The notes beneath the pieces are model-generated. The model was not told the origin of the DNA, made no database searches, and saw only the letters and a list, made by a program, of their open reading frames with translations. Shown here in pieces: positions 1 to 64,000 of a stretch of 64,000 nucleotides of DNA (positions are counted from its first letter, which is position 1; every line of letters begins with the position of its first letter). Both the position numbers and the translations under genes were made by a program. Source of the DNA: Okamejei kenojei (taxonomy: Eukaryota); NCBI GenBank assembly GCA_035221665.1, contig CM069145.1, positions 20,398,001 to 20,462,000 of the forward strand. Direction: 5' to 3'.

Positions 1-498
1 CGAGACCCTTCTTCAGACTGGTCAGGGATCAGGGAAACGAGAGATATAGACGGTGATGTGGAGAGATAAGGAACAATGAGTGAAAGATATGCAAAAAAGT
101 ATCAGTGATAAAGGGAACAAGCCATTGTAAGCTGTTTGTGGTGTGAAAATGAGAAGCTGGTGCGACTGGGGTGGGGGAGGGAGATAGAGATAGAGGGAAT
201 GCCAGGGCCCGAGGGCTGAGGGAGAGGTGGGAAGGGGAGGAGACAGCAAGGGTTAACAGAATTGAGAAAATTCAATATTCAAGCCCAAAGGATGCAGACT
301 CCCCAAGCGGAATATGAGGTGCTGTTCCTCCAGCTTGCGGTGTTGCTCACTCTGGCCGTGGAGGAGGCCCAGGACCGAGAGGTCGGATGTGGAATAGGAG
401 GGGGAGTTGAAGTGCTGAACCCGGGAGGTCGGGTTGGTTATTGCGGACCGAGCGGAGGTGTTCGGCGAAGCGATCGCCAAGCCTCCGCTTGGTCTCAT
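1..498 (-). mobile_element. Penelope-like element 3' fragment (GIY-YIG endonuclease C-terminus plus start of the terminal repeat)
   Basis: The minus-strand ORF ends HFNSPSYSTSDLSVLGLLHGQSEQHRKLEEQHLIFRLGSLHPLGLNIEF, typical of a PLE GIY-YIG C-terminus. A pyrimidine-rich tract follows, then CTGAAGAAGGGTCTCG at 16-1. Confidence 0.85.
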
Positions 499-499
499 G

Positions 500-1780
500 G
501 GTACCATACTGATGGGCCTAGGTATATTGCCATGTAACACTGGGACATGTGACTTGAGGATCGGGCCTGAAAGCGTTGTGTCCGAATAATGTGTTAGTGA
601 ACTCGGGTCTGTCATGTTTGTAACACTTTGATACAGTACTAATTGAGAAAATGGAGCATGAAACTAAGCTTGTAGAGAATATAAAAAACGATTGAAGTAG
701 CTTCTGCAATATTATGTGAAAAGAAAAATATTAGTGAAGGCTCAGTGAGAAATTTATATCAGGCAATAACATATTGGCAGACTAATTAAACAAATGTTCT
801 GGTTTCACAAAGAACACAAACATCTGCCCTGAAATGTTGAGGAACATGGGTTCTAGTGTGACAGGGGAACCGGTATTAGCAGGAAAACAAAGTATTAAAG
901 GCTGAAATATTCACATACCTTGTTAGTCTGCATCCCAGAACTTAAGGAAATAGAGAATTTGCACCTTATTTGAACTCTGAACTCTATGGATTAGGGTAGA
1001 TAATGTAACCTCACTAGTTAGGCAAGGAGGTCAAGAGAAAACAGGGAATTGTAGACTGTTTAGCTTGATGTTGGTGGCAGGGAAGAATGTTTGGAGAGAA
1101 GAGAGATTTTGTCTGATCCTGTCAACATAAACGCATAAAAGGAACTCGAGCTTGATAAGTTTACTGGGATGTTTGACATGCACGATGGATGAGGAGAAAA
1201 TGGTGTGTGTGCGCAGTATCTGGGTGCGCTGTAATGACACAAGAGTACAGTCCAGATGGGCATAGGTCTTTTGTGGCTACCATGAGTACAAACCTGGTAG
1301 CCACAGGTCTGTCATTGGGTAACATTGAGGTATAGTAGGGATGGGCATTGAGGTCTTTCACCATGTCACACCAAGGTACAGTCCTGGGCGAGGATGGCCT
1401 CTGCGTAACACTGGGATATAGTAAGGGTGGTCACAGCTTTGTTGCTGGGTAAAACACTATGGCACAGTATTGGGTGGGTACAGGTCAATCTCCATGTTAC
1501 ATTAAGGTATATATTTGTTGCACACATGTCTGTCACTTACACAATGTAGTACAATATTGACGAGGATAAGTCTAGCACTATATAACACGGTTTCAGTACT
1601 GATGGCTCGGGTCTGTCACCACGGAACACTAGAAAGTGATAGTAGGGACCGTTCTCTCGGCATGTTACAATGGGATATTGTGTGGTTACAGCTGTCACTA
1701 GCGCGGATACAAGTATCACTACATTACACGGCACAGCTATGACACGTGCTTCTTGCTGGTACAGACAAAAATGTTGCTGA
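500..1780. repeat. Degenerate ~40-46 bp minisatellite, interrupted by an old CR1 fragment
   Basis: A unit resembling tacagtactgatgggtacaggtctgtcaccatgtaacactggg recurs at ~500-545 and about ten times between ~1245 and ~1730. Confidence 0.6.
740..1130 (+). mobile_element. Old CR1 LINE ORF2 fragment
   Basis: Decayed similarity to the CR1 copy at 14601-16577 (remnants of LHPR.LKE, ANVTPL and GNYRPVSL); no intact ORF. Confidence 0.65.
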
Positions 1781-1859
1781 ACCATTTATTGAGTTGGCGC
1801 ATACAAATTGGGCTTACAGAGCTGTTGAACTGCCTCCCCCCCCCCCCGCCGCTTTTGTC

Positions 1860-3060
1860 ATCTTTCCAGGTCATGCTCTCATTGATGACTAGATTGGGTG
1901 CATGAAGGTGAAGGACGATGGGTTCTTCTTCAAAGACAGAGGGTTGTGATGGAAGTGTAATTTTCTGGCTCTAGGATGGATTCCAATGGTGTTTCACAGG
2001 GATCAGAACTGGTATTTCTGTCGATTGTGAAGTATATCAATGACTTGGATAAAAATGTAGTTAGTTTGTAAGTTTGCAGATGACGACAAAATTGGTGACG
2101 TCCCAGACTATCAATGTATATCAGTTATAAATGTGGGTGTAAAAATGGCAGATGGAATGTAATCCAGGCAAGTGTACGGTGTTGCACTTTGAGACATTAA
2201 ATGTCAGGGCAAGGATACACTTAATGATAGGTGCATGAGCATTGATTTTCAGAAGGCTCTTGGTTCCATGTTCATAGCTCCCCAAAAATCACAACACAAA
2301 TAGATAGTGACAAAGAATACCTATCATACACTTGTCTTCATTCATCGGGGCATTCAGTATAAGAGTCAGGAAATCATGAAGAACTTTATAAAAACTTTAG
2401 TTAGGCCAATTTGGAGTGTTGTGTTCAGTTCTGGCCACCCCATTATAGGAAGGATGTGGAGACTTTGGAGAGAGAGCAAAAAGAGATTTAGCAGGATGTT
2501 TTGTGGATTCTTAGCTGTAAAGAAAGGTTGGCCAAACCTGGAGAAAAAAGGAACTGCAGATGCTGGTTTAAAAAAAGACACAAAACTCAGTGGGTCAGGC
2601 AGCATCTTCTGGTCCAGACCCGAAAAATCATCCATCCATGTTCTCCAGAGATGCTGCCTGACCCGGTGAGTTACTCCACCACTTTGTGTTTTACTTTGAC
2701 AAACTTGAATTACTTTCTGTGATGCATCGGAAGCTGAGGGGAGACCTGATAGAAGTTTATAAAATTATGAAGGGCATAGATAGGGTGGAGAGTCAGAAGC
2801 TTTTTCCCGGGGTGTAAATGTCAAAGAACTAGAGGGCGTAGCTTTAAGGTAAGATGGGTAAAATGTTTACGCAGAGGGTTGTGCATGCCTGAAAAACACT
2901 GCTAGGGGTGTTGGTGAACGGAGGAGGTATGCCAGTGGTGTTTAAGAGACTTTTAGATAGGCACTGTGCACAGAAGGGGTTAGTTTAAGTTTGCACCATG
3001 CAAGAGACAGACATTTTGGGCCAAAGGGTCTGTTCCTGTGCTGCGCTGTTCTTTGTTTAT
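1860..3060 (+). mobile_element. Old CR1 LINE, RT region to 3' end
   Basis: ggtgtttcacagggatca (GVPQGS remnant) at ~1988, aagtttgcagatgac (KFADD) at ~2070, and a CR1 3' end gggccaaagggtctgttcctgtgctg at ~3018. Confidence 0.8.
2548..2692. mobile_element. Fold-back (inverted) Penelope terminal-repeat fragment inserted in CR1
   Basis: cacaaaactcagtgggtcaggcagcatc is followed by its inverse, gatgctgcctgacccggtgagttactccaccactttgtg. Confidence 0.75.
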
Positions 3061-3269
3061 TGAATGTGGACATCGAGGAAATATGTATAGTTTCCTGACT
3101 TGGAAAATGTTTTTCCTCAGGTGATGGAGCTGGCTTTTCTTTAAAAAAAGAAGCACTTCGGTTTTATGTACTTGTCTGAATAGCTTGGATACAATAAATT
3201 GCATTGCTCTCGAGTGGCTCTTGGAACTGGTTTGGATTGTAAATCTGGTCTTCCCAGTAAAAAAAAAGG

Positions 3270-3715
3270 CTGTGCGCCTCTGATTTAGACTAAGTGACAG
3301 TGGAAGAACAGCAACATAGTTCCAAGTCAGGATGGTGTGTGGGTTGTAGGTGAAGGCATTTCCACGCTCCTGCTTCATGGGAGAGTTGGCTGGTGTGCGG
3401 GCTGCCGTTGCTGAGTTGCTGCTGGTAAACACTGGAGCCATGGTGAAGGAAATGAATATTTCGGATGGTGGATCTGGTGCCAGAGAAGCGGACTGGGTTG
3501 TTTTGGATAATATCAATTATCTTGAGTGCTGTTGGAGCTGCACTCATCCAGATGAACAGTGAGTATTCCTTGCCACTTCTGTCTTGTAAATGGTGGAAAG
3601 CTAGGAGATGGGCCAATTGTTGCAGAATGTTCAGCCTCCGACCTGCTCTTGTAACCACTATATTTATCTGATTGGCCAAGTTAATACCGTGCTTAATGAT
3701 GGCCCCCAGAATGTT
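3270..3715 (-). mobile_element. Old CR1/L2-group LINE 3' fragment
   Basis: Minus-strand translation EYSLFIWMSAAPTALKIIDIIQNNPVR resembles the LINE ORF2 C-terminal motif MEYSPLAWMSAAPTTLKKLDTIQ. The same family occurs at ~38760-40290 (+) and ~47740-48640 (-). Confidence 0.65.
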
Positions 3716-6124
3716 GTGTGTAAGAAGGAACTGCAGATGCTGGCCAAAACCAAAGATATGCACAAAAAGCTGTAGTAACTTAGCTTTTTGTGTCTATCCC
3801 CTAGAATGTTAATGGTGCTAGACTAGGTTTTATGGTATTGCTGTCCATTGTCATTTAGAGGTGACCAGTTTCCTTTATTGAAGTTGCCCATTTGCCTGAA
3901 AGAACATAAGAACAAGAAATATGAATAGGAGTAGGCCTTTTATCCTTTTGAGCAATTCTCAAAAAACATAATTCCATCAAAATCAAAATATTATCATGAG
4001 TGTGTTGTTGACTTCGGTGCAGTATAGAAATTTATTTTCCCTCAGAAATAAGCGTTAGAAGGGTCCACACGTTGAAATGGTAGGAACAAGAACAAGACAT
4101 GTAATAGCCATAGAACAGGCTGCTTTTCCGACTGCCCAGGTATAGAGTGGCTGTGGGTTAGCATTAAAAAAAGACAACTGTTTGAAATGCCAGTATAGTC
4201 CAGACAATGTGTCTATTGACAGTGTTTTCCATAAGGTGAGTCTGACTGAAGTAGGTTAATCAAAGATCCATCGTGACCGATAACCTTCAAGTACTATTTT
4301 CCTGAACCAAAACTATCCATTAGCAAGGCTATAAAGCTATTTGGCAAATGGAATGCTCTAATAATATCTCTAATAATGCATCCTAACCCAGTTATTTTTC
4401 ATCTGTTAGACACTTTGAGACCTCCTATTCCATGTCTCTATACATAGATACAAATAAAGTAAATACCGTTTAGATTTTACATAAACAAACATTTAATTAA
4501 AGTAATTCAAGATGGCATTGAATATGTTATAAACATCCACATTTAAAAACACATTTTCTGTTCTACTGCTCATGTTACCTCACCTCTGGAATGGTTTTGC
4601 ATTCATATTTTGATCAAGGCTGCACCAATGTAGTCCTGGCTGAACTCAAACTGACCCTTATAAGCATGTTATTGTCGAATAAGTGTCACTGACTGGTCAT
4701 TTAAACAAGACCTGCCATCAATCAACATGAAATGTTGGGTGGTGGTTGGCAGCTTTGGACGGGTGCTTCCTCCCCCCCTGCCCCTCTTGTGGGAAAAGAA
4801 ATACTAGTAATGGAGGAGTCTGGGGTGTGGCTTGTCGGCATGCATCTGCAAGTATGACTGACTGTAACAGACTTGACTAGTCCTGTGGGATAGCTCCCAC
4901 AAGTTTGGCACGTCTTCTGGTGTTAGCAAGGAAATCTCTGTAGGTTTGACGAGGCTGGCAATATGTTTTGTGTGCCTGAAACTAATCGCTGGACTGTGCT
5001 GCCTGGTCTTATTATTATACATGTTTACTCTGGTTTTGGCCATCTCAGTAAGCTAGCTTGTTTCCCAGGGCAGAGTTGTTGTTTCAGAGTCAGGGTGGTA
5101 ACAGATTTTTTTTGCTTCATGGTTATTTTGTTAAAATGCTGACTTCATTATGACTTTTGCCAATATTTGTTAGTTATTCTTGTTTTCACTTTAATTGGCT
5201 GAATGCAAGTGCCCTTTACTGACATGTTAGAATTTTTAGATAACAAAGTAGGGGATCTGGAAATACGCAAAACCGTGATGCTACCAAAAAGCAACAAAAG
5301 CTTTTCACTGTACCTCGGTACACGTGACAATACTGAACTGAACCAAAGCCATTTGTAAAAATAACCGTTAAATTAATTGGGAACTGAGCATAATGGTGAT
5401 GATGGTTTGTTTTATAAACCAGTTTAACCTGTCGTGTAGCACATAGATATACTTAGATGCAAGTTATCCATAATTTATAGGGATAGTGTGGTACCCCCAC
5501 CTTCCCTTACTGCCCTGACCTAGGTACATACTGCCAATCCTTCATTCTGGCTTGGCCAAAATAGTGGATTTTATTTAGCTAAAACCTGCTTCCATTCTGG
5601 GAAGACTGTTATCAAAGGGCTACAAGAGTTTAAAGTGAATGTCTGCCACATCATCCATAAGCTTGTAACTATAATTTTATCTTTGCTTTGCATGGAGCTA
5701 ATTTCCTCCTTGCTTTCCAATTTGGCAATGGAAAGCCAGTGATCCTGGAAATGCAAACAAACAACATTTACTCATTTAGCCAGCAGTGTTATATTAATCA
5801 AAAAAATGTAATGTTTTAAACTTTTTTTAGTTCATCTACACCATATGAAATTAATCATAATTCATTTAAAATGGTCAATTTTTCCTCAAGGAAAACTGGT
5901 GCAATTCCTTGTTCTATAAAACAAAGAAATAATCAAGGAAAAGAAAATAAAGCCTGGAAATTAATTTAGTTCAAATTGAGTGTTTAAACAGTTAAAGCAG
6001 TGATTTTAAAAAAAGGATTGTGATCATTAATTGCTATTCTTAAATAATTGTACAGGCACATTTTAAATGAAAAATGAATATTTGGAGTAAAGTTTGGACC
6101 TTGTAGTTCCAGCCTTTAAAAGCC

Positions 6125-6450
6125 TTCAGAGACGTACAGCATAAAATCAGACCCGTTTGCCCAATTGGGTTTATGCCAACCATGGAGCACCCATTTCTAT
6201 AATGATTTGTTTATGGAGGTATATAGAATATGGAGGTAATCCTACATAATTACCCCCCATATTCTATTACTTATATAGGGAGTAACGACAATTTACAATG
6301 GAGAGTTCACTGAGCCATCTGCATGTCTTTGTCACATGGGAGGACACCTGAGCACTTGGAGGAAATCCACGTGTAAACTCCACACAGACAGCACCCAAGA
6401 TCAGGATTAAATGAAAGTGACTGGAGCAGTGAGGCCGCACCTCTACTAGT
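6125..6450 (-). mobile_element. Degenerate V-SINE copy
   Basis: aaactccacacagacagcacccaagatcaggatt matches the inverse of the SINE core seen in the other copies. Confidence 0.65.
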
Positions 6451-6600
6451 CAAGTCATTGCATTGCACTTGGAGGGAGACTTGGAGTAAGGCTCGCGCAC
6501 AGGCCAAAAATATTCTCTTGCTCTTCTGCTTGCTGTCGCACTCCCTTGCTCAATATCTCTTGTTTTACCATACTGCCTGGTTTGGAGGCAAGTGTCCATG

Positions 6601-6896
6601 GGCGGCATGAGGGCGCAGTGATAGAGTTGTTGTCTTACAGCGCCAGAGACCTGGGTTCGATACTGACTATCGGTGTTGTCTGTATTGGGTGTGTACATTC
6701 TACCTGTGACATGATTGAGTTTCTTCCCCCACACCAAAGATGTACAGTTTTGTTGGCTAATTGGCTTGGTATGAATGCAAGATGTCCTTAACAACTAGGA
6801 TAGTGTTAGTGTGCAGGTATCGCTGGTTGGCGGGGACTTGGTAGATTGACGGGCCTGTTTCCGTGCTATATCGCGAAATGGAACTAACTTCTAAAC
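6601..6896 (+). mobile_element. HE1-like tRNA-derived V-SINE
   Basis: A-box-like ggcgcagtgatag, B-box-like gggttcgatac, V-domain-like core, CR1-like tail gggcctgtttccgtgct and a ctaa repeat end. Confidence 0.8.
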
Positions 6897-6990
6897 TCTC
6901 AAAGGACATTGGAGCAGACAAGTCCAATGCCTCTGGTGCAGCCTAGCAGTAATTTGTAATCTCCATTTGTAATCTCCATGCAATGGGGAT

Positions 6991-7355
6991 TTCTTAAGGG
7001 GTTGGACAAGCTAGATGCAGGAAGATTGTTCCCGATGTTGGGGGAGTCCAGAACAAGGGGTCACAGTCTTAGGATAAGGGGAAATTACTTTAGGACCGAG
7101 ATGAGGAAAACATTCTTTACACAGAGAGTGGTGAGTCTCTGGAATTCTCTGCCACAGAAGGTAGTTGAGGCCAGTTCATTGGCTATATTCAAGAGGGAGT
7201 TGGATGTGGCTCTTGTGGCTAAAGGGATCAGGGGGTATGGAGAGAAGGCAGGTACATGATACTGAGTTGGATGATCAGCCATGATCATATTGAATGGCGG
7301 TGCAGGCTCGAAGGGCCGAATGGCCTCCTCCTGCACCTATTTTTCTATGTTTCTA
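6991..7355 (+). mobile_element. Young 5'-truncated CR1 (HER1-like) 3' end
   Basis: Encodes LKGLDKLDAGRLFPMLGESRTRGHSLRIRG...GYGEKAGT, is highly similar to the inverse of 14601-14975, and ends in a (TTCTATGT)-type tail. Confidence 0.93.
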
Positions 7356-7840
7356 ATGCAGTTATCTATCGCCTCATTTACTGTGCTTCCTCCCTCATTG
7401 AAATGAACAATATCTAGATCCGAACTGTGTGCTGGGCATTTTTTGGCTGTTAGTTTATTAAAGAAATTGATCCTGACAATATATTGGAAGATTTTTTAAA
7501 GAATCTCAATTGCTTGAAATCTGCAGACTGATTAATGATTGGACCATTTGCTGTGAATTGTTTGACCTTTTCTGAAGAGTGATATTAAAAACAGTAGGTG
7601 TGATGTACCCAGGCTGAATTGAATCTTGACTGGTATTCTAAGAAAGCCATCACAGGGAGAATGATCATTGTTTCACGTTATTGAGCCAAATAGCAGGGTT
7701 GGTATGTTTTTGCAGTGCTTGTGTCTCGGACTGTATGCTGGCTGTATTGTTATTTTTCAGCCTTCAGCCAGAGAATACCCACTGGGTAAACTAACGAGTG
7801 CTCCCAAAATCTACCAAAAACCTTTCATTTGCTTATGGCA

Positions 7841-8275
7841 GACACAAAATGCTGGAGAGACTCAGCGGATGAGGCAGCATCTATGGAGAGAAGGAATTGG
7901 CGATTTTTCGGGTCAAGACCCTTCTTCACACTGTCAGGGGAGGGGGTAGGACAAAGAAAGAATGTAGGTGGAGACAGTGGGAGAACTGGGAGNNNNNNNN
8001 NNNNNNNNNNNNNNNNNNNNNNNNNNNNNNNNNNNNNNNNNNNNNNNNNNNNNNNNNNNNNNNNNNNNNNNNNNNNNNNNNNNNNNNNNNNNNNNNNNNN
8101 NNNNNNNNNNNNNNNNNNNNNNNNNNNNNNNNNNNNNNNNNNNNNNNNNNNNNNNNNNNNNNNNNNNNNNNNNNNNNNNNNNNNNNNNNNNNNNNNNCAT
8201 ACCGCCGGGGTGTACACTACCCAAGCAAAATATGAAGTGCTTGGTGTGTTCCTCCAATTTGCGCTGGCCCTCACT
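7841..8275 (-). mobile_element. Penelope-like element 3' fragment spanning an assembly gap
   Basis: EEHTKHFIFCLGSVHPGG (GIY-YIG C-terminus) lies right of the gap and the terminal repeat lies left of it. Collinear with the copy at 35283-35540. Confidence 0.8.
7993..8197. other. Assembly gap (205 N)
   Basis: Run of N. Confidence 1.
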
Positions 8276-9911
8276 TTATTTGCTTATGTCAGAGTGCTCT
8301 GCTGGTGGTGAATAGAAGAAAGCAGTTGACTGCTTTGAGATGAGGCCAAAACCGCCACTTATTAACTGAAGAATGTGTATTGCAATGGCAGATGTTGGTG
8401 AATGGACTGAAACCTTTTGCACTTCGTACATCTAAACAATTGGTGGTCGACTTGACAAGTCCTGACAAAGTAGCCAGGTAGAGTTTTCCGCTTGTAACCA
8501 TCCTGGTGTTGGAAAGGTAAATGTGACAGTAACCATGACTTTGAGAAGTCCAAGCATGAGTGCAAGGCTAGAGCTTGGACTGCAATGGACATGACCCTCC
8601 ATGTTGGCATCTTGGTGAACACTTCTTCTCAGAGTGACTGGGTAAGGAATATTAATTCACACAGATGCTGTGAGTGTACCGCTCTGGGTTTCTCACTGAG
8701 CTCTTCAGTGCCTCAGCAATGGGTGCCTCAATAATAACCACACCACGTCCTGCACTGGGACTCCGGATGTGACTGTGTCCGTGTTCCTGTTCCAGGTTTT
8801 CTACCAACACCCATGGAAGCACCATGCATTCACCTAAGTGCCATGTCCTGAAACAGCACTGCAGGTCAAAGGAAGCATCAGTGATGATTGAAAACACATT
8901 TGGCCATGAGCAGGCAGCCTCCAGAGTGTTGTGAAGAAGAGTGTAGGAGTTGCCAGTGGGAGTGTGAGTGACCCTTTAAATAACTTAGCTGCAGAACAAA
9001 GAGCAGTATAACCACCGGGGTGGTTTGTGTTTGAATAGTGATAGAGGATCGATGGAAATGCATGTCTGAATTTCACCTTGCATTCCTGAAAAAAAGGCAT
9101 TACCATCGTTAGGTTCATGTCATCCTTGCAAATGTAAATTACTTCTGGAAGTGCGATGTGTAAATTCCAGTATGAAGTAAAATGTGTTACAAATGTTCTT
9201 TATGGCATTTCACTCCTGGTGAAATTGACTTATGATTATGTCAAGATGAAAGAAAGCGGGGTCGCACTATCACATTTGTAGCCAATGTACATTTAATTGA
9301 GCAGCAAAATATGTTCTGGGTGTTGAAAATAGCACTTAATCATTGAATGTTTTTTTAACATGAATATGGTGTATTCTGAAGGAAAAATGTATGACTGAAA
9401 TAACTGTTGAATTTCTGAGGTATAAAAATATTTTTCTTATTAAACATCCAGTAAAGGCTGAGATCACAACACCCAGCATGTAGGCTGAGAACAGCGTGAA
9501 TGTATACCACAAATATCTCAATTGTTTTTTAAAATTAGTCTCCAGCTGTACATCAGAACCCAATACTGATGCTGTGGATAGATTTAAACAGTGATATGTT
9601 AATAACCAAAAACATTATGGATCTACTGATAATACAACTTATGCAAACAAAATTAAACATTATAGTAAATTCTTGACTGCTTTCCAGATCTTGCTTTGAA
9701 ATCAAAGTCAGTTTTTCTTAAAAATGGCAAGCTGTTGATAACTGACTCGTTGTTAGGATATTTTAGCAGCAGCTTTTCCTTGTCGGTTCTCACCTGCCTC
9801 TCTTCATGTCCTTTCTCCAGTCATGAATAATGGATAGTCTGAACTGCTTTCCCAAAAATGTTGAATCCTCCCCCCTCCCCCCCCACAAATATTCAACCTG
9901 GCTGCTAATAC

Positions 9912-10207
9912 TAAGTTTAGTTTTGTTTAGATATACAGTGCAGAAACAGGTCCTTTGGTCTACCAAGTCCACACCGACCAGTGATCCTCCCACATTAACA
10001 CTGTCCTACACACATTGGGGACAATTTACACTTGTACCAAGCCAATTAACCTTCTTTGGAGTGTGGGAGGAAAAGGAAGATCTCAGAGAAAATGCACGTG
10101 GTCACGGGGAGAACGCGCAAACTCCGCACAGACAGCACCCGTTGTCAGGATCGAACCCGGGTCTCCGGCGCTGCAAGCGCTGTGAGGCAACAACTACCGC
10201 TGCGCCA
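9912..10207 (-). mobile_element. HE1-like V-SINE
   Basis: On the minus strand: tRNA-like head tggcgcagcggtag and B box gggttcgatcc, V-domain gtctgtgcggagtttgcgcgttctccccgtg, and a (ctaaa)n tail. Confidence 0.88.
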
Positions 10208-10246
10208 TGAAGAAATAAGAATGCAGCCAATGCCTGACACACGTGT

Positions 10247-10338
10247 CTGAAGAAGGGTCTCGACTCGAAACGTCACCTATTCCTTTTCTCAAGAGATGCT
10301 GTCTGACCCGCTGAGTTACTCCAGCTTTTTGTGTCTAT
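10247..10338 (+). mobile_element. Short Penelope-derived element with hammerhead-like core
   Basis: CTGAAGA-AGGGTCTCGACTC-GAAACGTC followed by the family's ~65-nt tail ending gtgtcta. Confidence 0.85.
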
Positions 10339-11904
10339 GTATGTGGTACCAAGACAGATCTCTATGGTTACTTACTGTCATAGTATATGAAATTAAGTTA
10401 ATTACTGTATTGTGAAACATATTTTCCATAAGCATTTCCGAAATCAAGATGCATTATCAGAAAGCTGTTGCACAGATCACGTTAGTACTGTCTGCAAAGG
10501 GCCCTGTTGACTTACACAGGAGAAAACATGACATATTTCAAAGTTTTTTAGACCCACAAGTTTGTAGTGATTGTAAGGACAGAGGGATAGCTGAGAGGAA
10601 GCTATACTTATTTTTATAGGTTGGTGTTCTTTGGGCACATTATTCTTAATGTCCCCATCACCATCATCTCACTCAGAATGGGAAGATACAAATATCTTGG
10701 AAAATTTGAAAGATAAGACTTCACATTTGCCGAAGACTAGAATGTTCGGCCCTGTTTCAAATACAAGTGATTGGAGTGTTGACAACATTTTAATGACACG
10801 TCTCTGGGTTAATTTGGTTATAGAGGGGGGAGAGGTTGTTGGTAGTCAGGAGCATGTCCCTGTTGAGAGTGGGGGAGGCCAAAGGCATTCTTGAGGAGTG
10901 TGACGTAAATACTCCTGGCCCTTTTAATACAGGATTATCTACCAGAAGGAATGAGTAGCCTTTGCCTTGGTTCAGCAAGGAAACTTGCAACGTCAGGTAT
11001 CGCCTCATTTTTTTGTTGAATTTAAGTAGTGGCATTGATCATATCAAAACGTAGCAAATTTGGATAGCTTACTATTTTCATGCTGCATTTACTTCAAGCA
11101 ACTCATCAGTGTCCTGAATTGTACCTTTTTAAACTGGACCACTCGGGCGCGATGGGTGCTGACATTTCTAACCCCTTCTGCTGGTCTTCTCCCAGCTATC
11201 GATGGGTTGGAGAGTTGGGGGGGGGGGGGGGGGTGGGGGGTTAATATGGAGAGCATTGTATTAGCATTGAAGATATAAGTGGAAAGGGAATGTTTAGATA
11301 CTGGAGCATTGCCACTAACTATTTAATCTATTCACATACAGAATTCAGAAAAAAGGTTGGACAAATACTAAAAGACGTCGAAAAACAGATGATAAGGAGG
11401 AGATGCCAGCACTGGGTAAGGTGAGATATGCCAGCTGGGAGACCTGTTATCCTATGATTGATAGTCACCACAGTCTTGGTGGGCCAAAGGGCCTGTTTTT
11501 CTTGCTGTATTTTTCATGGATCCACTTGGCATGAGACAGTGGGATGGTCCGAAGTCTTCTAACATGACATTAAACTAATGTGTTATATCCTCCTAGACTA
11601 AGAGAAAAGCCTGCATGCATCAGTTATCAGCTGAGAGCAGAGACAAATTTCTGAATAGTCCAGTTATTTAAATGAATTTAAATTGTCACATCTATGTGTG
11701 AAAGTACATTTTGCAAATAAAACTGCGGAAAATAATGAATCGTTTCACCTTTTTAGAGCTCTGTGTGCAAGTAAAACCTCATTTGGATTTGTAGCAAATG
11801 AATTCTGGACTCCTGCTTCAAGATAAAAACATATTGATCTTTTAGTTCTGGTATCTATTCAGATAAAATCAAAGCAGGAAAAACAATCTTGTATCAATAG
11901 AGTG

Positions 11905-12245
11905 CCCTAAAAATCAGAAAGCATTGCACAGCAAGGAAAGTTTAGTTTCTGGTGTTAGGTGGGAAACGTGCAGTCAATTTGCACACAGCATGTTCACAAT
12001 GTGTATTAACAGATAATAATGTTATTGATAAATATTACCAGGACAATCTGTTTAAATTCCTAAGCCTTCTTCAGAATAGTGCTGCAGTGCCATCATATAT
12101 TCACCCGAGAGAGCAGACAAGCCCTGAGTTTGCTGCCTCAACTGATGGTGCTACCAATAGGGGTAAACGTTGTGGTGAGGTATTCTGTGCATTCATGTCT
12201 CTGGAATGGAAAGGTGCTACCAATTGAGCTGAGTTGAAGCTGACT
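11905..12245 (-). mobile_element. Ancient Deu-domain SINE (SacSINE1/AmnSINE1-like), degenerate
   Basis: Recalled Deu-domain inverse motifs gcagtcaatttgcacacagca, gataaatattaccaggaca, cttcttcagaatagtgc and tcacccgagagagcagac. A sibling lies at 44310-44680. Confidence 0.6.
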
Positions 12246-13642
12246 TACTGAGTCCAGCCAATCTTTGAGTCCACCAGAAAGAAATTAACTCTACAAAGTG
12301 GAAAATACGTTTTATTTTCTGGTACAAAGGTCTCAGTTGAGCTTTGAGCAGCACAATTTCTTTTGAAATTCTTCAAATATATAATTCACTGATGTATAAT
12401 AGATGTAATGGAATCTCTGGTCTCAAGTGGAAATCTGAGTGTGTGGGCATGATGCTGGAAGGAATTTTTAAACTTCCAGTTTTTGAACTGTTTTACTGCC
12501 TTGCAGTTAGTTAACAAATGTTGTGTGTGTTTTCAAATCCACAAGATCAATTCATTGGCAAGTGGAATATTTACGTTATTAAAGTCCCAAGCTTTCTTCA
12601 GAAGCAACTCAAAAGACACATTTTATGATGACGTTATTAATAAAATTAATTAATTTACTTAAATTTAGAAAGACCATTTATCCTGTGAAAAAAGGTTATC
12701 TTTCCCACAAATTTTGAATGGAAGTGATAAATACAATCTATCAACATCTAATTCACAATTTCAATTTGGAAGTATTGTGGAAGCATAGTGAAAGCAATAA
12801 GCATTGTTTTGTATGTTTAACAATTTAATGTTTTCTTACTGGTAAAATCTTATGGGCAGCAAATTCTGGTGGAAAAGACAAGTTTTTGTAGGAAGACACA
12901 AGAAACTGCAGATGCTGGATTCTTGAGTAAAACACGAAGTGCTGGAGTAACTCAGGGAGGCAGGCAGCTTCTCTGGAGGGAATGATCACTCAATGTTTCA
13001 ATTATGTTCCTGATCCTTTTGGGTCAGGACATCATCTTCAGAAATGCTGCCTCATCTACTGAATGCTTTGTGTTTTACTCACGAGTCTTTGCTATGGTTC
13101 AGTCATGGTGAACAGGGCACTAAAGGGCCTGTACCACTTAGGCGATTTTTTTTTTGGTGACTGCTGGAAAATAGGCTGTCGCCACATGGCCATGGGTTGA
13201 CACCTGTATTGTCGTGAGTTGTCTCCTCAAGTGTCGAAACTTTTTTCTTGTCGCCGCTGGATTAGGAAATGTTCAAACCCTTTTGGTGACAGGTGGGCTT
13301 GACGTTGCCTGTCTTCTCTTGTGGTAGGTGCTGTCGTACATTGTTGCCAGGATGACGCCAGGTGACGTTGGTTGTCGCCAGGTGATGACCTCGGTCAATT
13401 CCATTGGCAACAACCTACATCATCCTATGTCAACCGGCGACAGTGCCGGCATCAAGAGAAGTCTTCAGTAGTCTTTACTTGTCGCCGACAGGGTTGTAGC
13501 TTGTCGTAGCTTGTCGCGGGTGGAGTAGGTTGACTTCGGTTGTTGTAGGTTGTCACCTGTGCGGTCGAAGGTTGTCATAGGTGTGGACGTCTCAAGTCGC
13601 GAGGAATTGTGTCGCTTGTCATAGCTTGACGTCAACTAGGTG

Positions 13643-14569
13643 TAGCAATGTTACAACATTTTGAGGTTTTAAAAATCAAGTCTGCAATTTACCCCATCAG
13701 ATAAAGCATAAAAAGAAGTTTAATTTGACACCTAATTCACTTTCATATCTTCAGTATTAAAAAAGTTCTGGCCATTTTCATACTCGGAAATTTGCATCTT
13801 GTTCCCTATTGCTTTTCCATTGACTTAACACAAAAGTTGTGATCGAGGACAGTCAAAAGCCTATAACTTTCTTAATAATTAAGAGAACTGAAATAAATTT
13901 TCAGTTATTATAGATTGAAGCATTCTGAAACAAATATGAAACAATCTTACTTGGATGACCTGAAATTAAAGCATACAATTAGTTATTTACCCAATTGTAG
14001 CTAATTACAAATTCAATTACTAGATCTAAACATCTATCCATTTCTTAAGAAAATGTAAACATTTTTTAAAAAGCCTAAGTGCCCAAATAACATTCACACT
14101 AGAATTCACAATATAACATGAGTTTTAAATCTCATTGTCATGAATTTATAGGCCAAATGGAAGGAATTTAGTGTTTAATTCCCGTAAATTAATGGCCATT
14201 TAAATCAGCTTGCGAGTGGGATTTTATGGAACGCGATGGATTGGAACGTTGCGGTTCTGGTGAATTTAAACCCCATATCGGCAGGAAAAATACTGGCGGT
14301 TCCTATGGGGAATAAATCACAGTTTTGCAACATGAAATGTTGATTAAGGTCATCGAAACAAGCAAGTTTATATGAACTTCACTTACCAGCACTCGGAACG
14401 AATCTCCAGAAAAAGCTCGCACTCCGAGAAAATATAATTCCGGGAGACATTGGCAAACCGCATTTTAACCCCGCTCCCCCTCCCCCCCCCCCCCAAAGGC
14501 GCCAAAGTCACGCACACGGCCAGTGACAGGACTGCAGCGCCGCTGAAGGTAAGTTTTGTAACATACCTA
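13643..14569. mobile_element. Unclassified 927-bp non-autonomous TIR DNA transposon
   Basis: Imperfect TIRs TAGCAATGTTACAACA / TTTTGTAACATACCTA. Exact direct repeat CTAGGTG at 13636-13642 and 14570-14576. No transposase ORF. Confidence 0.8.
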
Positions 14570-14600
14570 CTAGGTGGTAGCTTGACGTAGACATGGTGTA

Positions 14601-16577
14601 AACATAGAAACATAGAAACATAGAAATTAGGTGCAGGAGTAGGCCATTCAGCCCTTCGAGCCTGCACCGCCATTCAATATGATCATGGCTGATCATCCAA
14701 CTAAGTATCCCGTACCTGCCTTCTCTCCATACCCTCTGATCCCCTTAGCCACAAGGGCCACATCCAACTCACTCTTAAATATAACCAATGAACTGGCCTC
14801 AACTACCTTCTGTGGCAGAGAGTTCCAGAGACTCACCACTCTCTGTGTGAAAAAAGTCTTTCTCATCTCGGTCTTAAAGGATTTCCCCCTTATCCTTAAG
14901 CTGTGACCCCTTGTCCTGGACTTCCCCAACATCGGGAACAATCTTCCTGCATCTAGCCTGTCCAACCCCTTAAGAATGTTGTAAGTTTCTATAAGATCCC
15001 CTCTCAATCTCCTAAATTCCAGAGAGTATAAACCGAGTCTATCCAGTCTTTCTTCATAAGACAGTACTGACATCCCAGGAATCAGTCTGGTGAACCTTCT
15101 CTGCACTCCCTCTATGGCAATAATGTCCTTCCTCAGATTTGGAGACCAAAACTGTACGCAATACTCCAGGTATGGTCTCACCAAGACCCTGTACAACTGA
15201 AGTAGAACCTCCCTGCTCCTGTACTCAAATCCTTTTGCTATGAAAGCTAACATACCATTCGCTTTTTTCACTGCCTGCTGCACCTGCATGCCTACTTTCA
15301 ATGACTGGTGTACCATGACACCCAGGTCTCGCTGCATCTCCCCTTTTCCTAATCGGCCACCATTTAAATAATAGTCTGCTTTCCTGTTTTTGCCACCAAA
15401 GTGGATAACCTCACATTTATCCACATTATACTGCATCTGCCAAACATTTGCCCACTCACCCAGCCTATCCAAGTCACCTTGCAGTCTCCTAGCATCCTCC
15501 TCACAGCGAACACTGCCCCCCAGCTTAGTGTCATCCGCAAACTTGGAGATATTGCCTTCAATTCCCTCATCCAGATCATTAATATATATTGTAAATAGCT
15601 GGGGTCCCAGCACTGAGCCCTGCGGTACCCCACTAGTTACTGCCTGCCATTGTGAAAAGGACCCGTTTACTCCTACTCTTTGCTTCCTGTTTGCCAGCCA
15701 GTTCTCTATCCACATCAATACTGAACCCCTAATACCGTATGCTTTAAGTTTGTATACTAATCTCTTATGTGGGACCTTGTCGAAAGCCTTCTGGAAGTCC
15801 AGATATACCACATCCACTGGTTCTCCCTTATCCACACTACTAGTTACATCCTCGAAGAATTCCACAAGATTCTTCAGACATGATTTACCTTTTGTAAATC
15901 CATGCTGACTTTGTCCAATGATTTCACCACTTTCCAAATGTGCTGCTATCCCATCTTTAATAACTGACTCTAGCAGTTTCCCCACTACCGATGTTAGACT
16001 AACTGGTCTGTAATTCCCCGTTTTCTCTCTCCCTCCCTTCTTAAAAAGAGGGGTTACATTTGCTACCCGCCAATCCTCAGGAACTACTCCAGAATCTAAA
16101 GAGTTTTGGAAGATTATCACTAATGCATCCACTATTTCCTGAGCTACTTCCTCTGGGATGCAGCCTATCTGGCCCTGGGGATTTATCGGCCTTTAATCTA
16201 TTCAATTTACCCAACACCACTTCCCGACTGACCTGGATTTCACTCAATTCCTCCTTTGACCCACAGTCCCCTGCTATTTCAGGCAGATTATTTATGTCTT
16301 CCTTAGTGAAGACGGAACCAAAGTAGTTATTCAATTGGTCCGCCATATCCTTGTTCCCCATGATCAACTCACCTGTTTCTGACTGCAAGGGACCTACATT
16401 TGTTTTAACTAACCTCTTTCTCTTCACATATCTATAAAAACTTTTGCAGTCAGTTTTTATGTTCCTTGCCAGTTTTCTTTCATAATCTATTTTTCCTTTC
16501 CTAATTAAGCCCTTTGTCCTCCTCTGCTGGTCTCTGATTTTCTCCCAGTCCTCTGGTATGCTGCTTTTTCTGGCTTC
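14601..16577 (-). mobile_element. Young 5'-truncated CR1 LINE with near-intact reverse transcriptase (ORF2 3' part, one frameshift near 16150)
   Basis: The 479-aa ORF 14693-16132 has NYRPVSLTS, QHGF, YLDFQKAFDKVPH, GVPQGSVLGP and KFADD. The upstream ORF2 part is in another frame (…KSPGPDRLHPR). The tail (CATAGAAA)n is at 14601-14626. Confidence 0.97.
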
Positions 16578-16799
16578 TGTAGGGTGGGTCCATTTCGGCG
16601 TCGCCGGCAGTTGCCTAAAAAATCGCCTAAGCGGGACTCTTAGTGGTGCTCTGTGACTCATATTGATGGTGAGACCACCAATTTTATGTGAGGTGCTGAT
16701 TGAATAGAGTTTTTGTAGCGAGATCCTTGGGACCAGGACTAATGAGATGAGAATGCCCAGGAGCTCTAGAAGCTAAGTAACTGTGAACACAAACCATTC

Positions 16800-17620
16800 T
16801 CTATCTGGAAATGCCATTACACCTCAAGAAAAAAGAAAGTCACAACATGTGAGGATTCTTTAAAGTTGTTGAAACCATCGCAAGGACCAATGTCACTGAG
16901 AGCCAATAACAGAGAAGCAGTCAATATTTGCAAGAAGCAAGTCAAGGAGATATGCTTTGGACACAAGTGTCCTTGACTACATCACTCAGCACATCATCTG
17001 TCACATTCTCAGTACTACCCTGGACAAGCAAGAAGTTGCAATGGTATCAAATGAATAAAACCACCCCCCAAGATCTCTGAAACAAATGGAATCCTGCTGA
17101 AGTCCTAAAACAAGAAGGAGAAACACTGGCAAGAATTAATATCTACTGTGGGAAGAGGACACTATGCCAAGGGATCTCAGGAATACTGCACTAATAGCCA
17201 TCTTTCAGAAAGATCTTATTGAGCTCTCTGACTGCCACCAGAAAAGTCATCATAATGATCCAGATCGACTGCCAGCTCCCAATGGCTTAAGAGCTTGTCC
17301 CAGAGTCACAATGCAGATTGCATCCATCAAACGATTCGGTGGCTGTGATCTCCACCAATCTTCAACACCAGAAGATCAGGGTCAGCACTGACCATTGAAG
17401 ATAGCAGCCTTCAACCTCGCCAAAGTCTTGGTTTTCAACAAACTCATAGGATCACGGGGAATCCTTCACCAATGTGATTACCCTCGGAAATTCATCGCCA
17501 TTCTATGTCTGCTAAGGTATGACCTTCAAGCTATCGTCCTAACCAGTGCAAACGACAATATTAATTGCCCCCTCCCGAGTTCAAGCACCAGCCTTGGTGG
17601 ATTTAGAAAAAGCATTTGAT
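16800..17620 (+). mobile_element. Decayed RTE-clade LINE fragment
   Basis: WEEDTMPRDLRNTALIAIFQK, PESQC and PRKFIAILCLL resemble RTE RT motifs; many frameshifts. Confidence 0.7.
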
Positions 17621-17829
17621 GACCTAGGCTCCTTCACCGCTGCATCATCACAGCATGCTGTTCAATCTTTCTTGTTGAAATATTGTCTTCTAACATTCTA
17701 CTCACTGAAGAGTAGTTATTATACAGGATGGTCATTACTTTGTGGTGCACTAATGTGACAGACTTGGCACAATTCTGCTCCCCTTACCTAGAATACCTGC
17801 CATCCCCTTTATCTACCAAGGATATTCCA

Positions 17830-18720
17830 TCTATATAATCTTGTTAGCAGTCTACATACCATCTCAAGCCAACACTGAGGTGGGACTGGAGAAATAATGC
17901 TTGATTGTTAACCCTGATGTCCTCTCCATCATCACTGGCAACTTCAGGGAAGTCCTCTCCAAATAACATCGCCATTGCTCCTGCCCCACACAGAATGTTA
18001 ACGCTCTAGACCACTGCTACACCACCATCAAGTAGGTCTATCTTACCATCCCTCGCCCTCATTTTGGTTGAGTTTAGTGCTGCTCCTGCTAGCCATGGAG
18101 GATGACTGAAACGCGAGTCACCTCATGAAGACAGTAATAGAGCAACAGTCTGTGGAGGCTGAGATTCTAATTCAGGACTCTTTGAATCGGTGGACTGGAC
18201 CATGTTCAAGATCACATCATCCCGCCTAATTGAATATACCTCAGTCGTCACCGTTTTCATCTCCACAAGGCTACCAGCGATGCCAAAGGATAATTCCAAA
18301 ACAATTTAATGAAGTGGTTGCCAGGTTAAAGGGGCTGGGCCTGATACCATCACGGGCTACAACCTGAAGCATCTCTACCAGATAATCTCAATGCCATCTC
18401 TTGTAGGTTTGCCTGTGATACCAGTGTGGCTGTATCTACATCAATGATAAGAGAAAGTACAGGAAAGTACATGGTGTCAGGTCGTTAACCTGGCCCTTAA
18501 TGTCAGCAAGATGGAAAAGTTGGTTGTTGATTTGTGGAAGTGTGACCACGGTCTTGTACACATCGATGAGGTTGCTGTGAGATGATGAACAGTTCCAAGT
18601 CATCCATATCACCAGGAACCTAACCCCTTCACACTGTTGCAAAAGCACATCAGCATATTTACTTTCTTATGCATCTGGCTATGTCCAAGAGGATTCTCTG
18701 CGATCCTTAGCACTACGTCC
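17830..18720 (+). mobile_element. Decayed Rex1/Babar LINE (AP endonuclease remnants and downstream pieces)
   Basis: AVYIPSQANT, LDHCYTTIK, PRPHFG and FESVDWTMFK in shifting frames. Confidence 0.7.
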
Positions 18721-19029
18721 ATGATCACATGCCTCATCTTAGAGCTCAGAAACAAGCATTCTTCTCCAAACTGTATCACAGCAAGAAATTTCCAGCAGGA
18801 CTAAAAACAATGTTTAAAGGATCTTTTGAAAGTCTCCTTTGCAAAATGTCACATGGTCTGTGACTGTTCAAAATAAGGAAAGGACGTCTGGGAACTTTAT
18901 CAAAGATGACGGTGAAGCCAGGCGATTCTCTGCGTTCTGGTGCCAGAAGTGGATCTGCAATCATTCATTACAATCACTCCATTCTACAGAAAACCACTCC
19001 ACTCCAACAGAAAATCGTTCATCATATTT

Positions 19030-19196
19030 TACTGGACTTTATCTTGCACTAAATGTTATTCTCTTATGCTGCTACTGTACGCTGTGAATGTCATGATTGT
19101 AATCATGTGTAGTCTCTCCGCTGACTGGATAGCACGCAACACAAAAGCTTTTCACTGTACCTCGTTACACATGACAAGAAGCTAAACTAAACTAAG
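19030..19196 (+). mobile_element. LINE 3' UTR/tail fragment (Rex1-like)
   Basis: Ends aaaagcttttcactgtacctcg-tacac-tgacaa plus (ctaaa)n. The same tail occurs at ~5285-5345. Confidence 0.55.
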
Positions 19197-20214
19197 CACC
19201 TTGAGCCTCTTCAAAAACAAGCAGAGACCTAAAGCAAACAATGGATTAAATGTCCCCCGATCACTCTGCCCCCAAAGTTTGTTCAGCCACCTTGTGGCAC
19301 AGAAATCGAGTGAAAGCAAGTCATACTTCATCCCAAGTTTCCTACTATGCAAAGTTCAGCTAGTGTGAATTTTGATGCATACTGCCTTAACCAGTGAATC
19401 ATTTGGCATCAGCTTAGTAAGTTTGAATATGATAGTGGTTGTAAAGTCTATCAGTGTGACTCATCCATTGTCTGAATAAATAGTTTTATTCTTCTGAGGT
19501 CATTTTCAATGTGGCATTACAGAACAGCAATATCAATTGAATAAAGCTCTAAATTATCCTCTCTTTTAACAATGAGAGAGCGTTTGAACTAATCATCATC
19601 CCTAATCGGGGATCAAATCAACTGAACATTTTTATTGTTGAAAAGATCTGATGCCTGAAGATACCATGAGCCTTTAAAACAAAATCATATCTCTGTTGCA
19701 AATGTCACATTATGGTCCAAGTCCAATTTATAGATGATGTGCTTATTTATGTGGAGAACAGATGGATACAATGCACTATTTTAAAGTGGAAGATCATGTG
19801 ACTTTTATCCGTTTCATCCATAAATAAATGAGCATTTCTATGAAAACCCTGATTGAAATCCATGACAAATTTATTTATCTTAATATTTGTACTCGATTCT
19901 CGTTAACTACTGGCCTTCATTTTTTTCCCCATGAGAGCATTAATAACCCATGTGCTGTACAATGCCTCCTGTGTCCGAAGGAGGGTCTCGACCTGAAATG
20001 TCACCCGTTTCTTCTCTCCAGAGATGCTGAGATGTTCCAGCATTCTGTGTCTACCTAGGTTTGTGTTTGTGATATTCTACATATATTGATTCCCTTTCCC
20101 AATCGTGGCATTAAGGTCGAGATCCAGAAGACAAATGACCATTGCACAGAGAGAAAGTGGAGTTTTAAGAGGATGCCAGTCTAAGTTATTTTTAATAAGA
20201 GACCTGAGTCGGTC

Positions 20215-20778
20215 TGTCAAGGACGACTCTCTCTAACTTCTACAGGTGCACAGTAGAGAGCTTGCTGACCGGTTGCATCGTGGCTTGGTTCGGCAACCTG
20301 AGCGCCCAGGAGAGGAAAAGACTACAAAAAGTAGTAAGCACTGCCCAGTCCATCATCGGCTCTGACCATCCTTCCATCGAGGGGATTTACCGCAGTCGCT
20401 GCCTCAAAAAGGTTGGCAGTATCATCAAATACCCACACCATCGTGGCCACACACTCATCTCCCTGATACCTTCAGGTAGAAACTACAGGAGCCTGAAGAC
20501 TGCAACGACCAGGTTCAGGAATAGCTACTTCCCCACAGCCATCAGGCTATTAAACCTGGCTCGGACAAAACTCTGAACTTTAATAACCCATTATCTGTTA
20601 TTTTCAGTTTTTATCAGTTTATTTATTCATGTGTGTATATATTTATATAATGGTATATGGACACACTGATCTGTTTTGTAGTCAATGCCTACCATGTTCT
20701 GCTGTGCTGAAGTAAAGCAAGAATTTAATTGTCCTATCAGGGACACATGACAATAAACTCACTTGAACTTGAACTTGA
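20215..20778 (+). mobile_element. Rex1/Babar LINE 3' end, relatively young
   Basis: FYRCTVESLLTGCIVAWFG...PHHRGHTLISLIPSGRNYRSLKTATTRFRNSYFPTAIRLLN is a typical Rex1 C-terminus. The tail is aataaactc(acttga)3. Confidence 0.88.
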
Positions 20779-20930
20779 TCTCTGGACTCAAATCAATTGT
20801 CAAATCATCTTGCCTAGTAAAAGGTGCACAGCACAAAAAATGAGAAAGGAGACAGTAAGTATTTAGTCTTGGCTTTATTGAGCAGATAAACTTACCTGTC
20901 TCTCTTTTTCTCCTCCATGGTATTGGACAG

Positions 20931-21055
20931 TTATGAAGAGCCCTGCCGTAGTACCCAGCTAGATCTCACTCTCTTTTGAAGAAGATGTGTCCTAGAATGG
21001 CAAATACCGTCTACTGCCCTCAGTGTAATGGACCCAGAGAAGTGACTATGTTACC
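20931..21055 (+). other. FAM53B: Putative 5' UTR part of the first coding exon of FAM53B
   Basis: Polypyrimidine tract ctgtctctctttttctcctcc (~20896-20916) followed by gacAG at 20929-20930. It is a plausible acceptor upstream of the ATG and needs RNA confirmation. Confidence 0.6.
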
Positions 21056-21133
21056 ATGGTGACTCTGTTAATGCAAGGTCTGGGAAATGAGGACTTGGAT
21101 TATGGTATACATCATATTTTCAACAGAGAACTG
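21056..21133 (+). CDS. FAM53B: FAM53B first coding exon (CDS part), MVTLLMQGLGNEDLDYGIHHIFNREL
   Basis: Strong Kozak context accATGG at 21056. There are 26 codons ending ...FNREL, followed by donor GTAAGC at 21134 (phase 0). Length and ending match the recalled human FAM53B N-terminus (MVMVLSESLSTRGADSIACGTFSREL). It is in frame with the next exon. Too short to appear in the ORF track. Confidence 0.88.
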
Positions 21134-24100
21134 GTAAGCTATTAATTAAGCTAAGCTTGTGAAATTTAAAAAACATTTAAGTTTAAAATATAAACAGTTT
21201 GAAAGATAACTTCCACATGTACCTATGTGTTATACAGCTTCAGAGCCTTAAGTGCATCTTCCATAAACTTTCAGAAATTGTACTTTTGAACCTGCGGTGC
21301 TGCCATTAATATGTAAATTTAATTTCCACTAGTTTTGCCTGGGTAATTTATTTTGATTTCAGTGTGATGAATGCAGCCTTTTATTTGATCCTAAATGATA
21401 TTTAGAGACCTACATAATTCGCAAGCCCAGTTCAGCAGCCACACATTAATAGCAGCTGTTAGCCTGGTAATTGGAGCAGCTGCTGAAATAATATACAATA
21501 GTTGAGGAAAGTTAGTTAATATTAATTTCCGCACATGGATACCTTACAGTACATGGCGAAACACAACCAAATATTTAAGCAATGATTCAGAAAGGCTTTC
21601 TGAGGGGGGGGGGGGGGTATCATTTTTCAAATTAACCAATGAAATAAACTCTAACCTTTGGAATTAGAAGTAAGTTATCAACCTATGTATAAGACAATAG
21701 TTTAGTGTTAGGTGCTTAAGAGGTTATTGTCCTTTGCTTCCCATTTCTGCCAGGTATTTGGCATCACTCTCCTGAGAGAGGAGGTATCCTGGATTGTAAT
21801 ATTCCTTTTTATTCTTCCATGAGCTTTATTTGTGAAGATGAATGTTTTTGACAGACTTGTCCGTGCCTAACTCAAACAGGTGCAGCATTTATGAGCATGA
21901 ATGTAGCAGCGTGGAAAATCCATTTGATGGTCATTTCAAGAGCAGATTTTCCTTTTCAGTGCCTGGGCACAAGAGCTTGACAAGGCAGAAGTATTTACCA
22001 CAAGTTTGGGCACAAGTTGTTATGATTTTTCCATTCATTAAATCGCCAGCTGCTCACATCCAAGTTTCCAGTAAGCATTTCTTGTCTGCAAACCTCTCGT
22101 ACCTTGATGTTGAAGAGTAAAGATTTTCCCTGGTTTTTGAAATGGAACTTAGACTTGATTGGTAGAACAAACTGAATGTGTTAGAAAGTCTTGTTAGTTT
22201 TATTGAAGGGACACACATTAATGATAGATCAAAACCTAAACTCACTTTATTAACATTTCTTTGTTTGGAATGCAAACTGAAGCATTAATCCACCTCATTA
22301 CTTCAATTAGAGTGGCAATGAACTGCAGCATGAATGCTATTAGCTTTGCTTTTTGATTTGGAATTTCTATACTTTGAAATCTTACCATCCGAACAAGTTT
22401 GCCCAAGAAATCACTCCAGTTTTTTACGAGTTCTCTGTTGAAAGTATTGCTCCAGGTTTTGACAGGAAGACTGCATTGCAGGTCATCCTGACACTATTTA
22501 TGAAAGTCAATTGAAGACTGGAGCTACGAGGTTCACTGAACAGCATTGTTGTGTTTATGCTAAGTCTCGGGTTCTTGCAGATGCCAGCATGTATCCCAGC
22601 AAATATGATCTTTGCAGCTAACTATAGAAGGAGCATGCCACGGTACATGTAACAATCTTTCAAGTACACAGGAGTGTTGCAATGATGGGGTGCTATGGTC
22701 GGGGAGGTCACAAATGTTCCGTCTTTGACAGACTGGTTACGAATATTGCCTTTGGGGGGGGGGCATAATCTTTCTACAAACCGTGTAGGGCCACAGCAGA
22801 GGCTTCTAACAGAAATATGGTAGAGAGGGAGATATCTGAAAGGACATGAGCGCAATTTATAAATGCCTGTGCATTAAAGCAGGCATATGCCTTGGCCTGA
22901 AGTAATAGTATATGAACTTGCTGCTCATCGACTATGGATGTCAATGACTTCCTCAACCGCAGCGGTGACCAGGAAATGATACATGGCAGGAATCAACACT
23001 GGTATTCAGGAATGGACCTGAGGGTAGGTTGTGACCCCTACCTTCATGGTAAAGCATTAAATACACATGTCGGGATGTGATTGAGGTACTAGGAGGTCAA
23101 AGATCCAAGGGAGGCAAATAATTAAATAATGTGGATTTACAGGAAATAGAGGAGTGTGCTGAGTAACTAAGAGCTACTCTTTTACAGCCTAGGGATGGAA
23201 ATGTTACCATACATGAAGTTTTACACTACTCAAGTAAAGTGTAATTAGGGGAGTTTTGCAGTTGGTGGGGGAAAAAAAAAAGTGTTTGAGAGAACCCCTT
23301 GTACACCACAACCCCAGAAGGAAACACATGAGAGACATGCAAAATTCCTCTTCTCTGGGATTCTGAAGATAATTTCAAGCCAGTTTGTAATCCATTTGTT
23401 GTATAAAATCACCCCACAAAGGTTTTGTGGACCATAGTATTTCTAGAGGTTTATTAGGATCTAGGATCATGGCTTCTTTACATAGTTGAGAATGTGACAG
23501 CACCCCATTTTGTGTTAATTTAACTATCACATGTGGAATACATGATAGGTTTCAAGTACTCGTTTTCTTGCGGAGGAACTTTCCACAAGGTGCATCCACT
23601 GAAATTATATTCTTTGTTAAAATTAGTTCAGATTAGCATTTAGCTATTAGTTGGATAATATCAGGATGTTATAATTTAGGGGATTCTTTTTTTCCCCCCA
23701 ATTGAGAATTTGTTTCCAATTGGATTCCTGTTGGATTCAACATTGTGAGAAATTTGCCTTTGTTACATATTTCTTCTGGTTTGCTGTAGTAAGGTGAAGC
23801 TAGCCTTTATTGCTTTAACACTGAAGAGTTTGATGCCTGGAACAGAGAACTGGTGGTGCTGTTCCTTTGTAGCATCGGTGGATTATGTTTAAACAGTGGT
23901 TTAATTATTTTCTGAGATAGTGTCAAAATATCATTCTCGTTCTTGCTATATCTGGTTGAGGGTAATTAATACATGAAATGAGCACTTAATCTTTTGTTTG
24001 AGGGGTTTCCTAAAATGGTTGAAAGTCTCTTCTGGAATGGAGAGAGACAGTTGTGTAAAATGGCAGAGGTCATTACAGACCCATCTCTTCACAGTTGTGG

Positions 24101-25927
24101 CCAAACCATGAAATAATTCTGAAGGAAAACTTCTCAAATGCTTCTTCTTCTTGCGTATGGTGTGCACAGACTAAAGTTGTAGGACAACTCGTTCTATTTG
24201 ATCTTATTGGATTGCGCCAGCTGGGTTGATTGCATTCGTCGAAACAGGGCGGACCACGTGAAGATTGCAATCTTCCACCCTAAATACGAGTATAGAGTAT
24301 GCACTTCTTAAAAATAATCAACATTTGCAAGTTTACACTCGTATCAGGTAATTTTGTTAAATTTGAGAGCAGCCAATAAAAGTTGAGATTTGGTCACGGC
24401 TTGTGTTCATTTGGTTGTTCCCAACAATAGTGACAGTGAGAACACCGGAGTTAAGACATTGCCAATGGGATTGTTGAGGGGGAAAAAAAAATCACTTGCA
24501 GTTCCTGCTCCGGATCACCACTCAAATAGGCCTGCGGACAGTGAACCCATGTGGTGGCCAAGTGAAGACTGAACAGTGCTCCAACGTGCCATGCCAAGGC
24601 CAGTATCCTGATGACAGCCATGACGAATGGATGAAGGCAGGCTGATGTATAACTCACAACATAGCCATGCAGAAGATGAGTAGAAAAAAAACATCCAGAA
24701 AATGAGAAGGGAAATGTAATCCATGTCTGGCCATAATTCACTGTCTTTTGGAATATTTGTTTTGTAATTCTTCTGGCCAGGCTACTTACAGTTTTGGGAT
24801 GGTAGTCAGAGGAACTTCCACAGTACAAGTGACTACTACAGGTGTTGCATGGTGCAGATTGCCTTTTAAAATGGTAGAATACAATTCATTTCTTGGTTCA
24901 TGTTGCCGCACGATAGAGAAATCCATCTTCTGACCAAAATCGTGAACAGACTGCTAACTTCAGTATCTTCAGGATCCTGTGTCCACAAACAAAGGCAATT
25001 GATTCTCAGTTTAAAAAATATTAAGTTCATCCTAGATTATGAACAATGGATAACACTTATGTAGGAGACGGAAGTCCAAGCAGGAAAGCTGTGAATGGTG
25101 ATCAGATGTAGATACAGAGTTCTAGTTTGCGGATTTGCTAATTTAATCTCTGGGGTACAGAAGTGTCGGTTTTAATTCCCAAGTCATATCAAGCAAGGAG
25201 TTAGCAAAAGTCTATGAATTCCAGCTGTTGCTTTAAACTTGAAACCTTCGGAGCTGGAAGCAGTTTTACCACTCTTCGATTCAATAAGAACATGAACTTA
25301 TGAAGTCAATTTGTCTCTGATATTCTTATTTTAAACTAGATGGCTTCAGGTTGGGTTTTCATTTATCTCCAGTGATATAATTTCATCAGAAAAGGTTCAT
25401 CTTTGAAATTGAAGTGAACCGTGCCCATGCATAAGAAAGCTAGCAGGAAAATTGCAATATTTTAACATCAATTGACATTTCCGACAATTATTAAAGGGGG
25501 GGAAAAAAGTGCAAATTCTTCACAATCGTTTAGAATTCAAGTTGAAGGCCTGTACTTACTAGTAGATTTTTCACACATGCCAAATGGTAAAAGTCATAAT
25601 CATTTAAGTTCCTACATGGGTGTTATTCAAAATTAGTCAGTTAGTGGTGTCATAATATCGCGTGGTCACATGACACAATTCTTTTGTTGTGATTGGGTAA
25701 CTTTACTCGTTGTAAAATGTCTTGCTGCATCAGCACTTTTGCCAATTGCAATTCCTTTCCCTTGGGATATGATTGGCTAACTTCATGACCTCTTTATTTT
25801 TATTTTTGATGCATGTTTTTTTTTTGTTAGTCAGCAACCTATAATGGCGTTTTTATATTAGCCCACTCTTGACCTCGGAGATTTTCTGTTCTACTTTTGA
25901 GTTAACTGCTAATTTTAATAATTTCAG

Positions 25928-25982
25928 CACCGTCCAAAGAAGATGAATAAAGGGCCCACTCTCCTCTCGTGTGGAATTATGG
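25928..25982 (+). CDS. FAM53B: FAM53B 55-nt internal coding exon, HRPKKMNKGPTLLSCGIM(E)
   Basis: Acceptor tttcAG at 25926-25927 and donor GTAAGT at 25983 (phase 1). The peptide matches recalled human HTPKKMSQGPTLFSCGIM. Confidence 0.93.
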
Positions 25983-27124
25983 GTAAGTGTTGAAATGATT
26001 TACCAGTACCCATTTGTCTCAAATATTATCTTCCCTCATTTATTATTAAAGTGGGACCAGATTCAAAGAATAAAATTATGAAGGAGGATAATTTCATTGT
26101 CTTAATACAGCACAGAATATATTTTTTTCTGGAGATTGTGCTGTTTCCCATGTTTGTTAGTCATGGAAGATTTTCTGGGCACTAGGAATTTTAGTTCTGA
26201 ATTGAATAAATTAAACCCTTTAAACCATTTAGATCAGAGACTATATAACATGCAATGATATTACGGATACTTTGAGGAGCACATTCTTTGCGTGGAATAC
26301 ACAGTTTTGGCAACTCCTAACACAATGGGAAAAGAGGCCGTTTAAAATATAGAGTAACTTCACGGATCTTGCACCCCCAACAATGAACTGTGTTCGAAAG
26401 GAATGTGGATCATTATCAGAGCTACACTGTTACAGCAGCTAAACTGACATGCTTCCTTCAGATGAAATGCCCTACAGGGAGCACAGGATGTGGCAATTTA
26501 CTTTTATATGAGTCTGGGTTCCAGTCTCTGTCAACCCCTCCTCCCCCATTCTAATCCCAATTGCATTATGTCTTGATTAATGCACGGCCTTACAATTTTG
26601 AAAATAAAACGATACTTGAATCTGATACTTGTAAATGCAGCGAGCTGATTGTGTGCACGTGCTTGTACTGAGCTCTCCATAAAACCAGAGGCCAATGCTA
26701 TTAAATACTGTTTTTGTGGTCCAGGTATAAAAGTGGAAAGGGAGGACATTACATTGAATCCAGTTTCAAGAGGTATATTGAGTCAGCAGTCTGTTGAAAG
26801 GGACAAAGGGTGTAGCCATTGAAACCGTTAATTGAATGGGTAGAGGAATTTCCATCCTAAATAGTTCAAGAGCCATGGGATTGCTTCAGGCATGAACTGA
26901 ACTGATTCTCCTGATAGTGTGTGTGTGCATGCAGCATTGCCTTGGCCAGTGGACTGTAAATATGTAAAATACTGATCATGCCCAGACATATCTGCCTAAT
27001 ATAGGCACTGCTTGGGATAAAGCAAAAAAACCTTTGAGCTTATTGAAGTTTAATAAGTGTAAACTGCTGAAGCATTTTTTAATTCCATTTAATATATCAT
27101 GCGTGTTGTTTCCAATGAGTCAGT

Positions 27125-28065
27125 GTTACAGAGTAGAGAAACATGCCCTTTGGCTCAACTAGTCAATGCCAACCTAGGTGCCTTTCTTGAGCTAATCCCA
27201 TTTGCTTGCATTTAGCCAATATTGATCTAAAGGGCCTGTCCCACTTGCCGATTTTTTTTTTCGGCGACTGCCGGCGTCATATCAGGGTCGCCAATAGATT
27301 TTGGGCATTTCAAAATCCAGTGGCAACACTTGAGGAAACACCGTGCGCCAATACGTCGTCACGCCGCAACGTTTACCTGATACGTCAGTCAATGATGCCG
27401 GCAGTCGCCAAAAAAATCACCAAGTGTGACAGGCCCTTATGTCTTTCTTATTTGTGTCCCGATCTAAATGCCTCTTAACAGTTCCAATAGTATCTCACTC
27501 TGCTACTTCTTCTTCTGGCAGCTCATTCCATATACCCACCACCCTGTGTGTGGGAAAAACTTGCCTCTTGGGTCCCCATTAAATCTTTCCCCTCTCACCT
27601 TAAACCTATGTCCCCTAGTTTTAGACTCCCCTATCCTGGGAAAAAGACCATCCCCCTTAAACTCCTCGTGATTTTATAAATTTTAATGTCGCGCTTAACC
27701 ATCGCTCTAGGAAAACCAGTAGTTGCATATCCAGTCTCGCCATATAATTCAAGACAGCTAATCCCAGCAACATCTTTGGGAACATTTTCTTCGCCTTCTC
27801 TAGCTTAATCGCAATCTTCCTTATAGTATGGTGCCCAGATCTGCGCATGGTGTTTCAAGTACAGTCTCTCCAACATCTTGTGCAGCTCTGACATGGTGTC
27901 CCAACTCTTGTACTCAATGCTCCATCCAATGAAGGCAAGTAGGCCAAATACTGCCTTCACTACCTTATCCAGCTGCATTGCCAACCTCAGGAAGCTATGT
28001 ACTCGTAACCCTATAACACTCTGTTCTATAACATTCCATGGTATCCTGTCATTTACTATACAATT
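27125..28065 (-). mobile_element. Old CR1 3' region (interrupted by the MITE)
   Basis: Minus-strand LDKVVKAVFGLLAFIGWSIEYKSWDTM...QIWAPYYK plus a CR1 3' UTR. Confidence 0.8.
27231..27437. mobile_element. 207-bp PIF/Harbinger-like MITE
   Basis: ~50-bp TIRs (AGGGCCTGTCCCACTTG...GGCGACTGCCGGCGTCAT / ATGATGCCGGCAGTCGCC...CAAGTGTGACAGGCCCT) with flanks TAA / TAT. It is inserted in an old CR1 3' end. Confidence 0.85.
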
Positions 28066-28067
28066 CT

Positions 28068-28580
28068 TAGAAATATAGAAAATAGGTGCAGGATAGGCCA
28101 TTTGGCCCTTCGAGCCAGCACCGCTGATCATCCAAAATCACCACCCTGTTCCTGCTTTTTCCCCATATCCCTTGATTCATTTAGCTCTAAGAGCTAAATC
28201 TAACTCTCTTGAAAACATTCAGGGAATTGGCCTCCACTGCCTTCTGTGGCAGAGAATTTCACGGATTCACAACTCTCTGGGTGAAAACGTTTTTCCTCAT
28301 CTCAGTCCTAAATGGCCTACCCCTTATTCTTAAACTGTGACCCCCAGGTTCTGGACTCCCCCAACATCGGAAACATTTTTCCTGCATCTAGCCTGTCCAA
28401 TCTGTTAAGAATTGTACCTGTTTCTATAAGATATCCTCTTATCCTTCTAAATTCCAGTGAATACAAGCCTAGTCGACCCATTCTTTCATCATAAGTCAGT
28501 CCCACCATCCTGGGAATTAACTTGGCGAGCCTACGCTGCACTCCCTCAATAGCAAGAATGTCCATCCTCAAATTAGACCA
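28068..28580 (-). mobile_element. CR1 3' end (younger subfamily)
   Basis: DILAIEGVQRR...RLGLYSLEFRRIRG...LDRLDAGKMFPMLGESRT, with tail tagaaatatagaaaatagg. Confidence 0.9.
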
Positions 28581-29974
28581 TTTAAGGTACTGCAAGTGAC
28601 ATTATTGCTATGAGTAACAACCTTGATGGTATGTAGCAGAGCACTGTCTTATATTTTGAGTCGCCATTGGTAGAATATGTACTGGCACCATGTCCCATGT
28701 GGTCTTTGAGGCTGCGATAACAAGGCGAGATAACTTCACCACCCTCTTGACTTCCGAATGATGCATGGCTTTGAGAAAAATCCATTAAAAATTGTGGTAT
28801 ATACAAAAAAGTGTAGAGTATTGCAGACTTTTTCTCCATCTGTGCATTTTATACTATTATTTTACCAACTGCAATCACCGAAGGTGGCCAAGAGTTTCTA
28901 ACACCTCTTTATTCACTAGGTTTCTTTTCATCAGTATAAATATTAATCAGTTCACATTCCCTTCCATTTATAAGTTACCCTGCTGCTCCTCATTAAAGCA
29001 TTCCTTACAGGAAAATTGACAAGCTTCTGCCAACCTATACTTTTAAAGTGAGGAACCAGTGCGAGTTACTTGTAGAAAGCAATGGTAATAACTAACTTTC
29101 CATAGTGACAAGTGTATTGGAGTGGTATCAGAAATATAGTCTGCTTTTGGTTTCGTTTTTACGGCTTGCTTAATTTTTAACTATCCTGTTCTAAGTTTTT
29201 AACAAAGTTCATCCGGCTTGAAAATTAGAAATTAATGTTAAGGTTTGTGCCAAGACATTTTTTCCCCCAAATTAAATGCCTTTTACACACGTTGACAATA
29301 CTCAGCTTCTGAAATGGGTTGTTTCCTTGCACACAGCAAATGCCACCACATTGCCGAGAAGATAGAACACAGATTTCCCTGGAATGGCATGTTTTTATCA
29401 TTCCCATATGGGAATGTCTTGTGGAATTCCAACCTTTTTATTTTTATTTTTTTGTATAAATACGGGTGGGAACAGGTGGAGTCACTTTCCTTGTGTAAAC
29501 ACGGTGGAAATCCAATGCAAATTATTGAATCAAAGAGCCTGCCCGTTGACAGTGGTTACTGGGGCAACAATGGCAACAGTTGTCAATGCAAAATAATGAA
29601 TGGCTACACATTGAACATATTGTAAAATTGATAGATATGATTGAACTTATTTAAAGTGGGGCTGGAGGTGGTGGAATCCATTTTCATACTTAGTAGATTC
29701 TGATGGGAAGGAGGCTAATGGGTTTGCACCAGTTTGTGCTACCTCACAAAAAAGAGTATGACTGACTCTCATTTTAGATTCCTCTGCAATCAGGGCTGGT
29801 GCCTCTTAGCATTACTGCTTGCATGGAGAACATGCTGATACCTTGTAGACCATGTGCTTACTCAATCTGTTCCTTGTACATTTGACCATTTATCATCTGA
29901 GTGCTATTTGTGCTGGAGATGAATGAGCTAATATATGCCAACTATATTGGACCCTGCTCTCCAATTTCATTTCA

Positions 29975-30270
29975 TTCAGTTTAGAGGTACAGCATGGAAA
30001 TAGGTCCTTCGGCCCACTGAGTTCACGCTGATCAGCGATCACCCATTTACACTAGTTCTAGTTATCCCACTTTTGGATCCACTCCTTGGGCAATTTACAG
30101 AGGCCAATTATTGCATACCTTTGGTGAGGAAACCAGAGCACCTGGAGGAAACCCGCACAATCACAGGGACAACAAGTGCAAACTCCACACAGACAGCACA
30201 CGAGGCCAGGATTGAACCCGGGTCTCTGGAGCCGTGAGGCAGCGGCAGCACCTGCACCACTTTGCCACCC
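29975..30270 (-). mobile_element. HE1-like V-SINE
   Basis: B box gggttcaatcc, V-domain gctgtctgtgtggagtttgcac and CR1-like tail on the minus strand. Confidence 0.85.
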
Positions 30271-33200
30271 TTTCCCGCTACCTCTCGCAACTTTGCTTGC
30301 CATCTTCACACTTCCTAAACTGTGTTATCTCTAAATCTTGAGACAAAGTTCTATATACAGAGGAGAAAGGGAAAGGAGATGGTTATCACAACACAATCCT
30401 TCATATATCTTCACATTTGGCCGTTGTGCTAAGGAATGGAAGCTGCTGGCAATATCTTAGATATAAGAGAAAGTGGGGGGAACTTATTAGCCTAACCTCA
30501 AGCCAGACCATGCAAGGATGCCAGATCTTTTCCTCATTTGGACAATCAGATATAATTTTAAGATAGGGTTCCAGATTGTGAATAAACTTAAGTTCCACAT
30601 TCATGCTAAGAGTTGAACTTGCATCTTGAGATTTACTTTGGGCCTTTGGATCTGTGGATATATGGTTAACATTTACATGCTAACTATTTCCCCCTATGTA
30701 CCACCGACTCTATATTAACCTTCGATTAACCCCTCTGATCGTTTTGGCAAAATATAAAAACATTCTGTACTCTCACCAACACTCTCTTTCATCATAATCA
30801 GGAAATTTTTATTAAAGGCATTTATATGGCATTATATTACATGTGCCATTTGAAAGTTTACATGCAAAACATTTACTGTATTTCTATATCAATGCAACTT
30901 ACATTTCCTTAAAGAATTATATTGTGGTTTATATAATTTGTGCTAGTTGCCTGATACGGGGAATATTGTTGAAACAATAGTAATCCAGAGGCTTGGACTA
31001 AACGTCCAGTGACATGAGCTCAACTATTAGCATGGCACCTGTGGGATTTACATCTGTTAATAATCACAAACCTGGTCTTAGTATTATATCTGAATCTCTA
31101 AGATTCTAACAGGGAGGAGATCTGTCAACTTTACATGCTCTGCCTTGATGTTGGGCTGAAGGGTTCCCCACTTTCTCTTTCCACTCAGATATTGCCAGCA
31201 GCTTCCATTCCTTTAGTGCAGTGTCCAAATGTGAGGATGAATGAAGGACTGTCAAGACCATCTTCTTTTCCTCTTCTCTCTGTAACCCGTCAAGACATGA
31301 CATTTATTTTACTTAAGTTTCACTAACTTTCACTGCACCATATTTTTTTAAAAGCAGTTTTCCTAATATTGCTGCTCTTTCCCTTTCAACCATTCTAATT
31401 CAATAGTTTTGTTTTAACCACATTCAGCGATTTCACAGTTACTATTACTAAGACCAACATTAAGATTGAACATTCCAGAATTATTTGATTAATGGAATTT
31501 AAATTTTCCAACTACCATGGTAGTTCTTGAACCAATGACTTCAAACTCTGCCTGCTAGTTTACTAACTTACCAACTGCTCCACTATACTCGCATTACTGG
31601 AGCATTCAGGAACATTGATCATTGACAAGCCCAGATGAAGGGGTAGACCTCTCATAGGTGACACAATTCATTCTCTCTGAGCTCTAGTGAATCTGTTGTA
31701 TGCAAGTTGCTGTAAAAGGCAGCGTGCCCTGCCTTTACCACTAGGAAGAATAGGGGAAATGTGCCAGAACCTTAAATAATTATTTTCAGTCACAATGCAG
31801 AAACATAAAAGGCTGCCATGGAGACAAAGAAATACACTGGAAATACATCACTGGACTGAACCCCAACACTCTGCAGTCCCTCATCCTCACAGATTGGATC
31901 TTATGCTGAGAGTAGCTTTACCCCGTGAGGCATGAGATCATTAACCAGGCAGAGTTCACAGCTTGCCTCTGCTGTGCATGATTTTGTTCATTCCTTCTCC
32001 TTGCCAACATGCTGCAGGGTTCGCTCCTTGTTTTACTAAGATTTGAAAACGAAGATCCTAGGTGTCATATTATAACTCGGTTAGTAAGAGGGGAATGAGT
32101 GTCATGCATGTTGATGATGTTATCACCTGTGTGAATGTTGCCAGCAAAATAAAATCAACTTAATTAAGATGTGTGAGGTCAAGAATACCTACCTAATACC
32201 TGTCAATACCTGCTGTTAGAGACTGCCTCTGGAAAAACTGTGCATCAAATTTCTTTGCTGATATTTGCTTATTTTTGTTAAGAATGTTTTGGATATTTCT
32301 GTCTGGAATTATGTACAAATTTTGTTCACATTTTTACAATGAAAACTGGGGTAAAAAAAATATATATATACCTTAACTTTTCTCTATCTAAATTTTTGAG
32401 ACTCATTTTAAGTTCACCTGAACTTCCAATGCTCCCCTTCATTTTTATTCTCATTCCACTCATGTTCTGGTGTCCAGAGAGGTGAATAAACCTTACAGGC
32501 AACTTTCTCAATAAAATTGAATAAAGTTATCAGCAAAAGCGTCGTCATTTGCTTATATTTTGGGTTTTGTAGTTTACTATCGTGCTATTGGATCTGCACA
32601 TCTAAACACAGAACTCACAAATCACGGAGTATGTTGATATATGATTAACAACACTTCTGGAAAAATTCAGGAGATGGCAACTGCTGTGGTTCCTGTCCTG
32701 CTTCTCAAAGCCAACAAATATTTCATTTCTCCATAGTTTGTCAGTTGCACAATTGGCCAATTTTTCTCTGTCAAATAACGCAACAGATGTTTTGTGGGAC
32801 ATGGAATGAAATAGTGGCCTGGTAATTTTAGTCGTCAGTCGTTGCTTTGTTTTTATTCCTCTTTGTTTCTCCTCCTCCTGACTTCATCAGCAGTTCTGCA
32901 ACTGTTTTAGCAGCTTCTGAAAGGCCAAAACCTTCAAGGAAAATCTGAATCATAGTGGTGAATAGGTTGGCTCAATCTCCAGCAATGCAAAGAAATGCTG
33001 TATTCCCAATGAATCTTTTTCTAGTTGCTTACCATGTGTTAACTTGAATTCCAAAGTATCATTAGCCTCCCTACCTCTATTTTTGGGCGATCTGTTAAAA
33101 ATTTCCAGTTTTCTCTCTCCCTTTTAACTTAAGTTTTGATACACTTTTGAGTTTACTCTTGATGTCTTCCAACCTGTGGAGATTGTTGTAGAATCTATGG

Positions 33201-33559
33201 AATTTTGTAAGGTGACTGTGCCAACCATTTCCATAATCACTCTCTTGTGAGCCCCAAGATGATGGTCATCTAGCCCTGGGAATTCATCCATTAATTTATC
33301 TAGTATTCATTTTTTCCACTAATGTCAATTTCTTTGAGCCCCTTATTCATTCAAAACTATAGTTCTCCACCATCTTCTTCCATGTTATGTGAAAGACACT
33401 TATTTAATATTTCAGCTCATTCTTTGCTCTGCAACATAATTTGTTCTGACTCCATCTGTAAAAGTACCACATTAATTTTTGCTATTTCCTTTCCTTTTTT
33501 ACATGTCGGACTATTGTAGTCTGTTTTATTTCTCACTAGATTACCCTCATTTTCAACTA

Positions 33560-33900
33560 TCACTTTTCTTTTTTTTAAATTATTTTTATTAGAAGCAATT
33601 GTACAAGAATAAAACATTTGGCATGTAAAATTATACAATTATTGTACTGCTTCAATTTTGACCTTTTAACCTGAAAATGAGGGAAAAGAAGAGAGAAAGA
33701 ACAAGAGAGGGAAAAAGTGAAAAGTGAAAAGATAGTACCCCTAGACTACCAAAGTAGTGTGGCCAAAGAGTGAATAAAGATATAAGAGAGGAAAAGGAAG
33801 AAAAAAAAAAGAAAAAAGGAAAAAAGTGGAGATATACCTGCCCCTCGTCCCCACCCCGACCACCTCACCCAACCCATAGTTGGATTTAGATAGATGGTCA
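33560..33900 (-). mobile_element. Probable L1/Tx1-type 3' end with poly(A) tail
   Basis: T-run followed by tttattag (inverse AATAAA) and a purine-rich UTR-like tract. No ORF support. Confidence 0.4.
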
Positions 33901-33964
33901 TCTATCCCTTTTCTTATCGTCAACTTGGTCCTTCTATGTCGAATTCTGAAATGTTCCCTGTTCT

Positions 33965-34440
33965 CAGATTACCGCCTTTCTTGGGAATGTTATAAGTCTG
34001 CACAACGATGAGATCAGGCATTGACCCGGCAACTGTTTCACCAAATACTTGTACTTAGTACGTCAAGGCCGACTTGATCTCATGGTTGCTAACCATTTTA
34101 ACTCCTTTTCTCACACCTATTTCACTCCTCCTCCTCCCCTTCCATCTACATTCCTTTCTCTAGCTTCACAATTCACAACTCTTCAATCCTTTTGTCTTTT
34201 CATCTCAAACCTTTGTCCAACCATCTGCCTATCAGAAATCTCCCTCATCCATACTTACCTATTACCTGCCAGACTTTGTCCTGCTCCTCTCTTCCTGTTT
34301 TCTCCCCCCGCCCCCTAACAGTCTGAAGAAGGGACTCGACCCGAAATGTCACCTATCCATGTTTTCCAGAGATGCTGCATTAGTTGCTGAGTTACTCCAG
34401 TACTTTTCTTTTTGCAAACCAGCATCTGCAGTTCCCTGTT
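33965..34440 (+). mobile_element. Penelope-like element 3' fragment
   Basis: VRQGRLDLMVANHFNSFSH (GIY-YIG remnant), a pyrimidine tract, and CTGAAGAAGGGACTCGACCCGAAATGTC at 34323. Confidence 0.8.
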
Positions 34441-35282
34441 TCTACTCTCCTTAACTTATTTTGATATCCAAAGGTTCTTGAAAGTTTGCCATTGCTTATT
34501 TACAAGATGGAGGATTAAAAAAGCCATTCAGCTTGACTTGTCTATGCTGATCAAGTTGTCCTTCTACGCATGTCCCACGCCCATTTTGGACACACATTCA
34601 TCTAAAACCTTCCTATCCATGTACCTATCCAAATTATTTAAAATGTTCTTATAGCTGCCTCAATCATTTCTTCCCGTAGTTCGTGCCATATACATACCAA
34701 CTCATCTGTGAAAAAGCCACCCCTTCAGTTCTTGTTAAATCTCCCCCACTCACTTTAAACCAATGCCTTCTAATCCTTGATTCTCGAACCGTGGGGAAAA
34801 AGGTTGTGTGCATTCACTCTCTGTTTGTGTAGTTTCCAATTATGCACAACCAGAGCACACAACTTGCTTTCGTAGTTTGCCTTGGTTAGATTTAATACCA
34901 TAATTAACCTTTTCTTTCATGCACAATGCTAGATGTGCAATGGACTGTTTCTGCTTTGATTTCTGATCCAGGAAACCATTACTTATGCACTTGATGAATT
35001 CATCCCTCACACTTCCACCAGGAATTTGATTTGCCGGCTTACATATACATTAAAGTCCCTGTGATTCTTTAATTCCCTTGGTTACTACACCCTAAGATGA
35101 CCACTCCTGTTTTTAGCGTCTACATGCAACTCCTGCCAAAGTTGTTTGACTTTTGCCATCTCTTATCTTCACCCAAGCTTCTTTTAATTGATATTTTTGA
35201 GTCTGGATTTTTTCTCTTTGCTCTCTTTATTCTGTTACAGTAATACGGCAATTACGGCATACCTGACTCCTTTTTCAATTTG

Positions 35283-35540
35283 GACACAAAATGCTGGAGT
35301 AACTCTGGAGAGGCAGCATCTCTGGAGAGAAGGAATGGGTGACGTTTCGGGTCGAGACCCTTCTTCAGCCTGATGTCAGGGGAGTGGGCGGGACAGAGAT
35401 AGAATGTAGTCGGAGACAGTAAGACTGGGTGGGAGAACTGGGAAGGGGGAGATTGTGGAGAGGGAGGGAAAGCAAGGGCTATTTGAAGTTAGAGGTCAAT
35501 GTTCATACCACTGGGGTGTAAGCTACCCAAGCAAAATATT
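35283..35540 (-). mobile_element. Penelope-like element 3' fragment with perfect hammerhead core (35368-35341)
   Basis: Inverse of CTGAAGAAGGGTCTCGACCCGAAACGTC, preceded by IFCLGSLHPSGMNID-like coding remnant. Confidence 0.85.
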
Positions 35541-35731
35541 TTCTATTTTGCCCATCTCTTCTAAAAAATACAAGTATCCTAGAATATTGAATTCCCAGCA
35601 TTGATCATTTGTTTTTATTATGAATGCAGTATGCATTCAGATAAAGATCCTTTAAATGTGTCTTTGTACCACATCTCCTTGCTCTGACTCGAGCACAAGG
35701 TATACTCACTTGTTCATATGCAATGTTAGTT

Positions 35732-35862
35732 CTGAAGAAGGGTCTCGACCCGAAACGTCACCCATTCCTTCTCTCCAGACATGCTGCCTGTCCTGCTGAG
35801 TTACTCCAGCATTTTGTGTCTACCTTCGATTTAAACCAGCATCTGCAGTTCTTTCCTGCACA
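35732..35862 (+). ncRNA. Penelope terminal-repeat fragment with minimal type I hammerhead ribozyme core (predicted cleavage after GUC at 35759)
   Basis: CUGAAGA, stem II GGGU-CUCG-ACCC, GAAA, palindromic ACGU stem III, UC. Stem I is weak and activity is unproven. Confidence 0.6.
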
Positions 35863-35949
35863 TTTTGTCCTGGTACACTCCAGTTATCGGCACTACCTTG
35901 CTGAAAAGCTTTGTCCTTTCTCTTTAACTTCATAGATTTCACATACCAG

Positions 35950-36830
35950 ACCATTTCCTACTCCCCTCCCTAGGAATTTGTTTAAAATCATATCATTGTT
36001 ATTAGTTCATATCATAGATGTCGTTATTCGATTAGCTGAGGCGCTAGCTCTTGCCTGATTAAATTGAAACTCGATCCAATGGAACCGTTTTCCCAGTATA
36101 AGTGCCAGTGTCCCGTGAAATGAAACACACTTCTCCCACTCCAATCTATTGAGTCTCACATTCAATTCTCTAATCCAATTTACCCATTGCCAGTTTATAC
36201 GAGGCTCAATTGTGTGGCAATCCAAAGGTTATTACCTTTGTTGATTTGGACCCTTAACTGCTTATTCTCCTTCAGCAGAGCCTTTGTTCTACTCTCCCAG
36301 CCAACACATTAGTTCCGCAAGGATCACAATAATTTGTCTTTCCCTTCCCGCTCCAATCTCCTCTCCAGCTCTGAGGAGATACCCTTACTCCTGGCACCTC
36401 GCAGCTAGTAACACCTTTGAGATTCATACTCGCATCTAACCTTAATGTCCTCTCTTTCATTCCCCTTTGTTGAATGGCTCCCTAACCACAGTACTCTTGT
36501 CCACACAGGTTGCAAGAACTTTGTATGTATCGGACAAATTGAAGCACTGACCATTGTTACTTTCTCGTCCCAATACCTGCCACACGTTGCCACACCATGT
36601 TATCCTTCTTGATTGATCAGTTCTACGGTATTCAACCTAAAGGTTGTGACCGCCTCCTGGAATGAAGCTACCAGATAACTTTCCCCTTCACTGATGCAAT
36701 GCAGTGTCTAAATTTTGGACATCAACTCTGAGCCAATGTTGATTATATCTGCAGCCATGTGCTGCAGATATAATCATCTTAAATCCCAATCATTTCCATC
36801 AATCCCCTCTTGTGACAATTGAAGTACATC
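35950..36830 (-). mobile_element. Old CR1 ORF1 (SGNH esterase-like) remnant
   Basis: Minus-strand remnants CEVPGVRV (cf. CLPGARV), CGTNV (cf. HVGTND) and KVITFGLP (cf. KVIISGLLP). Confidence 0.55.
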
Positions 36831-38759
36831 ACCTGCTCACCCTTGCCTGTCCTAAAATTGTCCCTTTATTTAATCTTGCACTTTTTTCAGCAGGGGGCAG
36901 AACATTGACTCCCCAGCCCAATCCTCGCTTGCACTCCATGCTGAGGCAGCGGGGTCACTCCTAACAGATTTTTCTCTGCCACAACTATGATGGATCAACA
37001 ATGTATGTCCTGACCCATTATGGACTAACTTCAACAATGGGAGGACCGCAGGGTCTTGTGAATCAACTAAAATCTACTGAGAATCAACTGAGTGGAACTA
37101 AAAGCCATATTATAGGTTTAGAGTATTGTCTGCAAGCTTTTGACACCACCTGTTAATGCTGAGCTTGGGGCATGAGGTGTGAGAGTGGGGGTGGTGTTGG
37201 CCATGGTAAACACTGCCAGTTGGCAGATTTTTCTTCTGGATCTACAGGTTTGCTGGGGCAGGTCTTCTGCCTACGTCATGACTACATCTCCATTTTAGGC
37301 CTGAGGACAATGTTAATGGTATAAAAATGGCTGCCATAACTCCTGCCTGCCAGCCTCCAGTTGTGGGCTGCGTGGATGTTGATAGCAGAGTGTTTGGACT
37401 GGTGCGCAGTGGTGGATAATAGCTGTGGGTATAGCGTGTTTAGCATCCTGGATGTGGACCCAGGCAAGTTTGATTTGTTTGTCATCATGAACCAATGAAG
37501 TCGATCGCTTGTACCTAGTTGCTGTCTGATGCTTTCCCACTCCTGACACAATTGCAAATAAGATGTCTCTTGTGACACATGTCTGGAGTTGCTGTTCATA
37601 TTTGTTTCCCCCAGCAGCATTGAACTTGTTTTCTTTTTTTTGAACAAGAGGAGAGTCATTGTACTCAATGTTTGTGTAGTTTTGTGGGGGCGGGGAAAGA
37701 CATTTTCATACATGTCCGTCAGGAGTCGCTCCCAAAAGACATTGCAAAGAAAGCACTTTGATTGTGTGTGTGGGCGCAATTAGAGGAGGCTCAAAACACA
37801 CAGCTGCTGGCTCTGCCTTCAGACCTTATTCCCAGTTGAACATTTTCCACACCTTCAACATGGGGTGAGGGATGTCAATATTATATTTTACTACCACCCC
37901 CCACCTTTCTTTCGAATTTGGAGTTTCCAAAACTAAAAGAAATGTGGACTTTAAATGGGTTTATTTTGGCAAACTGTAAATTATTAAACAGCCAAATCAG
38001 TGTGCTTAAAAAAAAATTGATTTGAATCGAAATTCCAATGTAAGGGATGTCACAGTTGGGACTTAGTAATTTCTGCAGCTGAGATCAGTAGATCAATGTT
38101 TAATCTGTTTATTTGCTAATATTGGCCAAGTTATTTCCAGCCTGTCCTCGGTGATTGCTGCAGTATACGACTTTGCACATTCACCATTACCTTTGCAACT
38201 CAGCAGGCCTGCAAAACCAATTATAATTTTGGCAATTATTATATTCTTTTATTGCTTTTTCTATTTGGCTTTATTTTAAAAGAAAGCACTGGACTTGCTT
38301 GAATAAGATGAATAATTTGAATCTGTAACTCAAGCTGTAACAGCTCGTTTGCAATGTGCTTACAATCTTAGAACTATCTGATTGTACTCCATGTCTGCAC
38401 AGCAAGCTATCAGCTTGCCTGTATAATAATTATTGAAAGGTTGAACACAGCCCAAGGAGCAGATGAATAAAAGTTACAAAAATACAAAGCTCCCCTGCAG
38501 CTTTCTTCCCACTACTACAATCCGTCTGACGTGAAACGTCACCTATGCATGTCCCCCAGAGATGCAGTGTGACCCACTGAGTTACTCCAACACTGTCTTT
38601 TTTTTTATCCAGCATCGGCAATTTCTTATGTTTACAAAGATACATGCTCTGCTCTCTTTGGGAAGACAAAGGTCCATCCTTGCAGCTAAGGGGCTCTCCA
38701 TTGTGTTTGTGGCATTACAAATGTTGGAGTCAGAACAGATTTGGCATCTCAAAAGCAGG

Positions 38760-40290
38760 CATCCATGAAGCACTGCGGACCTTCAACATTTACACCCCTG
38801 ATGATTGTAGCCTCATGGCCTGGTACTTTCCCTCAATCCACCATTTATTGTCAAGACAATGTCTCAACCCTAGTTCACTGAAGAGTGCATTCTGGATGTA
38901 ACATCAGATGTACCAAACGTTTATGTGGAACCTGCAATACAGAACCATGTGCAGAGTAAACAACAAAACCAGCATGCAATAGGTGAGTATAAGTGATCTT
39001 ACAACCAACGCATCAGATAGAAGCTCTGTTGACCTTCCACTTCTAGTCATGAATGGAGGTGAGCAATTGAACAGCAAACAGGAGGAGAAGGTTCAAGATC
39101 ACCCCCTTTCTCAGTGGTAGGAGCGGCAGCATGGGAGTGCTAAAGAAATGGCCAAAGCATTCACAATCTTATTCAATCGGGTGCTGAATGGAAGATCCAT
39201 CCAAGTATCCTCCTGAGATTCCCACTATCACTGAAGAAGGGTTTCGGCCCGAAACGTTGCCTATTTCCTTCGCTCCATAGATGCTGCTGCGCCCGCTGAG
39301 TTTCTCCATCACTTTTGTCTACCATTCCCACTATCACAACAGTCGGTGTTCAACCACTTGGATTCGCTCATCGTGATAACAAGAAACAGCTGAGAGCCCT
39401 GAATTCAGCAAAGGTTTTATGACCAGGCAAGATGCACTCCAGAACTTGCTGCACCTTCAGCCAAGCAGTTTCAATATAATTACAACACTGGCCATACAGT
39501 TTTCATCCAGTCATTCTACTCTCAATCATCAGCAAGTGATGGAAGCTATCATCAACACTAACGTTCTAAAGCCCCAGTTACTCACCAATAACCTACTCAC
39601 TGGTGACCAATTTGAGTTTGGACACTCGGCTCTGGGCAATCTTGAAACAATGAGCTGGCTAATGATGATCCACAAGGCATGATGGAATATTCTCCACTCA
39701 CATGGATGAGTAACTCATCAACTCACAAAAAGCTCAATGTCATGTTGGACAATATAGCCCACTTAATGACACCCCATCAGCCATACCAAGCATTCATTTT
39801 TTCCAGCATTGGTACACAATGGCTGTATTGAGCTGGCTGATGATGATCCACAAGGCACATGCTTGGAGCATGTGTTGGCTGTATTGTGTGCCATCTTTGA
39901 GATGTGCTGTGGTTCCTTGCCATGATCAATTCCCACAGCATCTTCCAAATCCGCAAAGAAAGAAAATGGCAGTAGATGTTTGGGAACGCAATCGTGCATG
40001 TTTAAACCACACATCATTCTGACTAGAGTAGATAGGGTATCTTGGTCAGCATGGGCAAGTTGGGACAAAAGGCATGTTTCCATGATAATATATGAGTGAC
40101 TTAGAAATGTATCACTGTTCCTTCATAATCACTTGGTTGAAATCCTGGAACTCTCTGCCCGACAACACTGCGGGGGTATCTATGGAGGAAGAGTTGTAGT
40201 GTATCAAGGCGGCAATACCTTTTTTGAAGGTATTTTGGATTGAGCAATAAATCCTGACCTTGCTAGAGACATCCAGATGCTGAAAGTGAA
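38760..40290 (+). mobile_element. Old CR1/L2-group LINE, fragmented, reaching its 3' end
   Basis: MEAIIN, LLTNNLLTGDQFEF and atggaatattctccactc (MEYSPL) remnants. The 3' end gagcaataaatcctgaccttgctag is at ~40243. Confidence 0.7.
39231..39323 (+). mobile_element. 93-bp hammerhead-core mini-element with 13-14 bp TSD
   Basis: ATTCCCACTATCAC at 39218-39231 and 39324-39337. Core CTGAAGAAGGGTTTCGGCCCGAAACGTT. Confidence 0.9.
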
Positions 40291-40813
40291 TATTTACAAA
40301 ATAGACAAATAGATATCATCCATTTATTGCAGACAAATTATGAAATGAGTTGTGAGCATCTGTTAGGCTGGCCCACATCCTCTGTTTGTGTGCTTTTAGT
40401 GAATGCTTTGCCCACGTGCTTTTTAGTGCATAGCTAAGACCCAGTCGATCCCCAGTCTTTGTTCGGTTGACTGATATCCTGAGGAGCACCAGGGTTCCCA
40501 CAATATTCCTGATGCACTTTCTGTTGCAAACAGTTTCCCACTTCACAACACTTGGATGACAACGAAACCAAGGACCAGATGTCAGCCTAGTTTCAGAAGC
40601 AAAGGGAGGGGAACTCATTGACAATGGAGGGATAAGAAACCGAGTCAATATTCAGTTTACTTCCACAGTGGCATTTTTGTATTTCTGCAAAATGGCGAGA
40701 GAAGTTATCAAGCCATGTTCTTTATCCTTATAGTGACACTGATGCAGTTACGAGGGAGTTGCCCTATAGTCGGCTGCCTGTTATCATCCTTCATGTTAAG
40801 TGTCTACTGAACT

Positions 40814-40907
40814 CTGAAGAAGGGTCTCGATCCGAAACGTTACCCATTGCTTCTCTCCAAAGATACTGCCTGTCCCGCTTAGTTACTCCAACATTTTGTG
40901 TGTCTAC
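40814..40907 (+). mobile_element. 94-bp hammerhead-core mini-element with 10-11 bp TSD
   Basis: CTACTGAACTC at 40804-40814 and 40908-40918. Core CTGAAGAAGGGTCTCGATCCGAAACGTT. Confidence 0.9.
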
Positions 40908-43900
40908 CTACTGAACTCATTTAATATATTTTACGAAACCCCTTCTGTAATTGTAAAATATATAATTGTTATAGTAGGGAATTCATTTTTTGAGAAGGAA
41001 AGCAAATGGGTGGCAATCCATCATGGGTTACTGCCAATAGGATTGCACCAGGTAGTGGCTGTGTACTGTGTGTTGATTCTAAAGCTCAATCCCACAACTG
41101 CATACATGGTGCTGTTGATAGTGTGTTGCATACAGAATACCAGTGCTGAACTCAATGCAAATTGAGCAAAATCATCTTTATTTCATTGCAAAGCTATAAT
41201 TTGCCACTGCAGAATAACTTGATGGTTCCCGGTACTAATACATTAACATATACATCACTGCCTCCCACCATCCCTACTGACAACAATACAAAGCATTAAA
41301 ACTCCAAGAAATATGAAACAATGGGAATATTGGCATCGTTCATTTAAATCTGTAGGTAAATCAGTCCATTTAAGTTCAGAATGTCAAGTGTTCACATATT
41401 GATTTCACGCTTTGTAGTTTGTTATCTGGATTTCTTTCGGACTGCATTGTGTATGTTTGATTGATTGGCAGGTGCGTCTCCCCATAATGTCCCTGTGCAT
41501 TATTCACATCTCTCCTTGTCACTTCAATAATTCCTCATGAAATGTTCCCTGATTTACTTGGCAGGCAAATAATCTGCTTCACGATCCCTTCCATTTGCAT
41601 TTGCAGCCCGTCTTTAAAATGCAAACTATTTTTATATCCCAGAATGAGTGCATCAGAATGATTCCAGGGCTTGGAATTCCTCTTGGCTTTCACGGAGTAC
41701 TCTTTCTTGTAACTTAACCAGGACCCATCAGTTTGCCTCATCATGACTGAGTTACAAGCTTAAGACATGCGGTGGCATGAAAAGACCATGCACTGTGCTA
41801 GCTCGATCATCAACTTATTAATGGTTTTCAAATGACCGAGCTGGTGAAAAATGCTGTCACTGTTTCCCTGGTTAATACAGTATCAAGTTGACTTATTTGA
41901 GTGAAACTGTATATATGTTGTATTTAGTTTTACCAAGAATCAACTTGTTTTGTTGCCATTCAAGGATGTGGATTGTGAAGATGTTCTGGATCTTTAAAAT
42001 AATTCTGTTCGTCTCCCAAATTGAATTATGTTCAGAGTTGAGGGAGAGTTTTCTGAGTTGATCGTTTTAATCTGTTTGCAGGCTTTTTGAATTAGTACGA
42101 TGGAGGGCAGTGAAAAGGTCTCTTGGATCTACATAAAAGTCTTTATTTAAATTAAACATTCATTATTTATAATGTTTTAAGGCTATAGCTGACTGTGTTA
42201 ACAAAATAATGAATCACTGTGATATAAATATATTCTGGTGGGTTGAACATGCCTTTGGCTTAAAATAGTTTATGATGAATAGCCTACACACTGATGGAAA
42301 TAATCATTGTGTCACATCAATCATTTATGAAACTGTGTTAAACAATTTAATTCCTATTTGGATGAATAAAGAAGCAGAGCCTTGCAGGTGATTATACTGA
42401 TGCCAGCAGGGCTAACTTGTTATATTGCCACGATAACAAGAACAATAACCAGATCATAAAAGCTCATGTTAATTATGGATAAGTGAGCCCTTTCAACCCA
42501 TCTTTATACATCCATCTGGGAAAGTTATGAATTGTCAATTGCAGCAACCAAACTTCTTCTTTGATATATTCCAGAGTTTATGTTCTGTATATTTTATCGG
42601 GAAATTCTGTTCATGTATTAATGATTCAACCGTTCCAAATTTAACCGAACCTGCTCAGTTAGAACAGGTTGGGCCAGGTCAGTCACAACATTTATCTTGC
42701 ATGTAATTTTAGTTGTGCACTAAATTTGGCATTTGATTGGAACCACCTCGTTCTCTTGATGGTTAGTAGAGGCAAGAGCCTGCGTTCGACAAAGTGCTGA
42801 ATTATATTTATCCACATGTACCATTTACTAAATTGAATATGTTGCAGCATGCATAGATTAGTCTTCTGCACCCCATAACCAAATTAAGACCCTTGAATCC
42901 AATAAAGCTTATTTGAAAACTGCAAATGAGAAAGACGGGCTGAATGATTTTCCTTATCTGTAATCATAAGATTTAATGGATAGCGTTTTAGCCTTTTGTT
43001 ACCGCAGTAATAGAATAGGTCAACACACTTCCATAATGGTATGCCTCTCATTTTTTCAATAGGAATTATTTAACCCAGAGTCATGAATGATTGATTTATG
43101 ATGCTTTTTTCTGTATTATTACTGTACTGAATAGCTTTAAAATCACCTCACAACAGTTTCCTTTGAAGGATAAGAGACTCAAATTGCTCCAGTCTTTCTG
43201 CATAATGCAGATTTCTGCAGCACCAATCCTGTGGGCACAGTTCTCATTCTGATACTTGTCATTGAAATGGGAGAAGCACCTTCTATGTCCTCATGTGAGC
43301 CTAAGGCCATTTACAGCTACGTCAGTGTTATGGGAGCATTTTTTTTAAAGCAACTTTAGACGAGGATACCATTCGAATGGCCCATGTGCTTGTTCACATC
43401 CACCTACAGGAATCAAAGAGGCCTTTGTTCAATCACACCAGCAGCTCCAGCAAAGGAGAGTTCCTGTCATTTTATTTACAACCTGCCCAAATTCATAAAT
43501 TGAGTTGAGACACTTGGCAGTAAGGCGTCCCACTGACGAGCCATACATTGCTCAGGCACGTTGGGACTTTTTAGGTAAAACGGTAAAGTTCAAAATGGGC
43601 AGTGTATGAAAATTTGCAGAATATGTCATGGACCTTTTGCAGGATGCTGACATCTCACATCACAATTAGCTCTTAAATATCAATGATTCTTTTGCTTTAA
43701 GTAAATAAATAAATAAGTAAGTTTATTGGCCAAGTATTCACATACAAGGAATTTACCTTTGTGCTCCGCCCACAAGTAACAACATGACATATGTCTAACA
43801 TGACATATGTTAACAATTGTCTAAAATCACACTGCCAAATTAATAAGAAAATCTTATTTTAAAGAACAATATATTTGTTGGCACACTTTGGTTCACAGTG

Positions 43901-44309
43901 GAACTGTTATCATTGAGATTTTGTGGTGAGGGGAACACAATGAATATTATGTTTTTTAAAACTTTTTGAGGAATAGCCCTTGTACCCAATTTCAGCAAAA
44001 TCAGGTTGAGCTTATTTGTTTTGGATAAAGATTGGGAGAAGCTCCCAACTGGCCCCATTCATCACTGCAGCACTGACAGTTCCAAGAATGAACTGAAATT
44101 GTGGGTGTCCCACGCTTGACCCATCCGTTGTGAGAGATATGTGGCTAACCGGATCCTTTTGGAGGTCATTCAATTAAACAGTACCATGGTGATAGGGCAG
44201 AGAGATGGAGGGGCAAGATGATCAAAGGCAAGGAGTGGAGTAGGAAGTGGCCAGACTATTGGATACAGTTTGTGAAGAACAATTTGTAAATGTATCAGAT
44301 TTTGTGTCT

Positions 44310-44680
44310 CTTTTGGTGTATCCAGAAGCACTTCACAACCAATGAAAAACTTGAGATGCAGTATATTAGAAATATGGTAGTCAAACTCAACAAACATCCG
44401 AGCGGTAATGAACAGAAACTCTGTTTTTAGTGATGTTTGTTGAGGGATAAATATCCGTCAGGACACGAGAGATAATTGGTTAAACGGTGATCATGCCCTT
44501 GTTCTTCTTTAATGTAGTGCCATAGGGTCATGGCCATCTGGGATGCTCAGGTTAGCATTTTATCTGAAAGCCGGTACCTTTGGCAATGCAGCTCCTCCTG
44601 AAGCATCGGCCTGGACTTTTGTGCTGAAGTGTCTGACTCGGAAGCAAGAATATTGGCTCCTATGCAGGACAGACAACGAG
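44310..44680 (-). mobile_element. Ancient Deu-domain SINE (SacSINE1/AmnSINE1-like)
   Basis: ctgtttttagtgatgtttgttgagggataaatat, gtagtgccataggg, atctgaaagccggtacc and ctgactcggaagc match the recalled inverse consensus. Confidence 0.7.
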
Positions 44681-45190
44681 AGTGAAGGAAGTGAAGAGTG
44701 AGGATTAGACGCAGAGTGGGGGCGGGGAAAGGTTGGGGGGAGCGAGCGGGTGATTGGACAATAAGAGGAAATTGATGGGGAGGGAGCAAGGACAAAGAAT
44801 CATACCAGGATTAGATCAGAGTGCAGGAGATAGGACAGGGGTGCACAGGATGTCAGATAGGAATGGGGAAAGGGAATGGGCTGTAGAGCAGACCAATGAA
44901 GCATCAAGTTGAGAAGGGGGCGGCAAATGAAGCCAAAGTGAACATGGACATTTGAAAGTTCATATTCAGCATTGATGCAGTGCCTGTATTTATCATTGAC
45001 TGGCACCTTGTAAGACTGAATTGCACTATTTATTAGTGGTGCCTGAATGTACATCAATAGTGCGATCTCAAGTAGTTATGTGCACATTGATGTTATGTTC
45101 CTTATAGTAAACATAGAAAATAGGTGCAGGAGGAGGTCATTCGACACAGCATGTACATTATTGACTTTTAAAACACAGGCTGCTAAAAAA

Positions 45191-45315
45191 TCTGAAGAAG
45201 ATCCCGGCCCAAAACCTGTCACCTATCCATTTTCTCCAGAGATTCTGCCTGACCTGCTGAGTTATTCCAACATTTTGTGTCTATCTTTCGTATAAACCAG
45301 CATCTGCAGTTCCTT
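45191..45315 (+). mobile_element. Degenerate Penelope terminal-repeat fragment
   Basis: tctgaagaag...gctgagttattccaacattttgtgtctatc...aaaccagcatctgcagttcc. Confidence 0.8.
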
Positions 45316-45572
45316 TTTTTAAATTACATTTTGACTGCTACATTGTTTGACCTGTGTTTCTTTCCATCCTGCTAATCACCTGTGCTCCCACAAGCCACAT
45401 GCCCTATTTGGTTGGGAAATATGATGGCCATAACTTTTATTTAGACAGTAGATTGAAATGATGATATACCAATCCATTTATAATGTTTCTTTCCTTAAGA
45501 ACTAATCCATACAGTGGAATCTTGGGTACAGTCTAATGAAACCTTTTTGTTTTGTTTGTTTGGAATAAAAAG

Positions 45573-46357
45573 AGGGTGATCGGTGGAAAGACCTCAACAG
45601 GAAGTGTCAAATTGACCTTGAGCAAACTACCAGTAATCTGGATCCACCTTGGACTTGTTTGACTGGCTCAGATGAGTATCAGGAGAATGCAGTCTGGCCA
45701 AGTGATGCAAGTACAACGTCTGCTGTGACCAGTTTAATCAAAGACCTCAGCCTCAGTGACTGTAGCAGCAACCCATCAGCACCTCCCAGCAAGCGGCAGT
45801 GCAGGTCGCTCTCATTTTCAGATGAGCTCTCCAGCTGTCGATCACCCTGGAAACCTAGTGGGTCAAAGGTGTGGACTCCAGTAGATAAACGGCGCTGCCA
45901 CAGTGGGAGCAGCGTGCAACATTTTTCCAACGGGGTGTCTACAATGCAGAGGAGCTCCAGTTTTAGTCTGCCTTCAAGATCCAACGTCTTATCTTTTCCG
46001 TGGGAACCCTTGGCAACCAGCAACAGATCAGCGTGCCCTCGGGGCCAGGGCTTCTGGACCCCGCCCACTTGTGGAAGGCCTGAGGATGACTTGCACCCCG
46101 ATTCCAGTTTGGGCGTGGCATCCAGGGTCGATCTGCTGCGGCCCCTTTCCGCATCTCACGAGCAGATATCTGTGCTGGAGCGCGGCAAGCCATCCACTAA
46201 TGCAGCAACTGCCCCGGTCTCAGACCACACACAGCAGGCCAGCCGCCTGCTCCGATGCAGGTCCCAGCCGTGTGTCCACAACGATCAGAAAGTTGGGATG
46301 AAGCGTCGGCGCCCGGAAGAACAAAGGCCGTCCCTTGACCTTGCCAAGATGACTCAG
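45573..46357 (+). CDS. FAM53B: FAM53B large internal coding exon (785 nt), (E)GDRWKDLNRKC...APPSKRQCRSLSFSDE...TMQRSSSFSLPSR...RSQPC...KRRRPEEQRPSLDLAKMTQ
   Basis: ORF 45659-46375 extends upstream without a stop to AG at 45571-45572. Phase-1 start is compatible with the previous exon (G|AG = Glu), and the donor is CAG|GTATGT at 46358. The FAM53B-type motifs PPSKRQCRSLSFSDE, SKVWTPV, QRSSSFSLPSR and SLDLAKM are present. Confidence 0.96.
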
Positions 46358-47026
46358 GTATGTGACGGACTGTAGGCTTAGGCTGACACTCATTTCCAAA
46401 TCCTCCCCTACCATTCCAAAATGGATGTGAAACAAACTGCAGTATTTTGAATTATAAACTACATACAACGAAGTAGATGCCACAGATCTCCATTAACATA
46501 AGCACATTAGGAGTGACTTGTGTATTTAAATTGTGCAACATGTAAGACACATGCAGAAATTGCTCAACCTTTTGATAAAATTACTTTAAATTTCCCAGGG
46601 ATTGTCATTCATCTGTGTGCACAATTACATTTTGACAGGACTGTAAAAGCTGATTGAAGAGAAACCGTGTAGGGATTAACATCCTTGTTTGAGCGCCGGT
46701 GTAGAATGGAAATGAAAGGAAAACTGTTCCAAAAATATTAATAACTTGCAACATTTCAGCCTTTTCATTCTGAGCTGATTTTAAATTATATGCAGCAACA
46801 TTTTATTCAGCCATTAACAGATTTTTTTTAACCTCAATCACCAGCAATCCTTTTCATGCTGCAATGTTCTAATTCTTTAATTCAGCTTTGGGGCTTCTTT
46901 GCAGTTCAACTCGTTCAAAGTTCTATATCCACCTGGATGTTTCTAAATCCAGTTTCTAAAATCCAACCTAAAATCCAACCTGCAAAGCAGGCAGGAGAGA
47001 TTGGAAGCAACTATCTAAAATCAAAG

Positions 47027-47116
47027 GGTACACAAAAGGCTGGAGAAACTCAGCGGGTGCAGCAGCATCTAAGGAGCGAAGGAGATAAGGCGACGTTTCG
47101 GGTCGAGACCCTTCTT
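47027..47116 (-). mobile_element. 90-bp Penelope-derived mini-element with complex target duplication
   Basis: Inverse aagaagggtctcgacccgaaacgtcgcc..., flanked by aaatcaaag on both sides. Confidence 0.88.
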
Positions 47117-47739
47117 AAATCAAAGATTGCAAAACACTCCCAACTATCTAAAATCAAAGATTGCAAAACACTCCCAAAACACTCAATTTATTGATGCTCC
47201 AGGCAACCCATAACTTGTTCTTGTGACGGTAAAAACTGTCATTCCACACTGCTTTCATCTTTAAAGAAAAAAGAATTCAGTATCATGTTAGTTTATTTAG
47301 CAAAATGTTACTAATGCCGTTTTCTACTTTTTTTTCACATTTGAGGATCCATAACATGCTTCAACTGAGGGAGTGAACCCTTTTGGAAACCTATTGTCTT
47401 TGTTATGTACCTAAGTAGATGATTTAATATCCTCTCCTTTGCACTTGTTGTTTCAACACACCAAACTCAGCACGTGCACTGATGAGCAAATTATTTTCTT
47501 TAGCACCTGAGCTGTTGATCAATTTTCTTTATAAAAATAAACCATGATTAATTCCATCACTTAACAAGCACTAAGAAGAGAGAGTTAGTTCCCTACTTTC
47601 TCTTTTGCTCTGCTCTGTCCTGCCCATGCCTCCATCTTTCCTCGCATCTTTTCTCTCTCCTTTCACCTCTTCCTTCTTGCCACCCCCCCTTCTTTCTGAG
47701 ACTCGTTCTCCACCATAGATATTCCAAGTGTACAGGAGT

Positions 47740-48640
47740 TGCCTACTGACCATCCCTGATTGATCTTGAGAAGGAGGTGATGAGCCACCTCTGAATATGA
47801 TGGTGCCATCATGCTCTTGAAAGGTCCAGGAATTTGACCCATCGCCAGTAACATAATGGTGATATATTTGCAAGTCAGGATAGAGTATAACTAACAGCGG
47901 AAACATGGTGGCATTTCCTGGAGCCGACCGAACTCCTTGCCGCAAGATCTCGTGGGCTTGAGAGGCTTGAAGTAATTGAGTTGGGTAACCACAATGATTT
48001 TTGTTGCTGGTGTACATGGTAATAAAGGAAACTAATATGTCAGGTGGTGTCCAGGGCGTAGCAAGCAGGCTGCTTTGTCCAGGATGGTTGAAGATTCATG
48101 AGTGTTATTGGAACTGTAGACATCCAGGCAAGTGGAGGGCACTCCATCACTCTCATGAAATGTGCAATCCAAATGGAGCAAAGGACATGAATACTATTGG
48201 ACGTTGAGGTATTGTTACAGGGTACCTTGGCTCTGACTTGAAAATGACCACAGTGTTCATGTTGCCGGTCCATTTATGTTGCTGGTCAGTGGTGACCTGA
48301 CACCCCGAGGAAATAGATGGTGTAGAACTTGATGATAATGTCAGTAGGTATATAGACACACATTTGCTGCAGATTGAGATCGCCTGGCAATTTTGTAGCA
48401 CAGATGTTACGTATTCGATATCAGCTCATATACTTGAATGCTCTCCAGGTTTTGACTGCTTCATTTGCTGACAAGTTGCATATTGTGCCTCATCAGAAAA
48501 AGTCTCCACTTCTGATCTGGTGATGATTGGAAGATCATTGAAGCAACTGAAGACCGCTGGGCTTAGTAGATAGTCTTGAGGTACTCCAGCAGTGTCCTTA
48601 GGTTGGGGTGGTTCAACAGACAATCTCAACTTTCCAAGTT
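47740..48640 (-). mobile_element. Old CR1/L2-group LINE fragment
   Basis: Minus-strand RVMECPPLAWMSTVPITL and GVPQDYLLSPAVFSCFNDLP remnants. Confidence 0.7.
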
Positions 48641-49339
48641 TCCAATATTTTTGAACAACTGCCTACATTTTTTTATATCTACGTAAACATCTTAGATCTT
48701 AGTGCATGATAATGAGTCCATGACTGATTAGGGGACCCAGAGATTGAGAATGTTTGGGCACATCCTTGCATGGGACTGATTTGGAACATTCATTGAACAT
48801 TTCTGAAAGCAGGTGCTCTATATCAATGAAGAATTAAAGGTTTTCAAAAGTGGTACTGCCTGCAACCTGCTCCAGTCTACATCATGGCTTTGAGTTACAA
48901 TTACCCTGTGACTTGAATTCCCTGTCTCATTCCTAGCTGCACTTACTTCTCTCTCCTTTACCACTTGCATGATTTCTGTAAGACAGCCCATCTTCCACTG
49001 GGCACGATACACCCTTCTGAACTCTGTGTTGACTTCGGCAACTTCAAGAGTCGGCACTCCCAACCTCTTCTGATCTTACTCCGGAACAGGCTGAGACAAG
49101 TGTTCCATAGCACAATCTGGTTAATCGATTAAAGGAAGGACGTACGTGGGAAGAAAGTGGGATGAGGTCATGGAACTCTGGGAAATGGTGGCTTGATGTT
49201 CAGTGGAAGGCTCATAATCCAAGAGAAGGTAGCAGGAAATGTCAGACTGGAAGTCTTTGCAAGGTGGAAGTCAGTTCACTAAACAACAGCACCCTGCCCT
49301 CTTTAGCAATTCTAATGACAAAGCTAGCACACGGTCATG

Positions 49340-49895
49340 TGATAGGAGCGGAATTAGGCCATTCGGCCCATTAAGTCTACTCTGCCATCTATCTCTTCCT
49401 CCTAACCCCATTCTCCTGCCTTTTCCCCATAACCCCTGACACCCATACTAATCAAGAATCTTATCTATACTAATTCCACACATTCACCACTGACTAAATT
49501 AATTCCTTCTCATCTCGTTCCTAAAGGAACGTCCTATAATTCTGAGACTATGACCTCTAGCCTTAGACTCTCCCACTGGTGGAAACATCCTCTTCACGTC
49601 CACTCTATCCAAGTCTTTCACTATTTTGTACATTGCAATGAGGTCCCCCCTCATTCTTCTAAGCTCCGAGTACAGGCCCAGTGTCATCAAACATTCATCA
49701 CATGTTAACCCACTCATTCCTGGGATCTTTCTTGTTAACCTCCTCTGGACCCTCTCCAGAGCCAGCACATCCTTCCTCAGATATGGTGCCCAAAATTGCT
49801 CACAATACACCAAATGCAGCCTGACCAGCGCCTCGTAAAGCCTCAGCATTTCATCCCTGTATTCGTATTCTACCCCTCTTGAAATAAATGCTAGG
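49340..49895 (-). mobile_element. CR1 3' end
   Basis: LRLYEALVRLHLVYCEQFWAPYLRKDVLALERVQRR...GESKARGHSLRI. Confidence 0.9.
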
Positions 49896-52800
49896 ATATA
49901 AGAAATGCTAAATAAGACAAAAGAACAGGTTGTTACAAATTCAGAGCAAGTTGAAAAATTGAGCCTGTTTGTATCAGACTGAAGATCTAGAAGGGTAAGA
50001 GACTAGAGGGGAAACCAAAAGCAATGACAGCTTTAAAGAGGAAGGGTCCACAGTGCAAGTTTGTGCCACACACATGATGCTGCGTGTCTCTGAGACTGAA
50101 TTTCAGGAAGGGCGAGGTCTCGTGACGTTGTGTAGCTCAGACTTGACCTCAGTAAGGGCGAAGATCACATGTGCTGCTGTGTGACAGAGCCTGGGCCTCA
50201 GCATGTGGCTGGAGTAAGGGTCTGAGTGCTTTGAATGTCATAGTGATGCGTGCATTTGTTGCTGGAGCCAAATTATGAAAGGTGAAATTACAAATGGAAA
50301 CGACAAAGAGTAACTCGGAAGATGAGACAATTGACAAAGGAAGGGATAAATTACATTTGGTAGATTTTGGTATATGTAGAGGAGATTTACTGGGGTGTTG
50401 CCTATCATAGAGGACTTTGGTTATGGGGAGAGATTTCTTCAAACTTTCTTTGGAGTGGTGGAGACTGTCAGCAGAGTGCTGCAGCTGGTCGAGCCACTGC
50501 CTCACAGTCCCTAAGCCCTGGGTTCAATCCCAACCTCGGGTGCTGTCTGAAACTTTTATTTTTAAGTTTTAAGGAGAAATCATGAAATTCATTTGTGTCA
50601 GCTCCAAACTACACCAGCAAGCTTCCTCGTGACATTTAAGCGGTTGGTTTCCGCACACCTCTTTCATGCAATAGTTAGCAGACCACAAATGTCGAATAAA
50701 CCCATGCCGTCACTATTCTTGAACTCGAAGTCACCCTTATTTCAGAAACCTTGCCCTGTGATCTTTGCAGCGTCTCTGCTGAGAAACTCCAGATCTGTCG
50801 ATTTGCTCCCCGCTGAATCAGGGAAGTCAAGAAATACTAGATAAATGGAGAACCATCTCTTTGGTGAATGTGACTTTATGATGCTAGAGTGTAGGACTCC
50901 ACAAAGTGCAGGGCATTTACAGAGACTCTTGTGCTGTGACAGGCACTAATTTGGCAACACCCTTCTGAGTTTTTTATCAGATATCTTTCTCCAATTTTAC
51001 CATATTTCTGTCCAGATGAAAATCAAACTATCTTGACTTTTTGCTGGATTTTTTTTGTTCTGGCATTTTATCCGGGTGCTTGCTTTTGAGCGGAAATCTG
51101 CTGAAAGTGGCTGGCGTGACTGTGATCCTAGTTTGAGTCAGTCAGCCCATTTGAACCTTCTTTGGCAGCTCTACTATCAACTGCAGGAGGGATGCGCCTG
51201 AAACCTTTGATACCAATTAGCTTTAGCCTCCAGCATTACAAAGAACTGGTTCTTCTGTAGCGAACAATACCATCATTTAGACCAATGTGGTTAACAATCA
51301 GGCCAGAAACTAGTTCTTGGTATTGCACAAGTGTTGATGTTGTTTGGGTAAGCCAGTCGAAAGAAAACAAGCTACACATTAGTTTTTTTCCATTACAAAC
51401 ATCATAGCATTAACTACTGCCTTTAACTCTCTAAGAACTGTGATTAAAATTGGTTGGTGTTGCACAACACCATTTTCCTGTGTGTTGCACAGATTAATTT
51501 TTAAGCCATAAGGATAGACAACTCATTTTTAACCCATAAGATAGAGTAACCCAGGGGGACAGGCAGTATATCTGGACAGAAGGAATGGGTGATGTTTTGG
51601 GTCAAGACCCTGAGAAGAAGAGTCTCAGCCTTCTATCCAGAGATGCTGCCTGTCCCACTGAGTTACTCCAGCATTTTAAGTCTATCTTCGGTATAAACCA
51701 GCATCTGCAGTTCCTTCCTACTCATTTTTTAAGCCAGACTCTTCTTTGGCCTATGGTGATATTTTGCGATCCAAGTTTTCAATCGAACAAGCACATGATA
51801 GCTAATTTTGATGTGCGCAATGCAAACACCCCATTGCTAAATGCACTAGTTCATAAACACTCCAGACTTCTGTGAGAGTGCAAACAAATGGATTTTATCA
51901 GAAGCAATTATTTACTGATTGGAACAAAAGCCTGTGGGTTTTGGAGATCACTCAAGGACCAAAGTTGATACTGTAACCTCTGGTTAGGGACATGTTCAGT
52001 GGACACAAGCTTTAAAAAAACTAGTCGACAACTCAAGGATGTTTGTTTTCTGTATCGCCTTGTCACTGTGGTTATCTATTTGAAAAGCACTTTACAGATA
52101 TGATTTAATTTGTATATTCTTGGTCATATTACATTTATGTTAAACTATAACTAATTGACACCAAAAATAAATGAATAGAAACTAAATTAATAGTAATACA
52201 TAATCTATATAACCAAAGTAAAATAATGAAATTTAATTAATTTGAAGCCAATAAATCTAGATAATTTACTTGGATTCCACATTTTTATTACCTAATTTGT
52301 TTCTTATGTTGTTAATGTGCCTGTTATGTTGCCATGATTTGCCTTGTTGTTTTTATAACTTCAATTATAATGTGATTCTTGGATCACTCTAAAAATCATA
52401 TCATCCTTGATCTGTCACCATGTTTGGCAATAATCCCAGTGGCCACTGTGCCTTCTCTCAGCAATTCATTTGACACACAAATATAATGTATAATGCAATC
52501 TATTAAAAAGTAAGATAGCAGTTACATTAAAATATCATGTACATTGCAGAAACTTTCATATATGTTACTAAATTTTAAACATGATTTCTATTTCACGTAG
52601 GATCACGTGAAAAAGGATTGCATTTTTACTCAATCATATAATCTCTTTATTGTTTTTATTGATTTAATCTCCACTTCAAACCAAATGCATGATCCAAACT
52701 ACTTTTTCCTTAGAGACGGGAATGTCAGTTTCTTTAGAGAATGTATATTTTTTAAATGCGGAGATTAGTTTGATCAATCTAATTGAAAGGTAAATAAATT

Positions 52801-55800
52801 TAGATACTATGGAATGTTATTTGAACAATTAACTGGGCAATAACACAACATCAATCAAAATGATTAATTTCTCCATTAGCTATCAAAACGGCATTTGGCA
52901 CTATTATGTCACTCTTTCTAAGAAGGTTATAAGCTTCCACATAAAAGGGGAACATCATTCCTAACAAATTTAAAACCTCGCAGTCTAGTTCCAGATAATT
53001 TGCATTGCATACACACTATTCATTGTAAGTGGACACACTAAAGTTTTTTTATCTGAATTTTGAACAAGGGCTGAGGTCCAGGCTGTACAAATCTGGGAAT
53101 ATTGAACTTTTGCCCCCATCTCCCAAGAGAGGGTCTTCGACTTTTTAAAGTTTAAATTTTTTCGGAAAAGACTTGGCTCCAAGACTGCAGAGATCAATGC
53201 TGGAAAAAGTCCAAATTGAAACTATAAAGGTTGTTGTTCGGGTCTAAGACGTTAGACAAGTTTAGTAAATGTTAAAAAGAACACAAAATGTGATTGTGGA
53301 CTTATGCCAGAATTTCAACTTATCAAAAGGGAAGGAAAGTTATCAGATCTCTTGATGCACTCTAGAAATTATTTCCCAGCTGCCCAAAGTTCATGGGAAC
53401 TAGTTGCAACCTTCAAACACGCGTGACGTCTTGTGACCTGCCTTGTTGCACTATAAGAATTTGGGCCTCTGCAACCTCTATTCTGCCAGAGCTTGCCAGT
53501 GCGTCCCAGCTCTGAAAAACATCAATGAACTCAGGGATGCATTGGGGTAGTAAATGCCATGTTAATGTCAGACATCCAGTGAGTGAGAGTTGGCAAGTCT
53601 GTGTCCCTGGCCTCTGTATATCACCAAGGCAGGTGGGAAATTTATAATAAAAATCTGGAATTTGAAAAGCTAGGTCCAGTGATCAGGAACCTACTAGAAT
53701 GTCATTAAACCCATCCAGTTCAACGATGTATTTTAGGAAAGCAGATTTGCCATCATTATCTTGTGGGGCTCACATGTGACTTGAGGCCAACAGTAACTTA
53801 GTCGACTGTTCTGAAATGGGGCAGCAAACTGCTCAGCTGAACCAAAGTCCTCAGATTATCTATCTGACAGTACTTAAATAACAAGGGCTCCACCATTTCC
53901 CCCGAGACCATTATGGATGGGCAATAAATTGTCATCCTTCCAATGACACATAGGTTCCATGTGAAAATAAAGCTAACGTTGATGCTTGGATTTCAATTGT
54001 CACATTTTGCAAAGATCAAGCTCTATCCCTGTAAATCTGTTTGCTACAATTATTTACTAAGTCACTGGGGAAGATCTTCACTGTGGTTGCACTGCAGCTT
54101 AACTGAAACCACTACAATCAAATGCTATATATCTTTAATTTGAAGGGTATCTTTACAAATATCAAAAGTTTTATGATGGATTGAAATATTCTGGACAGAC
54201 ATTTCAATGTGATAGAATTTGCTTTGATGTTCACTATAAAGGAATGAAATATTGGGACGTTCAGCAATATTATGTTTTGCAGAAATATATACTTGTTTCT
54301 TTACCACTTTATGTCTGCCAATCATACCAGTCAATTAGCTCATACTTTGAGTGGATTATGTTCCCACAACTAATGTACTTTATTGACTCAATGTTTAGCT
54401 GCACCTAGGACGTGAGCCACACACTAAATGGGAGCTTTACATCAATATCGCTGGTGAAAGGTACTTGGAGAACCATTCGGGAAAAGATATGGCTCTCCTT
54501 ATCACAGAAAACAGAAATGGGCTGTATTGCTGTGTAATCAATTGTCTGCTGACCTTTCCTGCAGTTTTTACAATACCTAGCAGTTTGTTATGGTGACTGT
54601 GGAAAATAACGAACAAATTCAGAAAGGGGTCTGCTAAATTATTTTTTGGGGGGGTAACTCTGTAAATGGTACTTCTTTATACAGGTGACAATGCTTTTAT
54701 CAGAGGGCAGCAGTAGTACAGTATTCCATATGTGACTTAAATACAATTGTGCTGTATTTGAACAAGGTTTATGGTTAGGAATCTTGACAAAAAGGGATTT
54801 TTATGAGTCCTACTGAATTTAGTGTCAAGGACTAATTAGCATTTTGTTATTATTACTGGTGGCTGACTACATTGGTAGTGGTTTATTTTGGTCATGTGTG
54901 CGAAGGTATAGAGAAAACCGTTGTGTGCCTGATACCCAGTCAAATTATGTTATACATGAGTACAATGAAGCCATACACAAGTACAATGGTTAACACATAG
55001 TACAAACGACTAGACTGCAAAGTATAAAGTTAGAGCATTATACTGTTAGTTACAGAGAAAGTGCAGATGTAATTAGTCCTTGGTGATGTTGACTGTTTTC
55101 GTAAGGCAGCACAAGGGGAGGGGGAGAGGGGGGTGGGGGAGGCAGGTTTACGTGTTGGTCTAAATCTTCAACTTTTGGCAATTGCCTGCGGTCTTGTGGT
55201 AGAACTGTTGTCAAAATAAACTGAATTTAAAAATTCAGCCTGTCTTCTGAGGAAGTAAAGGTGCGAAACATTTGGAAATGAGAGGAACGGAGGATTGGGG
55301 AGGAGGTGGTTGGAGAGAGGGGGAGGTGACTGGCATTAATACCAGGCTGCAGCCAAGGGAAGGAAGGAGGGATAGGATTGGGAGGTGGGTCGAGTGAAGA
55401 CAAAGGGAGGATTAGAGACCAGAGCATAGGAGGAGTTTGGAAGGTCAGTGATGCGGTTAATGTAGGTCTAACACAAGACATAGGAGCAGAATTCGGCCAT
55501 TTGGCCCATCATGTCTGTTCTGACAGTGGGGAAGAAGCTGTTCGTGAGCCTGGTGTTAAGTGCTTTCAGGCTTCTGCCTGATGGGAGAGGGAGCATGCAC
55601 GTGGAATGACCTGCTCCCCGGGCACTGCAGTCAGGCATCCCGATGCTTGGGGAACTCAACTAGCGAGTGCTAGAACATGTAAAATCACATGGTGCACAAG
55701 CCTTTCACAAAATACCAACATTCCCAAAATGCTCCTGGCTCAGGAATATGTTTTAATATTTTATTAATGTTGCATATTTTAGCATCTTGCCCAACTTATT

Positions 55801-58099
55801 TTTGGGGCTATAAAATTCATCTCCAGCACTGCACGTCTCTTCTCTGAATATAACTCTGTAATAAGTTAAAGTAAATTGCACAATAGTCTTGCACAAAACT
55901 CATGACTTATGACAATTATTTTAAGTTGCCAGCAGCAAACATTAAAAACCTTCACCAATTGTGGTTACACAGTAAGTCAGGCAGCAGCTGTAAGGAGAGA
56001 AGCAGAAGTAACTTCTCATCTGGAATGATGAATAATTTTTGACCCCATCCATGGGCTGGCTCGCACCTGCTGCCCTGATTCATTGCCCCCAACACTTATA
56101 CCCGCTGCACATCTGCCAGATGTGGTGGGTTGGTCAATCAGACCTTTGCACCCAACAAGCATTTGTGATGGTGGGGATGGCCCCACAACAGCATTGTCGA
56201 AATCTTTTAATACGTTTTAAATGTCCCTTAGAAAGAGACATTTTAAAACCATTTCAAGTAGGCAGAGAACAGTACAGCAAGGGAACTGGCCTTCAACCCA
56301 CAATTTCCATGTCAAACATAGTGCCAGGTTAAACTAAGCTCCTCTGCCTGCATATGATCCATATCCTTCCATTCCCTGCATAATCCATGGGCCTATCCAA
56401 GAGCCTCCGAAATTATATTATTGTATCTACCTCCAGGGCTAATGGAGTTAAGTAAAATATGGATCAAACTATATAGGCATTAGAATACTAAAAGGGGTAT
56501 GTAAAGAAGGAAAATAATCAAAATACTTATCTTTGTCTGTACTCCATTGGAGGAAGCCAATATTGGTGGTCCAGCCCTCTCTAGTAAAGCTAAGTGCAGA
56601 GAACATCCTGACCTTTTCCCCAGCACTACTCCATCGCTGGGCTTAGCATTGAGAGCAGGTGTGGAAGGAACCAAGAGACGTACAAACATTCAACACTGAG
56701 TGCTTCTCAACTGTCCTCGTCTGACCACACTTACAATGAAGGCTAAGATGTACAACATTGTTCCGTGGGCATGATTAAGACCTGTAAATCTTCCAGTTAA
56801 GTGCTTTTAAGAATTTTCTTGTTTGTATTTCAGATTTTCACTACTACAGGAAATTTGCCTTTGTGTCACTAATATCAATGTGGGTTACTGTTGTGGGTAT
56901 AAGTAAAGCTACATTGCTGCAAGTACCTCCCCAACACCATTTGTCTGCCAACTTGTGGGCAGCAGCAGTGACAACAGTGACCCAGGCTGGTCTGGAGGTA
57001 TGGGGGAAGCTGGTCAAGCTATGGCTGTGTATAGATACCCACGTGTAGAACAGTGACCGCTACTGATCCCTCACTGAGAGATCTCTCATCTCGCTCATTT
57101 TAGCCCGAGAGCTATGCTGATTGTAGCTTTGAGTGCTTTCTAACCATTTGAATCTTATACCTATCGCACATTTTTTCTTTGATTTTATTGATATTGAAAC
57201 ACAAAGGGTTTAGCCACAAGGAATATTGCGCTGGTGAACGGAAGATCGCATCTTTGATTTCCAACACTTTTCATGTCAGTATCTCTCCATCAATTGCTTT
57301 CACTGGTGTAACATGCTTCTTTGTGTTCTTCTGTGCCTGATTCTTTTTCTGACATGGTGTCTTTGCATACATGAGTCATTTTGGACATGATCGCTGAGAT
57401 ATGAAATAATTCAGAACGTAGATAGTCGCCGTGTGCATACAGGATTGTGAAGAGTGTGTCTTTGTTCCTTAATCAGCTACGGTTTTAGATCTCACCCAGG
57501 TGATGCCTGTGGGTTCAACTCCAGATCTTTTCTGCATATGATGCAGTTGGGACTTAGTAAGTATTTGCATTTTGTATCCTGTGCCTGTCTATTTGCATAT
57601 TTCAACTTCGTTCTCTCCTATTGTGTCACACGTCGGCAGCGTGGGCAGACAGCCTGCTGTCAGCTTCGGTTTCTGCTGCTTTATACTCAGCAGCAGCGTG
57701 AAGTATTCAAGTAGCTCGGGTCTGAAGGAGCTGCGGCTCCTTGTTGTGTATCCCTATTAGTGAAGAACAACCTTCATCTTGTCTGTTACCACTGGCAATA
57801 ATCCAGATGCATTCAGAAACCTTCAGTGGAAAGGACATGAACACAGCGATTTTGGATTCCACTTGAAACTTTAGAAAGTCGGACTGTTCCACCACCTTTA
57901 GCAAGGTTGATTTTGCATGTAATTATAAATCCTGATTTTGCTGATGAGCCCTTTGAAGGAGCAGGATTAATGCAGGAATATTTAAAGTGCCTGGAGCCAG
58001 GATTTTGAAACTTAAATATAAGGGGCATAATAAAGCAGTTTCTAAAGTGGTACAACAATTATCTCTATGGTTGACATTAAGGAATCTATTGGGCAAAGT

Positions 58100-58770
58100 A
58101 GCAAATGGGAATTAAACTAGAGAATGTGAGATAAAGCATTCAGGAAAATACAGCAAGCAAGAGATGAGTGGAGAGGACAAATAAAAGGACCTTGGAGTTT
58201 ATGTCCGGAGATCTTTAAAGGTGGCAGGACTGGTCAATAAGATGGTTCAAAAGGCAAACATGATGCTTTCATTTAAGATGGGACATAGAACATTAAAACA
58301 GGGAGGATGTGCAACAATTGCAAACAACACCCATTGGACCACAGCTTGAGCAATACATGGTCTGAGCGCTCCTGGCAGAAAGATATCTTGGAATGGGAGA
58401 GGATGCAAAGGAGGTTTGTGAGAATATTACCTGGATTGCTGGTGTTGTTTTCTTTGCAGCAGGGGATGCTTAGGAGAGATTTGAAGGGCCTGGAGGACAG
58501 AAGGAGCCAAGTCAGCGACCATGAAATAATAGGTGGAAGGCAGATAAGAAAACAATCTTTCATGCAGAGGGCAGTATTGGTCTAAAGTTTTCTGCCCAGG
58601 AGGGTAAAAAGGCACGAACAATCATGGCACTAGGAGCCACGGAGGCCTGTTCTATAAACTCTGTACTGGCAGGTGGGATTAGGATGAGGGTTGCTCTTTT
58701 CTAATCTGCATAGCCACAGCTGCCTGAATAAATGGCCTCTTTCGGTATCATAGATTCTCTATGATTCAAG
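58100..58770 (+). mobile_element. Old CR1 3' region
   Basis: gggaccttggagtttatgtcc, KDILEWERMQRRFVRILPG and a decayed 3' tail. Confidence 0.7.
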
Positions 58771-59147
58771 TATCTGGCATCATAAATGTTGCTGAATGAG
58801 CCTTGAACCATCTCTTGAGACAATGTAATTCACTTCAGTGTCACTGCAGACCTTGCTCAAGATTAAGGCTTATGATACCATACATACATTTCACTAAAAT
58901 CCTCCCGATTCTGTCAACAACCATAAAGCATTTGCTGAGTATTGGCCTTGACACAAGGGCAGAATCTGCCTGGCCTACAGCTAGCTGTCTCTGAAGAATA
59001 TGAATCCTATATTTATGACAATAATGAGACAGCTCTGGTTTGGATTAAATGAAAATACAAAATGCTGGAAATACTTAACAGATTATGCTGCAGCAGAGAA
59101 GAGAGTGACCAAGTTAATGCAAAGACATACAAGTTTGTAGGTTAATT

Positions 59148-59642
59148 AAACATAGAAACATAGAAAATAGGTGTAGGAGGAGGCCATTCGGCCCTTCGAG
59201 CCAGCCATTCATTGTGATCATGGCTGATCGTCCCCAATCAATAACCCGTGCCTGCCTTCTCCCCATATCCCTTGATTCCACTAGCCCCTAGAGCTCTATC
59301 TAACTCTCGCTTAAATCCATCCAGTGACGTGGCCTCCACTGCCCTCTGTGGCAGGGAATTCCACAAATTCACAACTCTCTGGGTGAAAATTTTTTTTTGC
59401 ACCTCAGTCTGAAATGGCTTCCCCTTTATTCTAAGACTGTGGCCCCTGGTTCTGGACTTGCCCAACATTGGGAATATTTTTCCTGCATCCTCTGTCCTTC
59501 AGTCCTCCAGTACATCTGGGAGATTGTTTATTTCTTCCTTAGTGAAGACAGATCCGAAGTACCTGTTCAACTCTTCTGCCATTCCTTTGTTACCCGTAAT
59601 AATTTCACCCGTGTTTGCCTTCAAGGGACCCACATTTGACTT
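59148..59642 (-). mobile_element. CR1 with ~1.3-kb internal deletion, inserted in a V-SINE
   Basis: The 3' end with (catagaaa)n tail (59148-~59490) is joined directly to sequence matching 16260-16405 of the long copy. The SINE halves gtttgtaggttaatt | ggcttggtaaat...ctaaactaaac flank it (59124-59147, 59643-59782). Confidence 0.88.
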
Positions 59643-60327
59643 GGCTTGGTAAATATAAAAATTGTCCCTAGTGGGTGTAGGATAGTGTTAACATGCGGGG
59701 ATCGCTGGTTAGCATGGACCCAGTGGGCAGAAGGGCCTGTTTCCTCGCTGTATCTCTAAATTAAAACTAAACTAAACTAAACATTTCAGTTCAATAACTT
59801 TCCATTAGAACTAGAAAAAGTTAATGATGGAACAAAAATGTTTTGCTGCAGAGGAAATGGGGGATAAAACAAAGAGAAAGGTACAGTATGTAAAAGGATG
59901 CAATGCAGGAGAGATTAAACAACATAAGAAGTGATGGTACAATACAAAAGTGAATACTGAAATGGTACAGGATTGGGAGGCCAAATAATTAAGTAAACTG
60001 TGGCATTTAGTAGATAATGGTGGATAATGGTCACTGGCTTAATCTAAATCAAGCAGAATGTTTTAAGCGTTTAAAATTAAAACTGCCTGTACATATGTAG
60101 ACTGGGGAAGTACATTTGCTATGAAGCCTGTTGTTGCTTACATAGTGATCAGATGAAAATTGGGGCCAACGCATAGATGTTAAATATAAACAGACGTTCT
60201 TATCATTGGAACAGTGATTTACTAATGTGGTTTGCAACAATGGATCTCCAAATAATCTTGGCACTCGGCTGAGGGATATGAACAGAATTGTTTCAGTAAG
60301 GCTGAATTATGTGGATATAAATCTTAT

Positions 60328-60417
60328 TGAAGAAGGGTCTCGACCCAAAACGTCACCCATTCCTTTTCTCCAGAGACACTGCCTGTCCCGCTGAGTTACT
60401 CCAGCATTTTGTGTCTA
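60328..60417 (+). mobile_element. 90-bp Penelope-derived mini-element with 10-bp TSD
   Basis: TTATTGAAGA at 60324-60333 and 60418-60427. Confidence 0.9.
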
Positions 60418-62036
60418 TTATTGAAGACCAACTGGATCAACTATTATTGCCAGCATTCAAATTTACAAAAAGAAAATCCTTGTAGAGCATTTTATTGACG
60501 AGAGATCCTATAGAATGCAGAATTTTATTGTATTTTTTGTTTATTTTTCGTTGACAGGTAATAGAATTTCAAAAGTGCGATTAGTTCCATGTTAACCCAA
60601 CGTACTAAACAAGGTCTGATCCCTGTTCATCAATCAGATTCCCCGTCGCTCCGAACTTATTTGGTTCGCGTCCATAAGGATGAACTTGCTGGTGGAGGGC
60701 AACCTGGACCTAATCAACAAGATCAAAGGCCATAACAGGGTCACATGGGTGGCTCAGAACAAGCCCACCCACTAACTGCTGTGGAAATTTTGACAGATTG
60801 CTATGCCCACCCCCCGCTGATCAGCCATCTGTCAAATCTGTAAAGTTTCTGGGCTGCTTTCAAAAACTGTTAAATAATGAGCTAAATAATTTTAACTAGA
60901 AAATTATTAGCAAGATTAAGAATGCCAAAATAATCAAGGCAATACTACTAAGATAAAAAAATAATAGATAACATGCATTATAGTCTGTTTATGTTCCATA
61001 CAGTTGTAACATCTCCACGGCAATGAATGGGGTCTCAGATGAATCCTGGCACAGGATCCTAAAACTGATTCCCAGTCTAAGTGTTGGGGACTCGCATCAA
61101 GTTTGTGTTCTGCTTTCATGTGGAGACTGGTGTCAGAGCATAAGGCAGAATTCACCCAGCGGCAATCTGTCAGCAAGTTTGGGATTCCACACGTGGATGT
61201 AAGTAAGCATGAATCCCAAACTTGCTTACATTGAGGGGGATAAATAGCATGAAGCTGCTGACATTCGCCTGCAAGGTTCAGTTTGTTCATCATTTGTAGA
61301 AATAATTGAAACCTTCACTCTTGTTGTGCCAATGCCTGCTGAGAATGAGGTGGTAAAGGATAATGTTTAGGTTAAAGGTGATTAATTGCCAGGAATTTCT
61401 TATTATTCAAGGTATTTTACAAAGTGTTTAGCTGTATACTAAGAACAAAAATAATTTCCTGATCTTGACCTGGGAGTGGGGTTGGGGAACAACGAGACAC
61501 CATAGGTACTACAAACAACGCAGCAAGTGGATTCCTTTGTAAAAAATAAAGAGACATGTGAAGTTGAGGATGAGAAACCTGTCCTGAGATTCAAACTTCC
61601 AACACGCTGCATGCAGGAAAATTTGTAGCCTCCAGGTGCATTTTATGGCTGAGCTTGGTTTTATGATCAAAGATAATAGGATTTAAAACTTGTGACCATT
61701 GCCAAATTTTCCTGACTGGAACATCTCTAATCCAGATTCTGTCAAAGCTTCTGGTTGCCAGCAACATCTGCTCAAAGCAGTAAACAAGTTTTATTTTAAA
61801 ATGTTTCAAGTTTCCTGAGGGCCAATGTACGTCATAATTTCGAACAAGTAACTGAAGGAGAATGGCATTTGTCATAAACGTGGTGACCGTGGATATTGAG
61901 ATGCGACCAGTCCTGATGGTAGTAATAGGGTTTTTGTTGTGGGTTGATGCAAATAATCCAACAAGTTCTCTCGATGGTGCTTCCTTCCTGGCATGCACCA
62001 CCCCTTACCTGACATACACACCTCACTGAATATAGG

Positions 62037-62126
62037 ATAGACACAACAAGCTGGAGTAACTCAGCGGGACAGGCAGCATCTCTGGAGAGAAGAAATGGGT
62101 GACGTTTCGGGTCGAGACCCTTCTTC
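62037..62126 (-). mobile_element. 90-bp Penelope-derived mini-element with near-perfect 13-bp TSD
   Basis: CACTGAATATAGG at 62024-62036 and CACTGAATGTAGG at 62141-62153, with 14 nt of filler at 62127-62140. Confidence 0.85.
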
Positions 62127-62559
62127 CTACGAGTGAAGACCACTGAATGTAGGGTTTTGTGGGCAGGGAGCCCCTTCCTCAGCCTCATGGGTTTTTTTAG
62201 ACAGCTCTTAGTGTCACAACATTGAGTGGCAGCTGTGGAGTACATTCTGAAGGTCACTTTACCGCTTGTTTTAAGATAGGCCTCCCATAAATGAGTTTTG
62301 CTGCATTTTGTAATCTACCTGTGTCCTTTATCATTTGCAGAGTGACAATCATGTGAATTGTACAACTATGGGGGAAAAACTAAATCCATGCATAATGAAA
62401 ATTTTTTTAAAATGCATAGGCTGGAAATTGGAATAAAGGCAGAAAATGCTAGAAACATTCAGCTGGTCAGATAACATTTGTGGAAAGAGAAACAGTTAAG
62501 CTTTCAGAAATAAGGTCCTTCATTGGAACTGCTTAAAAATAGATTGTTTAAATCTGTGG

Positions 62560-62950
62560 GTTTACGTTCCTCACGCGTGCTCACATTAAACTCTGATAGT
62601 TTTTTGCACTTATCTATAACTAATCTATATCCTTTGACAGCCTTCTTCACTGTCTGCAACTCCACAAATGTTTGTGTTTCTTGCAAACTTTCTAACTAAT
62701 CCACCAATGTTTCAAGCAACACAAGTCCCAACACTGAAAACCTGCGGGACATCAGAGGTCACAGGTTGACAGCCAGAATAACCCCCTTCCACCGCTATCT
62801 TCTGTCTTCTATTATTGCATCTTAATCTTCTGAATCAGCCTATAATGAAGGCCCTTGTTAAATGCCTTGCAAAAATCCACGTAGACATCATCCACTGCTT
62901 TACCCACATCATTCATCTTGACCTCCTCCAAATAAAAACTCATAGGTTTA
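62560..62950 (-). mobile_element. Old CR1 RT fragment
   Basis: Inverse of VDDVYVDFCKAFNK and DVPQVFSVG remnants. Confidence 0.65.
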
Positions 62951-63717
62951 TGACTATTAATTGACAACAAAAGGGATATATTTCCCAGATTGTCTAAAAT
63001 ATATTTTTATTTCCTCCTCCAGGTATTTACCATACTTTTTACATTGAATATGCTACCTGCTTTATTTACAGCTGCAGTAATCTCCTAACTGGTCGTGGTT
63101 GAGTACTGAAAAGATTTTGCATTCTAATGATTTCTACAACACAGATATTTTTTCACAAGCCCCTTTCAACAGAAACCACAAAGCAAGTGACGGGGTCAGA
63201 ATGTGGGGCTCTTTACTGTCTCTCACACACCATTGCTGCAAGTTGCTATAGAAAGCCACAGTCATATTTCCACGGTGATAGTGACCTAATATGACTGGCC
63301 TTTCCCATCACAGGCAAGGTTCATTAACAGGGCATTTTTATTGCATCAAATGGATCACTTTCCTCACGCTAGGGATTGGAAACCAATGACGACTTTCTGG
63401 AAAGGCCTGTTCGAACATAACAGAGTTTGGAGCACTAAAGCTGTATGTTAGGTAGCTGTCCAACACCCAGGCCATTTATCCTGAATTTTCGTAGCTTAAC
63501 ATGGATAAAGCAGATTTTTTTTTCATTATTGGTCCTGAAAGAATGAGTGTTCTTTAATGACTGTTGGTGGAGAAAGAATGGGTGAACCATATCTTATTCT
63601 TGCCAATAATAATACAAATAATCATACAGTGTAATGACTTACATCTTGCACATAGCAATGAACTATAGAAAGATAGGAGAGACATGAAACGATTTGCTCC
63701 TGTACTCAGCTCCCTGC

Positions 63718-64000
63718 TGAGTACAGGAGCAGGGAGGTTCTACTTCAGTTGTACAGGGTCTTGGTGAGACCACACCTGGAGTGTTGCGTACAGTTTTGGT
63801 CTCCAAATCTGAGGAAGGACATTATTGCCATAGAGGGAGTGCAGAGAAGGTTCACCAGACTGATTCCTGGGATGTCAGGACTGTCTTATGAAGAAAGACT
63901 GGATAGACTTGGTTTATACTCTCTGGAATTTAGGAGATTGATAGGGGATCTTATAGAAACTTACAAAATTCTTAAGGGGTTGGACAGGCTAGATGCAGGA
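63718..64000 (+). mobile_element. Young 5'-truncated CR1 running off the window end
   Basis: Near-identical to the inverse of ~14946-15227 (EYRSREVLLQLYRVLVRPHLE...LDRLDAG). Confidence 0.93.

Follow-up and report, generated by a model that had tools for sequence, protein, structure and literature searches.

Short hammerhead-bearing units in Okamejei kenojei as putative stubs of Penelope-like elements with a stereotyped 5' end

Described relatives of the unit

Pseudo-LTRs (pLTRs) of Penelope-like elements (PLEs) of the EN+ group, Neptune/Nematis type, have been described by Craig 2021 (PMC8557442) and Arkhipova 2013 (PMC3846280). A CX2-5CxxC linker between RT and EN marks Neptune/Nematis (PMC8557442). 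The elements of Okamejei kenojei analysed here share with this type the partial tandem pLTR-ORF-pLTR structure, the RT followed by a CX2-5CxxC linker, with a GIY-YIG domain at the C terminus, an optional tail of 30-40 nt, an adjacent inverted truncated copy, short target site duplications (TSDs) and solo pLTRs. In contrast to the pLTRs in the accessible text of both papers, the solo copies found here have one sharp 5' end with an excess of G and number about a million. Solo pLTRs have been put down to recombination or deletion in these sources, with TSDs of 8-10 bp, whereas TSDs here measure 13-14 bp. In the accessible parts of PMC11167929 and PMC8557442, the regeneration of the pseudo-LTR and the role of the hammerhead are treated as an open question.

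The PLE PAc (Poseidon_Ac) has been studied by in vitro TPRT (Frangieh 2024, PMC11167929). In PAc, RT starts at two internal sites and the tail is defined by them, both target strands are extended, and uncut RNA is the main template; these features would all have counterparts in the present system, as does insertion into the own pLTR (here L121 and L174). In contrast to the present element, in which the ATG lies 162 nt downstream of CUGAAGA, PAc belongs to the Penelope/Poseidon clade and its hammerhead overlaps the ORF start; a fixed 5' end and a putatively cap-derived G, as found here, are not reported in the accessible text of that account.

The minimal hammerheads described in metazoan PLEs by Cervera and de la Pena 2014 (PMC4209133) resemble the present motif in the sequence CUGANGA, an extra base before stem II, a G10.1-C11.1 pair and a palindromic 15.2-16.2. 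In the text available, they are mostly single dispersed motifs and opposite-strand pairs, called probably truncated PLEs, and the arrangement is alike here. Unlike them, the present motif has a stem II of 4 bp and a stem I of at most 2 bp, which is often cut off, and its activity is putative. Non-LTR retrozymes (Li 2026, bioRxiv 10.64898/2026.07.22.740005) are likewise derived from PLE pLTRs, carry a type I hammerhead, are non-coding and occur as dispersed monomers. In contrast to their tandem units, each with a full hammerhead according to the accessible text, the units described here are solo or head-to-head, flanked by TSDs and not bounded by the cut. Membership in the non-LTR retrozymes was considered and rejected, as neither tandem repeats with complete hammerheads nor units delimited by the cut were found.

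The units are very abundant and belong to a known class, and their stereotyped 5' end is informative about the mechanism of PLE copying. With ~4% of the sampled DNA made up of one unit of ~100-130 nt whose ends can be mapped, the genome is a large fossil record of a PLE step. Such units are prone to mis-annotation as SINEs or retrozymes. In the main text of openly available papers, a literature search met with no report of solo pLTRs whose 5' ends are fixed and marked by a G.

Copies of the unit in the window

The window, i.e. the whole stretch of 64,000 nucleotides, was scanned with an nhmmer profile of the unit, and the hammerhead was also sought in Rfam. The scan gave 20 matches and an edge copy at 1-20. 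All 18 places at which an earlier note on this DNA had listed the motif were recovered, and one copy was new (62412-62496). Head-to-head pairs are present at three sites (2546/2611, 3718/3782 and 51540/51614). The features are as follows.

1-497, minus strand: 5'-truncated long copy with GIY-YIG C-terminal codons (496-256), 3' UTR and the start of a unit interrupted by the window edge; 98.6% identity with the intact element L111
2546-2699, no strand assigned: head-to-head pair of decayed units (profile scan)
3703-3810, no strand assigned: head-to-head insert of a tailed piece and a short inverted piece; 13-bp TSD round the pair
7834-7960, minus strand: unit on pyrimidine-rich UTR; endonuclease-like remnant past a stretch of N
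10245-10344, plus strand: short unit; no clear TSD
12900-13041, minus strand: tailed unit, decayed (profile scan)
19974-20057, plus strand: short unit, decayed, with internal deletion (profile scan)
34320-34437, plus strand: tailed unit on UTR of an older subfamily (profile scan)
35281-35381, minus strand: unit on UTR with endonuclease C-terminal remnant (profile scan, sequence comparison)
35730-35861, plus strand: tailed short unit belonging to the ~130 nt class; TSD not clear
38528-38627, plus strand: tailed unit, decayed (profile scan)
39218-39231, plus strand: left TSD of the 39231 copy, 14 bp; its last C is common to TSD and unit
39231-39323, plus strand: short, tailless PLE terminal unit that agrees at 87 of 92 nt with that of the endonuclease-attached long copy L054
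39231-39258, plus strand: minimal hammerhead motif, with CUGAAGA at 39231-39237, stem II at 39239-39250 (U-G pair, UUCG loop), GAAA at 39251-39254, palindromic ACGU and a cut after 39258 predicted from the letters only
39324-39337, plus strand: right TSD of the 39231 copy, 14 bp
40804-40918, plus strand: short unit; 11-bp TSDs at 40804-40814 and 40908-40918
45190-45316, plus strand: tailed short unit of an older subfamily (profile scan)
47025-47116, minus strand: short unit inside a 34-bp tandem repeat; 97.8% identical to the L111 unit; TSD ambiguous (9 bp adjacent or 19 bp at distance)
51540-51722, no strand assigned: head-to-head pair of units (profile scan)
60324-60427, plus strand: short unit; 10-bp TSDs, 6 nt of which overlap the unit start
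62024-62153, minus strand: short unit starting at +2, preceded by 14 extra nt ending in G; 13-bp TSD with one mismatch
62412-62496, minus strand: decayed partial unit, new to the list (profile scan)

Five of these had been named in the earlier note as units of 90-94 bp bounded by TSDs. The TSDs are clear in four of them but ambiguous at 47027, and the span from TSD to TSD is 92 nt (39231), 93 nt (40814) and 84 nt (60328), with 104 nt at 62037 owing to 14 extra nt before the unit. That the units insert independently with their own TSDs is supported by copies in the window and in the genome. A single length class of ~90 bp did not hold, since a second class of ~126-132 nt with a PLE tail exists (e.g. 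35732, 45191).

The hammerhead-like head was borne out, and the stem II variant with a U-G pair and a UUCG loop was confirmed at 39239-39250. In the 800-kb genome sample described below, a full hammerhead descriptor (core CUGANGA/GAAA/UH, stem II and palindromic helix III) has 25 matches, compared with none in the reversed control, in keeping with a minimal type I hammerhead motif, whose cleavage activity is putative; Rfam gave no hammerhead match at E<=1. The core is conserved above the tail, as none of 11 catalytic positions varies among the subfamily centroids, compared with 18-19 of 60 tail positions, and the excess conservation of core and stem II has p=0.004 at K=6 and 0.08 at K=8. Stem II is 94.6% paired, with 1 C-G among 462 rows of the alignment; changes are one-sided only, and two-sided covariation was found in 0 of 4 pairs. 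With ViennaRNA, the pairing probability of stem II is at most 0.04 in 5 of 5 natural contexts. Stem I, which had been put at ~2 bp in cis, has at most 2 bp, but its 5' strand is wholly absent from the 39231 copy, which starts at the C of CUGAAGA right after host sequence. Either catalysis in the parent or use as a promoter may lie behind the invariant core letters.

Near-matches reading CTGAGGA at 15136, 49780 and 63809 are not units and form parts of another repeat, which we take to be LINE-like.

The parent element

In long copies, the unit is preceded by the C-terminus of a GIY-YIG domain and by a UTR rich in pyrimidines. The copy L111 (contig C16) is an intact element, consisting of an 898-bp pLTR, the unit, the tail, a frame of 1197 codons and a 3' pLTR that ends at the unit. 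Its two pLTRs are 99.8% identical, and its frame encodes RT, a CX4CX2C linker and GIY-YIG. These long copies and their intact parent support the link to PLEs that had been drawn from the window. The linker reads CNRKKCNTC in L111 and in L020. For L020, Pfam gives RVT_1 with E=9.6e-6 and GIY-YIG with E=0.001, two matches that lie below the curated cut-offs of Pfam. There are 718 protein homologues, many with PF00078 and some with PF01541, and the nearest named protein match is from bamboo shark (70%). The repeats in question are the terminal unit, i.e. a minimal hammerhead with an optional tail of ~33 nt, of PLEs with a Neptune/Nematis-type linker; the putative clade assignment uses the linker as its one character, following the definition of PMC8557442.

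As in other EN+ PLEs, a single ORF with RT and C-terminal GIY-YIG is accompanied by partial tandem pLTRs, a tail and an inverted adjacent copy. The pLTRs vary in length, and the 3' ends of the unit lie ~33 nt apart. The 5' pLTR is closest or tied-closest to the 3' pLTR of the same copy in L111, L112 and L115, not in L118. The PLE family looks recently active.

Intact or near-intact frames of ~1190 codons were seen at L111:5036-8626, in L112 and in the 78782326 region of contig C9. They carry a long Pro/Ser/His-rich insert in the N-terminal half, and the homologues mostly have 650-1100 aa. At L111:5066-5077, the ATG lies in a splice-donor-like context (AAG/GTATGC), and ahead of the unit lies a stretch of pyrimidines with CAG.

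Abundance and relation of short and long copies

For the genome, 80 hand-spaced stretches of 10 kb (800 kb) from contigs C1-C29 were searched with the unit profile, giving 353 matches, compared with none in a reversed-sequence control. The estimate is ~1.2 million unit copies genome-wide (bootstrap 1.03-1.42 million), with 4.1% of the sampled bases; the two exact stretches of the unit that were tried have 2,883 and 37,015 genomic matches. Among single short copies, irrespective of age, 15 of 81 lie between TSDs of at least 10 nt (shuffled flank pairs 3/241). The 353 matches include 55 head-to-head pairs, 14 of which have a TSD of at least 10 nt (null 1.5%; two of the pairs are duplicated loci). 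By inspection, tailed and tailless partners seem to combine almost independently in these pairs, of which 27 are mixed, 10 are tail-tail, 7 are none-none and 11 are unclassed. Among the 207 sampled copies with an intact head, 144 (~70%) are short and stop there (92 single, 52 in inverted pairs), 55 run into UTR and 8 are unclear.

Short and UTR-attached copies occur together in every one of 7 sequence clusters that are 4-18% diverged. Nearest neighbours are of like class in a fraction of 0.585, compared with 0.577 expected (p=0.43; n=325, 98 long and 227 short), the unit length of 90 nt limiting the power of both tests to show small lineages. In the young family, 3' haplotypes are common to short and long copies. 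Of the features of a SINE, fixed ends and TSDs are present, while an own lineage with diagnostic changes was not found in these data. Since all clusters are mixed and the neighbour test is at chance, the units do not appear to form an independent family and are best read as short stubs of a PLE. The earlier note had headed its entry with a discrete SINE-like ribozyme family, for which the clusters gave no support; the stereotyped abortive integration product that it had offered as its other option is favoured by the long copies, which match in sequence, subfamilies and TSD lengths. As TSDs are the same in both, short and long copies are products of one machinery.

Ends of young copies

Positions within the unit are counted from the C of CTGAAGA (0), and the hammerhead cut is predicted after +27. 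The young set consists of 97 distinct copies, obtained from 98 fetched copies of the first 100 listed matches, which cover the first 6.7 Mb of one contig. Their 3' ends fall into two groups, with 65 at 88-98 and 32 at 116-132. At the 5' side, 58 of 89 copies end within 15 nt (-7 to +7 of CUGAAGA), 31 are scattered from -12 to -1523, and eight of the 97, which end at +8 to +18, were set apart from the 89. The loss per nt is 0.043 in the 5' peak, compared with 0.001-0.004 upstream, and the 5' stop is seen also in subfamilies with differing upstream UTRs. None of the 97 young copies has a 5' end at the hammerhead cut (+19 to +28), and 6 of 353 do in the wider sample. Because 5' ends at the cut are lacking, the stubs are not copied from cut RNA, and the ends of the unit are not set by ribozyme cleavage. 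Part or all of the 5' strand of stem I or of the core is missing from 38 of 66 young short copies, and core letters are lost in 26 of the 66.

Among single copies of the young set, TSDs of at least 9 nt were found at 22 of 40 in the short class and at 11 of 26 in the long class (p=0.45; nulls 5/230 and 0/149) and are absent from about half of these copies. They mostly measure 13-14 bp in short and long copies alike, and 31 of the 97 copies have an inverted partner. End positions and TSD lengths over copies, which had been proposed as a check, thus show clustered rather than random ends in the young set.

To the left of the TSD, TSD-resolved young copies have C at -5 in 14 of 27 cases and A at -3 in 17 of 27, which may be a preference of the endonuclease. 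Within +45 to +125 of the unit, both clusters of 3' ends lie ~15-20 nt after a CCAGC motif; either copy of CCAGC can pair with an upstream ATGCTG stretch, and alternative folds may set two RT starts.

The junction G and a candidate cap site

In short single copies ending AGT, a G precedes in 12 of 18 non-C (non-templated) cases (p=4e-4), compared with 1 of 77 long copies; for those ending GT, the numbers are 12 of 19 (p=1.6e-3) and 1 of 79. Starts at -3, -2 and +2 have the G in 32 of 46 cases, compared with 6 of 34 for the remaining starts that could be scored and 5 of 31 for junctions of long copies (p ~5e-6, with starts picked post hoc). The G lies outside the TSD in L191, L156 and L167 and is target-derived in L121. 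Full-length L1 copies likewise have an extra G at the 5' junction, which has been ascribed to mRNA capping in the accessible text of PMC11702581, and the Penelope promoter is described as internal and TATA-less in that of PMC2377424.

The positions -5 to -1 of the unit are occupied by an initiator-like YCAGT. From the extra G, the 5' cluster and this motif, which fits an initiator consensus, we infer run-off at a capped start: the 5' cluster is likely a capped RNA start reached by run-off and offers a candidate cap site.

In two RNA alignments, no piled-up read ends were listed at the unit, at low power and with runs that may be of another species. Of the aligned reads, 91-98% continue into unlike sequence; passenger reads lie on both strands, and the second reference is ~10% diverged. 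Single-cell reads of the runs X21 and X22 lie on one strand at L111:4828-4920, with a T-rich loose end at 4828. This pile-up is probably due to internal oligo-dT priming on antisense passenger RNA.

Proposed run-off copying and its alternatives

Strong-stop DNA of LTR elements is a short cDNA that begins internally and terminates by run-off at the capped 5' end. For the units of ~95 and ~130 nt, a similar origin is proposed, with a probability of about four in five: they would be short insertion products of EN+ PLEs, for which RT initiates at either of two sites inside the RNA and copies until the capped 5' end is reached. By analogy with PAc (PMC11167929), the RT of the element would start just downstream of the hammerhead motif and would run off the 5' end of the capped RNA ~95 or ~130 nt upstream of the start site. 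Pol II would start at the YCAGT (A at -3, also -2 and +2), the junction G would be copied from the cap, and head-to-head pairs would arise when both target strands get extended. The hammerhead would be copied uncut, as a passenger in the stubs. In contrast to LTR strong-stop DNA, such a product would be primed on nicked target DNA without a tRNA primer and would for this reason be integrated. Against run-off stand the 15-nt width of the 5' peak and the target-derived origin of some junction G's (L121), and a terminal-transferase activity of RT at any RNA end could also give a G. The stubs name a candidate cap site, and an intact young element and putative jump junctions are at hand for run-off and template transfer.

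It has to be weighed against this whether solo units with an internal promoter and both RT start sites contain a share of SINE-like masters that are re-copied in trans by PLE protein, which seems unlikely. An internal promoter exists in Penelope (PMC2377424), and the pLTR alone is enough for mobilisation in trans in Adineta (PMC3846280), as far as the accessible text of both goes. The ~70% of short copies among those with an intact head (144/207), a slightly higher variability in short copies (1.6% vs 1.1%, p=0.15) and the occurrence of the 39231-type head on short copies in 10 of 11 cases of one listing would also fit such masters, and the rarity of the stop in near-full-length copies (see below) points to a separate short RNA pool. 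However, none of the 7 clusters is short-only, the neighbour test is at chance, and haplotypes are common to both classes. The 39231-type head is found on long copies, too (L054; 3 of 10 in the clustering listing), but a unit of 90 nt has little power for small lineages.

It is improbable, and less likely still, that the 5' peak marks no transcription start but a place beside the hammerhead fold where RT stalls or processing occurs, or else a splice acceptor with its pyrimidine tract and CAG. The peak does fall on the 5' strand of stem I, all subfamilies have a pyrimidine tract and CAG upstream, and the intron end of Penelope in D. virilis maps to the 5' end of helix I in the accessible text of PMC4209133. 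However, RT should stall on meeting the 3' foot of the structure and not once it has been passed, a stall gives no reason for the extra G, and the low pairing probability of stem II (at most 0.04 in 5 of 5 contexts) speaks against a stall. After splicing, copies would start at -1 behind exon sequence, whereas many units directly adjoin their TSD and the observed starts range from -4 to +2. A retrozyme-like element, with a unit defined by self-cleavage and circularisation, is hardly credible for these units and already largely refuted, since the invariant catalytic positions (0/11 vs 18-19/60 in the tail) and one tandem junction ending at +27/+28 (L023) are outweighed by ends off the cut (0/97 young, 6/353 wider sample), the lack of head-to-tail arrays in the window, two-sided stem II covariation in 0 of 4 pairs and the loss of core letters from 26 of 66 young short copies.

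Long copies and possible jump junctions

Near-full-length copies that reach +7 stop at the peak in 1 of 21 cases (17 and 4 from two sets), compared with 58 of 89 young copies (p=2.5e-7). Given this rarity, one simple capped mRNA is insufficient, and either a further class of RNA or an efficient transfer has to be invoked. Long copies have a seamless junction at -3 and for this reason call for an RNA without a break, from tandem read-through or as a circle, or for transfer guided by homology; the data fit any of these. Of 419 unit heads, 19 have a same-strand piece of the element just upstream, and one of the 19 ends at the cut, ambiguously.

Composite inserts were found at 5 of 30 ORF-start loci (L223, L224, L236, L237 and L240; ~1340-2030 in element orientation). 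They consist of a unit, a tail, the ORF up to ATG+403 to 418, a short A-rich spacer ending in G and a second unit from +2 or -4. L237 holds two joints, and the 6 joints in all fall within 16 nt, in a search that demanded the first 360 nt of the ORF and thereby favours such pieces. TSDs surround the whole composite in L223 (15 bp) and, less clean, in L224 and L240; in L236 and L237, no TSD was found round the composite. The change 35T>C is common to both units of L223 and absent from L111. The composites may record an RNA end followed by a template jump, which suggests that RT is able to jump once it has run off and that the stubs may be supplied by a short capped RNA of ~580 nt.

A tentative extension of run-off copying, possible rather than probable, is a strong-stop type of replication. 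RT would start in the 5' pLTR, run to the cap, jump to another template position and go on copying there, regenerating pLTRs and tails, and the million stubs would be copies that were integrated before the jump.

Some pieces of older subfamilies (L008, L016 and L074) end ~76-97 nt into the ORF, and some are joined directly to another unit or UTR. In L121 (4700-4830, element orientation) and L174, short units with TSDs of 12-13 bp lie in the element's own 3' UTR at about -100.
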